DNA of 64,000 bases from a virus, in the IMG/VR virus record IMGVR_UViG_3300022674_000045, positions 37,628 through 101,627 of that record; one strand, written 5' to 3'. The position numbers and the translations under genes are program-made. Shown piece by piece: positions 1 to 64,000 of this stretch. Within the stretch, counting starts at the first letter, position 1; every line of letters begins with the position of its first letter. Under the pieces are notes generated by a model. The model saw only the letters and a program-made list of their open reading frames with translations. It made no database searches and was not told the origin of the DNA.

Positions 1-317
1 TGCATACCAGATGATGCAACATCTGTAAATTTTTGTAAGAATGTTTCACCATATTCATTTGTAAATGAGTCTGTTGGAAAGTTATCAGCTATAAAGGCAA
101 GTCTTATCGGTTGAGTATCTAATTGATATCCAAGAGAATTAAGGATCCCATTATATTTATCCCATGCTTCATTAACTCTAAATAATGTCAAACCAGATTC
201 AAAATGTGGTGTGCATGGAGTAATTTCCATGACTGGCATACTATTTATAATTTCCGTATCGCTTACATGTGATGCTGGAGGCATTCCAAATGTGTTATTA
301 AATGGTGATAGTTTCAT
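1..317 (-). CDS. Hypothetical protein, probably virion structural (partial, runs off window start)
   Basis: ATG at 317 after AGGAG SD; frame MKLSPFNNTFGMPPASH... stays open to position 1; downstream of tape-measure-like gene. Confidence 0.7.
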   Translation of the reverse strand, partial: MKLSPFNNTFGMPPASHVSDTEIINSMPVMEITPCTPHFESGLTLFRVNEAWDKYNGILNSLGYQLDTQPIRLAFIADNFPTDSFTNEYGETFLQKFTDVASSGM

Positions 318-334
318 AGTATAAATTTATCTCC

Positions 335-3300
335 TTACTGATATGTACCCCTTGCAAGTCTATCTAATGTTGGGTTTGTCATTTTAAATCCTTTTCTTTC
401 TCCAGGTGCAACATTGTTAACTTGTGAGTTAGAAGATACAATAGTATTTGTTGAATTATTTATTTGAGCCCCATATGCCTTAGTTTGAGATTCAATCGCT
501 CTTCTATTTGCTTCAGCTGCCAACATTGCAGCTCTTTCTCTTGAAGCGTTTCTATTTAGTTCTTCTTTTGCATACTGATTCGCAAGAGCTCCTTCATAAT
601 CTAATGATATTGCGGATCTTTCATATACATTTGCTTCACCTAGTGAACCAGCCAAATCTCTTGCTAAAGTGCCACCACTTATTTTCTTTGCGTACTTTTT
701 AGCTTTTCTATATATAAACCCAATACCCCAAGGAAGATTGCTTAACCACTCATCAATGATTAATCCAATTTCTTTGAATCCTCTTATAAGATTTGGAATC
801 GGGAAAAAGAAATCTACAATAGCTTGTTTTAGCGTCTTTTTCCAATCATCTCCACCAAATACTGAACTGATTGTTTGTTTAACCCAGTCACCTATTGATT
901 TGATTCCATCCCATATTGTTGATATTACACCTTTCATTCCTCTCCATATTGGTCCAAGAATTGAAGATCCTTCCATCCATTCATCAATCTTTTTATATAT
1001 ATTTTTTCCTGCCCATTTTACTAATATCCATATACTCTTGATAGCTTCTTGCATAATGTCAAATGGAAACTTTACAACTTTCCAAAGACCACCAATTAAA
1101 TCTTTTACCCCTTCCCATTGTTTTTTTATTGCTTGTGATATGTCTGCTCCGCCAACGAATCCTAATAATCCACCAGCTATTGCTCCGGCAGCTCCACCAA
1201 TTGCTATTCCTATTGGACCTCCAAATGCTCCAAGACCAGCTCCGATCAATCCACCTTTTAATGCTCCACGTTTAGCACCAGTAGCACCAGATTTTGTTCC
1301 ACCCAGGAATCCAGCAATCCCTCTCATAAGCCAATTTTGAACATATCCTTCTGCATCTCCGGACATCATTGCGCTGACCATATCCCATAAACCCATTCCT
1401 CCGCCAATAGCTAATCCAGCGGTGCCAGCAAGAACTGCTCCACCTGCTCCAGCTAATCCTCTTGCTCCCCAGCCTAAAAGACCTCTTACCCCACCACCTG
1501 CCAGGGCGCCTCTTGCACCACCCAGAAGTTTGCCCATTCTTCCACCGGCTCCAATTGTTAATTTTTTACCACCACGACCAAAGAATTTAGCAATACCTCC
1601 AATACCTTTACCCAATACACCAAATACTTTACCAATAGGACCAGTTACTAACCAACTACCAAGTTTTCCAAAACTCATTAAAAGGCCTCTAAGTCTTCCA
1701 CCAATTGTTGTAAGCCAACCAAGTAACATTGGAATCCAGCCCTTAATATCTTTTCTAGTTTTATCTGCTGCTTTGGCTGCTTTCTCTGTAGTGTTTGCTG
1801 TTTTTCTAGCATCTTTTGCCATCTCAGCAATCTTTTTTTGTCTTTCCATTTCAGACTTATATTGTTTTTTAAAGTTTGCTTTTGTTAGCTTGGCTGTTCT
1901 CTTCGCATTTGCCCAAATATATCTAACATTTCTAGCAAGCTTTTTATATAGCCCGAAAGCTTTCTTTTGAAATGTTGCTGTTGTTGCAACATTCTCAGCC
2001 ATACTAGGTGAATGTGGTCCTTCTCTATCTTCTCTATCTCTTTCAGCTTTACTAATTTCTTTTAGATGAGAAACAACTTTTCCAGCAAATGTTTTTGTTG
2101 ATCTTACTGCTGCATCTGAAAACTCTCCAGCAGCTGTCATTCCCCTTTCATATCCACGTTTTGCTCTTTTTGCCATTCCACGTGCTGCAAACTCAGCATC
2201 AAACTTAGCATTCCATGCTGCTTCCTGGGCTGCTGTAACATAATCTTCACCACCCACTTCACCACCGAAGCGGCCTCTGATATTCTCTTTTGTTATTCCC
2301 ATATTTCTTAAGATTGCAGCAGGATTTAATAAATCATTAAAACTATGTATTCCTGCTTCATCAAGGGCAGCTCTGTCAAGACCAAGATTGTCAACAAAAG
2401 TTCCAAATAAATCAGTCTTGCCAAAACTTCTTGTAGTCATAAACTCTTTAATTTTTCCAAATAGAGTATAATGTTTACCACTGGTTGGAGATACCTCTTG
2501 TCCAACTAAAGCTTCAGCTGAAACTTTTGTATATTTCTCTATATTGCGAAGGTATGTCATACCTTTCATATAAATCAATGCTAACATATTAACTTGTTGT
2601 GCATAGATATTACTTGTACTTGTAGCTCTTTTTACATCTCCAGCAAATCCACCCCTAAGTCCAAACAGTGCTTTAAACGGACTTGTTATTACTGATTGCA
2701 ATGTTTGACTGAACATCAACATTGCTCTAAATGTTGGATGTTGTAGCAATGTTCTTTGGAACGCAATTCTAAATCGTGATGCTGTACCAATCATGGCAAC
2801 TTTTAATTCAAGAACAGCTTTTAGCAATCTATCTTGCCATGGTTTTTCTTTATACATTCTAGTTTTTTGAAATTCTTGAATAAATGTGCCAAATATATCT
2901 TTTCTATCTTGATGGATTTCTCCAACAAGTGTTTCCATTCTTACAAGGTTTTGTGATAGTGTATCAAGAACTACACTTAAGCGTTTTGAGATGTCTTCAG
3001 TTTTAACATCATCAATTCGCTTCATAATTTTATCAATTGGGGTGACAACTTCAGCCGCATGAACTTCAACAACACCGCCTTTCTTTACAAAACCACCTTC
3101 CTGCATCTTTGGTAATTCGCCTTCAGCTTGAAGTTCTTTATTTCTTTTAAATACGTTTCCTAAAGATTCTCCTGCTTTAGCTAATGTTCCAGAAACAGAC
3201 TCTTTCATATTTCTTGCCGCTGATTGGAATACATCGGTTTCCATAAATTTAGCAGCAAAATAACCAAACAGCGGTGTGGCTTTAGATAATGCCATTGCCA

Positions 3301-3670
3301 TTGTATTTTGTTTGTTAATACTTATATCTTCACCAATAGCTTTACCGTATTGGCCAATAGCCGCACTTGTTGCTTTTGCAGTATCAGTTGTAATATTTTT
3401 TACACCAACTGATAAATTTTGAATTGCTTTTCCTAAGCTTTTAACAACTCCATTATATGCTGCAGCAGTATCATTTGTAAATTCACTACGTTCCATATCA
3501 AGTTGTTGCATTAACCTTTGTTGCTCTTTTGTTAACGAACTAACCTCATTTGATATTTGTAGTCTTCTTTTATTTTGCTCATGGACAACGCCTTCCACTT
3601 TTTGATGAAGACTATTGATACGGCGAGCTCTATCACTAGACATGTTGATTGGTGGATCTTTGTCTGCCAT
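335..3670 (-). CDS. Tape-measure-like tail protein
   Basis: 1111 aa; helical and Ala/Gly-rich with GG-rich hydrophobic stretch and periodic Trp; in cluster with terminase. Confidence 0.65.
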   Translation of the reverse strand: MADKDPPINMSSDRARRINSLHQKVEGVVHEQNKRRLQISNEVSSLTKEQQRLMQQLDMERSEFTNDTAAAYNGVVKSLGKAIQNLSVGVKNITTDTAKATSAAIGQYGKAIGEDISINKQNTMAMALSKATPLFGYFAAKFMETDVFQSAARNMKESVSGTLAKAGESLGNVFKRNKELQAEGELPKMQEGGFVKKGGVVEVHAAEVVTPIDKIMKRIDDVKTEDISKRLSVVLDTLSQNLVRMETLVGEIHQDRKDIFGTFIQEFQKTRMYKEKPWQDRLLKAVLELKVAMIGTASRFRIAFQRTLLQHPTFRAMLMFSQTLQSVITSPFKALFGLRGGFAGDVKRATSTSNIYAQQVNMLALIYMKGMTYLRNIEKYTKVSAEALVGQEVSPTSGKHYTLFGKIKEFMTTRSFGKTDLFGTFVDNLGLDRAALDEAGIHSFNDLLNPAAILRNMGITKENIRGRFGGEVGGEDYVTAAQEAAWNAKFDAEFAARGMAKRAKRGYERGMTAAGEFSDAAVRSTKTFAGKVVSHLKEISKAERDREDREGPHSPSMAENVATTATFQKKAFGLYKKLARNVRYIWANAKRTAKLTKANFKKQYKSEMERQKKIAEMAKDARKTANTTEKAAKAADKTRKDIKGWIPMLLGWLTTIGGRLRGLLMSFGKLGSWLVTGPIGKVFGVLGKGIGGIAKFFGRGGKKLTIGAGGRMGKLLGGARGALAGGGVRGLLGWGARGLAGAGGAVLAGTAGLAIGGGMGLWDMVSAMMSGDAEGYVQNWLMRGIAGFLGGTKSGATGAKRGALKGGLIGAGLGAFGGPIGIAIGGAAGAIAGGLLGFVGGADISQAIKKQWEGVKDLIGGLWKVVKFPFDIMQEAIKSIWILVKWAGKNIYKKIDEWMEGSSILGPIWRGMKGVISTIWDGIKSIGDWVKQTISSVFGGDDWKKTLKQAIVDFFFPIPNLIRGFKEIGLIIDEWLSNLPWGIGFIYRKAKKYAKKISGGTLARDLAGSLGEANVYERSAISLDYEGALANQYAKEELNRNASRERAAMLAAEANRRAIESQTKAYGAQINNSTNTIVSSNSQVNNVAPGERKGFKMTNPTLDRLARGTYQ

Positions 3671-3683
3671 CTACATTATCTCC

Positions 3684-4601
3684 TTACAGCTTATTAATAG
3701 CTTGGTATACTTTTTGATCTGGACTAGATGCAAGTGTCAATAAAGAAATTACTTCTGATGGTGCAAATAATTCCTGATATGCAAATTGATTATCTTTAAG
3801 AGCGTCTATTGTAAAAATTTCTTTATATGCTACATATAATGGACTTACAAGATATTTGAATTTCATTGCAAGATTAATCATCATATGACCTAGTCCGCCA
3901 CCCTCTAATTTTTGTACCAGTTTAATAAAAACTATATATGATGTAACCATTTTAGTAAATTGATCATCCGATAGTGTTGAAGTAGGTTTAAATATTTCAA
4001 ATATTTTATCATAATACTCTTTCAATAGTTTATTGTCTATCATAAAACCTTTTCTACCTTCAATTTTGAAATACAAAAAATTTAAAAAATCTTTCATTTT
4101 GGATTGATCTATATTACTTAGATTACAATTTAACAAACGACAAAAATAAAACTGATAAAAATGAAGTAATTTTTCTTGGAATAAATTAAAAAATACTTTC
4201 GGTTTTGTAAATGAAAGTAAGTGAATTAATTCATGTAATGTAACACTGGCTAATGCATTATTTTGGACGAATGAAAAAAGATTTGCGCTTTGTTCAACAA
4301 AAATATAAACAATCTTCTTCTGTGGTAATGCTGCTCCTGCTATTCCTCTGAATTGAACTGGCTGCAACTTAAACATTGCTCTAAGAATACTTTTACTTTT
4401 ATATACTGGAGTTATTATTGATTTGGATGTTAAATCTTCTATTTTATTAAAAACTGGAGCACCTTTTCCAGATTTTCTAATTGCATTTAGATATTGCTTA
4501 ATTAATTGGGGCGATGTATAAAATGTTTTACCATCGAATCTATCAACGGGCTTTAAGTCTCCATGTGGAAGTCCCATAAATTCCGATAACTGTTTTTCCA
4601 T
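3684..4601 (-). CDS. Hypothetical protein with HExxH zincin-like motif
   Basis: 305 aa; TLHELIHLL motif with downstream Glu; between TerL and tape-measure-like gene. Confidence 0.5.
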   Translation of the reverse strand: MEKQLSEFMGLPHGDLKPVDRFDGKTFYTSPQLIKQYLNAIRKSGKGAPVFNKIEDLTSKSIITPVYKSKSILRAMFKLQPVQFRGIAGAALPQKKIVYIFVEQSANLFSFVQNNALASVTLHELIHLLSFTKPKVFFNLFQEKLLHFYQFYFCRLLNCNLSNIDQSKMKDFLNFLYFKIEGRKGFMIDNKLLKEYYDKIFEIFKPTSTLSDDQFTKMVTSYIVFIKLVQKLEGGGLGHMMINLAMKFKYLVSPLYVAYKEIFTIDALKDNQFAYQELFAPSEVISLLTLASSPDQKVYQAINKL

Positions 4602-4609
4602 TTTAACTC

Positions 4610-6265
4610 CTATCTATTACTATATAATGATAATATATCTACAAACCCTTGCATCTCGCCAATGTGATCTTTTACATGTCTCATAATACCTTCATTTGAA
4701 ATATCTCCAACTGCTCCACTATTACCAGCTATAATATCTGTCATCTCAGACGAAAGCTGTGTAAACTCTTGTGTACTAATCAACATTGGTGGATCATATT
4801 TTCTTACATACATAACACATGATGTACTCAACACTAAGTCATCGTGACAACCTGTATCAGCTTCAACACGACCACTCGTTTTTGTTACTAACCCTGCAAT
4901 CTCCAAAGCTAATCTTTCTGATTTTACACACTGTGGATATTGCGTAATATATGAATATAGGGCATCAATCATTAACGGTCTTGTTTTTGAGTTAGTTGAA
5001 AGACCTGGTAATACTGTTTGTTTACCTCTTTTTTCTTTATAAATCATGTGCCCAAATTCGCTATAGTTTAATTGCTCAACAACCTGGTTACCATATGAGT
5101 TTGATTCTACAACAATCATTCCAGGATATTGTGCGGCCAATACTTTAACAACCTTAACATAATCAAGAACTTTGCATTTTCCTTGATATTCACAAACCTG
5201 CTCCATTGTTTCATAATCCCAAACAGTTACAGCAGATTTATCTGAACCATGTTCAGGTGCGGTATCAACTCCCATTATATAATATCTTCCTGGCACAGCA
5301 TGAGAAAATTTCCAAATTTCTCCATTGAAGATTTTTGTTTTTTCAATTGGTTGTTGTACAGCATCTTGAACTTTTTCAACAGTTTCAGGTTCAAAGAATG
5401 ATCCTTCTGCTGGTAAGAATTTTAACTCAAGCTCTTGTGCGATTTTTCTTTGATCATTATCAAATAGAGCACATTGAGTTTTATACCAATCAGGATCTTC
5501 TGATAACTCAGGAATACTTCTCCAATGAATTACAAATGGTTCAAAAATATCATCTCTTGATACTGCGCTTTGATATCTTTTAAAATACCATTCTCCAATT
5601 CCAACTGTTTTATTTGGAGTTGAAAGAACAACAGTACCATATGGAACATTTGCTTTCTTGGCTTGCATCTGGTTCGTTGATAAAGCTGGAACCATAGAAG
5701 TCCAGGCGGTATCAATATGATGAACAAATGCTGCTTCGTCAATTACCAAGAATGTCAATGCCTTACCACGAAGGGTTTTATCTGGAGCATTTGGATTAAC
5801 AGGAGAAGCATAAACTTTTGATCCGTTTGTTAAAATAAATGATTGTTCTGTTCTCTTTGAAAATCCTTTACCCAGTGGCCCCTTTGGAGGTTTCATCCAA
5901 TCAGGTAATTTTTCAACCATACCACGAATAGCTCTAGCAAAGTCCGTAGCTTCTTTCCCATCCTTTGAAATAATACCAATAACAGCATTATCAAAGAAGT
6001 TTGCCAACCAGGCAGAATAGGCTTGAATTATAGTTGAGATTCCAATCTGACGGCTCTTCAAAACCAATACATAATGTTTTTCTTCAACTAAATTAACAAG
6101 TTCTACCTGTTTTTTATATGGTACAAGATTAATGTCTTTTCCCGGAACTTCGATTAATATATACGTTCGGCAAAAATATTCAAAGTCGGATTTACACCTC
6201 AAGTATTCAGTTACATACTTATCTGCTAATCCTTGTAGATCTTTCGGTGTTTGTATTGATGCCAT
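4610..6265 (-). CDS. terL: Terminase large subunit
   Basis: KSRQIGIST Walker A, LVIDEAAF Walker B, STPN coupling motif, GVDTA and HDDLV nuclease acidic motifs. Confidence 0.93.
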   Translation of the reverse strand: MASIQTPKDLQGLADKYVTEYLRCKSDFEYFCRTYILIEVPGKDINLVPYKKQVELVNLVEEKHYVLVLKSRQIGISTIIQAYSAWLANFFDNAVIGIISKDGKEATDFARAIRGMVEKLPDWMKPPKGPLGKGFSKRTEQSFILTNGSKVYASPVNPNAPDKTLRGKALTFLVIDEAAFVHHIDTAWTSMVPALSTNQMQAKKANVPYGTVVLSTPNKTVGIGEWYFKRYQSAVSRDDIFEPFVIHWRSIPELSEDPDWYKTQCALFDNDQRKIAQELELKFLPAEGSFFEPETVEKVQDAVQQPIEKTKIFNGEIWKFSHAVPGRYYIMGVDTAPEHGSDKSAVTVWDYETMEQVCEYQGKCKVLDYVKVVKVLAAQYPGMIVVESNSYGNQVVEQLNYSEFGHMIYKEKRGKQTVLPGLSTNSKTRPLMIDALYSYITQYPQCVKSERLALEIAGLVTKTSGRVEADTGCHDDLVLSTSCVMYVRKYDPPMLISTQEFTQLSSEMTDIIAGNSGAVGDISNEGIMRHVKDHIGEMQGFVDILSLYSNR

Positions 6266-6283
6266 ACTATTCTCCCTTTGTTT

Positions 6284-6292
6284 TTTGTTCTA
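6284..6292 (-). promoter_or_regulatory. Putative late promoter motif TAGAACAAA upstream of terL
   Basis: Same motif at 7765, 58959 and 62382, all intergenic. Confidence 0.5.
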
Positions 6293-6308
6293 ATTATTAG
6301 ATGAGTTC

Positions 6309-6330
6309 TCTATATATATTAATTAATGAA
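6309..6330 (+). promoter_or_regulatory. Putative early promoter motif TCTATATATATTAATnnnTGAA
   Basis: 19 of 22 positions identical to copies at 50423-50444 (-) and 60541-60562 (-). Confidence 0.7.
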
Positions 6331-6366
6331 ATGAAAGAATTGTACAAAAAAACAAAGGAGGGAAAT

Positions 6367-6450
6367 ATGAATTTTTTTATCCGTTGTAAAATTGACAGTT
6401 CGATTTCTTCATTGCTGTCGTTTTGTAGATTATATAGAAACGAAAGCTAA
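6367..6450 (+). CDS. Small 27-aa ORF MNFFIRCKIDSSISSLLSFCRLYRNES
   Basis: Promoter motif, AAGGAGG SD at 6355-6361, ATG, TAA, then hairpin plus T-run. Confidence 0.45.
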   Translation: MNFFIRCKIDSSISSLLSFCRLYRNES

Positions 6451-6475
6451 GGGGGGACGCCCCCTAGTTCTTTTT
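6447..6475 (+). terminator. Intrinsic terminator (possibly bidirectional)
   Basis: GGGGG-GACG-CCCCC hairpin followed by TAGTTCTTTTT. Confidence 0.55.
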
Positions 6476-7741
6476 GTTGGTTCTATAGAGGTTGATATTT
6501 GCAGTTGTTTGCCAATCAGGCCCACCCCTTACAAAATTAATAATTGAACTGAATAGAATATATTTTCCTTCAAGATCTTGGTACTCAATAGTTTGTGGTT
6601 TAAATTTTACACACTCACCAACATCAATAAGATTTAATACTGGGAGGTTTCTTTCAATATTTAAAGAAATATGTGAAAGATCAGCAAGAGATTTTCCAAA
6701 TCTTGAGTTAAATAATGTTGCTTCTTTTTCGTATCCAGTATCCTCATTATAATATCTTGTTCTTTTTGCTGCTGAGTCAATAAATAAATTGTTATTTCGT
6801 TGACTATATAGTAATGAATAATTTTGTGCAACTGTTTGCAAATCTTGTGAGATTGTTGCCGTAATGGAGTCCTTTGGTTTTATAAGATGATTTATAGAAG
6901 ATCCTAAATCAGCAAATTTAGATGTTCCTAAATATTCAGTTTCTATTGTATCATATGTATAAAAAACATTTCCATCCAGAGCTTCTTCATAAATTTTTTC
7001 TTGAAGTTTAGAATCTCCAGAGGTCGATGCTAATTGGTAAACTGTAAATGTTTGATTTTTTCTTAATTTTCCTGTTAAATTTTTTATATAAACTTTATTA
7101 TCATGCTGACAAAATACCCCAGGAACTCCAGAAAACAACCCAAATCTTTGGTCTAAATACCCATCAAACATATCATCACTTGTTTTGTCATACTCTTTAA
7201 TTATTTTATAAAATGTAGTAGGAGGAATACAAACTTGATCTATCACTGCTTGATTTCTGTTGTAACTATCAAAATCAACAACTGTACCAACGGTAGCTGC
7301 TAATGATGAGACAATATCTGAAAGACGTTGACCAATAAAAACATCATTTACAAGTGTTGACATTGTAGTAAATGGTTTTCTAGCAAGGCATGTAATTGTA
7401 AGTCTAGTTCTATCCTTCATAGTCATTTCAGTCATTTGACCTTTTTCTGTTAACTGAAAATCCGAGTTCAAATACATCAATTCAACATTAATACTTGGAC
7501 CTGGATAGTCTTGTTCTCTATATAAAGTTATTTGTAATTTTATTGGCTCTCCACCGAAAATTTCTTCAACGATTACATCATTTGGGTCTAACAGGAAAGT
7601 AATATCAACAACTTGATATGCTGTTGCAAGGGATGAGGCAAACATTACTTCAAGCGTATCATTGGTATAGTCCAGGTCTTTTATTTTTACTTTTAATTCA
7701 TATAGTTTATTCGGTGTATAATAGCTTTTTTCTTCTGGCAT
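6464..7741 (-). CDS. Putative baseplate hub / tail-associated protein
   Basis: 425 aa, beta-rich; C-terminal VGECVKF..GKYILFSSIINF..WQTT pattern resembles hub (gp27/gpD-like) proteins; late motif upstream. Confidence 0.45.
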   Translation of the reverse strand: MPEEKSYYTPNKLYELKVKIKDLDYTNDTLEVMFASSLATAYQVVDITFLLDPNDVIVEEIFGGEPIKLQITLYREQDYPGPSINVELMYLNSDFQLTEKGQMTEMTMKDRTRLTITCLARKPFTTMSTLVNDVFIGQRLSDIVSSLAATVGTVVDFDSYNRNQAVIDQVCIPPTTFYKIIKEYDKTSDDMFDGYLDQRFGLFSGVPGVFCQHDNKVYIKNLTGKLRKNQTFTVYQLASTSGDSKLQEKIYEEALDGNVFYTYDTIETEYLGTSKFADLGSSINHLIKPKDSITATISQDLQTVAQNYSLLYSQRNNNLFIDSAAKRTRYYNEDTGYEKEATLFNSRFGKSLADLSHISLNIERNLPVLNLIDVGECVKFKPQTIEYQDLEGKYILFSSIINFVRGGPDWQTTANINLYRTNKKN

Positions 7742-7764
7742 GATCTACCTATCCCTTTTTATTT

Positions 7765-7773
7765 TTTGTTCCA
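7765..7773 (-). promoter_or_regulatory. Putative late promoter motif TGGAACAAA
   Basis: Just downstream of a terminator and upstream of a structural gene. Confidence 0.45.
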
Positions 7774-7848
7774 AAAAAAATAAAGTGTGGGCAAAACAAT
7801 ACATTAACAACTGGATGACCAGTCCAGTCTGTATTGTTCCACCCACAC
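7773..7848 (-). terminator. Long hairpin intrinsic terminator ending the large minus-strand early/middle region
   Basis: GTGTGGGT..AACAATACA..ACTGGA pairs with TCCAGT..TGTATTGTT..GCCCACAC, followed by TTTATTTTTTTT. Confidence 0.7.
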
Positions 7849-7904
7849 CCAACCACCCCGGAATTAACCGGGCACAAAAGGAGGATGCCCTATGGAAAAG
7901 GGCA

Positions 7905-8822
7905 CTATGATGATTGAAGTCTTTCTAAGACTTCGAACATCCTTTGAGGAATAACCAAAACACTTTCCGCTGCATTTTCCATCAAGCGTTTTGTGTTCAG
8001 GTTTGGTTCAAAACTACTGTAGCGTACAATAGCTAAGAACATTTGCCATGCAGTTGGAAGTTGGTTTCCAGACTCACGTTGAATTTCATCCAATAATGTG
8101 GAAACAGCTTCCCTTCTCTTTTTACCAAAACCTTCAATGACATCTAACACTGCAAGCATTTCAGTTTCATTTAATGTACTTGAAAAGCTTTGAGTAATCA
8201 TATCAGCGATGCCTGTTGTAAAGGCTTCCATATATGAGTTTACTGCTGACGTTACACTTGTGCTTGAACTTGCAATATGAACTTGCCTTAATTCGCCCAA
8301 GCTAAAACCAAAAGTTACACGGTTACGAGCATAAGCCATTGAAATTCCAAAGGCAACTGAAGCTGCTCTTGTTCCGTTATAGCTATTATTCACAATCATA
8401 ACTGGCAACACATCACCTGCATTTGCAACCTGTTGACCATTTTGAATAATGATCTCATTACGCATACGGGTATTATCATATGTCATGATTGTATTTTCTG
8501 TCATAATTGGCATTCCAACTGACAGAATAGCATCTCTAATTCGTTGATTTAAAACATCATTACCGATGAATTTGTAAAGATTTGAAACATATCCAGCATA
8601 TTGATAATCAGTCCATTCTGGAGCCTTTGTAAATATAGCTATCATGGGTGCCTGTTGACCATCTGTTGGATGAAATAAAGTCGAATCTGAATTGTTTAAT
8701 AATCTTGTAAATAATTCACGATAAACTACTTCACCATATCTATCGGCATATGAATATAATCCTTTTATAGGGTTTGCTTCTAACCCCATATCACTTGCTC
8801 TTTCAGCAAACGATTCACTCAT
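7905..8822 (-). CDS. DUF932-like phage protein
   Basis: 305 aa; MIVNNSYNGTRAASVAFG resembles the DUF932 NSxDG motif. Confidence 0.5.
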   Translation of the reverse strand: MSESFAERASDMGLEANPIKGLYSYADRYGEVVYRELFTRLLNNSDSTLFHPTDGQQAPMIAIFTKAPEWTDYQYAGYVSNLYKFIGNDVLNQRIRDAILSVGMPIMTENTIMTYDNTRMRNEIIIQNGQQVANAGDVLPVMIVNNSYNGTRAASVAFGISMAYARNRVTFGFSLGELRQVHIASSSTSVTSAVNSYMEAFTTGIADMITQSFSSTLNETEMLAVLDVIEGFGKKRREAVSTLLDEIQRESGNQLPTAWQMFLAIVRYSSFEPNLNTKRLMENAAESVLVIPQRMFEVLERLQSS

Positions 8823-9189
8823 TCAATTCACCACCTTCTAATGGAATTACATCTTCATTTTTCAATAATACATTTTTCATTACTTCAGACAATCTCATAG
8901 ATAATGTATGTTGAAATAATTGATTGGATCCCTGGAATTTAAAATCGGTTAACATTTCAGCACAAATATCAATTGCTTCAGAAAGTGTTTTTTCTCCAGC
9001 TTCTCCGTTTGTATCTTTAATAACTTCAAATACAAAATGTTCTTTTCGTTCGACTGAGCGCTTTAGAAATATTGCTTTAACTGAATAATAAAGTTTTTCT
9101 GTAATAGTGGGACGATTAATCTTATAATTGGCCGTACCACAACTCCCACTTCCTCCACCTTCACTTGTCACTTTGCTGTGCAGTAACAT
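8815..9189 (-). CDS. Hypothetical protein
   Basis: 124-aa ORF tightly packed in operon. Confidence 0.6.
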   Translation of the reverse strand: MLLHSKVTSEGGGSGSCGTANYKINRPTITEKLYYSVKAIFLKRSVERKEHFVFEVIKDTNGEAGEKTLSEAIDICAEMLTDFKFQGSNQLFQHTLSMRLSEVMKNVLLKNEDVIPLEGGELNE

Positions 9190-9191
9190 AA

Positions 9192-9806
9192 TTAAATCCT
9201 TTCAATGATTGAACGTAAATAAATACTCCTTCCGTCGAAATCAAAATTTGGATTCTGGCATTTAACTTCGAATCTTCCTTCAAGCTCCCAAAATCTTTTC
9301 ATTCTTTCAAATGTCCAGATTGATGCATGAGGGCATGAAGGTTCATTTAATAACTCGGTTGTCAATAGAATGTTATGTGGTTCAAATTTGAAATCTGGAT
9401 TTTCTTCATATTCATCTTCTTGCAATATCATATTCGCTAATACTTTGTAATTTGGAACTATAACATCAACTTGCCCACCTTTATGCAACACGGTGGAAAC
9501 AAGATAAATAAAATATTCTACTTGTGTAAATGATACATGTTCAAGGAATCTATAGATTACAACTCGGTCGAATGTAATTGATGTTCTTTCCATGAACTCA
9601 AATACATCCATGTTTAAATTTTTTCTTTTTGTTATTCTATCACCATCTTCCGCCCATTGTTCCATGTCTGCTTCGATCATAAATGCTTGTGTTGTTGAGA
9701 AAAATGATGTATCCACATTTAAGATATATCTTGGGTATAGAAGATTTTCATCTGGTGTTAAAGGAAGCGGATCAAATTTACCCGCTGCAATATTCAATAT
9801 TAGCAT
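9192..9806 (-). CDS. Class I SAM-dependent methyltransferase-like protein
   Basis: LNIAAG motif I-like; FLEHV and LHKGGQVDVIVPN motifs typical of Methyltransf_11/23-like proteins. Confidence 0.6.
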   Translation of the reverse strand: MLILNIAAGKFDPLPLTPDENLLYPRYILNVDTSFFSTTQAFMIEADMEQWAEDGDRITKRKNLNMDVFEFMERTSITFDRVVIYRFLEHVSFTQVEYFIYLVSTVLHKGGQVDVIVPNYKVLANMILQEDEYEENPDFKFEPHNILLTTELLNEPSCPHASIWTFERMKRFWELEGRFEVKCQNPNFDFDGRSIYLRSIIERI

Positions 9807-9808
9807 TT

Positions 9809-10540
9809 TTACCTCACAAAATCGACCACAATACTTTTGGTAAAGGGGGCGATATAAAAATTGAAATACCTATCTCGATCAATATCGTTTGGATCCATAA
9901 TCTTCAATGTTGCTTTTGTCACTTCTACTTGCCCGTAACCTTTTAAGAAAATATTGAATTTCTTTTCCCCAACTGGGATTCCAAATAACTTTGCGTTTGT
10001 TGTCGTCATTAGACGATCTTTTATTACTTGAAGATTCCTGAAAATTGATTCTTTATTTGTAAAGTTTATTCTACAAATTGATTCATAGATTTTGTCCATT
10101 TCATCGTACCGAAATGAAACACCTTTAATTGTTGTCTTCATTTCACTATCTAATGCAATATATTTTTTACGATCAATTGACGAGATAAAGATTAGGAAAT
10201 GCTTTCTAATATTCAACGGAATCCCCTTCAGGTCGTTTATACGGAGAGTTCTTGTTGTGATGATACCATCATATTGTCTAAGCAAGATCTCACCGTCTGC
10301 CACATCATTGGCCCGAATATACTCATCTATAATCGACCTTGTGGTGTTCCTTAATAGAGATGTCAGGCGTGGATTTTTTCGCATCATTTTACCAATTTGA
10401 ATGTTGCGCTCGAGTTTATCTTCTTTATTAATTCCTGATAAATCCAATCCCAAATTTTGCATGATTGAATAGTGACAAGATTCAATATCATACAAATATA
10501 CATCTCTTAGAACTAACTTTACATTTTCATTAATATTCAT
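9809..10540 (-). CDS. Small family-B DNA polymerase-like catalytic domain
   Basis: YDIESCH (motif A-like), RQYDGII (motif C-like), KKYIAL and IKG; only 243 aa with no exonuclease domain. Confidence 0.5.
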   Translation of the reverse strand: MNINENVKLVLRDVYLYDIESCHYSIMQNLGLDLSGINKEDKLERNIQIGKMMRKNPRLTSLLRNTTRSIIDEYIRANDVADGEILLRQYDGIITTRTLRINDLKGIPLNIRKHFLIFISSIDRKKYIALDSEMKTTIKGVSFRYDEMDKIYESICRINFTNKESIFRNLQVIKDRLMTTTNAKLFGIPVGEKKFNIFLKGYGQVEVTKATLKIMDPNDIDRDRYFNFYIAPFTKSIVVDFVR

Positions 10541-10549
10541 TGTGAATAA

Positions 10550-10576
10550 TGGGGTGAGGTCTTTTCCCCCACCCCA
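10550..10576 (-). promoter_or_regulatory. Intergenic GC-rich hairpin (weak terminator or mRNA stabiliser)
   Basis: TGGGGTG...CACCCCA inverted repeat. Confidence 0.45.
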
Positions 10577-10582
10577 AACTCC

Positions 10583-11389
10583 TTACGCTAACAGACTAAT
10601 AATAACGCCATCAATTTGGACATGATGGTTAATGTCTGTCACATCAGATTGACGTTCTAGCAACCAATCAATAACTGTCTGGTATGTTGACATTTCATCA
10701 ATTGATTTCGCTGATTGTTTATAAAGAAGCTGAACTGTTTCGAGATCAGCATTTTGCCCGAGTCTTTCTGGTAATGGTGACCCTTGTCGATCAACCACTG
10801 TTAGCTCGGTATCTTTTTTCTTCAAACGCTCAATGTGATATGGAATGAGTTTTCCGCCGACCTGAGTACACAGCGTACAGATCAGTCCTGTTTTAACTCC
10901 ATATGTTTTCACAAAGATTGTTTCATTATATTGATGAATAATTCTGAAACCGTTATTATAAACATCCATTGAAACTGCGGGAAGATCTAATACTGGTGTT
11001 TCATCCGCATCATCGAATACTCTCAATGTGCGTTTGTCATTTCCATTTTCATCAACACCTTCCCCATTTTTTACTGCCATGATCAAAGACTTGTTTGCAT
11101 CAACCCCTCTGATCACTACTCTTACTTGATTGATATTATCAAGGGCCGAACCATTTCTATCAAACCAACTTGTGAGGTTTGTAAGAGATACAGAGTTTGC
11201 TGGAGCTACAGCTGGAGCTTCCTCAACTATTGGAGTCTCTGCTGGTGCAGCTTCCTCTTCCTCAATTGGAAGGTCTAAGTCGGTTTCTGAAAAAACCATT
11301 CCATTGTCTTCTGGTGTTGACTCTCTTACCATCTGTGATAAATTCTCATTCATGTTTTCATATTCTCCTTCTTTTTTTATTCTCTCCAT
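10583..11389 (-). CDS. Hypothetical protein with acidic, disordered N-terminus
   Basis: 268-aa ORF; likely start MNENLSQ after AGGAG. Confidence 0.7.
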   Translation of the reverse strand: MERIKKEGEYENMNENLSQMVRESTPEDNGMVFSETDLDLPIEEEEAAPAETPIVEEAPAVAPANSVSLTNLTSWFDRNGSALDNINQVRVVIRGVDANKSLIMAVKNGEGVDENGNDKRTLRVFDDADETPVLDLPAVSMDVYNNGFRIIHQYNETIFVKTYGVKTGLICTLCTQVGGKLIPYHIERLKKKDTELTVVDRQGSPLPERLGQNADLETVQLLYKQSAKSIDEMSTYQTVIDWLLERQSDVTDINHHVQIDGVIISLLA

Positions 11390-11718
11390 TTTGAAGCATC
11401 ACTTTCTGGATTCTCTCTCCATTTTTCAGGATCAATTATTGTATATGTTTCTAATGCTGCACCTGCAAGAGCCATAACTTTAATTAATTCTTCATATGCC
11501 TTAACCGGTGCAAAACCTCCATTTTCATATTCAACACAAGTTTTCATCCATGGAGGAAGATCCTTATCCCATTTGCCTGCATAAGCGGCTTTAGCTTTTT
11601 CTATGTATTTTTCAAGGAATACCAGAAAGCTTGGAAAACTTAATGAGGGATCGTCCTTGTATTCTCCAAAAACGCATCTCTCATAATCTCGTTCTTTTTC
11701 ATACAATCTTTTTATCAT
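11377..11718 (-). CDS. Hypothetical protein
   Basis: 113 aa with SD; helical, possibly MazG-like. Confidence 0.65.
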   Translation of the reverse strand: MIKRLYEKERDYERCVFGEYKDDPSLSFPSFLVFLEKYIEKAKAAYAGKWDKDLPPWMKTCVEYENGGFAPVKAYEELIKVMALAGAALETYTIIDPEKWRENPESDASKWRE

Positions 11719-12290
11719 GAGTTACTCCTTCTGAAATGCATATATAGTCTATCTAATAATAAATTTCTTGATGCATTTGAATCATCGTAGTGCATATTTA
11801 AAATTTCTAAAATATTCGTCGGGAGTGCTTTTTGAATATACTTTTGTGTCAAAGGTTTAGGAAATGGAATCTTTAAATCGAATGGTTTACTACTCCAATA
11901 ATGTCTCATGTGACCGGCACTCTCTCCAGTCAACATCATTACAACACAACCATAATCATAGAATGTTCGATATTTAAATTTTATTTTGCGGTAACGCCCA
12001 GCAATTATAGCATATTGATTTACTGCATATCTTGGAACTCTTTTATCCCTTGGATAATATTTCTTTTTATCACCGGGCTTCAAGAACCATCTCTGCCAGT
12101 TATGAGGTAACATTTTTATAAACCCATCATAAAATTTCACAATATCACCTTTTCTTAAATACATTGCTGGATTATCATCAAGATATTCTCTGATATATTG
12201 AACAGACCCGGCACCAGCAAATCTACCATTTCTATGATTTGTATATGCTTGATATGACCCTCTTTCTGATTGTTTATTCCACGGTAACAT
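11715..12290 (-). CDS. Hypothetical basic protein
   Basis: ORF 11715..12377; probable start MLPWNKQ at 12290 abutting the folE2 stop. Confidence 0.6.
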   Translation of the reverse strand: MLPWNKQSERGSYQAYTNHRNGRFAGAGSVQYIREYLDDNPAMYLRKGDIVKFYDGFIKMLPHNWQRWFLKPGDKKKYYPRDKRVPRYAVNQYAIIAGRYRKIKFKYRTFYDYGCVVMMLTGESAGHMRHYWSSKPFDLKIPFPKPLTQKYIQKALPTNILEILNMHYDDSNASRNLLLDRLYMHFRRSNS

Positions 12291-12291
12291 T

Positions 12292-13188
12292 TTACAAATA
12301 CCTTTTTCCACTGAACCCTCCAGGAACTCCCTTCCAATTAATAGCGATAGCTTCAGATGTATGAATGGATTCTTCATGTGAACACTTTACAATCCAATCA
12401 TGAATAGCTGGATTACCATCCAATACATTAGAGATTTCACGAATTGCATCTTCAACAAACATTGGATTTTCAGCCGCAACTCTTGCAATCTCCTGCTCAT
12501 CAACTCTTTTAATTACAGGATATGGTAGGGTTTTAATTCTTGATTCAACTGATTCGATAATGTCCTCCAACCAAAGATAATTTGATTCTTCAACCTCGAC
12601 TAAAATGTCAGCGAATGATCTTTGATTGTGAGGAAACCCTCGACTATTATTTTCTCCTAAATGACTACATAATTCTGCTGAACACGGACAGTAAGATGCA
12701 TATTGTATTCTCACACCCTGATAGAATCTGAATACATCTTCTAATTTATAAACGTCCACTGGTTCAACATTTGTTTTTGTCAATTCTAACTGACCTTCAA
12801 ATCTACATCTGTAGTAAATTGGAAATTGGTTGTCAGATAAAATTGATTTGCGGTTGATCGGCATACGAAATTCAAACCGCATATAACTTGCTATACTTTC
12901 AACATTAACCTTTAAGTCTTCTAATATCTGTTTAATCAATTTGTGTTTCAATGGCAAATCCAAATATGGTTTTAGTGTCAGGAGAAGTCGAGACATTGAA
13001 ATACCTTTGGTATCTTTGTCTAGGTGAGTCCGCATAGAAACATTTGCGTTTAGTTGATGGAATCCTCCGTATTTTGATTCTAATTTAAACGGAACCTCAA
13101 CATTCTCGACCCCCACCTGTTGAATAGGGATGTGGATATTTGGAGATTCGCATTGAATATCTGGTAGACATTCTTTGCTATACGTCAT
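12292..13188 (-). CDS. folE2: GTP cyclohydrolase I type B (FolE2)
   Basis: KGISMSRL, YCPCS, PHNQRS, NPMFVED and ESIH motifs. Confidence 0.92.
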   Translation of the reverse strand: MTYSKECLPDIQCESPNIHIPIQQVGVENVEVPFKLESKYGGFHQLNANVSMRTHLDKDTKGISMSRLLLTLKPYLDLPLKHKLIKQILEDLKVNVESIASYMRFEFRMPINRKSILSDNQFPIYYRCRFEGQLELTKTNVEPVDVYKLEDVFRFYQGVRIQYASYCPCSAELCSHLGENNSRGFPHNQRSFADILVEVEESNYLWLEDIIESVESRIKTLPYPVIKRVDEQEIARVAAENPMFVEDAIREISNVLDGNPAIHDWIVKCSHEESIHTSEAIAINWKGVPGGFSGKRYL

Positions 13189-13462
13189 GGATTTTATTCT
13201 CCTCTAATATTAATTTGAATATCTCTCTTTCAAATTGCTCCTTCCACTCTTCAAATTCTTCATAACCTTTTTCACCGTATATCGGACCAATATTGTGAGT
13301 CCTATCATTTGAGCAATGAATGTTAAGAGCGGCTTGAACCCAAAGATCTGGGTTTGTATCTCGAACCACTTTACCACTTTCATCAATATAGAAATAATAA
13401 TCAGTTCTTTCATATGTGGCAGCTAATAATCCACCACATGTTTCACAATGTCTATCTTTCAT
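13178..13462 (-). CDS. Hypothetical protein, putative Zn-binding
   Basis: 94 aa with CETC and C..H ligands. Confidence 0.6.
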   Translation of the reverse strand: MKDRHCETCGGLLAATYERTDYYFYIDESGKVVRDTNPDLWVQAALNIHCSNDRTHNIGPIYGEKGYEEFEEWKEQFEREIFKLILEENKIHDV

Positions 13463-13716
13463 AGGACTAAATCCTTTGGATCAAAATATTGTGGGTCTAC
13501 TGGCTTTTCTTCTTCAACTTTCTTTTCAATTTTTACATCACCAACAATACCTTCTTTTGCTCGTAATTTATCAACCTGTTCGTTTATTGATTTAACTCTT
13601 GCTTTTATTTCTTCGAGTCTTGATCTTGGACCTGCTGGTTGCCAGTCATAAGAAAATGATGAAGTATCTGATGAAGAAGAAGCATAATCGTAATAGTAAT
13701 CACTCAACATTGTCAT
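13459..13716 (-). CDS. Hypothetical protein
   Basis: 85 aa; translationally coupled to RNAP beta gene. Confidence 0.6.
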   Translation of the reverse strand: MTMLSDYYYDYASSSSDTSSFSYDWQPAGPRSRLEEIKARVKSINEQVDKLRAKEGIVGDVKIEKKVEEEKPVDPQYFDPKDLVL

Positions 13717-16700
13717 TTGTGATCAACTCCTATCACTGTGAGATATGAGTTCAATAGCTTTACTGATTCTGGCATTGTATCAAGTTCTTTTGTATCATCC
13801 AGAAGATTTTGCTCAATGAACCCCCTGATATAACTATTTTTCAAATCAATACAATCTGATTTGGTTGTTAAGAACTCAAATAAATTGCATGGAGCATCAT
13901 GACCGATCAAACATGCGGTTTCCATTTCACCACATCTCTGACCGCCCTTATTCTTTCTGCCACCCAATGGTTGAAGCGTTCTTCGTGCATATGCTCCAAT
14001 ACCACGAGCGGCCAATTTCTCTTCTGCAATATGAACCATTCTAAAGAAATAAATATAACCAACAGCAATTTCATTTATAATTTCTGCTGCTGACAATGGG
14101 TCATATAATTTTTGTTTGAAATCTGTCCCTGTATATTCTAATGCCTTTTTAACATCTTCTAAACATGATGATTCAAATGGAGGCTGTATGATTGATAAAT
14201 CTTTAATGAAAGAAACTGTAATCTTTTCTGGCATTTGTTGTTCAAACTGATTGTAATACCATCCACCATTTGTTTTGTCAATAATTTTTATGTAATTCAA
14301 GAGATACTTTTTAATATCACTTTGTTTTTCTTTTGCATTTAACATCTTTAGCATATTGATTTTCAAATCTTGAACTGACATGGCCATATGCAATTCATAA
14401 AGCTGGCCAATGTTCATTCTTGAAATGATACCCAATGGGTTGATACAAATATCAAGATGTCGTCCGTCTTTTAACTTTGGCATTTTTTCATGGGGAACTA
14501 TTCTTGAAATGACACCTTTGTTACCATGTCTATTCGCCATTTTATCACCAACCTGAACTTTACGGAAATGAACACCATACATCTCAATTTTTATTCCTGC
14601 AATTTTTTCTCTTTTAAACTTGTATTTTCCAACATATGAAAATTTATCAAGATTGTTTTCTCGAATTATCTTCAATGCTTCATTTTTCTCAAACGTATCT
14701 TTAATGATTTTTTGAAGATATTTCTCTTTCATTTGTTGTTTGGATATTCTCTTTTCAACCCATTCTTGAAATTGTGGAATTTCATTATTCCATTCATTTG
14801 CAAATAAGTTCACTTCTGAAATGATAAAATTCCTTTTTGCTTCCAGAGTAATTGGTTCCGAGAATACTGAATATTGATCTTCGGAATTTAACTTTTTAAT
14901 TATTGCATATGGGTCGCCTCGATTTATTCTTTCGAGTTCGTCTGGAAGTGGTTTGTATTCGTCTTTTTCTAATGATAATAAAACTTTATCTGGAGTTAAT
15001 GTAAATGATAAATCTTCATAATGAACAGATGTTAAAACATCTTCATCAACCAATCTTTTTGAAATTACAATTCCATCTTCATAATTGTTTCCATAATAGA
15101 CCATGACACCAGTTAATAAATTTTTACCAATGTTAATTTTTCCATCAAAACAAAAATTGCTTTCAGCAAGAATATCCCCAGCTTTAAACTTATCTCCTGG
15201 TTGGACATAAATATTCATTACATCCATATGTTCGACATATATTTTTCTATATGCAACATTGAAAATATCTGGTTGACCATCTGAATACATTACTATAATA
15301 TATTCTTTATCAATGTGAACTACCTCTCCATCTTTTTTTGCTTTTTTAACAAACTGTGTCTGATCAGAATACAATCCTTCACATCCTGAAGCAATCAATG
15401 GTGGATCAAAATTCTTTAACATGATTGATTGGCGCATTTGTGAGGATGCCATTTGTAATCTTGTTTGATCATCATGTTTTAAGAACGGCGTCATTGATAC
15501 AGGAATTGATAATGGTTGCTTTTCACATATCTCCCTTGTAAACCGAAGATCTTCATCTACTTTAACATTGGGTATTAGGTTTTGTAGAACTCCACAATTA
15601 TCACGATCAGGAGTATCTACTGGGCATATACGACCAAACATTGTTGGGCATATATCTCTTAAATGGCTTGGTATGTTTTCTCTTTTAAAACCACCAGGCC
15701 CCAACAGGCTAATTCTTGAAAGCTTTGTTAATTCTTCAACTGGATTAATAGAAAAATCAAATTGAACTATATCAGAAACATTACACTCCGATAAGATTTG
15801 TGTGGTATTTGTACTAAATTTTGGTTGTCTTGCTGTCCGGTTTGAAAAACATAAATCGAATATTATCTTTGAAACTTTTGCACCAACCATATATTCAAAA
15901 CATCTAATTCTTTTATTTGTAAATAATGTATCATCGACAAATCCTTCCTCAATAATATAAAGGATTTCATCTAACAATGTATCTTTGAAGAAGAATTTTC
16001 TGCTTATTGGATCAACTTTTGGAATTAAATCAATAGCATATAAAATATCTTCGCCTTTGGATTTTGCATTATATTTTGAATACTTTCTTCCAAGTTCAGA
16101 AACAAAATCGTCTTGAGTATAACCTCTTGAATTATCCATTATATCGTCAAGGTCAGCTCTTAAAATTTCATATAAATTTTCTGACTTGAGATCAATTGGT
16201 GCTGATAAATTGAACTTGCTTTTTATTTCATCAGCTGTATAATAAGCGCATAATACATTTACTAATGAGATTTTCTTACCAAGAAAACTCATTTTAACAA
16301 ACGGTCTTTCACGAGTGTCAAGAAACAACATAATTGTTGCAACATTTGTCCGAATCTTAATATTCTCACCTCTTGTTACAACCGGAATATCAAATAATTG
16401 AAATAGAGGAACTTTTCTTCTTCCATTGATGATAACATAATTGTTGTCAATCAACTTCGGAATGAAAATGCTCAAATCAATATTTGCACTTCCTTTTTGA
16501 AGTTTGATTGCTAATGTTTGCTTGACTGTTTTTGATAATTCGCCAGATGAAAATCTGGAATCTTTTAAATCTAATTCTGTAATTGTAAATCCAATTTCTT
16601 GTACTGGAGCAACTATTTCTCGGACTAACGGTAAAATTTGGTCATAGTCTTTTCTTCTCATTGTGAAGATGTTATTAGCTTCGTCTTGAAGCTTAAAAGT

Positions 16701-16718
16701 AGGATTAATTATGTCCAA
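13713..16718 (-). CDS. Multisubunit RNA polymerase beta-like subunit, set 1 (probably non-virion RNAP)
   Basis: GRICPVDTPD, GDKMANRHGNKGVISRI, NPLGIISRMNIGQ and GGQRCGEME motifs; 1001 aa, unsplit. Confidence 0.93.
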   Translation of the reverse strand: MDIINPTFKLQDEANNIFTMRRKDYDQILPLVREIVAPVQEIGFTITELDLKDSRFSSGELSKTVKQTLAIKLQKGSANIDLSIFIPKLIDNNYVIINGRRKVPLFQLFDIPVVTRGENIKIRTNVATIMLFLDTRERPFVKMSFLGKKISLVNVLCAYYTADEIKSKFNLSAPIDLKSENLYEILRADLDDIMDNSRGYTQDDFVSELGRKYSKYNAKSKGEDILYAIDLIPKVDPISRKFFFKDTLLDEILYIIEEGFVDDTLFTNKRIRCFEYMVGAKVSKIIFDLCFSNRTARQPKFSTNTTQILSECNVSDIVQFDFSINPVEELTKLSRISLLGPGGFKRENIPSHLRDICPTMFGRICPVDTPDRDNCGVLQNLIPNVKVDEDLRFTREICEKQPLSIPVSMTPFLKHDDQTRLQMASSQMRQSIMLKNFDPPLIASGCEGLYSDQTQFVKKAKKDGEVVHIDKEYIIVMYSDGQPDIFNVAYRKIYVEHMDVMNIYVQPGDKFKAGDILAESNFCFDGKINIGKNLLTGVMVYYGNNYEDGIVISKRLVDEDVLTSVHYEDLSFTLTPDKVLLSLEKDEYKPLPDELERINRGDPYAIIKKLNSEDQYSVFSEPITLEAKRNFIISEVNLFANEWNNEIPQFQEWVEKRISKQQMKEKYLQKIIKDTFEKNEALKIIRENNLDKFSYVGKYKFKREKIAGIKIEMYGVHFRKVQVGDKMANRHGNKGVISRIVPHEKMPKLKDGRHLDICINPLGIISRMNIGQLYELHMAMSVQDLKINMLKMLNAKEKQSDIKKYLLNYIKIIDKTNGGWYYNQFEQQMPEKITVSFIKDLSIIQPPFESSCLEDVKKALEYTGTDFKQKLYDPLSAAEIINEIAVGYIYFFRMVHIAEEKLAARGIGAYARRTLQPLGGRKNKGGQRCGEMETACLIGHDAPCNLFEFLTTKSDCIDLKNSYIRGFIEQNLLDDTKELDTMPESVKLLNSYLTVIGVDHK

Positions 16719-16731
16719 GATTTAAACCTCC

Positions 16732-16917
16732 CTATTCTTTATATTCTTTTTGGTACTCATTCAAACATTTTTCTAACTTGTCATCCTCAACATAGTAAGG
16801 ATCTTGATTCATATTTAAAGTGTTCATTATAAGTTGCGTTAGACGGAGATCCGGGTTTGCTACCCAGATCTCACGAATACGCTCTAAAATTCTATTAATT
16901 CTTTTCGGGTCTCTCAC
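16732..16917 (-). CDS. Small DUF1040/YihD-like protein
   Basis: MRDPKRI..IW..NPDLRLTQL motif, common in phages. Confidence 0.6.
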   Translation of the reverse strand: MRDPKRINRILERIREIWVANPDLRLTQLIMNTLNMNQDPYYVEDDKLEKCLNEYQKEYKE

Positions 16918-19634
16918 GTTATCTTTTCTCCCTTGAGAATCTTATCCATAACTCCAGAATATCTTCCTTCATATAAGATTCCCTGTAATATTGATCTCTT
17001 TGGATTTGAGAAAGCCATTGCTAATATCCAGCTTTCTTGGTTTGGTACAGATTGAATGCTGTAATAATCGGGTTCAACTACAGCCCTATCATCTTTCAAC
17101 CGCCACTTTCTGTAATTTTTCCACATAAGCTGTGCAACAACACATTCAAAATGTACATGGTATATATCTTTATCATATACTGCAAATAAATCATGAACTA
17201 TGTCTGTATATGTTTTTCCCCTAAATTTGTGTAGTAACTGTGCGACTGATGATAGATCACCAATGATGTCTTTTTGTCTTACCGTTGGATCATTTGGATC
17301 ACTTGGCTCACCTTGTTCGCCTTTGATAACAGCAGATCCAGATGTATGGAATGTTCGCAGAACCAATTGAGTTCCTCTTTCACCAAGGGTTTGTGCTGCA
17401 ATAATTCCTATAAATCTACTGTTCAAACTTTTGTATAAATCTCCGTAACATGTTTTGCATATTTTTGGATTTTTACAAAGTATCGGACTTCTAATTTCAA
17501 TTAGTTTTCCGACCAATTGTTTGTAATTATTTTTTGTTATTAATTGAAGACCATCATTTTCTTTGTAATATCTGTTAACCAACATTCTTGCTTTTCGTTC
17601 TGAATTAACATCGACTTGTAAAAAGTCATCAGTTCCACAATCATCTAATTGATCATCAATCTGTAAATTAGCACATGTAAAAATTAATTTTCTTGAAAGA
17701 TAACCAGATGTTCCTGTATTCAATGCAACATCAAGAAGACCCTTTCTACAACCATATGTTGAAAAGAAAAACTCTTCTGGGGTCAATCCTTCGATTAAGG
17801 AATGTTTAATTGGGGTTGGTAAAATTTCCCCATCAAAATTTGAAATGAAACCACGACTTAAAATTAATTGTTTAACCTGATCCCAAGTACCTCTTGCGCC
17901 TGACTCAATCATATATGCATATTTAAAATGATCTTTCAATTCATTAATCATTTTATCATCTGAAAGAGCTGTTAACTGTTCTCTAAGATCGCCTTTTGAA
18001 AAAACTTCATCTCTTATCTCTTGTGCTCTATCAAGAGAAAAATCATCTAACGACATTGTACAACCATATAATGTTGCATATTTGAATCCAATTTTCTTTA
18101 CATTGTCCAAGATTTGAATTACTTGTTCTGGTGGATATTTATCTTTAACATTATTCAATATTTCCATCAGTCTTCCTTTTGCAATTATTCCTGTTACTAA
18201 AGGATAATCTTCAGGAAGTTGATTATTAAATTCTGCTTCTCCCCATGGAATTTGTTTTCCCTTGCATGTTAATTTCTCTTTTGATTCATTAAATATCGGG
18301 GATGTTAAATAATAAATTCCGAGAATAACATCTTGGCTTGGAGTTGTTGTAAGAGTTTCATTTGCTGGGCTACTTAAATTTTTCACAATAGAAATTTTTG
18401 CTATAACTTCTTCTTTTGCTTCACTTGTAATTGGGACATAAACTGCCATTTGATCTCCATCGAAATCTGCATTGAATGGCGGGCATACTAATGGATGAAT
18501 CTTAATAACATGATCGGTTGTTAATTTAATTTTAAATGCAAGCATCCCTAATTTATGAAGCGATGGTTGTCGGTTTAATACACAATATTCATTTGTAATA
18601 ACTGTTTCGCAAACTCTATAAAGAATCAAATTATCTTTATCAATACATTCATCTACAAAATCAATTGCTTTATTCAACAACTTAAATTTTCCCAACTCAA
18701 TAATTCTTTTAGCTATTGGTAATTTAAATATTTCTAATATCATCAAATATGGTAATTTACATTCATCCAACGCTAATGTTGGGTCAGGAGTAATAACGGC
18801 TCTACCAGAGAAATCAATTCTTTTACCAAGAATATTTCCACGAATCAATCCCTCTTTCTTTGCCATTTTTTCTAAAATCCTTGTGTACAACTCATTGACA
18901 TCTTTCTGTAATTGTTTGAAATATGTATAATACACGGCTTTATCTCTGTGAATATCAATAATTGTATCTTTCATTATTTCTTTTTTCGTTAATATCTGGA
19001 CATAATATCTATTTATTTTGTCCATTAATTGTTTGGCTTCTCCTGAGCTTTTTGATGTTGGTCTTAAATCTGGTGGGAGAACTATAATTTGATCAATTAA
19101 CAAATTATCAATATTCTCCATTACAGTTTCCCATTCCTTTACATTATCAGCTAAAGCATCTTCAGCATATGTTTTGACCAACTGTAGAATTGCATCTGTT
19201 CGCTCCCACCTTTGTGCATCAATGGGGATTGTATCTTCATTCATCGTAACAACAAATTCTTCGTCTGTCATATAAAGAACGCTTTTGTCATTACGCATTA
19301 AATCATCCAATGCTTTTTTGAAATTCTTTCCTGCAATATCAACTAACAAATCATAAAACAATGGATTTACAACTTTAATTGGAATTGTGATTTTAGCAAA
19401 TCTTTTTCTTCGTTCATCACTGTTAACTATGTCCACGCCACATTCTTTACATTGCCCGCCGACTTTTGAAACACCATGATATTTTCCACATTGACATGTA
19501 TAATTTCTCACGGGTCCAAAAATTTGCTCAGAGAATAATCCTTCAGAATGAAATTTTCTTTTTCCGAATGTTTTTAGAGACGTTACTTCGTCTAGGTTTT
19601 CACAAAAAGATGCGTAATCTAAAATCTTTGGCAT
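16914..19634 (-). CDS. Multisubunit RNA polymerase beta'-like subunit, set 1
   Basis: Catalytic NADFDGD, GKRIDFSGRAVI, NRQPSLH, N-terminal Zn finger CQCGKY..CKEC, LRTFHT; 906 aa. Confidence 0.95.
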   Translation of the reverse strand: MPKILDYASFCENLDEVTSLKTFGKRKFHSEGLFSEQIFGPVRNYTCQCGKYHGVSKVGGQCKECGVDIVNSDERRKRFAKITIPIKVVNPLFYDLLVDIAGKNFKKALDDLMRNDKSVLYMTDEEFVVTMNEDTIPIDAQRWERTDAILQLVKTYAEDALADNVKEWETVMENIDNLLIDQIIVLPPDLRPTSKSSGEAKQLMDKINRYYVQILTKKEIMKDTIIDIHRDKAVYYTYFKQLQKDVNELYTRILEKMAKKEGLIRGNILGKRIDFSGRAVITPDPTLALDECKLPYLMILEIFKLPIAKRIIELGKFKLLNKAIDFVDECIDKDNLILYRVCETVITNEYCVLNRQPSLHKLGMLAFKIKLTTDHVIKIHPLVCPPFNADFDGDQMAVYVPITSEAKEEVIAKISIVKNLSSPANETLTTTPSQDVILGIYYLTSPIFNESKEKLTCKGKQIPWGEAEFNNQLPEDYPLVTGIIAKGRLMEILNNVKDKYPPEQVIQILDNVKKIGFKYATLYGCTMSLDDFSLDRAQEIRDEVFSKGDLREQLTALSDDKMINELKDHFKYAYMIESGARGTWDQVKQLILSRGFISNFDGEILPTPIKHSLIEGLTPEEFFFSTYGCRKGLLDVALNTGTSGYLSRKLIFTCANLQIDDQLDDCGTDDFLQVDVNSERKARMLVNRYYKENDGLQLITKNNYKQLVGKLIEIRSPILCKNPKICKTCYGDLYKSLNSRFIGIIAAQTLGERGTQLVLRTFHTSGSAVIKGEQGEPSDPNDPTVRQKDIIGDLSSVAQLLHKFRGKTYTDIVHDLFAVYDKDIYHVHFECVVAQLMWKNYRKWRLKDDRAVVEPDYYSIQSVPNQESWILAMAFSNPKRSILQGILYEGRYSGVMDKILKGEKIT

Positions 19635-19639
19635 GTGTT

Positions 19640-19894
19640 TTATTCTCCTATGGTTCCAAATTTATTAACAAGAAATTCACCTATTTCATAGAAATGTTGT
19701 TTCACCTTGTCTGAAATAATTCGATCTAAGTCTGGCATCAATTCTCGAGCCACAATTCTTATATCATCAATTGCAAGGTCTATTAATCTTTCTCGTAGAG
19801 CTTTATCAATAAGTTTAACAATTTCTTGTTCGAGCATTGAATGTTGTTCTTCTTCCATAATGTCTTTAGGAAATAATATCTTTTTCTCTATCAT
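19640..19894 (-). CDS. Hypothetical protein
   Basis: 84-aa helical ORF directly upstream of beta'. Confidence 0.6.
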   Translation of the reverse strand: MIEKKILFPKDIMEEEQHSMLEQEIVKLIDKALRERLIDLAIDDIRIVARELMPDLDRIISDKVKQHFYEIGEFLVNKFGTIGE

Positions 19895-20099
19895 TACATT
19901 TCCCTTTTCCTGATATTTTCTCTTTTGCTTTTATTGCATATTTGTCTGCAACATCAGAGAAAACATCTTTTGTTCGCTCTACAAGAGCATCAAATATATC
20001 TCTTGAAGCAGATTTTACTGCTTTTGTTAATTCATCAACAACCCCACAAGCTTTCTCTGTGAGTTGTTCATCCGTTAGTCTCTTATTGTCGTTTGCCAT
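19866..20099 (-). CDS. Hypothetical protein
   Basis: 77-aa amphipathic helical ORF with SD. Confidence 0.55.
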   Translation of the reverse strand: MANDNKRLTDEQLTEKACGVVDELTKAVKSASRDIFDALVERTKDVFSDVADKYAIKAKEKISGKGKCNDREKDIIS

Positions 20100-20443
20100 G
20101 CTCCTATCACCTCTTGTTTCCTGTATTCTATTTCATCCCAAGGTGTAAAGTAACAATCATCTAAATTAAAGCAACATAGCATCGTTGAAATCATCTTCAA
20201 TGTATTTTCGTTTAATTCTAACTCCCTTAATTTATTTGGAATACAAAATTCACCTGTACCTGGATCAGCATTTGGATGTGGATTATTTAAAAATATATTA
20301 TCTATTTTTCCATCTACTGTTTGAATTTTATATCCGCGAATAACAAACTTTGGATCTAATTTTAATATTTCATGAATTTGATTTCTAAAAATTAACTTGT
20401 AAGGAGTATGAACATTTCTGATTGTTTCAGTTTTTATGTTCAT
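20075..20443 (-). CDS. Mini E2 (UBC-fold)-like protein
   Basis: PHPNADPGTGEFCIP matches the E2 HPN-x5-G-x2-C active-site signature; coupled to the upstream ThiF gene. Confidence 0.6.
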   Translation of the reverse strand: MNIKTETIRNVHTPYKLIFRNQIHEILKLDPKFVIRGYKIQTVDGKIDNIFLNNPHPNADPGTGEFCIPNKLRELELNENTLKMISTMLCCFNLDDCYFTPWDEIEYRKQEVIGAWQTTIRD

Positions 20444-21303
20444 TATGCAGCTCCTGTTTCAGGTATCAATTCAATAAAATATTTTCCATCCGTTTGATTT
20501 AAGGCAACCACAAAATTGTTAAATTGACATTGGGTTGCAACGGCTCTCGATAGATTGATTATTATATCCCCACTTGTTCTTAAGGAATTTTTTGGGATTG
20601 AAAACTCTGACATTGGGAATAAACTACTCCCAACAAACACATCTACATCAGCTTGTTTATTTGCTTGTAGAATTGGAACTATTTTTTCCGGAAGGTTAAC
20701 AAATTTTTCTTCATTATCCGGATCTTCATATACAATATCATATGAGCAACTGTCAAGATGTTTTACATGATCCAACTCATATTTTTGAATAGATTGATCT
20801 TTTATGAGTTTTGAAATTGTATCATTATAGACCAACATTAATATTAGACTAGCTGCGTATCTCAAATCTTCTTTTGTTAATTCTGTTAGATACTTGCCCT
20901 CTGATTTGACTCTATACTCAACATTTTTTCTACAATCCACCATAAGATATCTTGAAGAAATATAAAGTCTTGCACTGATTTCTTTTAATCTGTCATATGT
21001 GAAATCTCTGCAATCCAAAACTAAATCACATTTTGGGATTTTAGTTTTTCCTTCAATATATTTCTCATTAAAACTGATTATTGTAACATCAGGATTTTTA
21101 CGAGAAATAATTTCATCTAGGGCGTCTGTCTTTTTCAAACCAACATCAATCTGTCGATATATGGAGTTTTTGAGGTTTTTTGATTCAACTGTATCGTGGT
21201 CTATAACTATTAGAGTTTCAAGAGTTTCAAGATTCGAAACAGCGTTGGCAACAAACCCTCCAAGGGTTCCAATGCCAATTACTGCGATTGATTTATATAC
21301 CAC
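20443..21303 (-). CDS. ThiF/E1-like adenylyltransferase (second copy) with C-terminal extra domain
   Basis: VIGIGTLGG, IDHDTVESKNL, DVGLKK and LVLDCRD motifs. Confidence 0.85.
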   Translation of the reverse strand: MVYKSIAVIGIGTLGGFVANAVSNLETLETLIVIDHDTVESKNLKNSIYRQIDVGLKKTDALDEIISRKNPDVTIISFNEKYIEGKTKIPKCDLVLDCRDFTYDRLKEISARLYISSRYLMVDCRKNVEYRVKSEGKYLTELTKEDLRYAASLILMLVYNDTISKLIKDQSIQKYELDHVKHLDSCSYDIVYEDPDNEEKFVNLPEKIVPILQANKQADVDVFVGSSLFPMSEFSIPKNSLRTSGDIIINLSRAVATQCQFNNFVVALNQTDGKYFIELIPETGAA

Positions 21304-21329
21304 GTCTCAATATTCTCCCTTTCTTAGTT

Positions 21330-21363
21330 CCTTGGTATGGAGAATTTAATCCCCATACCAAGG
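21330..21363 (-). promoter_or_regulatory. Intergenic hairpin
   Basis: CCTTGGTATGG / CCATACCAAGG 11-bp inverted repeat with no U-tract. Confidence 0.5.
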
Positions 21364-21370
21364 GAATGTT

Positions 21371-21952
21371 TTATGCTACAATATCTTGCAATTCTATTAG
21401 TTCAAAATCTTTTTTCTTACTATAAGTTCTGACAAACTCAATCTCTGTCGGACCAACAGGTTCTGGTCTGTATTGAGCTTTATATTTAAAATTTTTGTTC
21501 GCTATTTCAACAGGGTATGACAACGGTATTTCATATAAATATTTCTTTATATATTTATTACCTTCAAGCATCTGCATTTGTATGGGAGTATTTGGGTCAA
21601 TTGCCCTAAGCTCAGATACAATTGTTTGTCTAAAAATTGCATCATCTCGCTCATTTCTTATTTTCATCTCCCTCTTTACAAACTCATCTTGACGGCCTTT
21701 ACCATTTATTTTATAGAAATTTTCTTTTCGTTTAAGGGATTTAATAGCACGTCCAAAAGATTTGTTTTTCCCCTTTAAAATATTGAATGAATCTAATAGC
21801 GAACAGATTGAAATTCCTCTTGCTTCAATCCTACCTGCTTCAGAATTGAATAACAAACATACTGTCATTGCATTGCTCATGATTGGAGTTTTTACATTAT
21901 AGAAATTAATTCTATCAACTCCATGTATATCCAAGAAATTTTTATTTAACAT
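21371..21952 (-). CDS. Hypothetical protein
   Basis: 193 aa; ARGISICSLLDSFN..GKNK..GRA resembles a phage family; lies inside the Ub-like cluster. Confidence 0.65.
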   Translation of the reverse strand: MLNKNFLDIHGVDRINFYNVKTPIMSNAMTVCLLFNSEAGRIEARGISICSLLDSFNILKGKNKSFGRAIKSLKRKENFYKINGKGRQDEFVKREMKIRNERDDAIFRQTIVSELRAIDPNTPIQMQMLEGNKYIKKYLYEIPLSYPVEIANKNFKYKAQYRPEPVGPTEIEFVRTYSKKKDFELIELQDIVA

Positions 21953-21972
21953 GCTAATACCCCTTTGTTTGT

Positions 21973-21990
21973 GGGGGTCCGAAGACCCCC
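21973..21990 (-). promoter_or_regulatory. C(UUCG)G tetraloop hairpin 3' of the Ubl gene
   Basis: GGGGGTC-TTCG-GACCCCC on minus strand with no U-tract. Confidence 0.6.
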
Positions 21991-22006
21991 CATATTCAAC
22001 TCTATA

Positions 22007-22486
22007 CTAGCAACCCTTTTTGCCTGCGGGTTTCAGGAACTCAAGGTTGTCACCTTGCTTCAACACATAATCACCGCCAACGTCTTTGCCGCTGACCAGA
22101 CCGGTGGAAAGTTTGTCCACGTTCAGGACTTCCCGAAGGAACTCGCCCACCTGTTTCACACTACGACCCACGACTGGGAAGTTACCGGAAGAGGCACCGC
22201 ATGAAACATGAATGGTTGTGGTTGTGCGGCTTCCAAATTCACCGCTTGGTTTGGTGATAACGCTGCGACCTGTAAATTCAACACCAGCAATAGCACCAGT
22301 GCCTGTAGCAGGAGCCGCTTTGGTGATACTAACGGCCGAACGACCGAACTGACTAAGGATGGACGCAATCACGTCTTCCTTCGGACGTTTGGTGACTCCA
22401 ACAATACCCAACTCATCGACACACATACGTTTCAACTCTTTAGAGGTCTTCGCTTCCAATTCTTCTCTGGTAAAGTATGTACCCAT
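22007..22486 (-). CDS. Ubiquitin-like (beta-grasp) protein with N-terminal HeH/Rho-N-like domain
   Basis: Start MGTYF at 22486 after AAGGAG; C-terminal YVLKQGDNLEFLKPAGKKGC resembles prokaryotic Ub/PRTRC-C GxKG tails; GC-richer codons. Confidence 0.75.
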   Translation of the reverse strand: MGTYFTREELEAKTSKELKRMCVDELGIVGVTKRPKEDVIASILSQFGRSAVSITKAAPATGTGAIAGVEFTGRSVITKPSGEFGSRTTTTIHVSCGASSGNFPVVGRSVKQVGEFLREVLNVDKLSTGLVSGKDVGGDYVLKQGDNLEFLKPAGKKGC

Positions 22487-22507
22487 GTTACAATTCTCCT
22501 TTTTCAC

Positions 22508-23191
22508 TTAGTTGATTGCTCTAATTTTAGAGCTTGCGTTCATTGACAGAATATCAAAATAGATTTCTGATCTTTCATAGGACTCTTTAACTACTGCGTT
22601 ATAAAAAGTCCAACACATGATTGTTGCGACCCCCAAATTTGTAAAATATAGCTGGGGGTCAGAGTTAGCTAATTCTTCACATGACATCTCATTTGGTAAC
22701 TTGTCGGTTGGATTTGCAATCTCAGGATGGTATCTGCACAAATCAGGTGTAAGGTCTTTTCCTTCCTTACGAACATACAATTGTACATTTCCATCAGTAA
22801 ATTCATTTCCTCCGGAGATCAAAACAACATTTTTTAATTCTTTACAATAATTCCCTACTATCATCCGGGTCTTATGATTGTCAACGCCCATAAACACAAT
22901 ATCGCCTTCTAGAATAACTTCCGAAATGTTTTCCGGAGTTACATATTCTTCAAAGGCCTCCAACCTCAATTTAGGATACTTCATCTGGAGCTCACCGGCT
23001 TTAATATCAGCTTTATTCCCGAGTCTAACAAACTCTTGTCTTTCATAATTTTTTGCTTCGTATTTGTCTCCATCTACAAGCAAGATATCAGCTGATAAAT
23101 CATTTGAATAATTTAGAAATCGGCACAATCTTTCTATAAGGATTGAACCGACCCCGCCGAGCCCTATCACAACAATACCCATTTTATTCAT
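22508..23191 (-). CDS. ThiF/E1-like activating enzyme
   Basis: VIGLGGVG, LVDGD..NYERQ, NKA, GVDNHKTR and SCEE (candidate catalytic Cys). Confidence 0.9.
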   Translation of the reverse strand: MNKMGIVVIGLGGVGSILIERLCRFLNYSNDLSADILLVDGDKYEAKNYERQEFVRLGNKADIKAGELQMKYPKLRLEAFEEYVTPENISEVILEGDIVFMGVDNHKTRMIVGNYCKELKNVVLISGGNEFTDGNVQLYVRKEGKDLTPDLCRYHPEIANPTDKLPNEMSCEELANSDPQLYFTNLGVATIMCWTFYNAVVKESYERSEIYFDILSMNASSKIRAIN

Positions 23192-23193
23192 TG

Positions 23194-24873
23194 TTACTTC
23201 TCCTTCCCAAACACACGTTTAAACATTGCAAATAATGTATCTTCCCGTTTTTGAGCAGAGGGTGGTTCCGGGATTGGTTTGCTTGCTCCATTTGGTTCAG
23301 GAATTCTTTCAATAGTCTGATCGGATTTTATCGCCTCTTGAAGAGCTACACGATTAATCTCTTCAGTTTCCGCTGATAAATATTCACCTGAGTCAGTTCT
23401 ACTCTGTTCAATCAGTTGTGCTTCTTGTGAATAGCAGGCACTTCCCCCACGTATTTCATCCGGTGGGCTGTCGATCAGTGAATAACAGAACGGGCATTGT
23501 TTCTCATCAGCAAAACGATGAAAACTATTTCCGCAAGATGGACATGTAATAAAAGCTGATGGTGGTCTATAACCATCTTCTGGTTTAAGTGGTGAATCGT
23601 CTTCCTTGGTGTAATGATTTGGAAGTTCATCTTCATTTACTAAACTCAAATATTCATCGGTTTTACAATTTGGACATACTGGCAACATAAGAGCGTCTGT
23701 ATTATCCACGACGATTTGTTTACATTTATCACATTTATAAACTTCTGTTTCGTCAAAGTCGTCCTCTGATTGTTCTGCCAGGAATTTATGACCTCTGAAT
23801 ACACATGTCTTGCAGGGAAAGAACTCATCGTCTGCGCCATCGAATACCACATCATGTTTTGGAAACTCAATAGGTTTAACTTTTACGCCCACATTAAATG
23901 GACTGGCTGCTCTATTATCCATTCCTGGAAGTGGCAGCTGTTTTTGAGTTGGAGTTGTTCTGGCAGGAGCTGTATATCTTCCTGCTTGGTTCCACAATGA
24001 GGCATCGAAATTTCGACCCCATCCTGGACTCTGACTTCTATGTTGACCATAAACTCCATACCCATAGTTGTATCCGTAATTATTATATTGATATTGATAT
24101 GTGCCTTTTTCAACCATTCCCATCCACTCGGATGGAACTTTATGATACTTTTCGGATACATTAACCACATAGCGTTTGTCATATCTTCTATAAGAATATG
24201 AAAACTGATTGGTTGCTTCTTTAACTTCTTCCATCTTGCCATTGATCCATCTATAGACACGTCTGGTTGGCCTCTGCTCCACTTCATCAATGTCTTTTGT
24301 TTTGATCAATCGCTCTACATAGTCTTCTGGTTCGACAACAAATCTATGACCATTGGCAACAATTGAAGCTGTAATGCTAACCTCATCGTTATTGACATTA
24401 CCAACGGTGATATGTAATCCATCAAAATGTTCTTCATCTTTATCATCCGTTCCTGAATGAAATGCTGACATGCTGGCATGACTATGAATTGTGCCAACCA
24501 TTGTCATTCCTTCTATGGTAATAGCTTTGTTATAATCACATGCTGCACCTGTCACTTTTTGATGCGGGGGAACAATTTTATAAACTCTTTTTGTTTCATC
24601 ATAAAATAAAAGGACAATTGATTCCCCATAATATTCTTTATATACCTCTCTGAAAAATGCAACAACTCTAGCAAATTGCCCGCCAGGAATCTTTTTAATG
24701 TTCATACGGGCCATCTTTTCAACACTCTCCAAAATGGAAATATTCTGAACTGGAGCGATACTTTCCATAATTCCCATTTTCTTCTTTAGAAAAATCCCCT
24801 CTTTCGCTACGATATAACATATATCATCATCCGGGATGGGGGAAGTCCCATCATTCACATGAATCTTGAACAT
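23194..24873 (-). CDS. JAB/MPN+ metallo-isopeptidase with C-terminal Zn ribbons
   Basis: E..GTIHSHASMSAFHSGTD JAMM motif; several CxxC pairs; start MFKIH at 24873 after AGGAG. Confidence 0.88.
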   Translation of the reverse strand: MFKIHVNDGTSPIPDDDICYIVAKEGIFLKKKMGIMESIAPVQNISILESVEKMARMNIKKIPGGQFARVVAFFREVYKEYYGESIVLLFYDETKRVYKIVPPHQKVTGAACDYNKAITIEGMTMVGTIHSHASMSAFHSGTDDKDEEHFDGLHITVGNVNNDEVSITASIVANGHRFVVEPEDYVERLIKTKDIDEVEQRPTRRVYRWINGKMEEVKEATNQFSYSYRRYDKRYVVNVSEKYHKVPSEWMGMVEKGTYQYQYNNYGYNYGYGVYGQHRSQSPGWGRNFDASLWNQAGRYTAPARTTPTQKQLPLPGMDNRAASPFNVGVKVKPIEFPKHDVVFDGADDEFFPCKTCVFRGHKFLAEQSEDDFDETEVYKCDKCKQIVVDNTDALMLPVCPNCKTDEYLSLVNEDELPNHYTKEDDSPLKPEDGYRPPSAFITCPSCGNSFHRFADEKQCPFCYSLIDSPPDEIRGGSACYSQEAQLIEQSRTDSGEYLSAETEEINRVALQEAIKSDQTIERIPEPNGASKPIPEPPSAQKREDTLFAMFKRVFGKEK

Positions 24874-27487
24874 GAAGGAAACTCCTCTCTTCTTGTAAAA
24901 ATTGAAGTTGTGATAATGAATTTTCAATAAACAATCCATGGAAATTAGGAAATGCCCATGTGGCTTCCATTTTAGATTGCTCTGTTGGACTTATTCTTGG
25001 ATTTGGAATACAATCCAATACTGTGTGGTTCTTTACATAATTGTCTATTGTATATGTTTCTGGATACGATGTGTAATATCCAAGAGACATCATTCTTGGG
25101 GTTTTGCTTTCATTAGTTCTTATAACTAACCACCCAAATGAATTTTGATAATCCCCACCAACACCTGTTAAAATATCACCAGGTTGTGGTTTAATCTTTG
25201 TAATGTCAATTGGAGCGTGGGCTAATGTTGCCCATTTTTTCGACTTCATCCCCACTCTTTTAAATTTCTCCATCATATCACTATACCACAATGTACAACA
25301 ATTTGAGCATAGAACTAATGGTTCATCTCCACCCGTATCTGTGATAAATCCAATAATAATATTTACATCTTTCTTTGGGAAATGTGGAATATAACCATGT
25401 TGTGCAATAATCTTAGTTCCAGCTGTAACTCTATCGAATTTGTTGGTTATCTTTCTAATTTTGCCAACACTTATTATTGATGAACCTCTACTACCTGATA
25501 TACCCTTCACATATTCAACTTGTGTTAAAGCTCCATCTTTATCACTTAACACAAAATTCAATGTGCCTTTAGCTTCATCTATCGTGAATGCTGTGATTGT
25601 TCTTACCATCAGCATATTAATTGGGTTATTCCAATCAGAAAATACGACCTTATCTCCAAGATCAAACCTAATGTTGAGATCAAAACTTTCAACTTCAAAT
25701 GTAAGGCCATCATTTTTGATTAGATGTTCTGCTACTTGTTTAATATCGGGGGTTGATGTAGAGTGATTATTATCATAAACAACTCCGCCTGGTGTTGCCC
25801 AACAATAACTCTCAACTCCAGCATGCCTCATATCAGTCTGAGATAATAACTTTCTCCCAACACGAAATACTTGTGGTAATGGTCTGATTTCATCTGCTGT
25901 AAATAATCTTCTTTGCTTTCGACCAAGCATTGACATTCTTCTAGATGAACTATCTCGTACCTGTAAATTATATCGTTGATCTTGGGGTGAGTACGATTTG
26001 TCTGTTCCCACAAATGAAAATTTCAAAGTTCCATCTTCACGAACATCAAGACCAGTATATTGAGCATTACTTCCAGCATGATATGGCCCAGAGTTTACTG
26101 AACGGATAATAACGTAATTTTCTTCTTTGTTCAATATAATATTATCATATTTCGGAGTATCTAAATTAAAAAGTTCTCCTTCTGTATTTTCAAGAATATA
26201 AAATGAATTACCTATTCTTGCTTCCGTAACTCCATCTCTTGCATTTCTAATGAAATGAACTTTTCTGTAACTTGGATTTCCATACCCATCTTTGACGACT
26301 ATAATATCGCCTTCTTTAATAACTGTCCCATTTTTCATTGTGCCTTGTTCATCATATCTTAATTTTTTGGCACCTGCATGGATGAAATCCTTAACTTTTG
26401 TATTAAACTTAACTTTGATTAATTTTTCATTATCTAACTGAAGTCTTATTTCACGAATAACATCTGTTTCTGTAAAACCAATGAAAGAATCAATATAGGC
26501 TATATGTTTACCCCAAGGAATAGGATCTCCAACATGGACATAGAACGTACTGTCTAAATAAATTCCTTGTGCAATATCATAATATAATCTGATCTTTTTT
26601 CTTGATCTTGAATAAGGAAGAGCGTCCTTTCCTGTATCTCCAGGTGATGTAAAAAGATGCTCTAATTCTTTATACCCAAGATGTGTCATTGGCATATTAT
26701 GATGTTGATCTTTCAAATGCTGGAGAGTTTGGTATATATTTTTATCCATTTTGATCCAATCAACACTATAGATAAACATTGGATCAATTTGTGATAATGC
26801 TTGCCATCCTAGATATGTGCTAACTCCAGGAACATCTTTATATGCTGTATAATTATATGTATAGTCGGAATTAAATGTTGCTGACCAAAACACCATAATA
26901 GTGTTTTCAATTGCATCATGCAATGTATTGAAATCTCCATGTGCTTTATCACCAAAACAAATATGTTGGTTGCTGCTAATATTCATCAATGGAGCTTTCA
27001 ATAGATAGTCGCTAAGGCCTGCCAATCTAGCATTTCTTAAATATGATTGACCAGCTATAAGATGATTCACTTCATCAAACATCAAAATGAAGATAACATA
27101 CGGAAATGCAAGATTAAATTTAAACGGAGCATTAGTGAAATCAGAATAATATTTTGTGTCTATGTTCCATTCTTCAATTTTTCCTTCTGATTTCAATTTT
27201 GCTATTTCTTGCTCCATCGGATAACCAACACTAATGGTTCTATATGCTGGTGGTTCCTCAATAACAACAATATATCCATTTCTTAATTTTTCAATATATC
27301 TACAATTTGGAGGTAACACAGATGCTCCACCAAAACCTGAAGTGATCTTTTGTAAATAATTTTTTGTTAAATGGACACTTCTTCTTACTTTTGGGGTTGA
27401 TGGTTGATCCAACCCCTCAGGATATTCTGAATGTAATAATTGAACGTACTTTGGGTTAATTCTTATTTCCTCTACAGTTTCAGGCAT
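24851..27487 (-). CDS. Prokaryotic E2 family D (PRTRC-B-like) domain fused to a long beta-rich C-terminal region
   Basis: AFPYVIF..APLMNI..HICFG..FWSATFN pattern; 878 aa; adjacent to JAB, E1 and Ubl genes. Confidence 0.7.
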   Translation of the reverse strand: MPETVEEIRINPKYVQLLHSEYPEGLDQPSTPKVRRSVHLTKNYLQKITSGFGGASVLPPNCRYIEKLRNGYIVVIEEPPAYRTISVGYPMEQEIAKLKSEGKIEEWNIDTKYYSDFTNAPFKFNLAFPYVIFILMFDEVNHLIAGQSYLRNARLAGLSDYLLKAPLMNISSNQHICFGDKAHGDFNTLHDAIENTIMVFWSATFNSDYTYNYTAYKDVPGVSTYLGWQALSQIDPMFIYSVDWIKMDKNIYQTLQHLKDQHHNMPMTHLGYKELEHLFTSPGDTGKDALPYSRSRKKIRLYYDIAQGIYLDSTFYVHVGDPIPWGKHIAYIDSFIGFTETDVIREIRLQLDNEKLIKVKFNTKVKDFIHAGAKKLRYDEQGTMKNGTVIKEGDIIVVKDGYGNPSYRKVHFIRNARDGVTEARIGNSFYILENTEGELFNLDTPKYDNIILNKEENYVIIRSVNSGPYHAGSNAQYTGLDVREDGTLKFSFVGTDKSYSPQDQRYNLQVRDSSSRRMSMLGRKQRRLFTADEIRPLPQVFRVGRKLLSQTDMRHAGVESYCWATPGGVVYDNNHSTSTPDIKQVAEHLIKNDGLTFEVESFDLNIRFDLGDKVVFSDWNNPINMLMVRTITAFTIDEAKGTLNFVLSDKDGALTQVEYVKGISGSRGSSIISVGKIRKITNKFDRVTAGTKIIAQHGYIPHFPKKDVNIIIGFITDTGGDEPLVLCSNCCTLWYSDMMEKFKRVGMKSKKWATLAHAPIDITKIKPQPGDILTGVGGDYQNSFGWLVIRTNESKTPRMMSLGYYTSYPETYTIDNYVKNHTVLDCIPNPRISPTEQSKMEATWAFPNFHGLFIENSLSQLQFLQEERSFLHVQDSCE

Positions 27488-27858
27488 TATTCACCTCTTA
27501 AAAATTTGTATTGTTTCGCATAATGAGTTAATATCTTTTCTGGACGATCATCTGGAATCTCCCATACTTTTTGTCTCTTTAATGATGAATCGTCTTTTGA
27601 TATTTGGGCAATTGACATGGAATAAAGAATTGTAAGATATAGATCAGCCGTTTCTCTCTCTAGTGTTAGAAAGGCGATCTCTTTTTTAGTTCGACCAGGA
27701 ACTTCTAATGCGAGGAAAATATTAGGACCCTTCGGAAGCTGTTTAATATGTGTAATGTTGGTCTGTTCCTCCTTTTGAATCTGGTCGCACAGCTCCCTTA
27801 CTTTTTGTGTTTTATCGTCTGTTTTTATTTCTGCTAAAATGCTTTGGAGTATTGTCAA
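27487..27858 (-). CDS. Hypothetical protein
   Basis: 123 aa; coupled to E2 gene. Confidence 0.65.
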   Translation of the reverse strand: MTILQSILAEIKTDDKTQKVRELCDQIQKEEQTNITHIKQLPKGPNIFLALEVPGRTKKEIAFLTLERETADLYLTILYSMSIAQISKDDSSLKRQKVWEIPDDRPEKILTHYAKQYKFLRGE

Positions 27859-27861
27859 AGT

Positions 27862-28200
27862 TTATCTCCTTTTCTTTGTGTAATATCTCCTATCTGCGGT
27901 ATCCATATATTCGACTCTTTCAAATGGAACCGATCTCCATGCTTTCTTTTCAAGGTCATAGACATGCATGATTTTATTCTTTTGAATAAGTTTCAAAATG
28001 TGTTGAATGTTTACACCTTTTGGATGATCTTTTACAGGAATCTTTTTAAAATCCAAGGTACATCTCATGATTCTTTCTGTATCATCCTTTTTTGTAAATT
28101 TTATAACAACATCTTTTTCCTCATAAACCTTCTTCCAAAATTGTAATGCACTAACTATTATATCAGAGTTAATTTTATCTTCTTGGTTATCATCAGGCAT
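27862..28200 (-). CDS. WYL_2 / Sm-like SH3 beta-barrel phage protein
   Basis: FTKKDDTERIMRCTL...VYDLEKKAWRS motif. Confidence 0.75.
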   Translation of the reverse strand: MPDDNQEDKINSDIIVSALQFWKKVYEEKDVVIKFTKKDDTERIMRCTLDFKKIPVKDHPKGVNIQHILKLIQKNKIMHVYDLEKKAWRSVPFERVEYMDTADRRYYTKKRR

Positions 28201-29253
28201 TTATTTATCCTCCCTCTTATCAATATGAACTAAATCATCTTCCCCATCGCCTGATTCATCAATATACTTGCTCATCATTAAACATGAATGATTGCAGAGT
28301 TTACACATTCTGTTTTTATCGGTTTTGATTGATTCTAAGAATGCCTTGGATACTCTTTCAGGATCCTCTAAATCAAATAGATTCTCCAAACTAAATATCT
28401 GTGGTGTTACTGATCCACGAATCCTCAAACATAATCGAATGCTAGCATCTGCATCAACAGTTATATTGTGAATACCATTCTCTAATTGGCAATCGAAATT
28501 AGATGGTAATGTATCATACATCATTGGAAGTAAGACGTCGGCCATATGAATTAATAGAGTATCATCGTCCATCATGTTATTGAATAACATTGCCAATTCA
28601 AATGTTGGTTTCACTAAAGGGGAATAATCTGTAATATTTGAAAAATCATAATATATGTTTTTTGCGATATCTACGAATGTAATATCACTATATATTCCTG
28701 CATCGCTTAACTCTCCCACAAGATCATATAGGAGGTGTTTGTTATGATTCATGACTGTGATCTCTGCAACAACATCTTTTACGAAACCACTGTCCTGCAT
28801 CATTTTTAATCTCTTTAAACCTTCAACACTCTTTTTAACACGATCTTCACTTGAACCAATTTCATTAAATACAGGATCTACTGAACTTGTAAACCCTTCA
28901 AGATAATCGGTCTCTCTCATTAGCTTTTTAATCAAGGGTTGAATTTCCGGAGTGTTGTTGCTAATGATCGTATAGAAGATTTTGTTTTCATTACAATAAT
29001 TGATTATTATTGATAAATCTTTTCTCAATAACGGCTCTCCGCCATAGAATATATGAAATGCATTTGGGTTATGAATTTTAAATGCTCTAAGACCAGCTAT
29101 AACCATTTCTGTTGACATTTCATTTTTAATATAATGTGCCATGTCAGGATAACTACCTGGTTTGTTCGGGTAATTCTTGACTATGGCACAATATTCACAT
29201 TTAAGATTACATCGTCTTGTCAATATCCAATTGACTATTCGGATTTTACTCAT
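28201..29253 (-). CDS. Radical SAM enzyme with C-terminal SPASM/twitch-like Cys cluster
   Basis: CNLKCEYC, GGEPLL; C-terminal C..LC..CKLCNHSC; likely start MSKIR. Confidence 0.88.
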   Translation of the reverse strand: MSKIRIVNWILTRRCNLKCEYCAIVKNYPNKPGSYPDMAHYIKNEMSTEMVIAGLRAFKIHNPNAFHIFYGGEPLLRKDLSIIINYCNENKIFYTIISNNTPEIQPLIKKLMRETDYLEGFTSSVDPVFNEIGSSEDRVKKSVEGLKRLKMMQDSGFVKDVVAEITVMNHNKHLLYDLVGELSDAGIYSDITFVDIAKNIYYDFSNITDYSPLVKPTFELAMLFNNMMDDDTLLIHMADVLLPMMYDTLPSNFDCQLENGIHNITVDADASIRLCLRIRGSVTPQIFSLENLFDLEDPERVSKAFLESIKTDKNRMCKLCNHSCLMMSKYIDESGDGEDDLVHIDKREDK

Positions 29254-29618
29254 TAGGCTTGCTCCCATACACGAAGTATTCCACCTTGATCTTTTATTTC
29301 TTGCTCAAAAGTTCTCCACTCTCTATGCTGATTAGCTTCTGCAAAAACGGCTATCTTTCCGTCTAATATTACTTTCAGGCAGTCTTCATACTGTTTTGAA
29401 GTTAGGCGTGCCCACTCTTTCGGTCCACGAGCAAGATCAATCCAATCACAAGGATCTGCTTGGGTATAAGATATAAGATGTTCTTTTGTTTTGAAGCTTC
29501 TTAATCTTTCCCATTTTACAAACTTCCATTCCAAATGATCTCTACAAATCGGGTGGTCTGCTTCAAATACAAAACAAATAGATGAACTGTTTGTAACGAA
29601 ATCAAATTTGATTTTCAT
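29253..29618 (-). CDS. DFVTNSS-motif protein 1
   Basis: N-terminus MKIKFDFVTNSSS; stop overlaps radical SAM start. Confidence 0.75.
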   Translation of the reverse strand: MKIKFDFVTNSSSICFVFEADHPICRDHLEWKFVKWERLRSFKTKEHLISYTQADPCDWIDLARGPKEWARLTSKQYEDCLKVILDGKIAVFAEANQHREWRTFEQEIKDQGGILRVWEQA

Positions 29619-30001
29619 TATGAAAGTTCCTCAGCAACCATATCAATATACTTTGATCTTTCAAATTCATCACATGCTTGATAATCAACTGCACAATATA
29701 CCGCAACGTGCTCTTCATCTACAACCTCTTTTATTTTCAAATATAACTCTTTATCAAGGTTATGGAATCGAAGGCCTCCCATTGGTTTAGATGCCCAATC
29801 ATATGGACGCCCATTTGTCCAGTCTTGAAGTTCTTGTAAATTATAGAAAACCCGATATATTCCAACACCTTCATTTTGATAATTAGGATTTTCATTTAAT
29901 TTAGCTACGTATTCTTCAAATTGCGGAACTTCATCTGGTGGGAGACTCATAATGTAACAAGCCGATGAACTGTTTGTTACAAAATCAGATTTTATCCTCA
30001 T
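29618..30001 (-). CDS. DFVTNSS-motif protein 2
   Basis: N-terminus MRIKSDFVTNSSS. Confidence 0.75.
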   Translation of the reverse strand: MRIKSDFVTNSSSACYIMSLPPDEVPQFEEYVAKLNENPNYQNEGVGIYRVFYNLQELQDWTNGRPYDWASKPMGGLRFHNLDKELYLKIKEVVDEEHVAVYCAVDYQACDEFERSKYIDMVAEELS

Positions 30002-30009
30002 ACTTTCTC

Positions 30010-32202
30010 CTAACTAAATGCTAATGTTTGATCAGCTTCCAAATGATCTTGATGTTGATGTGAAATGATATAAATACATTTCCCTATCTTTATTTTCGAT
30101 AATACCTTTGATACATACTGAATATTTTGCTCATCTAATGCATCAAATATTTCATCAAACAGAAGTATGTTAAATGAGATGTTTTGAATATTCGATAACA
30201 AATCCCCAAGAGTTAAAATGATTGCAATATCAATTATTCTTGTTTGACCTCCTGATAATTGTACTCGAGAATTTGCTCTTGTTTGTGTGTCAAGAACATG
30301 AACCGAAATTTTATCTCTGAACTCTCCAGCTTTTGTCTCGGCTAATGTATCAAATGAAACAACATATCTTCCATTTGTTAGCATATCAAGATAATGTTCT
30401 ACACGCTCATTCATAAATGGAACAGCTTCATCAATTAACATAGAAGGAATGCCTGTTGCAGAGAAACCTGTTTTCCAGAATGATGCCACTTCTTGTAATT
30501 CATCAAACCTAGAAACTCTTTCTTTTGCTGTTTTAATTGCAATCTTATATTCTCTTTCTTTTTTCATGTAATTATTCAATTGAGATTCATCATATTCAGA
30601 AGCTTCAATCTCTTTTATTCTTTGTTCTGATTGTTTAATATCATTCTGAATATTTCTAACATTTTCTTTTATAGATTCAATTTCAGAAAGTTTTTCCTCT
30701 TGAATCTTTCTTTTTTCAAGTAATTCGTTCTTTTGTTCTTGCAATTCACTACTTTTGGTATTTTCTTCTTGTTTAATATTTTGTTCCTCTTGTTTGGCCA
30801 ATTCGAGAACCTTACTCGTTGCTGTTTCAAGCTTGTCTCTGATTGCAGAATATTCTTCCTGTTGTGCTCTCTTAACAGCATTTTGCTCGCTATCATTATG
30901 TTTTAACTCATCATTTGCTTTGTTGCTTTCTTCAGATAGCTTACGGTTCACTTCTGTAATCTTTGTATTAAACTGACCAATCTCTTGTAGATATTGTTTA
31001 ATTTCTTGTCTATATCCTGCAATTTTATCTTCAAGAGTTTTTATCGTTACTTCATCAACCGTTTGTTCACATAATGGACATTCTGATATATCATGATCAA
31101 TCACATGAGTTTGTATTTCTTCAATGCGACCATCCAATGAACTACATGAATTTTCTAATCTATTCTTTTTAATTTCAAGTTCATGTTTTTCTTCTTGAAG
31201 CTCTGCAATCTTGTCAGAAAGTGCCTGTTTGATTTCAACTCTCTTATCTTGCAATTGAACTAAAAGTGTCATATGTTTATCTTTAATCTCTACTTCAGCG
31301 TTCTGTGCGGCACCTTTTAATTCAAGAATCTTGGTTTGCTTTCTATTATCAAGATCTTTAAACCTTTGTGAAAACACTTGTGCCAAATCTTTTAATGTAC
31401 TTTCTATTGTTGCAAGATTTGTTATTGTATCTTCTAACTTAATATCATGATTTTTCTCTAAACCTTCAAGACTCTTTGTCCACTGATTCAGTAGTCTTGT
31501 TGATTCCTCAATTGATTTATTCTTTTCAGCAATGCGTTCTTCTTTTTGCTTGAAGAAATCAACCTTTGATTTTTTCAATAATTCAATTTGCTCTTTTGTA
31601 TCTTCCAACAATCCAATATTAATTTGGATTCTTTTATCAAGTTCAGATCTTTGTTCATTTACATCTTTATATGCCTGATCCGCAAATTTGTAATATGTGA
31701 GAAACATTTCCAGATCTAAAACTTTTCTGAATATTTCTTTCTTTTGTGAGTCAGGAAGATCCGTAAAGAAGTCTTTCACCTTTTGCCCAAACATCAATGC
31801 GTTCATAAATGCTTTTTGCGGACAAATGATTCTTTCAATCAATGGCAATACTTCTTTATGACCCTGTTTAATATCAACACCATTTAAATTTACAATTACG
31901 GTGTTGTTATATTTTGTATATTTGTGGTATCGGGTTACCTTATATTTATCATCATTGACTTTGAATTTGACCCATGTCTTGCAATTTTTTCCGATTTTAT
32001 TATTAACAACATCATCACCTCTAGCTCCCTTAGAAGTGACTCCATACAGAGTAAACGGAATTGCATCTATGGCCATTGTTTTCCCAATACCATTTGGCCC
32101 TGTGATCAATGTAAGCTTATCACTTTCAAATGTCAGGACCATTGGGTCGATATAAGGTCCATAATTTTTCATCCCTACTTCTAAAAAGGTTATGTTTTTC
32201 AT
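30010..32202 (-). CDS. sbcC: SbcC/Rad50-like SMC ATPase (gp46-like)
   Basis: GPNGIGKT Walker A, coiled coil with CPLC hook, LSGGQ signature, LLFDE Walker B, ISH. Confidence 0.93.
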   Translation of the reverse strand: MKNITFLEVGMKNYGPYIDPMVLTFESDKLTLITGPNGIGKTMAIDAIPFTLYGVTSKGARGDDVVNNKIGKNCKTWVKFKVNDDKYKVTRYHKYTKYNNTVIVNLNGVDIKQGHKEVLPLIERIICPQKAFMNALMFGQKVKDFFTDLPDSQKKEIFRKVLDLEMFLTYYKFADQAYKDVNEQRSELDKRIQINIGLLEDTKEQIELLKKSKVDFFKQKEERIAEKNKSIEESTRLLNQWTKSLEGLEKNHDIKLEDTITNLATIESTLKDLAQVFSQRFKDLDNRKQTKILELKGAAQNAEVEIKDKHMTLLVQLQDKRVEIKQALSDKIAELQEEKHELEIKKNRLENSCSSLDGRIEEIQTHVIDHDISECPLCEQTVDEVTIKTLEDKIAGYRQEIKQYLQEIGQFNTKITEVNRKLSEESNKANDELKHNDSEQNAVKRAQQEEYSAIRDKLETATSKVLELAKQEEQNIKQEENTKSSELQEQKNELLEKRKIQEEKLSEIESIKENVRNIQNDIKQSEQRIKEIEASEYDESQLNNYMKKEREYKIAIKTAKERVSRFDELQEVASFWKTGFSATGIPSMLIDEAVPFMNERVEHYLDMLTNGRYVVSFDTLAETKAGEFRDKISVHVLDTQTRANSRVQLSGGQTRIIDIAIILTLGDLLSNIQNISFNILLFDEIFDALDEQNIQYVSKVLSKIKIGKCIYIISHQHQDHLEADQTLAFS

Positions 32203-33236
32203 GCTAGAGATTCTTCCCCTTTTCTGATTATTTCCATAGCGATTTGCATGTAAAGATCATGTTTGTCTTCCGGAATTTCTTTGATCTCCAAATATCTTTT
32301 CAATTTGTCTTCCGTTGACATATTACTTGTAATACCACGATCAGTTATATCTCTATCTGTTTTATCAATTACATTAAATTCCCCTTTAATATCAGATAGA
32401 TCAACTGTTTCTTTCATGATAACTTTAACATGATCTCCAGCTTCCTTTGCCTGCCTTGCCTGTTTAATAGCTTCATCTTTATTATCAGATGTTATTTCAA
32501 TTTGAATATGTTTCTTGTATTTGGTGATTGGGATACTGTCAACTTGTAATGTATCAGAATCAACAATCAAAAATCTTTTCTCGTCCTGCCGCTCTCCCCA
32601 ATCCAATTGAATTAATGAACCAACATAAAATAACCTTACTCCATGCATTGTTATTTCTTGTGGTTTATGATAATGCCCCAACAATACCAATTCGTATTTC
32701 CCTTGTAAATCTTTCATTGATATATTGGATACAATACTCATTCCAGAATTTAATACGCCCTCACTTAATCCAAAATGTGAAATTAATATTCTGGATTTAT
32801 TATATTTTACTTCTTCGGGAACATTATAAGAATATGGAACTAAAAGAATATTCTCATTTTCGATTTGATGTGTATCTTTGAAGCTAACCCAATTGACATT
32901 TGAAATATCTTCCAATGGTCTCAAAGCTGAAACAACATCAGATCCTTTTCCCGATAGATCGTGGTTTCCATCAATAACATAAAATGTTATCAGGTGCGCC
33001 CAATCTTTAAAATATTGAATCATTATATCCTGAGCGATTGCATGAATTATTGATTTGCCATGCAAAACATCCCCACCAATAATGATGGTAAACACATTAT
33101 TTTTTATACAATATTGTGCAACTTCGTATAATGCATTTTTTATACTGCTCAACCGCTCAGGAAGATTCGTTTGGTCCTCGACTTTGTCTTGACCATACCG
33201 TGACAAATGAATGTCTGCAATAAAGGCAAATCTCAT
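32199..33236 (-). CDS. sbcD: SbcD/Mre11-like nuclease (gp47-like)
   Basis: ADIH, GGD, GNHD and GHYH metallophosphoesterase motifs. Confidence 0.92.
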   Translation of the reverse strand: MRFAFIADIHLSRYGQDKVEDQTNLPERLSSIKNALYEVAQYCIKNNVFTIIIGGDVLHGKSIIHAIAQDIMIQYFKDWAHLITFYVIDGNHDLSGKGSDVVSALRPLEDISNVNWVSFKDTHQIENENILLVPYSYNVPEEVKYNKSRILISHFGLSEGVLNSGMSIVSNISMKDLQGKYELVLLGHYHKPQEITMHGVRLFYVGSLIQLDWGERQDEKRFLIVDSDTLQVDSIPITKYKKHIQIEITSDNKDEAIKQARQAKEAGDHVKVIMKETVDLSDIKGEFNVIDKTDRDITDRGITSNMSTEDKLKRYLEIKEIPEDKHDLYMQIAMEIIRKGEESLA

Positions 33237-33469
33237 AATTTTTTTAGATCTCCTTTTTCCTCTATTGGTTGTTCTGGTGGTTCTTCTTTTTGCTCTATAG
33301 CATCCCTTTGTTTCTCTTGCTCTTGTGTGATAACTTCAATATTCTGTATATTTTCTTTAAAGCTATCGGACACATTGATTGCTGTTGGAATAACTATAGC
33401 TGCCATAATTAGAACTATAACTATAGCAACCAATAACTCCACAAGAGTAAACCCTTTTTTATTCAACAT
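33233..33469 (-). CDS. Mini type IV pilin-like protein (prepilin N-terminal cleavage/methylation motif)
   Basis: MLNKKG-FTLVELLVAIVIVLIMAAIVIP class III signal with Glu5; short acidic C-terminus. Confidence 0.8.
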   Translation of the reverse strand: MLNKKGFTLVELLVAIVIVLIMAAIVIPTAINVSDSFKENIQNIEVITQEQEKQRDAIEQKEEPPEQPIEEKGDLKKL

Positions 33470-33914
33470 CTTTATCACTCCTTTTAACATTACAAAATGT
33501 ACTTAAATCAATATGATTTAATAATATATTAAGAACTTTCTCCTGTTGAATACCCATGATAATATCTTCGCTACTTGATGAAATATCGACAGACGAAACT
33601 AAAAGATCTTTATCCCCAAGATAATTCATTAGAACTTCGTATGTTCTACTATCAAGACCAAGACCATCCCCATATTCACCCCTATAAAGAGATTCTCCAC
33701 TTTTTAATTCTTCAATACAGCCAATAATATCTTGAGGAATCATTTCTATAAATATTTCTCTTTCATCATCTGCCATTTCATCAAAGTCTGCCCATTTAAG
33801 CATTTCTTCGATTGCGGGTTTAATATCATCACGTCTCACTTCAAAATCATTTGGAATGAAAACTATATAACAGGTGGATGAACTATTTGTTACAAAATCA
33901 GATTTTATTTTCAT
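33459..33914 (-). CDS. DFVTNSS-motif protein 3
   Basis: N-terminus MKIKSDFVTNSSS at 33914. Confidence 0.75.
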   Translation of the reverse strand: MKIKSDFVTNSSSTCYIVFIPNDFEVRRDDIKPAIEEMLKWADFDEMADDEREIFIEMIPQDIIGCIEELKSGESLYRGEYGDGLGLDSRTYEVLMNYLGDKDLLVSSVDISSSSEDIIMGIQQEKVLNILLNHIDLSTFCNVKRSDKDVE

Positions 33915-34219
33915 TAGTAACATCCTTCATGATGAATATGATCTTCATCTATCCCCATGTTAATTAGAAATTTTATCATATCAAAATTGTCCATTGAGGT
34001 TTCTCCTGCAATGTTGTTTTCAGTTTCTGTAATTTTCCAAGCATCATATTTACTCCAAGACCAATTTGCATTAGGGTCTTCATTTCGTCCACCATAATAT
34101 TGCTCGGCAATTTTCATATGATTGTGGATCATGAATATTTGTAGATCTGTCAGATGTTTTTTCTGAATAACAAAACTTGCACATGAACTGTTTGTTACAA
34201 AATCTGTTTTTAATTTCAT
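33914..34219 (-). CDS. DFVTNSS-motif protein 4
   Basis: N-terminus MKLKTDFVTNSSC at 34219. Confidence 0.75.
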   Translation of the reverse strand: MKLKTDFVTNSSCASFVIQKKHLTDLQIFMIHNHMKIAEQYYGGRNEDPNANWSWSKYDAWKITETENNIAGETSMDNFDMIKFLINMGIDEDHIHHEGCY

Positions 34220-34224
34220 TTTTT

Positions 34225-34566
34225 CTACCTCAGATATTCTTCGAACCTCCAATCAAAATTTTCAGATGATCCTCCATCTCGAAGAATATAATCAAATACA
34301 CGACCGATCAATGTTCCCTGTTCATCACCGAATACTATATATTTCGCTTCACCTGGTTTGAAGAACTCATTGTTTTCTTGTGCTGACATAAGAAGATTTT
34401 CTTGTGTATATTCTTCTTCATTACACTTATACATCTCAACAAATTCTTTAATCAGTTGTGGGTTTTCTTCCACAAAATTAAATAGAGATAATTTTTTGTC
34501 AGATGTGTTTTGAATAATAAAAGCTGTTGAACTACTATTGGTGACAAAATCAATTTTAAATTTCAT
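34225..34566 (-). CDS. DFVTNSS-motif protein 5
   Basis: N-terminus MKFKIDFVTNSSS. Confidence 0.75.
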   Translation of the reverse strand: MKFKIDFVTNSSSTAFIIQNTSDKKLSLFNFVEENPQLIKEFVEMYKCNEEEYTQENLLMSAQENNEFFKPGEAKYIVFGDEQGTLIGRVFDYILRDGGSSENFDWRFEEYLR

Positions 34567-34567
34567 A

Positions 34568-35965
34568 TCATTTACCCTCCAATATATTAAAGGCCACGTC
34601 CTTGTCTATTTTATTTAATTTGTTATTTGCGAATAACAAATATTGAACTGGCCATTTCTTCATTTCATAAAAATTCACTCTACTATATAATGTCCTTGCA
34701 ATTTCAGGACAATCGTAATCGACCATATCAATGATGATTGGTGTTTGTTTCCCTGGATATGATCTCAAAACACGTCCACTTAATTGATCAATGTTTGATA
34801 TTGGAGATGTTGTAATGATTGCATCTTTCCACGGAGCATCAATTCCATCCCTACATTTTCCAGGTGTTGCAAATGTAAAATGTTGATTTAATTCTTTAAG
34901 ACTTGCAGATTTATAAAACTTTGATTTACTTGGAAATACAAGCCAATCATAAAATTCATCAATCAGCTTTGTTCTCTCAAGAATCATTATTGCATGTCTA
35001 TCATGTTTTATTTTATTCATTAACCCTTGAGCTAATGTTACAAATGTTTGTGACTTTTTCATTTGGTTTAAATATCGTGCTCTTTGAAATTGCCCGCCCC
35101 ATCGGATATATCCTCCACTCTTTGATGATATACCATAATCAGCTAAGATGACTGTTACTCTTGCATCCATTGTTCCTTCCGTATCATCATCTATAAATAT
35201 ATCACCCAAATGAAATTCAATGATGTCTCCATTCCCATCATATCTGTATGGGGTTGCGCTTAAACCATATGTATATTTTGATGGCATATGTATTGAGCAT
35301 TCTGAAAATGTTGGAGCTCCAACTGATGTATGAACTTCATCAGCTACAAATATTCCAATATTCGCTTCATGCAATGCCTTTAAAAATTCCATTCTATTTC
35401 TATTTAACAATGAAATGAATGTTTGAGTCGTTGAAATAATAATTGGTTTCTTTAAATCTTCTTCAAATGTTGCTGATGTGATTCTTGATATATCATCAAA
35501 TGATATATTTGTGAAATCTGTAAATCGTTTTTTCCATTGCTCTGCTAAACTATCACGGTGAACTAAAATTAATGATTTTCTTTTTCGTGTTGCAATCATG
35601 TAGATTGTAATAACAGTTTTTCCAACACCAGGCGATAGCTGCAAAATTCCATTTTCATTCGATAATATATACTGAATTGCTTTTTCTTGGGTAACACTTC
35701 TTGGCTTGATAATATGTTTAATATCAATTACTTCCCCATCATGAGTTCGGTCTTCTATTTTATAATCAAATAGAAATTGTTGAATCGGGAAGTTCCTAGG
35801 AATCAAAAGGAACTTCTCCGACTCAATATAGAATTTGTTTACAACAAATGTTGATCTGTTATATTCTTTTGACCGGCGCTCTAAGAATTCTCTTATTTTA
35901 ATGTAGAACTCTTTATATTCGTGTTCCTTTGAAATTAACAATCCAGAGCGCTTTATGATATTCAT
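34568..35965 (-). CDS. SF2 DExH helicase, UvsW-like
   Basis: SPGVGKT, DEVH, SAT and QLSGRVLR motifs; probable start MNIIKRS. Confidence 0.88.
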   Translation of the reverse strand: MNIIKRSGLLISKEHEYKEFYIKIREFLERRSKEYNRSTFVVNKFYIESEKFLLIPRNFPIQQFLFDYKIEDRTHDGEVIDIKHIIKPRSVTQEKAIQYILSNENGILQLSPGVGKTVITIYMIATRKRKSLILVHRDSLAEQWKKRFTDFTNISFDDISRITSATFEEDLKKPIIISTTQTFISLLNRNRMEFLKALHEANIGIFVADEVHTSVGAPTFSECSIHMPSKYTYGLSATPYRYDGNGDIIEFHLGDIFIDDDTEGTMDARVTVILADYGISSKSGGYIRWGGQFQRARYLNQMKKSQTFVTLAQGLMNKIKHDRHAIMILERTKLIDEFYDWLVFPSKSKFYKSASLKELNQHFTFATPGKCRDGIDAPWKDAIITTSPISNIDQLSGRVLRSYPGKQTPIIIDMVDYDCPEIARTLYSRVNFYEMKKWPVQYLLFANNKLNKIDKDVAFNILEGK

Positions 35966-36384
35966 TATTCTGTATATGTCGCCTTGGAATTTTCGTTTTC
36001 GTAAACTGTTACATAATCCATCATAACGCCGGGATGTTTTAAGCAAAGAACAACTGCTAAATTTCTATATAAGCTTTCTGATAATCTTTCCGCCGTTGGA
36101 TCATAATGAACAAGCATTGTTCGCATTCCCATACTGTCCAACTGATCTGCTATCTCTTTATCTTTGTCATTCAATAAAAGACAATGATCAAAAGTATCAA
36201 GATATGCATTAACCATTGATTTCAATTCAGCAAAATCCAATACCATATCATTATCATTTAATTCTTTAGCTTTTAACCCGACTAACACCGTGAAATTGTG
36301 ACCATGAATTGAGAAACAACGACCTTTATGTTTACTCAATCTATGACCAATCGGCAATGTGAATCTTTTTTCTATTTTAAACAT
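35965..36384 (-). CDS. queD: 6-carboxy-5,6,7,8-tetrahydropterin synthase
   Basis: GHRL, C..IHGHN, DH..LN and PTAE motifs. Confidence 0.9.
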   Translation of the reverse strand: MFKIEKRFTLPIGHRLSKHKGRCFSIHGHNFTVLVGLKAKELNDNDMVLDFAELKSMVNAYLDTFDHCLLLNDKDKEIADQLDSMGMRTMLVHYDPTAERLSESLYRNLAVVLCLKHPGVMMDYVTVYENENSKATYTE

Positions 36385-36755
36385 TAACTTCCTCCTCCAT
36401 TATAGGGTGAAACTGAATGAACGTGGCCTCCAAGATTAGAAGGAGAAATGGTATACATTCGATCATGATAACCACCAGGATTACTTTTAACATTAACCGA
36501 TATATCCATCCCAATCTTTCTACCTTCTTCATAAATCATTTGAATAAGTTTTTGAATATTTGAATACACAACGGTTCCTCTGAGATTTGGATCTATATCA
36601 TCATATCGTCCCATTGCATTTTGAACCCAATCACGTCCACCAGCTCCATGACATTCTGGGCAAACATCATATAAACTTCCACAAATTTTTGATGGAATTA
36701 CTTTGTTCCCTCTGCATGTTTCACAATCATGCCATGCTTTTTTATTAGAATCCAT
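36384..36755 (-). CDS. Hypothetical protein with DnaJ-type CxxCxGxG Zn finger
   Basis: CETCRG and CPECHGAG; probable start MDSNKK. Confidence 0.6.
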   Translation of the reverse strand: MDSNKKAWHDCETCRGNKVIPSKICGSLYDVCPECHGAGGRDWVQNAMGRYDDIDPNLRGTVVYSNIQKLIQMIYEEGRKIGMDISVNVKSNPGGYHDRMYTISPSNLGGHVHSVSPYNGGGS

Positions 36756-38043
36756 TGTACTGCTCCAATACAAATTTATCCAATTCTGCAAGATGTGTTT
36801 GTAATTCGTTTTTCTTATTATTTAAATCAGATGTATCTGTATCAATGGTTAATAATTTATTGATCTTATATTTATTCATCAACCCTTGTGCAATTTCTTT
36901 TGATACATCTGTTTGTTTTTCAATTTGGTCAAGTATTTTATCTGCTGTCAATTTGGTTGCAATTCCGCTTGCAATAATCGGCCTTATTTTGATTAATGCT
37001 TGATACTCTAATATGTTTGAGTTAATCTTTTCAATTTCATGATTCAACATCAATTCATTCGTTTTGGAAAACATATTGTATGTATCTAATAGCATATTAT
37101 CAACTGACTTTGTTGATACTGTTTGATTTGCATCAACAACTACAACTTCAAATGAAATGAATCCCTTTACAGCTTCATTTAAAGTTTCTATAAAATCTTT
37201 AAATATTCGATCTCTATTTCTTTCACGAATAACTTGAAACACAATGTTTGTTTCATTAACTGACAAATCCGTAAACCCAATCATCCCATCATTTAATTCT
37301 TTTGAGAATTTATTTAAGAATGACTGGAACCTTTTTCCTGGAGGCCATGATTTCAAAGTTGCTGTATTTGTTCGGACATCAATATCAACAATTCCTTCGA
37401 CTTCAATTTTGGCCTTACCTGTTGTTAGTAACTTTTCTAAATCTTTACTATCTGACAATATTCTGCAATCTGTCAATGGTGCAATTATTGGTTGTCTCTT
37501 TCGTATATCCAATAACCACAACAATCTTTGATAAAGATCTTTCAATGCATAACAAGGAATATATGTCTTAAAACCAAATCCGATTCCCTGTGTGTATTCC
37601 GTACCCATTAAACAAAATGGAAACATCGTTGGCAAATGAATTGGTTCACGATCTCCCAACTCACTATCAATCCACGGAGCATGTTCAACATATTTAAATG
37701 CCATGTCAACTGTTTTTGGATGCATTTGACATTCTGTATATCTTGGAGCGGCTGGACCAACAGGTTCAACTCCAACATTTGTGCCAAAATTGCCTTGTCC
37801 AATTAAAAATCCTTGACGAACTAATTGAACAATTGTTCCATAACATTCACCATGCGGATGATAATGACCAATCGTATATGCGTCTACCTGTCTCGATTTT
37901 ACAAACTTTTGTCTTGCAATTTTATATGCTGACAACAATACCCTTCTCTCAACAGGTTTCAGTCCATCAATGTCTAATGGAAAGTTTCGATAATTTGAAT
38001 ATGCACCATAGTCCTTATACAGCCTCGGTAGGTTGTAATCCAT
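36745..38043 (-). CDS. Type IIA topoisomerase A subunit (GyrA/ParC-like, no CTD)
   Basis: DGLKPVERR, YHPHG and AAPRYTE catalytic Tyr; 432 aa. Confidence 0.9.
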   Translation of the reverse strand: MDYNLPRLYKDYGAYSNYRNFPLDIDGLKPVERRVLLSAYKIARQKFVKSRQVDAYTIGHYHPHGECYGTIVQLVRQGFLIGQGNFGTNVGVEPVGPAAPRYTECQMHPKTVDMAFKYVEHAPWIDSELGDREPIHLPTMFPFCLMGTEYTQGIGFGFKTYIPCYALKDLYQRLLWLLDIRKRQPIIAPLTDCRILSDSKDLEKLLTTGKAKIEVEGIVDIDVRTNTATLKSWPPGKRFQSFLNKFSKELNDGMIGFTDLSVNETNIVFQVIRERNRDRIFKDFIETLNEAVKGFISFEVVVVDANQTVSTKSVDNMLLDTYNMFSKTNELMLNHEIEKINSNILEYQALIKIRPIIASGIATKLTADKILDQIEKQTDVSKEIAQGLMNKYKINKLLTIDTDTSDLNNKKNELQTHLAELDKFVLEQYNGF

Positions 38044-38455
38044 ATCGTTTTATAAGCTCCTCTGTTTCTTCTTTTGATGCGTCTCTCATAATGGGGAATT
38101 TCGGCCTTCCAATACCTACGTCTGCGCCGATCATATCTTCCCCTTGTAATATTTTGATTGGGTCCACTAAATTACTTGCAAAATTTGTCATGAAGACTTT
38201 TCCTTGACCGGTATCAAAGATATAAGAATAATCTGTCATGCGACTATCACTCCATAACCACGGCCATGGATCTCCATTATCTTTTATGATCCCATCCTCT
38301 TTTAAAAAATCAAGAACCATTTCTTCAAACATGATCTTTGTATTTTGAATAAGGATTTTAAGATTTATTCCATCAGGATACCCATCATGTGGTATACTCC
38401 CCAACCATTCTAATGAACCATCATGATCCATTATGTAGAAGTCAGCTTTTGTCAT
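38015..38455 (-). CDS. Hypothetical protein
   Basis: 146-aa ORF; T.ADFY..HDGYP motif. Confidence 0.65.
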   Translation of the reverse strand: MTKADFYIMDHDGSLEWLGSIPHDGYPDGINLKILIQNTKIMFEEMVLDFLKEDGIIKDNGDPWPWLWSDSRMTDYSYIFDTGQGKVFMTNFASNLVDPIKILQGEDMIGADVGIGRPKFPIMRDASKEETEELIKRYGLQPTEAV

Positions 38456-38471
38456 TGTGAAACTCTCTTTC

Positions 38472-38765
38472 TTAGGACTCGTTAATGATTTCCAATATTT
38501 TCATAAAGGACGGAACATCTCCATTTTGAACAATCTTTTTATCTTCGTAGGGATTCAACAATCTTCTTCTTAATTCACATTCAGCATCATGAACTGCATC
38601 TATCCATTCTGATACATTTGTGTATGATATCTTTTCACTTAAAATAACTCTCCCTACCAGCTCACATATTGCATAGTTGAGGTCGCCTTTACTTTCAATA
38701 AACATAAATAAATCATTGATTGCATCAGACATCTCATATTTTTGTTCATCTTTGATATAAGGCAT
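38472..38765 (-). CDS. Conserved phage hypothetical protein (MPYIK..GDLNY family)
   Basis: 97 aa; MPYIK, GDLNYAI and ELRRR..PYED.KI..NGDV pattern. Confidence 0.65.
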   Translation of the reverse strand: MPYIKDEQKYEMSDAINDLFMFIESKGDLNYAICELVGRVILSEKISYTNVSEWIDAVHDAECELRRRLLNPYEDKKIVQNGDVPSFMKILEIINES

Positions 38766-38766
38766 A

Positions 38767-38937
38767 TTACTTCTTCTCCTTAATCAAATTGCATGTCAAG
38801 GGTTTCTTTCCCTTTTGTGGTTCTAGAATCTTTTTGGTTTTCTTTCCCCATGCACAAACCATTTGGTTCATGTCATTCTTTTCCATCTTGTCACATGCAA
38901 GACAATCCATCGTTAAAGTTTTCTTATATGTTCCCAA
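38767..38937 (-). CDS. Small Cys-rich hypothetical protein (56 aa, not in ORF track)
   Basis: TTG start after GGAG; MGTYKKTLTMDCLACDK..VCAWG..TCNL; fills an intergenic gap. Confidence 0.5.
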   Translation of the reverse strand: MGTYKKTLTMDCLACDKMEKNDMNQMVCAWGKKTKKILEPQKGKKPLTCNLIKEKK

Positions 38938-39148
38938 TGTCTACATCTCCTTGATCAACAATATTTATTTCGACTGGTCCCTCAAGACTATAATCCCATT
39001 GCCAATCACGTTTCCCAAATCCTGCACCAGTATCAAATGTGATACCAATCTCTTGAAGCTTCTTTTCAATTTCAAATAGAGTTTTGAGACCATCCTGACC
39101 AAGGGCCTCCATATCAAATGAGATTATAACACCCATTTTGTTTCTCAT
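38924..39148 (-). CDS. Hypothetical protein
   Basis: 74-aa ORF coupled to neighbours. Confidence 0.55.
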   Translation of the reverse strand: MRNKMGVIISFDMEALGQDGLKTLFEIEKKLQEIGITFDTGAGFGKRDWQWDYSLEGPVEINIVDQGDVDIGNI

Positions 39149-39507
39149 TATCTTCTCCCTATTTCCCTTGCTTTTTTATAAATAAGGTTTCTCATCTTAT
39201 TTTTACTCCCAGATGAGCATTTGTATTCATCAATATATTCATCAATAAATTTTGATGCTGTTCTAATTGTTCTCCCTTTAAATTTAATATCCAACTCTTC
39301 TTCTATATCTTTTATAAGTCTTAGTTGTTTACCTGTTGGTGGGAACCGTTTATTCAGATCTAATTTGATCTGTTTGTTTTCTTCTGCATGTTCTTTAATA
39401 AATAGATCAGCATCTTTCCTTGTTGGATTCCCTTCAAATTCAACTCCAACATTTTTTTCGATATCCCTAACATAATTCTTTTGAAGATTTGTCCATAATG
39501 CCATCAT
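39148..39507 (-). CDS. Hypothetical protein with a tandem ~36-aa repeat
   Basis: T..Q...DIE....F.G..T...A..FI.E occurs twice. Confidence 0.6.
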   Translation of the reverse strand: MMALWTNLQKNYVRDIEKNVGVEFEGNPTRKDADLFIKEHAEENKQIKLDLNKRFPPTGKQLRLIKDIEEELDIKFKGRTIRTASKFIDEYIDEYKCSSGSKNKMRNLIYKKAREIGRR

Positions 39508-39549
39508 TCTTTCCTTAATTGCTAATGTTTTTATACACTGTCAATCCCT

Positions 39550-39801
39550 TCAATCAAACTTGGTTACTTGTTTCTTTTTAGGAGGTGGGTTATCAAGAGC
39601 TGATATATATGACTGGCATATTTGTCGAACTAAATCTGCAGATCTTCTACTACTTACCCAAGCACTATTAGAAATCCCTTCAATGCAGGTTATTATATGG
39701 TTTGTTATTTCTTTTTGCATTTCTGGTTGTCCCTTATACATTGTATCGTATTCAATCAAATTAGTTGCAACTTCGACTAATAGAAGTTTGTTTTTGTTCA
39801 T
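39550..39801 (-). CDS. Hypothetical protein
   Basis: 83 aa with AGGAG SD. Confidence 0.55.
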   Translation of the reverse strand: MNKNKLLLVEVATNLIEYDTMYKGQPEMQKEITNHIITCIEGISNSAWVSSRRSADLVRQICQSYISALDNPPPKKKQVTKFD

Positions 39802-39814
39802 TAAGGTGTCTCCT

Positions 39815-40066
39815 TTATACTAAACCGTTGACAAATTCTTCCCATCCTTCTTCAAATATGGTTTCTTCAATTTCTTCTAATTTTTCCAGGTATTTATTGC
39901 ATACGAAATTGAATGAATCATTAGAAACAAATCCTGGTGAAAATATTTTACCTCCAGGATATCTTTTCTTTCTTTTTGGTCTTTCTATTATCGGTAAATT
40001 TTGTTCAATGTCTTCTTCGACATCTTCTATTTGTAATTTTTTAGTTTTAGGCATGTTAATCACCAT
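39815..40066 (-). CDS. Hypothetical protein
   Basis: 83-aa ORF. Confidence 0.5.
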   Translation of the reverse strand: MVINMPKTKKLQIEDVEEDIEQNLPIIERPKRKKRYPGGKIFSPGFVSNDSFNFVCNKYLEKLEEIEETIFEEGWEEFVNGLV

Positions 40067-40079
40067 CTAAAGTTAAGTG

Positions 40080-40343
40080 TTATTCGCTTTTCCCTTTATA
40101 TCTTCCTTTTTCATCATAGTATCGTGTACCATATTTATTCTTTATAGCGTACCCTTGATATTGACCATGTTCATTATAAAATCTTATTCGATTACTCTTT
40201 TGTCTTTGTTGTGAGTATCCTTTATAATGACCTTGATCATCATAATATCTTTCTCTTTGATAATAAGAATCTGTATAGACTGGAGAGATCGTGCATGAAC
40301 ATAAAAATAATATCAATGAACTAAGAATTAAAATTCTTTTCAT
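40080..40343 (-). CDS. Putative lipoprotein with YYDxxGxYxG repeats
   Basis: Start MKRILIL at 40343 after AAGGAG; LFLCSC lipobox-like motif; three Y/F-Y-D/N-xx-G-x-Y-x-G repeats. Confidence 0.6.
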   Translation of the reverse strand: MKRILILSSLILFLCSCTISPVYTDSYYQRERYYDDQGHYKGYSQQRQKSNRIRFYNEHGQYQGYAIKNKYGTRYYDEKGRYKGKSE

Positions 40344-40347
40344 AATA

Positions 40348-40518
40348 TTACTCCTTTTCTTTATAAAGATCTCCATCAATACAAATCATATAAGTTGACC
40401 ATATGGCAGCTTCTTCTGTTGCGCTAATAACTTCTTCTCTGGTCATACCAAATTCTTTCATCATTTCTTCGATTGATAGAGAGTCTGCTTTAGCATACTC
40501 TATTCCATCTTTAATCAT
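40348..40518 (-). CDS. Small hypothetical protein (56 aa, not in ORF track)
   Basis: MIKDGIEYAKADSLSIEEMMKEFGMTREEV...; overlaps upstream stop (ATGA). Confidence 0.5.
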   Translation of the reverse strand: MIKDGIEYAKADSLSIEEMMKEFGMTREEVISATEEAAIWSTYMICIDGDLYKEKE

Positions 40519-40949
40519 TCCCCATTTCCTAACATAAATAACATAAATGCTTTAAACTGTTCTTCTGATAATTTGACTGGAGGTAATTTATTACTTCCAA
40601 CAACAAAATGCTCTCGATTCCATCTTTTTCCATAAATTTCTTTTATCATTTCATATGACATAAATTTATTTGACAATGATTTGAATTTTATTAAACCATA
40701 ATAATTTCTATCGAGCCATATATGTTCTACAACTTTTCCAGGTATTTGTTTTTCTGTTATTATTCCCAATCCATGTAATCCGTGAACACCAGGAGTTTCT
40801 TTTTCAGTACAATATATAGTTATAAAATCTCCTTTAATGTTTCTTCCTTCATTAAAGTTAAGATTTTCTTCTCTGAATGCCCATGCTCCTTTTTGGTGAG
40901 CTGCTAAAATATTACTGTATGAATCTGATAAAGCTAAAACAATACTCAT
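40515..40949 (-). CDS. EVE/PUA-like domain protein
   Basis: AW..KGDFITIY..GLGII..PVKLSEEQF pattern. Confidence 0.5.
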   Translation of the reverse strand: MSIVLALSDSYSNILAAHQKGAWAFREENLNFNEGRNIKGDFITIYCTEKETPGVHGLHGLGIITEKQIPGKVVEHIWLDRNYYGLIKFKSLSNKFMSYEMIKEIYGKRWNREHFVVGSNKLPPVKLSEEQFKAFMLFMLGNGE

Positions 40950-40953
40950 CTTT

Positions 40954-42744
40954 TTATCCTTCCGTCACTAACTTTCTCTTTTCCTCTGCACTTGAAAACA
41001 ATTCAATCAATGCATCAATGTTTTCACTATATTGAATAGGGATCAAATTTCTTGTTCCTTCATCCAATAGACATATCCTTAGTTGATGTGGAGATAATTC
41101 TCCAAGGCCTTTGAATCGTGTAATCTTACGACCCTTCTCTCGTGCCTTTTCTAACTCCTCATCACTCCATAATGGGATAAATGTTTTCCCTTCATTGATT
41201 GCAAATAGAGGTGTCTGGGCAATAAAATATTTCCCTGCTTGTACCACTTCTGGAATCAAGATACCCATTACCATACTAACCAGACAGGCAATGTGATTTC
41301 CGTCATGATCAGCATCCGTTGAACAGATGATCTTATCATAACGTAATTTCTCAATGTCAAATTCTGGCCCCACCCCTGTGCCAAGAGCTCTAATCAATTC
41401 ACCCACTTCTTTATTATCCAAGATATTTTTCTTGGTTGTAATGTTGGGTATTGATTTTCCTCTTAGGGGAAGGATAGCATGTAACTTAGGGTCTCTTGAT
41501 TGTATTATTGATCCGCCAGCTGAATCTCCTTCAACGATAAACAACTCGCCGTTTCGATTCGTGCAGTCTCGTAATTTTGTGAATTGTGTGGATGCCCTTC
41601 TGCCACCTGAACCATTAACTTTTAATTTTTTTGCATCTAATGTTTTTCTATACTCTGAAAACTTTTCCAGGTATTCAATTAACAATGATTCTTTTTGTTG
41701 AGCGAATTGCTCTAATTGAAGTTTAAAATCTCTAACAAATTTATCGAAATCTGTTTTTCGATTTGTGAGTTTATCTTTTGTTTGTCCTGAAAACTTTGGC
41801 TCTATTAGGCTCAGCATTAAATAAGCTCTTAATCTCAACAATGCATCATTCGGTTGAAATTTCAGATCATACTTTTTGCCCTTTGCCATAAAGAAATCTT
41901 TCAATACATCAAAGATTGCAATTACATGTGTTCCACCAGAGTCAACAGGTAATAGATTTACTGATGATATTACTTTTGGAGCTACAGGTCCTTCTTTCTC
42001 ATATGCAAATAACATATGAAATTTTTCAGGTTTCTTGTCTGATTGCAATAGTGTAGCTTCAACTTTTTCTTTTCCTGTTAAACAATTAAATTTGAAATGA
42101 TCTTCTTTACTTAATTGGAATACTTCTTTCTTATCATTTATAATTAAAACGAAGCTAATATCATTTGGCATTTCTGCTGATGCAGTCGTTAACCTTCTCC
42201 GTATTCTATTCAAATCTGGTTCCAATGTTTCAAAGAATTTCGGATCAGGTGTAAACTCGACCTTTGTAGCGAATGGTCGACTTTCTGTATATTTCTCTAT
42301 AACAGATTGCTTTAACTTTGTATTTTTAAATAAATACTTAGCATGCTGTTCATCCCGGTATACTTCTACTGTATAATCTGTGCTTAATGCATTTATGGCA
42401 ACGAGACCAACTCCATGAAGACCGGAGCTGATCTCATATGCCGATTTTTTATCTTGGAACTTAGCACCTGAAAACAATTTCATAGAGACGGTGATAGGGG
42501 TATCACCTTCAATAGGAATACCCCTACCATCATCAAGGACCGAGAACTTATTAAGCTTTGTATCAATAACGACTGCGATGATTTTAGCATGGCCAGCAAG
42601 AGCTTCGTCAAGAGCATTATCCAAAGCTTCTTCAATCAAATGTACAGGATTGTTTGTTTCCCCAATGTACATCCCAGGATTTAACCTGATATGTTCAACT
42701 TCTTCTAATACTCTTACATCTTTTGCACCATACTTACTCGTCAT
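40954..42744 (-). CDS. Type IIA topoisomerase B subunit (GyrB/ParE-like)
   Basis: EALDNALDE, DDGRGIP, GLHGVG, EGDSA, PLRGK, DADHDG and RFKGLGE motifs. Confidence 0.93.
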   Translation of the reverse strand: MTSKYGAKDVRVLEEVEHIRLNPGMYIGETNNPVHLIEEALDNALDEALAGHAKIIAVVIDTKLNKFSVLDDGRGIPIEGDTPITVSMKLFSGAKFQDKKSAYEISSGLHGVGLVAINALSTDYTVEVYRDEQHAKYLFKNTKLKQSVIEKYTESRPFATKVEFTPDPKFFETLEPDLNRIRRRLTTASAEMPNDISFVLIINDKKEVFQLSKEDHFKFNCLTGKEKVEATLLQSDKKPEKFHMLFAYEKEGPVAPKVISSVNLLPVDSGGTHVIAIFDVLKDFFMAKGKKYDLKFQPNDALLRLRAYLMLSLIEPKFSGQTKDKLTNRKTDFDKFVRDFKLQLEQFAQQKESLLIEYLEKFSEYRKTLDAKKLKVNGSGGRRASTQFTKLRDCTNRNGELFIVEGDSAGGSIIQSRDPKLHAILPLRGKSIPNITTKKNILDNKEVGELIRALGTGVGPEFDIEKLRYDKIICSTDADHDGNHIACLVSMVMGILIPEVVQAGKYFIAQTPLFAINEGKTFIPLWSDEELEKAREKGRKITRFKGLGELSPHQLRICLLDEGTRNLIPIQYSENIDALIELFSSAEEKRKLVTEG

Positions 42745-42922
42745 CCAAATCCTCCATTGGTTTTGATTTAAACGCTGGAAAGAACACTACGCACATCAGA
42801 TACGCTAAACAGATTGCAAGAAACAATGTTCCCACACTTTGTATCTGACCTGCATATTGAGCGAGCCTCCAGATTTGCATCCATAGTAACAATACAATTA
42901 AAAATCTAGTTGTTTTTGACAT
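42734..42922 (-). CDS. Small two-TM membrane protein
   Basis: 62 aa with two hydrophobic segments. Confidence 0.55.
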   Translation of the reverse strand: MSKTTRFLIVLLLWMQIWRLAQYAGQIQSVGTLFLAICLAYLMCVVFFPAFKSKPMEDLDDE

Positions 42923-42924
42923 AA

Positions 42925-44202
42925 TTAAATCCTCACAACATAACCCGTTTGGTTAACAGATTTAGCTGTTCCGTTGGGAGTAATAACCCAGATAAGCTTT
43001 TTGGGTAAAAGCTTTCTTGGAATACTATTGATATCTTCAGTATACCCATCTGTAAATGCAAGGCATACATCACAATTCAATTCTTTTGCTCTATCAAGAC
43101 CGGGTTTTAGAGATGTTCCACCACGACCTTTAATATCAAATTGAATGTCACGAATCTTTTTGACCGCGTATTCCTTCTCTACTGCGGCATCTACTTCCAA
43201 TACGGTCGTATAGCAGTGACGGTCTTTTTCGATTATGTTCTTAACACCAGAGAGACCTTCCCGAACATCATCATCACTCATGCTTCCAGATGTATCAATC
43301 AAGACACAAATATCAAATGTCATGTCTCTCATCTTACCAGGAAACGGGGATATCTCTGGAATACAATCGTCACCTATTGTAAAAACATATGTCCGTTTAC
43401 GATTGATTCTTGTTGGGGATCTTTTAAACTTACTGAATCTTGTCCCTCTTACGAGTTTTCGTATTAGCTGATAATAGGGTGCCTTCGGTGGAGCAAGAGC
43501 ACCCTCTATCAACTGAGCTATATGAGCGGGAATTTTTCCTCGATCCTTATTAAAGCTTTTTACTGATTCCTTAATAATATTTTGTAGATGCTGATCTACT
43601 TTTCTTGAGAGAGCACTAATGTCAGAAACACCCTTAACATTTTCCATCCATTGTTTATGATCGTTAAAGGCACTACCTTTTCCATCCCCTGCACCACCAG
43701 GCATTTTGATCTCGATTACCTTTGCATCTTTCATCAATTCCAAGAAGTATTCTTCTGTTAGCTTTCCTTCTTCGAGATCCCATCGTGCTGGCAATTGTGG
43801 AGGCCAGGGTTTTCCATCAATAACAATTGGCTCTCTAATATTAGCTTGAACATTCACAGAACAATCTGTTGCAATATTCCATACTTTAATTTTAAGTTTT
43901 TGGCGAGAAACATTAACTTCATTTGCCAAAATCCTTAATAGACGTGAGATATGCTTATTCAACAAATGCATACCTTCATGCTCGATTATTTTGAGGATCT
44001 CTTTATCATCTGTTCTCTCAACCAGATCAGGTTCATATATTAATGATATTGTTCCATCAGTCTCTGGTTGAACCCCCATTATCGAACCGAAATTCTTTGC
44101 TGGTTTCCTTCTTATCCGCGAAAACAGATACCCCCAGTAATTATATTTTAATACGAATCTAGCAATTAAATGTTTTAATCTTTCGCCAGAGTTCTGTTCC
44201 AT
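42925..44202 (-). CDS. DUF2201-type metallopeptidase plus vWA domain protein
   Basis: HEGMH zincin motif, IDTSGSM MIDAS, GRGGT and FTDG; probable start MEQNSG. Confidence 0.85.
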   Translation of the reverse strand: MEQNSGERLKHLIARFVLKYNYWGYLFSRIRRKPAKNFGSIMGVQPETDGTISLIYEPDLVERTDDKEILKIIEHEGMHLLNKHISRLLRILANEVNVSRQKLKIKVWNIATDCSVNVQANIREPIVIDGKPWPPQLPARWDLEEGKLTEEYFLELMKDAKVIEIKMPGGAGDGKGSAFNDHKQWMENVKGVSDISALSRKVDQHLQNIIKESVKSFNKDRGKIPAHIAQLIEGALAPPKAPYYQLIRKLVRGTRFSKFKRSPTRINRKRTYVFTIGDDCIPEISPFPGKMRDMTFDICVLIDTSGSMSDDDVREGLSGVKNIIEKDRHCYTTVLEVDAAVEKEYAVKKIRDIQFDIKGRGGTSLKPGLDRAKELNCDVCLAFTDGYTEDINSIPRKLLPKKLIWVITPNGTAKSVNQTGYVVRI

Positions 44203-44212
44203 TGGCATCTCC

Positions 44213-45481
44213 TTATGATAAGGTACCCTCGCCAGCGGCAACAATCGGATCATAGAAATTTTGTTTGTATTTCTTTGACCCCTTCAGAAGGCTCAGATGG
44301 ATTTTTGTCATATACATGAAGGCTTTAGAAGACCGATCAAATGTATCAATCTGCGAAATGAATAATGCAGCTGTATCAATCGGCATCATCAATAGAAAAT
44401 CAAGCACATTCTGCAATTTCTTATCGTCATACTCGGGCATTGTGGTTGTCATGTATGTACAAAACCCAACCATCAATTCACCAAGCTTTGCATTATCATT
44501 GTTTTTCAATAGATCTTGAATTGCAGGTTTCACTTTATTGAATGACAAGAAAACATCTTTTGGGTTAATGTCTTTCTTATCTCTTGCAAACTCAATAAAC
44601 ATACGAGTCATGTGTGTATTTAACAAACCCGATGCTTTGATTTCAACTTCATCGAAGTCAATTGTGTTTCTGCGAATCTCCATCTTCCACAAATGATCCG
44701 ACAATTTCTCATAACTTGCTGGGTTTGCATATACCGACCCCAATTTTTGTGCTCGGAAATCATATAGATACTCCGGATGTGTCTGAATGAACTCGACAAC
44801 GAACGGATGAAAATCTTGTTCAATTGCATAATCCAAGAAATCAATTGCACTAACTTCCGTGTACACATGCAGCTGCCGTCTAAGACCTGCGGCATCTTCC
44901 AGGTTGTCCATTGAATATTCCGAATCGTCTGGGTTGTCGATTGAGATTACAAACCACCCTTTTGGAAATTGATGACGATGTACAGCATACTCATTTTGAA
45001 CCTGCCATAACAATTGCTGCAATTGATGGTCACCACGTGAGAACTCGTCAATTACAAATATTCCATATGTATCTTTATGCTTCGGAACGAAATCTGAATA
45101 CAACATTTTAAATGAATAATCTTCTGACCCCTCTTTCTTTACAGGGAATGGAATGATGAAATCATCCCTGGCTAAAACAGGAGATTTAACCATAATGCAT
45201 CCGAAGTCTTTTTTATTCTGTGGATTCTTTTCATTATGTGCACCGAAGATTTCTTGTGTTAGCTCTTCAGCAATTTGATAACAGATCTGTGTTTTGCCGA
45301 CGCCTGCTGGACCAATGACATGATAACATTGTTTGTCGACTTCACGACCTCTCGTCCACGCAGCAATCGTGTCCATAATATCATTTTTAATCAAGGTCTT
45401 AATTCGAGCGATTGACAAAACAGAAATGTTCAATCGCTCGAAATACTTTAATTCAGCTTCTTTCTTTGCGTCGTCTGACAT
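44213..45481 (-). CDS. MoxR-like AAA+ ATPase
   Basis: GPAGVGKT and VIDEFSRG; paired with vWA/peptidase gene. Confidence 0.85.
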   Translation of the reverse strand: MSDDAKKEAELKYFERLNISVLSIARIKTLIKNDIMDTIAAWTRGREVDKQCYHVIGPAGVGKTQICYQIAEELTQEIFGAHNEKNPQNKKDFGCIMVKSPVLARDDFIIPFPVKKEGSEDYSFKMLYSDFVPKHKDTYGIFVIDEFSRGDHQLQQLLWQVQNEYAVHRHQFPKGWFVISIDNPDDSEYSMDNLEDAAGLRRQLHVYTEVSAIDFLDYAIEQDFHPFVVEFIQTHPEYLYDFRAQKLGSVYANPASYEKLSDHLWKMEIRRNTIDFDEVEIKASGLLNTHMTRMFIEFARDKKDINPKDVFLSFNKVKPAIQDLLKNNDNAKLGELMVGFCTYMTTTMPEYDDKKLQNVLDFLLMMPIDTAALFISQIDTFDRSSKAFMYMTKIHLSLLKGSKKYKQNFYDPIVAAGEGTLS

Positions 45482-45514
45482 TACTTAACTCCTTTTGTTT
45501 GGTTGTGTAATTGT

Positions 45515-46462
45515 TTAGAAATCTATATCATCAAAACTGAATGTCTTCTTTCCTGGTGCAGCTTCTTCTGCTGGAGCTGCTTCTTGTTTCGGAGCTTCAT
45601 CAACTGATTCTCCTATTTCAAGAATGCCCTCCGGTGGTTTCTTTGTTCCGTAACCAGTTGTTGCACCCTTACCTTTTGACCAATCGAATTTATCATTGAA
45701 CTTATCAAGAGTGTCCTTGGTGAGCTTCAATATTTTCATTACTGCTTCATTTGGAATTTGAACTCCCTTTTCAAGTACGAATACATTAACATCATTTCCA
45801 TATGATGATGTTGCTGAACCCTTTGTAAGCTTGGTCACAAAGCGTTTGTTATTTACTACAGACTTCTCAAATTGTTTGCTCTGCTCTGTCACCGGAGTGA
45901 ATACAGGATCCAAATCTTCATTATAGCGATCATTCAAATATTCTGAAACATTTGAATATCTCATTCCCTTGCCACGAATGAATATAAATATTGGTTTCTT
46001 TTCCTCTGTTAAAATTGGACTTCCATTTGCATCACAGAAGATACCTGCAACCAAAATCTGTGCCCGGCAAGGATTGCAAAAATCATTTGCGGCACGCTCT
46101 GCTGATGTTAGAGGACAGGCACGTTTGTCTCCATTTGGCAAATTTGATGTTCCGTACCACGGAGCTGCTCCCTCTTTGTAAGAGAAACATTCAATTGTAT
46201 CACCTTTTCCTCTTTCGGTTTTAATCTTGGCAAGAATGTCTTTCGTATGTGTGATAACCATATGAACTTCATCTAAATTGTATTGCACACCACGAACTTG
46301 AAGCTTACCTGCTTGTTCTTCAACATTGATATGATTCTTTCTTGTTTTCCCAGCGATATATACACTGTGGAAAAATTCATCTTCCGGAGTTGTTGTTTCT
46401 CCGCTGCCGCCTTGAAACCCCATTCCTGAAAGGTCTTGAAAATCTTCAAACGATTCTACCAT
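45515..46462 (-). CDS. Putative single-stranded DNA-binding protein
   Basis: 315 aa with Zn-like Cys cluster, flexible linker and acidic FSFDDIDF tail. Confidence 0.55.
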   Translation of the reverse strand: MVESFEDFQDLSGMGFQGGSGETTTPEDEFFHSVYIAGKTRKNHINVEEQAGKLQVRGVQYNLDEVHMVITHTKDILAKIKTERGKGDTIECFSYKEGAAPWYGTSNLPNGDKRACPLTSAERAANDFCNPCRAQILVAGIFCDANGSPILTEEKKPIFIFIRGKGMRYSNVSEYLNDRYNEDLDPVFTPVTEQSKQFEKSVVNNKRFVTKLTKGSATSSYGNDVNVFVLEKGVQIPNEAVMKILKLTKDTLDKFNDKFDWSKGKGATTGYGTKKPPEGILEIGESVDEAPKQEAAPAEEAAPGKKTFSFDDIDF

Positions 46463-46482
46463 AATTACTTTTCCTCCGTCTT

Positions 46483-47130
46483 TTATTTATTTGGTACCAA
46501 GCACCAATTTTGACCGTTACGATCTTCTGGTATTGTAACAATCGAAAACTCATTATTAAACCAACAACGAATATATTGATCTAACAAATCACTTGAAATA
46601 AATTCACAAATTTTTTCATAAGCTGGCAGCTCGATTAATTCCGGATCTTCAATTGTAATCGGATTAATCTTTCTGACTTTTGAATCTGTTATTTCGCCTG
46701 TGATCAATTTTGGATGTGGGCAATAAACAATCACCAAACGCTTACCAACCATACGATAGATCTCATTTCTAAAAAGATAAACATTTGTATCTAAATCGTA
46801 TGCAACACTTTTAGCATTTAAAACTCTGTCGATTGAGGTATGCTGCCGACACAAGATCCCTTCTGGTGCTTTTTCCTTACAAATTTCACAATCAGAATGA
46901 TCAACCGTGTATTTAACTCTTAGCTCGAAAGCTTCATCAGCAGCCTTTGAAAAATACGAAAGTATTCTTCGCTTGTTCAATAAAAACTTCACAATAGTAA
47001 TTGGGTATACCTCTGCTCCCAATTTTTCAATGAACTTTTCTACTGAAACTTGTTTCATTAAATAACTCCTTATCTGTCGTTTTGAGAACAAAAAACCTTT
47101 TAAATTCCTTTCCTCTAGGACTGTTGACAT
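46483..47130 (-). CDS. Hypothetical protein with CxxC..CxxH motif
   Basis: 215 aa; CEICK..LCRQH. Confidence 0.65.
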   Translation of the reverse strand: MSTVLEERNLKGFLFSKRQIRSYLMKQVSVEKFIEKLGAEVYPITIVKFLLNKRRILSYFSKAADEAFELRVKYTVDHSDCEICKEKAPEGILCRQHTSIDRVLNAKSVAYDLDTNVYLFRNEIYRMVGKRLVIVYCPHPKLITGEITDSKVRKINPITIEDPELIELPAYEKICEFISSDLLDQYIRCWFNNEFSIVTIPEDRNGQNWCLVPNK

Positions 47131-47177
47131 AATATTTTATCCATAGTGAATAAAACTTATGTCAACAATCACTAGAG
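47113..47177 (-). promoter_or_regulatory. Long hairpin burying the start codon of 46483..47130
   Basis: CTCTAG-T-GATTGTTGACATAA-GTTTTATTCA-CTA-TGGATAAAAT-A-TTATGTCAACAGTC-CTAGAG, about 29 bp paired. Confidence 0.65.
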
Positions 47178-47222
47178 TGACAGGACGTAATGTTTATTCG
47201 ATCAAGCGATTTCTATCGCTCA

Positions 47223-48197
47223 TTAAAGAACCAATGACAAATACACAGGAACCCCACCTTGTTCGATCAAATCACCACCTCCACCGGACGTAGTATTGAC
47301 AAGGGTTGTTCTCAATGATCCATCTTGGCTCACTTGGTTTTGAGATTTAACATCAATAGACTCTAATATCGGAAGAATTTCCTGACGTAGATGTTGTGTA
47401 AAATCCTCCAACTGTTTTTTAACCTGATCTAATGTAGCATCGGCTGGAATATCAGGTAATATCAATGCAGATGGTTTCAACTTTCCCAGCATTTTCAACC
47501 GAAGCATTTCTGCTCCATAACAGCCGCGGATCAACAACTTCCAATATGCTTCCCAATGCTCACTACTTGGCATTATTTCAATACCAACAGGAACACCAGA
47601 GAACATAATGATTGCACCGATCTGACCATCAACAGGTTCAAACTCTGCTGCAAAGTCTTCAAGTGCATTTTTGATTTCTGGGGTATCATAGAAATAACGA
47701 AGATGCCCTCTATTTCCACCATAACCTGATCGTTGAACCGGAAGCCCTTCAAGCCAATTCTTAATACTACTCCACAACTTACCGTAACTATTGGCTTGTC
47801 TCAATGACGGCTTCAACAGGGCCTTTCTCAATGCGATTGGCAAAACATCTTCTTCTTCAGCACCATGCAAAAACCCACCTTGAGTTTCTTCAATACAACA
47901 TGCTGTGTTGAAGCTTTTTGACGAATGGCTTGCAACCACTCCAGACCCTGCCATGGCATGATCCTGTGCTCCCTTGCCTCTTACCATTATATTTGCTGGA
48001 ACAATTCCGGGCAAAGAGGCATCAGAGTTTTCAAATACCATGGTTCCATAACTTGTTGTTCTTCTAAACTTGAGAGTTTCCGGACCAGCTACCTCACCTC
48101 TGTTTTCCCCAAGAATAGGAACAACGGTCATCTGATCGACCGATTGAACATTGCCGATCTCAATACCACTGAATTTCAATTTATCGAAAATTGTCAT
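47223..48197 (-). CDS. ARPP-1 (DUF6569)-like protein
   Basis: Q....MTVVPI, AQDHAM..GVV, ACCIEETQGG and GQIGAII...GIEI pattern. Confidence 0.65.
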   Translation of the reverse strand: MTIFDKLKFSGIEIGNVQSVDQMTVVPILGENRGEVAGPETLKFRRTTSYGTMVFENSDASLPGIVPANIMVRGKGAQDHAMAGSGVVASHSSKSFNTACCIEETQGGFLHGAEEEDVLPIALRKALLKPSLRQANSYGKLWSSIKNWLEGLPVQRSGYGGNRGHLRYFYDTPEIKNALEDFAAEFEPVDGQIGAIIMFSGVPVGIEIMPSSEHWEAYWKLLIRGCYGAEMLRLKMLGKLKPSALILPDIPADATLDQVKKQLEDFTQHLRQEILPILESIDVKSQNQVSQDGSLRTTLVNTTSGGGGDLIEQGGVPVYLSLVL

Positions 48198-48211
48198 TTG
48201 TGATGACCTCC

Positions 48212-49732
48212 TTATCCAATTAGTTTTTGATATTTCTGCACAAGCAGCTTCCGAACCAAATCACGATTTTCAACCATCCGTTTAAAGATGATTTCCGTTT
48301 CAAGGAATTTATAATCCGCTAATGGCATCGGTTCTACATCTTGTGCCAATCTTCGTGCTGTTCCCTGTTTAGCATCTGCGGAGAATACAGGGTTCAGGTG
48401 CATAATATTAAAATCGTGCCCTGCATTTTTCAAATGATTGTAGGTATGTTCAAACATACCTTTTACTTCATTCTCATACCCATCTGAAATAACAATGATG
48501 TTTTTAACTCCGCTGGCAACAGCATCAACCAATCCTCTCCACAATGGAGTTGCATTTGATGGAATTAATGCTTGGATTTGGTTTTTACTTGGGGTGCTCA
48601 TAACCTTCCCTCCGACATAGAAAACATCTTTAACATTATCTAATGCCGAAACTAAACAAAGGGACGTTAGGAACGGGTGTAACGGTCTCTGATCGCTACC
48701 GACCATTGATCTTGAAGCATCAATAACTACAACACATTCACCAATATCAACACGATCCTGTTTTTCACCTTTAAGTGTAATAGCTTCCATAATATCATCC
48801 ATATTATCAGGATCACCGGTCAACAATTTGTGATAAAAAGCTTTCCACAAATCATAAAGATCTTGGGCCTTGTAATTGACCGTAAACTTTTTCGACCCAC
48901 TTTTCTTTGCTGCAGACTCCAACTGAATGCTTTCTTTTGTAGAAGTCTTTGCCGTGTCATAGATTTCTGATTTGTCGATGGCCAGCTTATATGTGTTTCT
49001 GAAACCCATAACTGTTCTCTGTGGCATGTCTTTCATCAGCTTGCGAAACTCATCCACATTACCCGTTTGTGCTGCATCTCTCAATGCCCAATACTTATCA
49101 ATAAGTGGGTAATATGCTGATAGACCATGACGGACTGGTTCTTTGTCGAATATATGACGAACGACTGGATATGATTTTTCATTATATCGACCAATCCACT
49201 TCGAGAACAATTTCAAATCTCCATTAAGAATCTTGTAGAGATCTTGTTTACCAAGAGCATGACGAATAAGAGTTTTCAATTTCCCCTTGAAATTGACTGC
49301 TAGGGAATCCAACTCTCTACTATCACGATTAAAAATGTAATCTAATATAAGCTTTCTTGTTCGTGCATTGTTAACCTTATTGAATCCTTCTGCTCCAGTC
49401 AGCATCAGGAGGTTTTTAAGGGCGCGTGGCACTCGTTCTTTAATAAGGTTATACAATATCACCTTTGACTCATAATCCACAGCAAGCCCAGCAGGGACCG
49501 GCAGGGAGGCGGAATTGACAGGATTTCCAAGAAGCATATGACTCATTGCCCCTTTAGAAAATCCGGTTCCTGCCAATAAGGTTGTTAAACAGAAAAGTGT
49601 CCGATCATAATTGAATAGATCAACCCACATCTCAACAACCCTGTTAAATTGTTCATCTGCATCTTCATAAAATGCACCTTTTGGAACATATTGAAGGATG
49701 CCTGAATCTAGTTGTAATTCTTTTTTTGCCAT
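48212..49732 (-). CDS. Ro60/TROVE-like protein (helical N-domain plus C-terminal vWA)
   Basis: 506 aa; ~330-aa helical region then VVVIDASRSM MIDAS, TPL and IIVISDGYEN; directly downstream of a structured RNA array. The vWA domain is solid; TROVE homology is inferred. Confidence 0.6.
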   Translation of the reverse strand: MAKKELQLDSGILQYVPKGAFYEDADEQFNRVVEMWVDLFNYDRTLFCLTTLLAGTGFSKGAMSHMLLGNPVNSASLPVPAGLAVDYESKVILYNLIKERVPRALKNLLMLTGAEGFNKVNNARTRKLILDYIFNRDSRELDSLAVNFKGKLKTLIRHALGKQDLYKILNGDLKLFSKWIGRYNEKSYPVVRHIFDKEPVRHGLSAYYPLIDKYWALRDAAQTGNVDEFRKLMKDMPQRTVMGFRNTYKLAIDKSEIYDTAKTSTKESIQLESAAKKSGSKKFTVNYKAQDLYDLWKAFYHKLLTGDPDNMDDIMEAITLKGEKQDRVDIGECVVVIDASRSMVGSDQRPLHPFLTSLCLVSALDNVKDVFYVGGKVMSTPSKNQIQALIPSNATPLWRGLVDAVASGVKNIIVISDGYENEVKGMFEHTYNHLKNAGHDFNIMHLNPVFSADAKQGTARRLAQDVEPMPLADYKFLETEIIFKRMVENRDLVRKLLVQKYQKLIG

Positions 49733-49842
49733 TGTTCACAGTCCTCCTTGTTCAAGTTTTGTTTCCAACGTGGGAGATTCATATCCAATTTTTTAGTAGA
49801 TTGAAAAAATTAAAATCAAATAGATTTTCCTTTAAATTGTTT

Positions 49843-49903
49843 TGGGAGAGATAAATGTGATCCGTTGAATTTTCGCCATTCTGAAATCACATTCAGTCTC
49901 CCA
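49843..49903 (-). ncRNA. Structured ncRNA array unit A
   Basis: TGGGA-GACTG-AATGTGATT-TCAGA..GGATCACATT-TATC-TCTCCCA. Confidence 0.7.
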
Positions 49904-49921
49904 TAGACAATTTTTGAAGGT

Positions 49922-50052
49922 TTTCCCCAAAGGTAGAAATGTAATATTTTGGTTTGAAAAACAGGGATTGAACCTGCTACCTATTGCGCCAATTGCAATT
50001 GCTCTACCAAATGAGCTATTTTCAGAAATTACAAAAAGTCCTTTGAGGGAAA
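49922..50052 (-). ncRNA. Structured ncRNA array unit B carrying a full tRNA-like insert
   Basis: CCCTCAAAG-GACTT-TTTGTAAT-TTCTGA..ATTACAT-TTCTA-CCTTTGGGG enclosing the cloverleaf 49950-50025. Confidence 0.75.
49950..50025 (-). tRNA. tRNA-like element (pseudo-tRNA, nominal TTG anticodon) nested in unit B
   Basis: 76 nt: CTGAAAA TA GCTC-ATTTGGTA-GAGC A ATTGC-AATTGGC-GCAAT AGGTA GCAGG-TTCAATC-CCTGT TTTTCAA A CCA; C1:A72 mismatch and A33 instead of U33. Confidence 0.55.
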
Positions 50053-50059
50053 TTATTAA

Positions 50060-50141
50060 AAATTAGAAGTAGCAAATGTAGAAGATGATGGCGTCATTTC
50101 CACAATGATATTATCTGAATCTACATCAAGTCTTCTAATTT
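50060..50141 (-). ncRNA. Structured ncRNA array unit C
   Basis: AATTAGAA-GACTTG-ATGTAGA-TTCAGA..TCTACAT-TTGCTA-CTTCTAATT. Confidence 0.7.
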
Positions 50142-50152
50142 ATTTGTTTGGA

Positions 50153-50262
50153 GCCCGAAGTGATAGTTGTATTTAAGTGAGGGATTTGAACCCTATACGT
50201 TTGCTTTCAAGGCAAATGATGAACCAATCATCGTTCTGAAAATACAGACAAGTCTTCTGGGC
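50153..50262 (-). ncRNA. Structured ncRNA array unit D with D, anticodon and T arms (TGA anticodon loop)
   Basis: GCCCAGAA-GACTTGTC-TGTATTT-TCAGA; GATG/CATC D-arm, TTTGC-CTTGAAA-GCAAA, AGGG-TTCAAAT-CCCT; closes with AAATACA..CTTCGGGC. Confidence 0.75.
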
Positions 50263-50269
50263 ATAAAAG

Positions 50270-50341
50270 AAGGGAGGGAGATGTGACACTTTAGTTACAT
50301 TTTCACGGCAATGTTGTATCAGAAATCACATCAAGTCCCTT
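50270..50341 (-). ncRNA. Structured ncRNA array unit E
   Basis: AAGG-GACTTG-ATGTGA-TTTCTGA..TCACAT-CTCCCT-CCCTT. Confidence 0.7.
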
Positions 50342-50351
50342 TAAAATTTAC

Positions 50352-50419
50352 AATAAATTTGAGGGAGTCGAACCCTCATCTCACTACATTAATATGTATG
50401 AGTCAACCGATAATTTATT
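50352..50419 (-). ncRNA. Leader tRNA-like element with T-arm
   Basis: AATAAATT/AATTTATT closing stem, CTCA-TACAT/ATGTA-G-TGAG arm, TGAGGG-TTCGACT-CCCTCA T-arm. Confidence 0.5.
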
Positions 50420-50422
50420 TTA

Positions 50423-50444
50423 TTCAGATATTAATATATATAGA
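50423..50444 (-). promoter_or_regulatory. Putative early promoter TCTATATATATTAATatcTGAA
   Basis: One of three near-identical intergenic copies; heads the ncRNA array and a ~42-kb minus-strand gene run. Confidence 0.7.
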
Positions 50445-50463
50445 TATTAAAACTTTAAATGAA

Positions 50464-50724
50464 TTAGGTTGCGTCAACTAATGCGGGTTGTCGTGGATTA
50501 TCCAAGTCAAAAATAAGCTTTTTGCCAGGGTAGCTATCAGCTGTATTTTTAATTACATTTTTAATTCCTGATTGCATAAAATTGTTAGTATAATAAATTT
50601 GAATACCACCTTTGAAATTAAAAGCTACTCCATCATGAGTTTCAGAAACATCAACTAACTCACTTCTAGGAACAGTTATTTTCATTTCTCCACGTTTAAT
50701 TGTAATTGTAGCGTCTTCAGCCAT
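50464..50724 (-). CDS. Hypothetical protein
   Basis: 86 aa with GAGGAG SD. Confidence 0.65.
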   Translation of the reverse strand: MAEDATITIKRGEMKITVPRSELVDVSETHDGVAFNFKGGIQIYYTNNFMQSGIKNVIKNTADSYPGKKLIFDLDNPRQPALVDAT

Positions 50725-50728
50725 TCGT

Positions 50729-51343
50729 TTACTCCTCTCTTAAAGCTAATAATATGGAAACATATAAAGCTTTTGATTTTTCACAAAACCATTCAATAAG
50801 TTTCTCTTTATCATATGTTCTAAAAAAATCAGTAATTAACTCGGAATAATGATGGGTGTCCAACTGTTCTTCAATCTCCCTAAGTATTTTAGGAATATTT
50901 TGTTCGCAAAACTTTTGAAGTTGGAATGAGTTTAAATCTGGGTTTAAATATTTCCATACATCAGTTATAAATTTTTCGTGCTTAAATTCTACAAACTCTA
51001 TAAAGTCAAAAAGTTCGTTAATATCCTCCTGATTATAAAACGGATTTACTTTAACTGAAAATTCAAATCCATATTTCTCTGGAAGTTTTTGTACAATTGC
51101 AAATGCTAAATATTGTTGGTTCTTTAAAGTATGTCTTTTAATATGAGAGATTACAGAATTATAATTTTCTTTAAATTCCGGTTTGCCCATATAATCTGTT
51201 ATATTCACAAAATAATATTGCATCAATCCAGCATCAACCACTGGAGTTGTCGTATTACCCTCAATCATTTCATCTTCATAATCATATTCTGGTAGTGGAA
51301 ATGTATTTCCACACAAAACTTTTAGTTCTTCAGAGTCGTACAT
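50729..51343 (-). CDS. Hypothetical protein
   Basis: 204 aa directly after RNAP set 2 beta gene. Confidence 0.7.
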   Translation of the reverse strand: MYDSEELKVLCGNTFPLPEYDYEDEMIEGNTTTPVVDAGLMQYYFVNITDYMGKPEFKENYNSVISHIKRHTLKNQQYLAFAIVQKLPEKYGFEFSVKVNPFYNQEDINELFDFIEFVEFKHEKFITDVWKYLNPDLNSFQLQKFCEQNIPKILREIEEQLDTHHYSELITDFFRTYDKEKLIEWFCEKSKALYVSILLALREE

Positions 51344-51344
51344 T

Positions 51345-54300
51345 TTAATCCCTCGTTAACATTAATGAAATAAAATATGAGTTTAATAAATCTTTGGCCG
51401 GAGAAACCTTGGCTTCACGATATCCGGCATTTCCATTTTTAATAATATCTGCTAAAATTTCCTCTTTTGTTACATAATCATCTGATAGAGGTCCCATAAA
51501 TTCAGAAAGTACTGCTGGACAATTATAGGATATAAATGAATATGTATCAAGCTCTCCCAATCTTTGACCACCTTCATTTCGTTTACCCGCTGTTGGTTGG
51601 CTTGTTTTTCCAGAGACAGGGCCAGTTGATCGTCCATAGATTTTTGCATCACTCATATGTTCAAGTTTTGCAATATACATATACCCAACAGGAACAGCTT
51701 TGGCTGTTTTGGTATTAAACTCTGGTAAAGTCAATTTATATGCAGTTTTTAATCCCAAAACATTTAATGATGTTTTAATATCATTATGACTTGGAGCTTT
51801 AAATGGGGGTATAATAATTGGATAAAAACCTGTTTTCTTAACTTGTGCCACAAGTTCATTATATCTAGCTGTTGATAATCTGCTTAAGTTAGCAATCAAT
51901 CTTGTTGTTGCTTTTTTGTTTGGAGATTTATCAAGAGGCCCATAAACTTTTTTGATCAATTCTATTGCTTTTGGTTTTGTAAGAGTTGGAATTAATCTTC
52001 CCAACTCTCTTGCCATAAGACCACAATACATTTCATATAATTGACCAATATTCATTCTACCCAACAACCCTAATGGGTTTAATACAATATCAACTCTTTC
52101 ACCGTTTGGAAGTCGCGGCATTAATTCATCTTTTTCAACTAATGATATAATACCCTTATTTCCATAGCGATTGCATAGTTTATCTCCGAATCCAACTCTC
52201 AATTCCTGTTCGATTCTAAATCTGATAAGAACTCCTTTAACAGAAACTCCCTTCACCATAAATTTATCTTTCGGTGGTTTAGGATATTTTTTGTTTGTTC
52301 TATTTATCAATTCTTTCAACTCTGGAAATTTATTATCTTCCACATTTGAGAATACTTGAATATCAACTATTCTCCCTCCCGGACTCTTTTTAATATATTG
52401 TCCAGCAAAAAGATCTGTTGTTTCGTCATCCTCAAACCCAATAATGTCTTCAATATCACCAAATGTTTTTCTTAGTAAAGGTTGTCCTTTTTCAATAGGT
52501 TCTCCAATCTTTGCTATATATAACAACCTATCATTTTCTGCTAACATTACTTCTTCTTCAACACCATGTAAAGATGTCAACATATCGTTGTTTGCTACTC
52601 TTTCATTAATAACAGCACCATCTTCAAAATTAAACCCCTTATACGGCATTAGAGCTGCTAATAATGGCCTTCCCAATGAGATTGATCCTTGTGACATACA
52701 AGCGCCTTCTGCAATAACATCACCTTCTTTAACATTTTGACCAGGTTTAACAATAGCATTAAAAACACTTAATGTATTTTTACCTGAACCTGAACGAAGG
52801 TGTACAGGCGATATATCAACCACATCAGACCGTCTTTGACCGCATTGTACTTTAATTGCATCCTTTGTTACACTTAATATCTTTCCTGTGCATGGAGCGC
52901 GTTTTACGAAGTTCTCTGATAATACATCAGTTAATATTGATTCATAACCAGATTGAACAACAGGAGGTTGTGGATTCTTCAACGGCAACATTTGTTTAGC
53001 TTGATTTGCAAGCATGATAACACGAGCACCATCTGTATTTTCTAAAAATGGAACCATACATGTCGAAGTTGAAAGCATTCCAGACCCTTCTTTATCATCT
53101 AATTGTTTTGTGCCAAACAATCCACGAGATGATGAAATAAGAGCATCAATCGTTAGTTGTTGAACAATTCCAATGTTTCCACCTTCAGGTGTATCCAATG
53201 GGTCAATATTTCCAAAATATGTTGGGTGTATATTACGAGCTACAGCATGTATAGCTCTTTTATCAGGAATACCACCAACCTTTTTACCGACTGGGGAAAT
53301 TCTTGTCATTGTTGACATTTCTTCAATTGGATTTGCATATTCCATATCAACAACCAACTCGGTCATTAAGAAATCACTTAATACTTTTGTTTGAGGAACT
53401 TCAAATTGAGCTTCTGTATTTCCTGATAATACTTGACTTCTATATGTAGTATATGCTGCGAGAATCTGTTTTTGTGCAAGGTGAACAAGAACCTCTGAGT
53501 TTCTAATACGTTGATTAGATAGATCATTTCTTTCAATCACAAATCCTTGTACAACTTTTTCCGTCATATACTGCATAATCAAATCTAATGTAGTGGGTAA
53601 CTGTTTTGTTTTTAATACTTGTTTAACAACAGGATCAACAATATTTTGTAGGTTTTGACTGATCAAAAATGGAGCATTGATTCGACCAGTTAATTGAATT
53701 ATTAGATCCTCAAAATACTCGGTCGTTGGAAATTCTTTTTCAATTTTATATTGCTCAGGTTTCCCATGCATAAAACCTTTACATAATTGTTTTTTAAGAT
53801 CTGTGTCAACATTTGTAAATATCACATATTGATCGTTTTTAATTTTACCAAAAAATTCAACGTTATCAGGCTTACTAGAAACAATATCATATGTTATTTT
53901 ATATTGTTTACAGGTTTCTCTAAAACCAAAACTAAATGCTAATAAAAAGAATAGAGGCATTTTATATGACATAAATGATTCAAGATATTTTACACGTCTT
54001 AAATCTTTTACATAAATTCTAAATACTGAATATGAACTTTCAAATCTTGAATGACCAGGCTTTGGGAATGTTATTGGATCCTGTACAATTTGATTTGTAA
54101 GGCATTTTTGTTTTCCGTTTAGTCGGAACACTCCAGTATCAGGATCAATTCTTGGAAGTTCAATTTTTACATTGTGCGTATTTCCAAAATCATCTTTTAA
54201 AACAATCGTTGCAATATTTAGATCGGACTTCATAATTTCACCTGGTCTTCCTGGTTTAGGTGCAATAGTAAAATTCTCTATTCTTAGAGGAATATCTTTT

Positions 54301-55430
54301 GTTTCCAATACCTTAAATGAGTTCGTCAGATCTTTTTTCAAATTTGTTTGAAAATCCACCTGTCTCTTTTTAAATATATGACCTGGAGATTTTCCATCTG
54401 TCATTGCAGTAGGATCATATACTGAAATAGTTTCATCAGTTGAAAGAGCAACTGCCTTTTCTGGTTGCAGTAAATCACCTGCCAAACTTTTATCAACAGC
54501 TTGTAATGCTTTTAATTTATTTTTTGATGAAATATTTTTAGATAGTAATTTTGATCTTTCCAAATCCCCACTTGTTTTATAAAAGATTGATGCAGTTGCA
54601 ACATCTTTAATATCATCCACTGTTGCGTCACCAGAAACTATTTTCTCTGCTTGATCTGGATCCGTTGATAAAAATGATTGAATAGCCGCTTTAATTTTCC
54701 CTTTATTTTCAGGTTCAAGATGTTTATCAAGAGCTTTTACGACAACATTGGCGGCTTTGTTGCTTTCTTCTTCTTGTTCTTCTTCTGTAGGAACTCCTTT
54801 TAATGTACGCATATAGTTAACTATTCTCTGAAATTTAAATTCTTTATCTTTAACCAATAGTCTATATGCTGGGTTTCCATGTGACATTGTATTTAACATC
54901 ATAGCATCAAATGGAAAATTTCCATCTTTCATATCTCTAATAAAAGGAAATATTTTTCTATTAACAAATGAATTTACATCTTTATTGAGATCAACTGCAT
55001 ATAAAAGAATTTTCTGATAGTTTCCAGGAAACTGGTTCGCTGCTGTCATTAAAGCATTTTTCAAAAGAAATCCGGCTCTTTGACGATAATTAGTTGGCTT
55101 ATACATTACATCAATAGCGTTGACATATTGTGATAAATCAAGTATAGCATTCTTTCCGGCTGGAACTTTTTGTCTTATTGAATATGGAATTAAATTCAAT
55201 GAACGATATAATCTCACAAGATCAGGTGTTAATCTGGTTCTTGGAATTGTTGTCATTGGAACAGAAACAACTCTAAAATCTACTTTCATTATATTCATCT
55301 TACTATATTCTTCTATAAGATTTGTGTTTTCGGGAAAGTATATCAATAGAAATGGTTCTTTTGTATTAATGGGGAACCTTACCCCATTGACAACATGAGT
55401 ATATTGTCTCCAACTTTTAAATTGAATCAT
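51345..55430 (-). CDS. Multisubunit RNA polymerase beta-like subunit, set 2 (probably virion RNAP), with ~380-aa N-terminal extension
   Basis: DPLDTPEGGNIG, GDKLCNRYGNKGIIS, NPLGLLGRMNIGQ and GGQRLGELD motifs. Confidence 0.93.
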   Translation of the reverse strand: MIQFKSWRQYTHVVNGVRFPINTKEPFLLIYFPENTNLIEEYSKMNIMKVDFRVVSVPMTTIPRTRLTPDLVRLYRSLNLIPYSIRQKVPAGKNAILDLSQYVNAIDVMYKPTNYRQRAGFLLKNALMTAANQFPGNYQKILLYAVDLNKDVNSFVNRKIFPFIRDMKDGNFPFDAMMLNTMSHGNPAYRLLVKDKEFKFQRIVNYMRTLKGVPTEEEQEEESNKAANVVVKALDKHLEPENKGKIKAAIQSFLSTDPDQAEKIVSGDATVDDIKDVATASIFYKTSGDLERSKLLSKNISSKNKLKALQAVDKSLAGDLLQPEKAVALSTDETISVYDPTAMTDGKSPGHIFKKRQVDFQTNLKKDLTNSFKVLETKDIPLRIENFTIAPKPGRPGEIMKSDLNIATIVLKDDFGNTHNVKIELPRIDPDTGVFRLNGKQKCLTNQIVQDPITFPKPGHSRFESSYSVFRIYVKDLRRVKYLESFMSYKMPLFFLLAFSFGFRETCKQYKITYDIVSSKPDNVEFFGKIKNDQYVIFTNVDTDLKKQLCKGFMHGKPEQYKIEKEFPTTEYFEDLIIQLTGRINAPFLISQNLQNIVDPVVKQVLKTKQLPTTLDLIMQYMTEKVVQGFVIERNDLSNQRIRNSEVLVHLAQKQILAAYTTYRSQVLSGNTEAQFEVPQTKVLSDFLMTELVVDMEYANPIEEMSTMTRISPVGKKVGGIPDKRAIHAVARNIHPTYFGNIDPLDTPEGGNIGIVQQLTIDALISSSRGLFGTKQLDDKEGSGMLSTSTCMVPFLENTDGARVIMLANQAKQMLPLKNPQPPVVQSGYESILTDVLSENFVKRAPCTGKILSVTKDAIKVQCGQRRSDVVDISPVHLRSGSGKNTLSVFNAIVKPGQNVKEGDVIAEGACMSQGSISLGRPLLAALMPYKGFNFEDGAVINERVANNDMLTSLHGVEEEVMLAENDRLLYIAKIGEPIEKGQPLLRKTFGDIEDIIGFEDDETTDLFAGQYIKKSPGGRIVDIQVFSNVEDNKFPELKELINRTNKKYPKPPKDKFMVKGVSVKGVLIRFRIEQELRVGFGDKLCNRYGNKGIISLVEKDELMPRLPNGERVDIVLNPLGLLGRMNIGQLYEMYCGLMARELGRLIPTLTKPKAIELIKKVYGPLDKSPNKKATTRLIANLSRLSTARYNELVAQVKKTGFYPIIIPPFKAPSHNDIKTSLNVLGLKTAYKLTLPEFNTKTAKAVPVGYMYIAKLEHMSDAKIYGRSTGPVSGKTSQPTAGKRNEGGQRLGELDTYSFISYNCPAVLSEFMGPLSDDYVTKEEILADIIKNGNAGYREAKVSPAKDLLNSYFISLMLTRD

Positions 55431-55447
55431 TATAATTCTCCGTCAAT

Positions 55448-58400
55448 TTATCGCTTTTTAATCTCCACTAAATTGCCTGTCAACACTCTTTCAAGAATGC
55501 TTTCTTCACCAACATCTTCAGTAACGAGACCGGTCTTAATGGCTTCATTAATATTTTCAAATGCCAACCCTTGAATGAAACTTGATTTGAATACAATTTT
55601 CTTGATGTTTATCATTACAGGATCCCATTTTTTACCAAGTCTTGCTGGAAGGCTTTGATTAGTTCTATCTCTTAAAGCTTGGGATAATAGTATTTCAAGG
55701 TGAACAGAATCAATGTCTCTTAGAGGCCCATATATTGCAAATAGTTTTAAGAATAAATGGTCTGCATCTTTGTATATTTCACGACCTCCCAATAATCTTT
55801 TTACATAATTGATTTGTGCTTTTGTATCATCTGTTTGCATTGGAACTTCTAGAATTGTACTGTCTTTGGTAAATACTAATTTTAAAGTATCTTTTCCTTC
55901 ATAGGAAAAATCATAAGCTTTTAGTATTGCTGGGTAGTCCAATATAATATTAAATATAGCATCATCAAATTCAACTTTACATACTAACGATTTAACATAG
56001 ATTTCTGTTTCATCATCACCCCAAACTAAATCATCTGGTAGTGGATAATCATCAAGTGATATTGACATTACCATATCTTTTTTAGCAAATAATTCAGTAC
56101 TATTTTGACCCAAACATCTAGATACAATGTCTTGTGTTGTTAATGGATCATTTTGGACAATATCATATTTAATATTACGTTCTTGAATCTTTACTGCTCC
56201 ACCCGTATGAAAGGTTTTCATGATTGTTTGAGTTCCAGCTTCACCTACAAGCTGTGCCGCAAGAACACCAGCATATGGAGTTCTATGTCTTAATAATAAA
56301 TCTCCGTAACAGGTATGACAAATCTTTTGAGATTCACATAACATCGGTGATCTTAAATTTACAACATCACCTATTTTTGTTCCTGCTGGATCAAATTTTT
56401 CAATCTTATTTCCTTTTAAAACATATCGTCCGTTGAATCTTCCTTGCATTTCTTTATTCATTCTGAATCTTAACACACGATTTGTTTTACAATCTTTTAA
56501 ATTATGATCAATTTCAACACTATTTAAAACATATGCTAATTGTCTTGAAAAATATCCTGTATCAGCTGTATTCAAAACACGGTCACTAATACCCTTTCTT
56601 GCACCTGAGGACGCTTCAAAATATTCGGTGTTAGTCAATCCATCAGCAAATGATCCTTCAATTGGAGGTATAACTTTTCCTTGTGGATCAGCGATCAATC
56701 CTTTTGCAACCAAAATTTGCATTGGTTGCGTCCATCCTTTTCCGGCCCCTGATTCAACCAAATCATACAACCCTGTATTTTTTAAATGCTCAACTAATAA
56801 TTTTTGTGCTTGTTTTAATAATGCTGCAGTTTCCTCGGTTGATGCATTTTTCAATTTCTTTTTTAATGCAAGGATTGAATCTGGTAATTGAATATCATCA
56901 AGTGATAGTGTAGGTGCCATTATTGTTGCAAATTTAAAAGCAATAGTTTTTAATGCAGAAAATGTATTAACCGCTTGTTCCTGACCATATTTTCTTAGAA
57001 TTACTGGAATTAAACTGTTTGCAAATTTCTTTGTCACAACTTGCTCTATAAATGGGAATGAAGTCGGAAAGGCACTATTAAATATTGCCTTTCCCATTGT
57101 TGTAACATGACCACGATATTTTACTGGAATATATGGGTCAGTTGCGGATTCTAAATCTTTATCAAATACTTGTATTGGAGATTGTGCCTTCTTTACATCT
57201 TTTGTTAATGTGTATAAACCAGCTGCCATCTCTTTTGATAATTCAAATGTTATTGCTGAATCACTATCTCCGGCTTCTCCCTTCATCATTTTATTTTTAA
57301 CATCCTCTTGTGCTTCATTTGTAATTGGATGATAAATGGCCATTGTATCACCATCAAAGTCAGCATTGAACCCACCAACCTGTAATGTACACAACTGAAT
57401 AGAGTTTCCTGAAACTAAAATTGGTTTAAACCCACGAACTGATTCTGGTCTAAGTGCTGGGTCACGTTTCAATAAAACGTATCTTCCCATCATTGCAACT
57501 TCTGCGGCATCCCATATTATATTATATAAATCTTTAGGGATGTTATCATCGTTTTTAATTCCCTTGAATATTAGTTTTATACTATCAATGGATAATTCAA
57601 ATCCTGTATATGATTTTACAGAATCTTCTAGTTTCTTTTGATCAACTTTCCCAGAATGAAACAATCTATAAATAATAAACGGTTCAAATAAACTAACGGC
57701 TAATCTTAGTGGAACCCCAACTTCATTTACTTTTAATGATGGACCTGGAGTAATAACAGCACGGCCAGTAAAATCAGCACGTTTTGCTAGCAAACTTGAA
57801 CGTATAATACCGCTTTTCTTTTGAATTAGCTTGCGAATAAAATTATCATGCTCTATAACAGCTTTTTGTAACTGATAATTTAAAAGATCAAATAATGGTC
57901 CCTTTCCAGTACTTTTAATCTGATATGAACGTCTCAACAATGCCCAATAATATTCATTCAAAGGATTTACAATCCACATTCCTTTGGCATCTTGATATGC
58001 AGTTCTTTGCTCTGGTGGAATGACTGGGATCATATCAATAAATAAATTTCCTTCTTTGGATGCCTGCTCAATCTTTTTAATGAATTTTTCTCTTGTGTCT
58101 GTTCCACCTCTGAATTTTATTTTTGGAATAGCCTGCATAAATTCAGAGATTCCTGTAACTCCATTTGGATCTTCTTGTAGTGATCCCGCATCAGTGACGC
58201 TAAAAGAGCTTTCAGTTGATAAATACTTTTCAATTTTTCTATCTAATTGAATCAAAAGCAAATATGCAGATGGATGAATTACTTGAGCATTCAAATTAAT
58301 ATATGAAAAAGTTTTCTTTCTTTCCGGAGACTCCTCCGGTCCAAAGATGATTTCGGAGAATACTCCTTCTGGATGCCACTCTCCTGGTTTTGAAAGCATC

Positions 58401-58462
58401 TGCGTTGAAGTTACGGGTTTCAAACCCTTTTTAAAATTCTTGGTGTCTAAAAATTGTATCAT
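55448..58462 (-). CDS. Multisubunit RNA polymerase beta'-like subunit, set 2
   Basis: NADFDGD, KRADFTGRAVI, TADTGYFSR and MKTFHTGG motifs; lacks the N-terminal Zn finger. Confidence 0.95.
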   Translation of the reverse strand: MIQFLDTKNFKKGLKPVTSTQMLSKPGEWHPEGVFSEIIFGPEESPERKKTFSYINLNAQVIHPSAYLLLIQLDRKIEKYLSTESSFSVTDAGSLQEDPNGVTGISEFMQAIPKIKFRGGTDTREKFIKKIEQASKEGNLFIDMIPVIPPEQRTAYQDAKGMWIVNPLNEYYWALLRRSYQIKSTGKGPLFDLLNYQLQKAVIEHDNFIRKLIQKKSGIIRSSLLAKRADFTGRAVITPGPSLKVNEVGVPLRLAVSLFEPFIIYRLFHSGKVDQKKLEDSVKSYTGFELSIDSIKLIFKGIKNDDNIPKDLYNIIWDAAEVAMMGRYVLLKRDPALRPESVRGFKPILVSGNSIQLCTLQVGGFNADFDGDTMAIYHPITNEAQEDVKNKMMKGEAGDSDSAITFELSKEMAAGLYTLTKDVKKAQSPIQVFDKDLESATDPYIPVKYRGHVTTMGKAIFNSAFPTSFPFIEQVVTKKFANSLIPVILRKYGQEQAVNTFSALKTIAFKFATIMAPTLSLDDIQLPDSILALKKKLKNASTEETAALLKQAQKLLVEHLKNTGLYDLVESGAGKGWTQPMQILVAKGLIADPQGKVIPPIEGSFADGLTNTEYFEASSGARKGISDRVLNTADTGYFSRQLAYVLNSVEIDHNLKDCKTNRVLRFRMNKEMQGRFNGRYVLKGNKIEKFDPAGTKIGDVVNLRSPMLCESQKICHTCYGDLLLRHRTPYAGVLAAQLVGEAGTQTIMKTFHTGGAVKIQERNIKYDIVQNDPLTTQDIVSRCLGQNSTELFAKKDMVMSISLDDYPLPDDLVWGDDETEIYVKSLVCKVEFDDAIFNIILDYPAILKAYDFSYEGKDTLKLVFTKDSTILEVPMQTDDTKAQINYVKRLLGGREIYKDADHLFLKLFAIYGPLRDIDSVHLEILLSQALRDRTNQSLPARLGKKWDPVMINIKKIVFKSSFIQGLAFENINEAIKTGLVTEDVGEESILERVLTGNLVEIKKR

Positions 58463-58464
58463 TA

Positions 58465-58914
58465 TTAGTTGCCTTTATACATATCTAGGTGTTGTTTGAT
58501 ATTTTTAAACATTCTTGTTACTTTAGCTTTTCTTGCTCCTGCTGACATGGGTTTTGGAACTTCTTTAGATAAAACACTATGTCTGTGATTCAATTGATTT
58601 AAAATTTTTTGAATATCATTAGAATCAAACATATCTGCTTTTTGCGCCATAAGTTTTTGAACCATTTTAATTGCAACAGCAATAACTTTTGGATCTTCTA
58701 TCCCAGCTCTGTTACATAATGGAATTAAGTATGGAGCTGTATCTCGACCAATTGGAAGTAGCTGTAAGAAACATTTTGGTTTCTCTCCATATAGTCTATC
58801 TCTTAAATCTTTGTTTTGTAAATATGAAAGACTATCTTCTGGATTAATTAACTCGTTTGCTTTTCTAATTAGTTCTGATAAGTGGTGAATATCTTTCTTC
58901 AATTTTGTACTCAT
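58465..58914 (-). CDS. Hypothetical protein upstream of RNAP set 2
   Basis: Start MSTKLKK at 58914 after GGAGGG; the longer ORF-track start overlaps a terminator. Confidence 0.65.
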   Translation of the reverse strand: MSTKLKKDIHHLSELIRKANELINPEDSLSYLQNKDLRDRLYGEKPKCFLQLLPIGRDTAPYLIPLCNRAGIEDPKVIAVAIKMVQKLMAQKADMFDSNDIQKILNQLNHRHSVLSKEVPKPMSAGARKAKVTRMFKNIKQHLDMYKGN

Positions 58915-58958
58915 TTTAATAAACCCTCCGTATCGTGGGTGTACATACCTCTTTGTAA

Positions 58959-58967
58959 TTTGTTCTA
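58959..58967 (-). promoter_or_regulatory. Putative late promoter motif TAGAACAAA
   Basis: Follows a terminator and heads the RNAP set 2 operon. Confidence 0.5.
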
Positions 58968-58983
58968 AAAAATATATAGTTAG

Positions 58984-59024
58984 AAAAAATAAATTGGGGG
59001 AGTGTTTCATCCCCCAATTTATTT
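58984..59024 (-). terminator. Intrinsic terminator
   Basis: AAATAAATTGGGGGA-TGAAACAC-TCCCCCAATTTATTT followed by T-run. Confidence 0.8.
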
Positions 59025-60483
59025 AAAAATCAGCGTTCATCAACTTGGTCATCTCAGAGATTTGCTTCTCAACTTTCCCAGCGAAATACAATGTATAGAA
59101 TTGAACCATACTTTGCTCAATTTTTGATAATGGAATACCACCAAGTTTCTTACCTGTCAGAATATCACAGAAATCAACTCGTGAAATTCTTCCAACATAA
59201 TGACACAACAATGCATGAGGGAGTATCTTTCCATTGAAACCATAAAAATTCTGATGCTCATCTTGAATTGCTATATACTCATGTATTGATTTGATTTTAT
59301 ATGTTGTCGATAACGATGGACTTTTTAACGGATAGAAATTCAGCAATGCGAATAAATCTTTGTAATCTGTACCGAATACTTTTCTGAATAGATTTTGCAT
59401 GTAGACTGAAATAACTGCTGCATGCTCAGGTGATAGTGTCCGAAAATGATGATAAGGTATTTGCGTCATACTAGCCAATATTGGAAACACCAAAGTTTCA
59501 CATAGGGGCGAAACATACTCAATTTCCGATGCTCTTTCATGAAATGAAATTATATTTTCATCCCCTGCATTACTATTACTGTTTTCCATTGTTATTGTGC
59601 TTATACGCTGCAACATCTCATAAACTTTTTCGTATGCAATACCTTTTAATCTTCCAAGAGTATCATTATAACTGTACGTTTTTAAATTGTCAGTATTGAT
59701 CCCTTGAATGTCCTCTGTTGAAATACTATCATCATAAACAATTGATCCCTTATAAACTGATCTAAGGAACCACTTTACCGATTCATCTATTACCCCCACA
59801 AAATAGGTAATCGGATTCTTGTCTTCTTCACAAAGGATTAAAATGTGATTCATAATAAAATTAAAAATTTCAATTACATGAACTCCAATATCTTTACCTT
59901 GAACATTTTTAATATATTCCCACATAAATCTATCTGTGAGATTATATCTGAATGTCTTGGTCTTAATAACATCGTAAATTTTTCTGATAACATCTGTTTC
60001 AACAATTTCTGATGCTAACTTGTTATATACTTCACGATGTAATGTTTGCCCTAACTTCAATTGATCGTTATTTGATATTACTGAATAAATTTTCAAATAA
60101 CATGACAATCGAATAATCTTTTCAATTTCATCGGGCATAAAAAGAATTGAATTTTTCTTGACCTTGGTAACATCGACAAATTGTGAAAAATCAATCTGTC
60201 TTGATTGTAAATATGCATCTGCATATTTTTTGATCTGTGGAATGTTATCAATGATTGTCTGAGGCTTTCGATCCTCATCTTGACAATCAATTAGCAATTG
60301 CACAAACCAGTCGCTGAACTCTTCTCCGCAACATTCAGCAACGCCCTCTATAAATTTTGTCACAATAAAATATTTATTGGTGACAGAAGAAGATAAGAGC
60401 ATGAGTTTTATTGGTTCGTGTTTTTCATCAATTACTGTCCATTCCTTCGGGCCATTCTGTTCAATTCGCAGCAAAAAATACAC
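59023..60483 (-). CDS. Hypothetical helical protein; candidate RNAP promoter-specificity (sigma-like) subunit
   Basis: 486 aa, monocistronic between an early motif and a terminator; function is inference only. Confidence 0.55.
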   Translation of the reverse strand: MYFLLRIEQNGPKEWTVIDEKHEPIKLMLLSSSVTNKYFIVTKFIEGVAECCGEEFSDWFVQLLIDCQDEDRKPQTIIDNIPQIKKYADAYLQSRQIDFSQFVDVTKVKKNSILFMPDEIEKIIRLSCYLKIYSVISNNDQLKLGQTLHREVYNKLASEIVETDVIRKIYDVIKTKTFRYNLTDRFMWEYIKNVQGKDIGVHVIEIFNFIMNHILILCEEDKNPITYFVGVIDESVKWFLRSVYKGSIVYDDSISTEDIQGINTDNLKTYSYNDTLGRLKGIAYEKVYEMLQRISTITMENSNSNAGDENIISFHERASEIEYVSPLCETLVFPILASMTQIPYHHFRTLSPEHAAVISVYMQNLFRKVFGTDYKDLFALLNFYPLKSPSLSTTYKIKSIHEYIAIQDEHQNFYGFNGKILPHALLCHYVGRISRVDFCDILTGKKLGGIPLSKIEQSMVQFYTLYFAGKVEKQISEMTKLMNADF

Positions 60484-60540
60484 CTCCTACTTGATTTAGT
60501 TTTTGTGGGGACACAATAAATAACGAACACTTCTCATCTA

Positions 60541-60562
60541 TTCATAAATTAATATATATAGA
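60541..60562 (-). promoter_or_regulatory. Putative early promoter TCTATATATATTAATttaTGAA
   Basis: Third copy of the 22-nt motif. Confidence 0.7.
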
Positions 60563-60580
60563 TTGAAGTGTTATAACTGG

Positions 60581-60880
60581 TTAGACTTTTTTGAGTGGAG
60601 TTTGATGTTTCATTCCCCTTTTATTCATTTCATCAACAAAAGTATTATGTAAATCAACAATTGAGTTTACAAACTGTTTGTTTACTGGATTTCTCTTGAC
60701 ATTCCCTGCATATAACATATGAGTTTTTTTGTGGTAATCTAAAAGTTGTTTATCTTTTAGCGACGAAGGAATCTTCCCCTTCATACTTCTTGCAATCTTT
60801 AGTTGTTCTATTTCAAACAATCGTCTTTGCATTATTTTTTTAACCTTTGGATTTATTTTCTTTTTACATCCACAGGGCAT
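60581..60880 (-). CDS. Hypothetical basic protein
   Basis: 99 aa. Confidence 0.6.
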   Translation of the reverse strand: MPCGCKKKINPKVKKIMQRRLFEIEQLKIARSMKGKIPSSLKDKQLLDYHKKTHMLYAGNVKRNPVNKQFVNSIVDLHNTFVDEMNKRGMKHQTPLKKV

Positions 60881-60883
60881 TTT

Positions 60884-61372
60884 TTATAATCCTGTTTTTT
60901 TCTTCCATCCTTGTTTGGCTCTTAGTGCAAATAAAAGTTTTCCCATTTTTTCTTTATTGCCTGGTTTTCCTTTAAGTGCTTCAATTTCTTTTTTAAGTTC
61001 TTCTTCTGTTTTTCCAGCATTTTCTCCTGTTGATTTAACATCAACATCTTTGGACCATTTTTCCATTAATTCAGATTCATTCGTTGCTTCTTCACTAAAT
61101 TCATCATGAAGTTTATTTTGCATTTTGTCTGCCCATTTTGAAAGAGATGGATTCTTTTCCTTATTCCATACAATCAAATTGGTAAGAGCTTTTGCAATTT
61201 CACCATATCCTTTTTTCTTTGCTAATGCTGCAAAATGTGAATAAGGTAGATCTTCAACATCTTTTCCTTCTGGGACTTCTAAAACTCCAGGATGTTTAAC
61301 AGGAATTTTAACTCCAGCAGCTTCTTTTAAAATACTTAAGTAATCATTTTCATTATTTAGATAATCACGCAT
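60884..61372 (-). CDS. Hypothetical protein
   Basis: 162 aa with GGAGG SD. Confidence 0.65.
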   Translation of the reverse strand: MRDYLNNENDYLSILKEAAGVKIPVKHPGVLEVPEGKDVEDLPYSHFAALAKKKGYGEIAKALTNLIVWNKEKNPSLSKWADKMQNKLHDEFSEEATNESELMEKWSKDVDVKSTGENAGKTEEELKKEIEALKGKPGNKEKMGKLLFALRAKQGWKKKTGL

Positions 61373-61373
61373 C

Positions 61374-62297
61374 TTATTTTCCTCCTAAGATACAATTGAG
61401 GTTCCTCATGAATATGTTCTGAGGAACAGTGGACGTCCCGGTTTTTGTTACAACATATCCGGCACATTTATTTGCAACTTTAGCTGCTTGTAAAGCACTT
61501 AACTCCATTGAGAGGCAAACTGCCATTACAGCTACGACCGTATCTCCAGCTCCTGAAACATTATAAACATCTACAGGTTCAGCAGGGATTGACTCAATTA
61601 ATTCAAACTCATTATCAATCAGATTCATTCCCTTATTACCCTTTGTTTCAAGAATATATTTGACATTGTTTAAAGTATATGCAGATGAAAACATCATCTG
61701 TTCCCACTCTTTTTCATTTGGGGTAATCATAAATACTCCATTATAGATCCCACCATTCTTTGGTTTTGGGTCTACAATGATATCCGCATTTTGTTCAAAT
61801 TTTAAAAATTCCATTAGACCATGAGTAACCATTCCCTTTGCATAATCAGAAATAACTACCATGTCATAAACGTCTCTGCACATTCTTGTAAATATTTCAA
61901 TTGGTAATTTCGGATCAATCTCTGTAACTTGTTCACGATCAATTCTTAACATTTGAACTTTTCTTTGATCAGCAATTATACGCTCTTTAACAGTTGTTTG
62001 TTTTGAACCATAGAATAAGCATGAACGAATACCAAGTTGTTTCAATTCATCAGCTATTATTTCACCATCAATATCAATACCAATTGAAGCTAAGCAATCA
62101 ACCTTACACCCTAATTCAGAAATGTTTCTTGCAACATTTCCACAACCACCTAATGTTCTATATTCTTCTGTAACATGTACGATTGGAACTGGGGCTTCTG
62201 GAGATATGCGTTGTACATCACCAACAACATATTTGTCAAGCATTATATCACCAACGACTAAAATTCTTAATTGTTCAAGCTGTTTCATATGATTCAT
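61374..62297 (-). CDS. D-glycero-beta-D-manno-heptose-7-phosphate kinase (HldE/RfaE domain I, PfkB family)
   Basis: VVGDIMLD..GDVQRISPEAPVP, GGCGNVA, SDYAKG, DPK, TPNEKE and SGAGDTV motifs. Confidence 0.9.
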   Translation of the reverse strand: MNHMKQLEQLRILVVGDIMLDKYVVGDVQRISPEAPVPIVHVTEEYRTLGGCGNVARNISELGCKVDCLASIGIDIDGEIIADELKQLGIRSCLFYGSKQTTVKERIIADQRKVQMLRIDREQVTEIDPKLPIEIFTRMCRDVYDMVVISDYAKGMVTHGLMEFLKFEQNADIIVDPKPKNGGIYNGVFMITPNEKEWEQMMFSSAYTLNNVKYILETKGNKGMNLIDNEFELIESIPAEPVDVYNVSGAGDTVVAVMAVCLSMELSALQAAKVANKCAGYVVTKTGTSTVPQNIFMRNLNCILGGK

Positions 62298-62315
62298 CCT
62301 TTCAATAATATAAGC

Positions 62316-62379
62316 AAAAAAATAAAAGGGGTGAGAGTCGCAGAGACAGCTAAGCGACTCTCCACCCTCACCCCTTTTT
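62316..62379 (-). terminator. Intrinsic terminator with compound hairpin
   Basis: AAAAGGGGTG..GAGAGTCGC pairs with GCGACTCTC-ACCCCTTTT, then ATTTTTTT. Confidence 0.7.
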
Positions 62380-62411
62380 ATTTTGTTCTAACTAACTCGA
62401 CGGACGTCTAA

Positions 62412-63290
62412 TTACGACTTCGGTTTGTGATTCCCAGTTTGGGCCGGGGCAGGAGCCGGGGCCGTAACGGGAGCTTCATCCAACGTCGGATAAACCAGAT
62501 TGGCGTCGATCAGACCGAAACCCTGCAACCAAGGAAGATCACGGGTACCGGCTTTGGCACTCGAGTAACCAAACCCACCAGAGGAGATGTTCCCCTTGGA
62601 CAGATCACCGGTGTAAACCTGGGCCTGAGTCGTATTGAACCCAATTCCCCAACCGCTGGTCATAACGTCACGCACGGCACCCTGAGCGGTGAAGTGAATC
62701 ACGTTGCAGCCATTCTTCAGAGCGGTAAGAGCGGCTTTGGCCATGACTTCGGTCATGGTGGTGTCTATGTTTTCGGATTTCGCGGTAATGAAACCCTTCA
62801 GTTTGCCTTCTTGCTTGTCACGGCTGATGATGATTTTGATCCAACGGGTTGCACCATCTTCAGCAGTTTTCGCATCGGCGATGTTCTTGTTGGCAACTTT
62901 GAACTCGGCGTCCGCGGACTCCACACCCTTCAGCATGGACTCAAGGGAACCCTCGGTGAACCAGCAGCTGTACATAAGAAGCTGCTCAACCGGCTGAAAA
63001 CCTTCGGAGGGAAGCGGTTGACCAAAGTAGTTGATGACCGGACCATACTGCACGTCGCCCGGAATGGGGAAACCACGACCATTGTTCAGATCGGCGGCTT
63101 CATTGACACGGTTGTCCACGGAAAGAGGACCATTGATGGCCTGAGTCTGACCTTGACCTTGACCCTGAGCGGTATTGCCAAAACCAATCGCCGCGGCACC
63201 ACTTGCATTGTTGGTTGTCTGTTGAGCACTGGCCATCCCAGCGGTAACCAGAAAACACACTACTGTTGCAATCGTAAGAAACTTCTTCAT
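62412..63290 (-). CDS. Secreted/periplasmic protein with signal peptide
   Basis: Start MKKFLTIATVVCFLVTAGMASA-QQ at 63290 after AAAGGA; GC-rich codons. Confidence 0.7.
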   Translation of the reverse strand: MKKFLTIATVVCFLVTAGMASAQQTTNNASGAAAIGFGNTAQGQGQGQTQAINGPLSVDNRVNEAADLNNGRGFPIPGDVQYGPVINYFGQPLPSEGFQPVEQLLMYSCWFTEGSLESMLKGVESADAEFKVANKNIADAKTAEDGATRWIKIIISRDKQEGKLKGFITAKSENIDTTMTEVMAKAALTALKNGCNVIHFTAQGAVRDVMTSGWGIGFNTTQAQVYTGDLSKGNISSGGFGYSSAKAGTRDLPWLQGFGLIDANLVYPTLDEAPVTAPAPAPAQTGNHKPKS

Positions 63291-63327
63291 TTGTAAATCC
63301 TTTCTTTTAATTAATGAATGTTGTGAG

Positions 63328-63357
63328 ATGCCCCAACCTCGACGTTGAGATTGGGGC
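63328..63357 (-). promoter_or_regulatory. Intergenic hairpin
   Basis: TGCCCCAATCTC / GAGGTTGGGGCA inverted repeat. Confidence 0.5.
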
Positions 63358-63388
63358 ACATGTTAAACGACCAGGTAACGATTAAAGA

Positions 63389-64000
63389 TTAGTTCGGAAC
63401 GTTATTCGTTGCGGTCACTGCCATTCCAGCAGATGAAGAAACGATGGCACCTGAGCCACCCTTCAACGTCAGAATTTGAGTCTGGGTATACCCATCGGCG
63501 CTTCCCTGGAAATTACAATTCAATTTACCAGCACCAGAATATACGCCGACTGTTTTGGCAACACCAAACCCGCCTTCAACGGCCTGAACTGTCATACTTG
63601 CAGCACCACCGGCGGCAATATACCCACCGTCTACGTACCCAAGGGACAGCCCACAATCACGATCACGGCCGTATGTCAAAACCGTAGTATTTGCACCTAC
63701 GTTAGTTCCCATGGTTTCGACCTTGTATCCACCACCCAACCAATCAATGGCACGATAAGATTCGGAGTAGTTGTTGCCGATCATGTAAACGTCACCCTCG
63801 GCTGACGAGGCACCGAACAGAAGAGCACCGGCTCCACCAACAACGTATCCACCTGCAAGCTGACCAGACACACCAGCGGAAAACCCTTTGCTATCCCAAC
63901 CATATTTCGGTGAGGGACCAATAAGAGACCCACCAAGTGTGGCTTCTCCAGCAACTGCACCAAAAGTTCCTTCGGCACCTGAAAAACCAAAGGCCTTCAG
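63389..64000 (-). CDS. Gly/Ala-rich beta-repeat surface protein (partial, starts beyond window)
   Basis: Frame of 63389..63871 is open to the window end (LKAFGFSGAEGTFG...). Confidence 0.65.
   Translation of the reverse strand: MKAFGFSGAEGTFGAVAGEATLGGSLIGPSPKYGWDSKGFSAGVSGQLAGGYVVGGAGALLFGASSAEGDVYMIGNNYSESYRAIDWLGGGYKVETMGTNVGANTTVLTYGRDRDCGLSLGYVDGGYIAAGGAASMTVQAVEGGFGVAKTVGVYSGAGKLNCNFQGSADGYTQTQILTLKGGSGAIVSSSAGMAVTATNNVPN

Follow-up and report, generated by a model that had tools for sequence, protein, structure and literature searches.

Four neighbouring genes of an uncultured giant tailed phage resemble an E2, a JAB peptidase, an E1 and a ubiquitin-like protein (Ubl). This raises the question whether a bacterial virus runs a protein tagging pathway of its own and which purpose it would serve. 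The window, a stretch of 64,000 nt (positions 37,628 to 101,627 of IMG/VR record IMGVR_UViG_3300022674_000045), belongs to a 101.6-kb jumbo-phage fragment. Phage origin, claimed in an earlier sequence-only reading, is borne out by a terminase, a tape-measure-like protein and two RNA polymerase (RNAP) sets. The same reading had described four contiguous genes at 22007-27487. All four ORFs exist at the expected place on the minus strand and the observed cassette is real. However, the block extends upstream to u123 and downstream to a second E1-like gene (ThiF2) and a putative mini-E2 (s122), both of which had been missed, and the JAB start had to be moved. The features are as follows.

27487-27858, minus strand: u123, conserved, 123 aa; the stop shares 1 nt with the E2 start
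24851-27487, minus strand: E2-type carrier, 878 aa; Prok-E2_D match, invariant columns, AF2 model
23194-24873, minus strand: JAB/JAMM metallopeptidase (putative), 559 aa counted from ATG 24873; Prok-JAB and PRTRC_A matches
22508-23191, minus strand: E1, ThiF-type adenylating enzyme (predicted), 227 aa; ThiF match
22007-22486, minus strand: Ubl, 159 aa from the likely start; head, linker and beta-grasp
21973-21990, minus strand: GC-rich hairpin directly 3' of the Ubl stop
21371-21952, minus strand: X193, variable 193-aa gene, in only 13/35 loci
20443-21303, minus strand: ThiF2, second E1-like protein, 286 aa; ThiF match
20075-20443, minus strand: s122, putative minimal E2, 122 aa; invariant HPN...C, AF2 model
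19640-20099, minus strand: two small overlapping genes (77 and 84 aa) joining the block to RNAP beta'

The genes are tightly packed and translationally coupled along the block, with 1-nt overlaps at u123/E2 and between the ThiF2 stop and the s122 start. u123 is found in 33/35 loci and shows an invariant LER motif and a C-terminus ending in ...LRGE; searches of Pfam and PDB gave no match for it. SbcCD and RNAP genes neighbour the block, and a radical SAM gene is located three genes upstream within the same tight gene run.

The large protein had been taken for a family D-like E2 with its cysteine in HICFG. Its match to Prok-E2_D (PF14460, residues 161-217) is borderline, since it amounts to 22.2 bits for the whole protein (E 1.3e-4) and to 25.2 bits in a six-frame genome search against a gathering score of 25 bits. 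Precomputed PF14460 annotation is present on 11/120 homologues among those listed. The NCBIfam model PRTRC_B is matched with 15.6 bits (E 0.0078). C177 of the HICFG motif and N169 are invariant in 94 homologue sequences with a spacing of N-x7-C. The AF2 model (pLDDT 90.4) places a UBC-like domain at about residues 55-245, with secondary structure elements in UBC order: a four-strand meander, the active-site loop and a long helix 2. C177 sits between strand E161-164 and helix H189-202. Residues 55-241 retrieved more than 25 E2/UEV chains using VIA (Z 4.4-5.3, 110-125 residues, rmsd 4-5 Å). For both E2-like proteins of the block Z stays below the noise ceiling of about 8 stated for the tool, so these are matches of middling strength. 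Because Z is moderate, the fold call leans also on the motif, its spacing and the nearly pure E2 lists. With this reservation the model supports a UBC/E2 fold, and the family D assignment is upheld.

The UBC domain is followed by ~600 aa with about seven small SH3/Tudor/BAH/KOW-like beta-barrels. One of the barrels contains C727 (LVLCSNCC), an invariant cysteine in addition to C177. Foldseek matches of the protein comprise Spt5, tandem Tudor and UBE2O. Full-length homologues of the protein form at least 203 clusters, and more than 100 viral contigs preserve the gene order, which indicates that the cassette genes are real and not chance ORFs.

The JAB protein matches Prok-JAB with 26.6 bits (E 6e-6), above the cut-off of 25. 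Its zinc-site motif reads HSHx7SxxD and recurs as HxHx7SxxD in 20/20 orthologues checked. By motif and family match it is a putative JAMM/MPN+ metallopeptidase, as had been proposed; the upstream catalytic Glu was not mapped. The N-terminal half, which carries HSHASMSAFHSGTD, resembles PRTRC_A (45.4 bits, E 6.5e-12, residues 42-198 on model positions 29-187 of 192). A variable linker separates it from 2-4 CxxC...CxxC zinc ribbons in a census of 20 orthologues. The start is most likely ATG 24873 behind a GAGGAG site rather than 24939, and from there the gene would overlap the E2 3' end by 23 nt.

For the 227-aa E1, the Pfam ThiF match is strong (E 1.9e-19, 70.2 bits, cut-off 28.1) and PRTRC_ThiF is matched with 35.9 bits (E 4.7e-9). 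GxGGxG, DGD, KN..RQ, DN, Cys171 (EMSCEEL) and Cys193 are invariant in an alignment of 22 orthologues. The protein thus keeps the complete motif set of an active adenylase, including the Mg-binding Asp and the loop Cys171, and the proposed ThiF E1 is confirmed to this extent. Profile matches in PDB are MoeB, UBA5, ThiF, Uba4 and BubCD; the nearest solved relatives thus include the sulfur-carrier enzymes MoeB, ThiF and Uba4. Among NCBIfam models ThiF/MoeB score best, the best equivalog reaching 46.7 bits against a cut-off of 275. Identity across relatives is 51-79%, close to that of RNAP beta'.

The Ubl start is most likely ATG 22486 behind AAGGAG. The resulting protein consists of a HeH/Rho-N-like head, an Ala/Thr/Gly-rich linker and a ThiS/TGS-like beta-grasp. 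It ends in EFLKPAGKKG plus a one-residue Cys cap, and this GKKG-C-stop was read directly from the sequence. No Pfam model reaches its gathering score on the window Ubl. When family members are searched individually, TGS is found in 26/28 (best E 6.7e-5), ThiS in 19/28 (3.2e-4), Ub-Mut7C in 16/28 and Rho_N in 21/28. The earlier description of a beta-grasp protein with this tail therefore stands. Lack of beta-grasp or UBC folds had been named as an outcome that would refute the whole idea; both folds are supported. Among 67 distinct orthologue tails, 43 stop at the Gly, while a Cys follows in 20 and R or F in 2. The terminal Gly is invariant across orthologues; in the window it stands alone behind Lys-Lys, without a second Gly. 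The distribution of tails suggests that Cys is an optional cap, which fits trimming by JAB. The Ubl is accordingly best described as a putative beta-grasp modifier whose C-terminal Gly is either cap-protected or exposed.

Several features point to a high output of the Ubl. Its GC3 is 0.49 compared to 0.18-0.29 in other block genes (E1 0.34), and it is the highest of the block in 31/32 loci. The hairpin 3' of its stop has a 7-bp stem and a UUCG loop, without a U-run in the window. A strong hairpin within 60 nt of the Ubl stop is present in 34/34 related loci, the sequences differing (MFE -17 to -31 kcal/mol, z ≤ -3.0). Probably it raises Ubl output over the downstream genes, acting as partial terminator or 3' stabiliser; expression data are not at hand, and no RNA runs holding the cassette sequence were found. 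From the strong ribosome-binding site, the skewed codons and the hairpin after the stop we infer, again without expression data, that Ubl is made in excess.

ThiF2 matches ThiF with E 1.7e-15 and retains GxGxxG, DxD, N43, K58 and D97. The RQ arginine finger is absent, and hence it does not qualify as an active E1. Alignment to the E1 using hhalign (probability 94%) covers the Rossmann half, and Cap2 structures are matched with E 1e-10. Its C-terminus reads ...ELIPETGAA; orthologue tails nearly always have G at -3, a small residue at -2 and A at the last position (rarely S/T). Across 90 sequences of the s122 family, which holds 303 representative clusters, H56 and C67 never vary and P57 and N58 hardly ever do. 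Compared with a full UBC, the AF2 model (pLDDT 94.9) is without helix 1 and helices 3-4. E2 enzymes make up about 30 of the 34 best VIA matches (Z 3.3-4.9, 85-93 of 108 residues aligned, 13-18% identity), and the Foldseek list is almost all E2, but with E of at least 0.065. PF00179 (UQ_con) is matched by 1/90 members (E 0.0033) and not by the window s122. According to the model, s122 would thus present the HPN and catalytic-Cys motif on a UBC fold. ThiF2 and s122 probably act as non-catalytic E1 partner and second carrier, or as a second branch.

How widely is the block conserved? A survey of related phages had been suggested as a check. We chose census loci by RNAP beta' alone, independent of the cassette, and counted only those with enough flank. 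The block is present in every one of them (E2 57/57, JAB 60/60, E1 64/64, Ubl 65/65, ThiF2 72/72), and down to an RNAP identity of 55% no relative deviates in its position or content. It is therefore a core module of the whole clade, a status that argues against an accessory counter-defence gene set. In cellular genomes the cassette is essentially absent (3 MAG contigs among 185,579 species).

Smaller homologous cassettes, so far unstudied, exist in cultured large phages, namely Bacillus phage vB_BauM_KLEB27-3 (OM634661, gp199-gp194) and Vibrio phage D69 (OZ195729, 0307-0301); the E1 also has matches in Bacillus phages vB_BceM_WH1 and Edson. KLEB27-3 gp196 matches the profile of the window E2 family with E 2.4e-10 and gp194 the E1 profile with E 2.9e-29. 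The genes are ordered Ubl, unknown genes, E2 (family D), JAB, E1 and share the N-x7-C loop and the JAMM motif with the window cassette. In contrast to the window, the E2 has only 229-255 aa and no barrel array, the JAB (356 aa) is without zinc ribbons, and the Ubl is a tetramer or trimer without HeH head, located upstream of the enzymes. ThiF2 and s122 profiles found nothing among the 10 Bacillus-phage and 6 Vibrio-phage cassette genes that were translated (the rest was not scanned). In public annotation the parts appear as 'PRTRC_A domain-containing', 'ThiF family' or 'hypothetical'.

KLEB27-3 gp199 is a head-to-tail poly-Ubl (4x Prok_Ub, E 5e-27) and D69 0307 consists of three Ubl repeats ending TGTKG. 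The units thus end in ...AGVKG or ...TGTKG, comparable to ...AGKKG in the window. Such precursors must be cut after ...KG, which backs the idea of trimming by JAB. That JAB removes the final Cys, as the sequence-only reading proposed, is supported by comparison only: by the tails (43/20/2), by these poly-Ubls and by the precedent of BilC, which frees the C-terminal glycine of BilA in a pre-processing step and cuts BilA conjugates as well (PMC10557695).

We consider it likely that the cassette is a phage-owned ubiquitin-like conjugation pathway serving a core phage function, in the absence of biochemical or expression evidence. Points that weigh against it are the middling Z of the E2 matches, the single Gly at the Ubl end, the sulfur-carrier enzymes among the nearest solved E1 relatives and the failure of the window Ubl to reach a Pfam gathering score. 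JAB would remove the Cys cap and expose Gly158 of the 159-aa Ubl. E1 would adenylate Gly158 and then hold the Ubl as a thioester on Cys171, from where it would be transferred to Cys177 of the E2. The ~600-aa SH3/Tudor/KOW-like barrel array may select the target, in which case the 878-aa protein would act as an E2/E3 hybrid. An isopeptide bond would be formed on a target lysine, and JAB may also reverse the mark. Given the head of nucleic-acid-binding type on the Ubl and the constant position of the block next to RNAP, we guess that DNA- or transcription-associated proteins of phage or host are the most likely targets. A more elaborate version, which we regard as rather speculative, is a two-tier eukaryote-like cascade. 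Here a heterodimeric E1 (227-aa protein and ThiF2), the HPN mini-E2 and the giant E2/E3 hybrid docking on transcription or nucleoid proteins would attach the DNA-binding HeH-Ubl to RNAP or chromatin proteins of phage or host, and this would be obligatory for infection.

Other purposes have to be weighed against conjugation in a core function. The kit might be an accessory set that neutralises host Bil, type II CBASS or Bub, e.g. by JAB stripping the host Ubl or by the phage Ubl blocking target lysines. Bacterial Ubl conjugation, as far as shown biochemically, indeed acts in phage defence (PMC11601603), and JAB enzymes can reverse such marks (PMC10557695). The E1 also weakly matches PADLOC Cap2-type models. 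Yet anti-defence genes are usually patchy and fast-evolving, whereas the block is invariant in every relative and as conserved as RNAP. Moreover a lone DUB would be enough for stripping, yet the full E1/E2/Ubl set is kept, and no PADLOC model is matched by JAB, E2 or Ubl. Countering host Ubl-based defence, one of the purposes offered earlier, is consequently the one least favoured by an invariant core module beside RNAP, and we hold it to be improbable.

A sulfur carrier system, in which the E1 adenylates the Ubl and a thiocarboxylate donates sulfur to nucleotide, tRNA or cofactor modification without any conjugation, JAB being Mec+-like, would account for the ThiS/TGS-like beta-grasp, the E1 matches to MoeB, ThiF and Uba4 with ThiF/MoeB scoring best in NCBIfam, and the radical SAM gene in the same gene run. 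The encoded Gly-Cys end resembles the CysO-Cys adduct; in this Mycobacterium pathway Mec+, a JAB, removes one C-terminal cysteine from CysO-Cys. But the block never lacks its two E2-fold proteins with invariant cysteines, for which such a pathway has no use, and a scan of 17 neighbour genes gave no rhodanese, cysteine desulfurase, ThiG, MoaE or TtuA-type partner. All ThiF/MoeB equivalog scores are far under their cut-offs, the head of the Ubl is of a nucleic-acid-binding type and its Gly is single, and the poly-Ubl of the homologous cassettes is a hallmark of a modifier, not of a carrier. A sulfur carrier is thus even harder to defend than counter-defence. The E2-like, E1-like and beta-grasp folds could finally be mere binding modules without catalysis or thioester relay, forming part of a replication or transcription complex, while JAB would only mature a precursor in the way known for Ubl-fold and JAB-fold proteins in lambda-type tail assembly. 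The degenerate ThiF2, the SbcCD and RNAP neighbours and the 878-aa protein, which consists mostly of protein- or nucleic-acid-binding barrels, would be compatible with such a scaffold. In that case, however, catalytic residues would drift, yet C177 and N169 (94 sequences), the E1 adenylation set with C171, JAMM (20/20) and the terminal Gly do not. We give this explanation hardly any credit.

Biochemical proof of ubiquitin-type conjugation in prokaryotes is limited to Bil, type II CBASS and Bub, of which the first two protect the cell from phages (PMC11601603). That a virus possesses the whole set and retains it without exception suggests that tagging is part of the phage's own programme. Unusual are the E2 with a built-in array for which substrate binding is inferred, the Ubl bearing a nucleic-acid-binding type head, and the degenerate E1 twin with an HPN-type mini-E2, which recalls eukaryotic E1/E2 design. 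If the two-tier cascade held true, it would be the first case in which protein tagging is shown to be indispensable for a bacterial virus and not a weapon against it. The cultured Bacillus and Vibrio phage cassettes with their polyubiquitin-like precursors make the question testable at the bench. Phrase searches of the literature found no paper describing the cassette, and neither a survey of 224 jumbo-phage genomes (PMC7824862) nor a 2026 review (PMC13282480) mentions a JAB, ThiF or Ubl system.

The nearest named family is PRTRC of plasmids and ICEs (TIGR03735 PRTRC_A, TIGR03736 PRTRC_ThiF, TIGR03737 PRTRC_B; Pfam families Prok-JAB, Prok-E2_D and Prok_Ub). To our knowledge there is no published biochemistry of PRTRC itself. 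By inference, it equals operon type 6d of Iyer, Burroughs and Aravind 2006 (PMC1779556). Both systems are carried by mobile elements and have the same four parts, i.e. a JAB with N-terminal alpha+beta extension, a family D E2 which keeps the Cys without the HPN histidine, a ThiF-type E1 and a small beta-grasp protein, and PRTRC models are the best or sole NCBIfam matches of the window JAB and E2. The cut-offs for family membership are missed (PRTRC_A 45.4 vs 101.8, PRTRC_ThiF 35.9 vs 144.75, PRTRC_B 15.6 vs 131.45 bits). By its profile score the window JAB is homologous to PRTRC_A but outside the family. The term 'PRTRC-like' is hence fair in naming the nearest relative but not as family membership. 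The Ubl has no match at E ≤ 0.1 in NCBIfam including PRTRC_C, and a Pfam scan of 17 neighbour genes detected no ParB domain. Compared to PRTRC, the phage cassette adds ~600 E2 residues of beta-barrels, the JAB zinc ribbons, the HeH head of the Ubl, and genes for a second E1-like protein and an HPN mini-E2. It is furthermore a fixed core module with a jumbo phage as carrier.

ThiS/MoaD with ThiF/MoeB likewise combine a beta-grasp protein and an adenylating E1. Membership among these sulfur carriers was rejected due to the equivalog score (46.7 vs 275 bits), the KKG tail instead of Gly-Gly and the lack of a partner among the neighbours scanned. Type II CBASS, with Cap2 (E2-E1 fusion) and Cap3 (JAB), shares E1/E2 chemistry as well as a trimming and reversing JAB, but its modifier is an enzyme tail whereas that of the window is a folded beta-grasp. 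It was rejected since E1 and E2 are separate genes here, no CD-NTase/nucleotidyltransferase is found among the neighbours and the E1 matches to PADLOC 'E1-E2' (Cap2-type) models are weak only (E 8e-7). Bil (BilABCD, ISG15-like, anti-phage) has separate E1, E2, Ubl and JAB-type DUB as in the phage cassette, and Bil Ubls with varied N-terminal domains are known (PMC11601603). No sequence-level link between the two was seen; JAB, E2 and Ubl lack a match in PADLOC 2.0.0, a library of 2023 that may lack Bil models. Bil is a cellular defence tagging a phage tail protein, whereas the window kit is owned by the phage. For Nidhogg viruses of Helarchaeota, like the window phage tailed viruses of prokaryotes, ThiF/E1-like genes have been interpreted as pointing to a connection with ubiquitin-type modification (Rambo et al. 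preprint, 10.1101/2021.07.29.454249). There, only E1-like genes are reported and use of host E2/Ubl is proposed, whereas the virus of the window encodes the whole set.

The window represents bases 37628-101627 of a linear IMG/VR virus record of 101,627 bp, with all genes located on the minus strand. CheckV rates the record as 33% complete, which makes it part of a genome of ~300 kb. The gene content of the window (large terminase, tape-measure-like protein, topoisomerase II, helicase, SbcCD and two separate gene sets for multisubunit RNA polymerases, RNAPs) identifies the virus as a jumbo tailed phage. Its RNAP beta' shares only ~28-31% identity with the nearest beta' in the cultured-phage collection searched, hence no phage of that collection belongs to the clade. 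In INPHARED neither megablast of the cassette nor tblastn of its 878-aa protein gave a match.

The second, larger RNAP set is found at window position 51345-58462 (minus strand), so that the phage has two RNAPs, similar to phiKZ-like phages with their virion and non-virion enzymes. A 1361-aa protein of this set, adjacent to a 1004-aa ORF, matches RNAP beta families. At the end of the window (62001-64000), where two ORFs encode 315 and 160 aa, the GC content reaches 0.48 compared to ~0.33 elsewhere. MAG bins holding contigs of the clade (L038, L040 and P0110) are labelled Thermoplasmatales twice, Thorarchaeota, and once 'uncultured bacterium'. The archaeal labels may be due to mis-binning or may hint at an archaeal host.

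The four ORFs of the cassette exist as described by the sequence-only reading. Together with their neighbours they are located as follows:

27487-27858, minus strand, u123, a 123-aa gene
24851-27487, minus strand, E2, 878 aa
23194-24873, minus strand, JAB
22508-23191, minus strand, E1, 227 aa
22007-22486, minus strand, Ubl
21371-21952, minus strand, X193, a variable gene
20443-21303, minus strand, ThiF2, a second E1-like protein
20075-20443, minus strand, s122, a putative mini-E2, 122 aa

The E2 family-D-like domain claimed for the 878-aa protein was recovered as a match to Prok-E2_D at residues 161-217. It scores 22.2 bits with the whole protein and 25.2 bits in the genome search, the latter barely above the cut-off, and a match to PRTRC_B is weak. 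The family comprises at least 203 full-length clusters of ~850-890 aa. In an alignment of 94 sequences with identities down to 26%, N169 and C177 are invariant along with 25 other columns. An AlphaFold2 model built with the family alignment (mean pLDDT 90.4) was scanned against all 48,161 PDB representatives, whereby residues 55-241 match more than 25 different E2/UEV structures (Z 4.4-5.3, 110-125 residues aligned, rmsd 4-5 A). Z values of this size are moderate, and according to the tool Z <8 can be commonplace. The modelled elements follow the order of a UBC fold: a meander of four strands leads via a loop into a long helix, with C177 placed 13 residues past strand 4 and 12 ahead of helix 2. 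Based on the near-pure list of E2 matches for this region, the element order and the placement of C177, we consider the predicted E2 (UBC-like) domain firm enough. N169 and C177 form an N-x7-C motif. The same distance separates the asparagine of HPN from the catalytic cysteine in canonical E2s such as UbcH5 (HPNINSNGSIC). The HPN histidine is absent, as was recorded by Iyer et al. for operon type 6d (PMC1779556).

The remaining ~600 residues of the E2 are modelled as a string of small beta-barrels. These match BAH, Tudor, chromo, SH3 and KOW-containing proteins in the structural scan of the PDB, and Spt5, tandem Tudor domains and UBE2O in Foldseek. We infer from the model that the string may act as a built-in substrate-binding array. 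A second invariant cysteine, C727 (motif LVLCSNCC), lies within an SH3-like barrel (residues ~683-754) and could either bind metal or serve as a relay cysteine.

The related contig L029 has a single in-frame TAA at position 2210, close to the 5' end of its E2 homologue, as well as a stop in the Ubl range. An alternative genetic code, suggested by in-frame stops in L029, L035 and L020, was dropped: two are true stops of over-long ranges, and the internal TAA of L029 probably stems from a frameshift, from a sequencing error or from decay of the copy, not from recoding.

The second gene of the cassette does encode a JAMM peptidase, as had been proposed. Prok-JAB is matched above the cut-off and PRTRC_A with an E-value of 6.5e-12, and HSHASMSAFHSGTD is an exact HxHx7SxxD site, present in 20/20 orthologues. 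The PDB sequence search with JAB returned zero rows. The gene itself stands, but its start is to be corrected, most likely to ATG 24873: this codon has a GAGGAG site in front of it, and with the start as first read the motif lies 22 residues deeper than it does in most orthologues. The assignment of the 227-aa protein as a ThiF E1 was confirmed by its match to the ThiF family (E 1.9e-19). The GxGGxG loop, DGD, K47-N48...R51-Q52, D104-N105, C171 (EMSCEEL) and C193 are invariant in 22 orthologues. Since the adenylation residues are among them, we infer that the 227-aa E1 should adenylate. An invariant cysteine is a candidate for the thioester cysteine, as far as can be judged from sequence.

The last protein ends with ...PAGKKGC followed by TAG and is the beta-grasp protein with a GKKG-C end that had been read; only its start needs correcting, with ATG 22486 indicated by the alignment of Ubl sequences and by an AAGGAG site. 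According to the alignment it consists of a head, a variable Ala/Thr/Gly linker and an 80-residue C-terminal domain. The head matches Rho_N in 21/28 members (best E 1.9e-7). The 80-residue domain matches TGS (26/28), ThiS (19/28) and Ub-Mut7C (16/28) in Pfam, all of them beta-grasp families. In the PDB sequence search, Ubl gave just a weak Rho N-terminal match and a Dun1 FHA match, the latter probably spurious. Among 67 distinct tails of orthologues, 43 end with ...[KR]KG, 20 carry an extra Cys, one an Arg and one a Phe. Capped and uncapped forms are found both among near and among distant relatives. As the cap is optional, we conclude that the glycine is the mature end of Ubl and that the cap is dispensable.

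The Ubl gene shows a GC3 of 0.49, compared to 0.34 in E1 and 0.18-0.29 in the rest of the block. It is the highest of five genes in 31/32 relatives (loci L002-L036), with E1, JAB, ThiF2 and RNAP beta' below. A strong GC-rich hairpin is located 3' of the Ubl stop (21973-21990) and recurs with differing sequence in 34/34 relatives; a U-run follows in 5/34 and is lacking in most. Without RNA data, GC3 excess and hairpin fit a Ubl made in excess of its enzymes, and the hairpin would fit partial termination or 3' stabilisation.

ThiF2, a second ThiF-family protein encoded two genes downstream of the four-gene cassette, shows homology to E1 in its Rossmann half (hhalign 94%). In 22/22 orthologues the nucleotide-binding residues are kept and the RQ arginine finger is absent. 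The C-terminus is nearly fixed: position -3 is G, position -2 is a small residue and the last residue is Ala, in rare cases Ser/Thr; most sequences end with TGAA, ~9 with GGA, and GSA is seen too. Judged by sequence alone, this end of ThiF2 resembles the tail of a capped modifier and could mark either a fused modifier-like tail or a partner subunit. The ESM Atlas gave no result for the C-terminal part, and hhalign no similarity between Ubl and ThiF2.

The ThiF2 stop overlaps the start of s122, a family of 303 representative clusters. H56 and C67 are invariant and P57 and N58 near-invariant (HPN...C) in an alignment of 90 sequences. When its model (pLDDT 94.9) is run through the wide structural scan, ~30 of the 34 best matches are E2 enzymes (Z 3.3-4.9, 85-93 residues aligned), and Foldseek lists E2s almost exclusively, with weak E-values. 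Judged by this model, s122 looks like a minimal E2 without helix 1 and helices 3-4. No similarity to the large E2 family was found by hhalign, and the PDB sequence search with s122 and u123 yielded chance-level rows only (E 0.5-0.9). The ESM Atlas provides no more than a lead for s122, namely viral clusters in which 11-23% of members carry Prok-E2_D (score 0.86). The conserved u123 lies upstream of the large E2 and is translationally coupled to it. It has a near-invariant C-terminal ...LRGE and an invariant LER motif; no family or PDB match was found. A role as partner or as substrate of the E2 is conceivable.

Viral contigs were not matched by a single-protein query; the E2 alignment as query matched 35. 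Their shared order is SbcD, SbcC, small genes, radical SAM, WYL_2, u123, E2, JAB, E1, Ubl, (X193), ThiF2, s122, small genes, RNAP beta' and beta. The radical SAM and WYL_2 genes abut the cassette with gaps of 0-3 nt (window 28201-29268, 29253-30001 and 33459-34566, minus strand). As this census is conditioned on the cassette, it was repeated with RNAP beta' as probe, giving 80 loci at 55-83% beta' identity. Counting only loci with enough upstream flank, E2 is present in 57/57, JAB in 60/60, E1 in 64/64, Ubl in 65/65 and ThiF2 in 72/72, and s122 is detectable in 62/76. E1 identity among relatives is 51-79%, approaching that of RNAP beta'. In prokaryotic representative genomes (185,579 species) a relative was found in only three MAG contigs, one of which is equal in length to a contig of the clade in IMG/VR. 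Constant presence and near-absence from cellular genomes thus characterise the block as a fixed core module of the phage lineage with no cellular home.

Searching with E1 also finds ThiF genes in the Bacillus phages vB_BauM_KLEB27-3, vB_BceM_WH1 and Edson and in the Vibrio phages D69, D181 and D148. Two cassettes are located as follows:

718-6708 of L121 (OM634661), Bacillus phage vB_BauM_KLEB27-3, smaller homologous cassette with poly-Ubl precursor
2286-6843 of L122 (OZ195729), Vibrio phage D69, smaller homologous cassette with poly-Ubl precursor

In vB_BauM_KLEB27-3 the order is gp196, gp195, gp194. The E2, gp196, matches the E2-family profile of the window (E 2.4e-10) and Prok-E2_D (2.7e-4), gp195 is annotated as 'PRTRC_A domain-containing' and has the JAMM motif, and gp194 is the E1 (E1-family profile of the window, E 2.9e-29). 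The precursor gp199 consists of four head-to-tail Prok_Ub units of 57 residues (E 5e-27), each ending with ...AGVKG, and a short tail after the last. The cassette of D69 has the same order and a three-unit protein with units ending ...TGTKG. Going by their sequences, such precursors must be cut after glycine. The proposed removal of the final Cys by JAB gains support in two ways: a dispensable cap is expected for a precursor trimmed by an adjacent JAB, and the poly-Ubl of cultured phages is independent support. Public annotation of these cassettes is mostly hypothetical, with two parts already labelled. The Bacillus and Vibrio phage cassettes offer a bench model.

These data are most simply explained by a working pathway of Ubl conjugation. 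JAB would trim Ubl, E1 would activate it, and Ubl would pass as a thioester to the E2 cysteine. The barrel array of the E2 would choose the targets to which Ubl is attached, and JAB would reverse the mark. Alternatively, Ubl could be a sulfur carrier, a reading weakened by the two conserved E2s and by the poly-Ubl relatives; moreover, no sulfur-transfer partner was found among the 17 neighbours scanned. A pure counter-defence role is likewise weakened, here by the invariance of the module. For the targets of the conjugation pathway, a link to DNA or transcription is the leading guess and no more, resting on the HeH head of Ubl, the KOW/Tudor-like array of the E2 and the fixed site beside RNAP.

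E1-like genes in Asgard-archaeal viruses have been recorded in a preprint (10.1101/2021.07.29.454249). A survey of 224 jumbo-phage genomes (PMC7824862) and a 2026 review (PMC13282480) do not mention such a system. Literature phrase searches found no prior description, with most subscription journals outside their scope, so that a description elsewhere is not excluded. Literature searches for the phage name KLEB27-3 and for PDB entry 9EGC found no paper and no relevant paper, respectively. In the anti-phage system Bil, the JAB enzyme BilC cuts Ubl after glycine and strips conjugates (PMC10557695), and so performs the precursor cutting which the phage poly-Ubl precursors require. PRTRC, to which the sequence-only reading had likened the cassette, is indeed the nearest named family, but membership is not met: the cassette of the window scores below every NCBIfam cut-off and has no ParB gene among the 17 neighbours scanned. 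It therefore represents a new variant among prokaryotic E1/E2/JAB/Ubl systems rather than a member of PRTRC.
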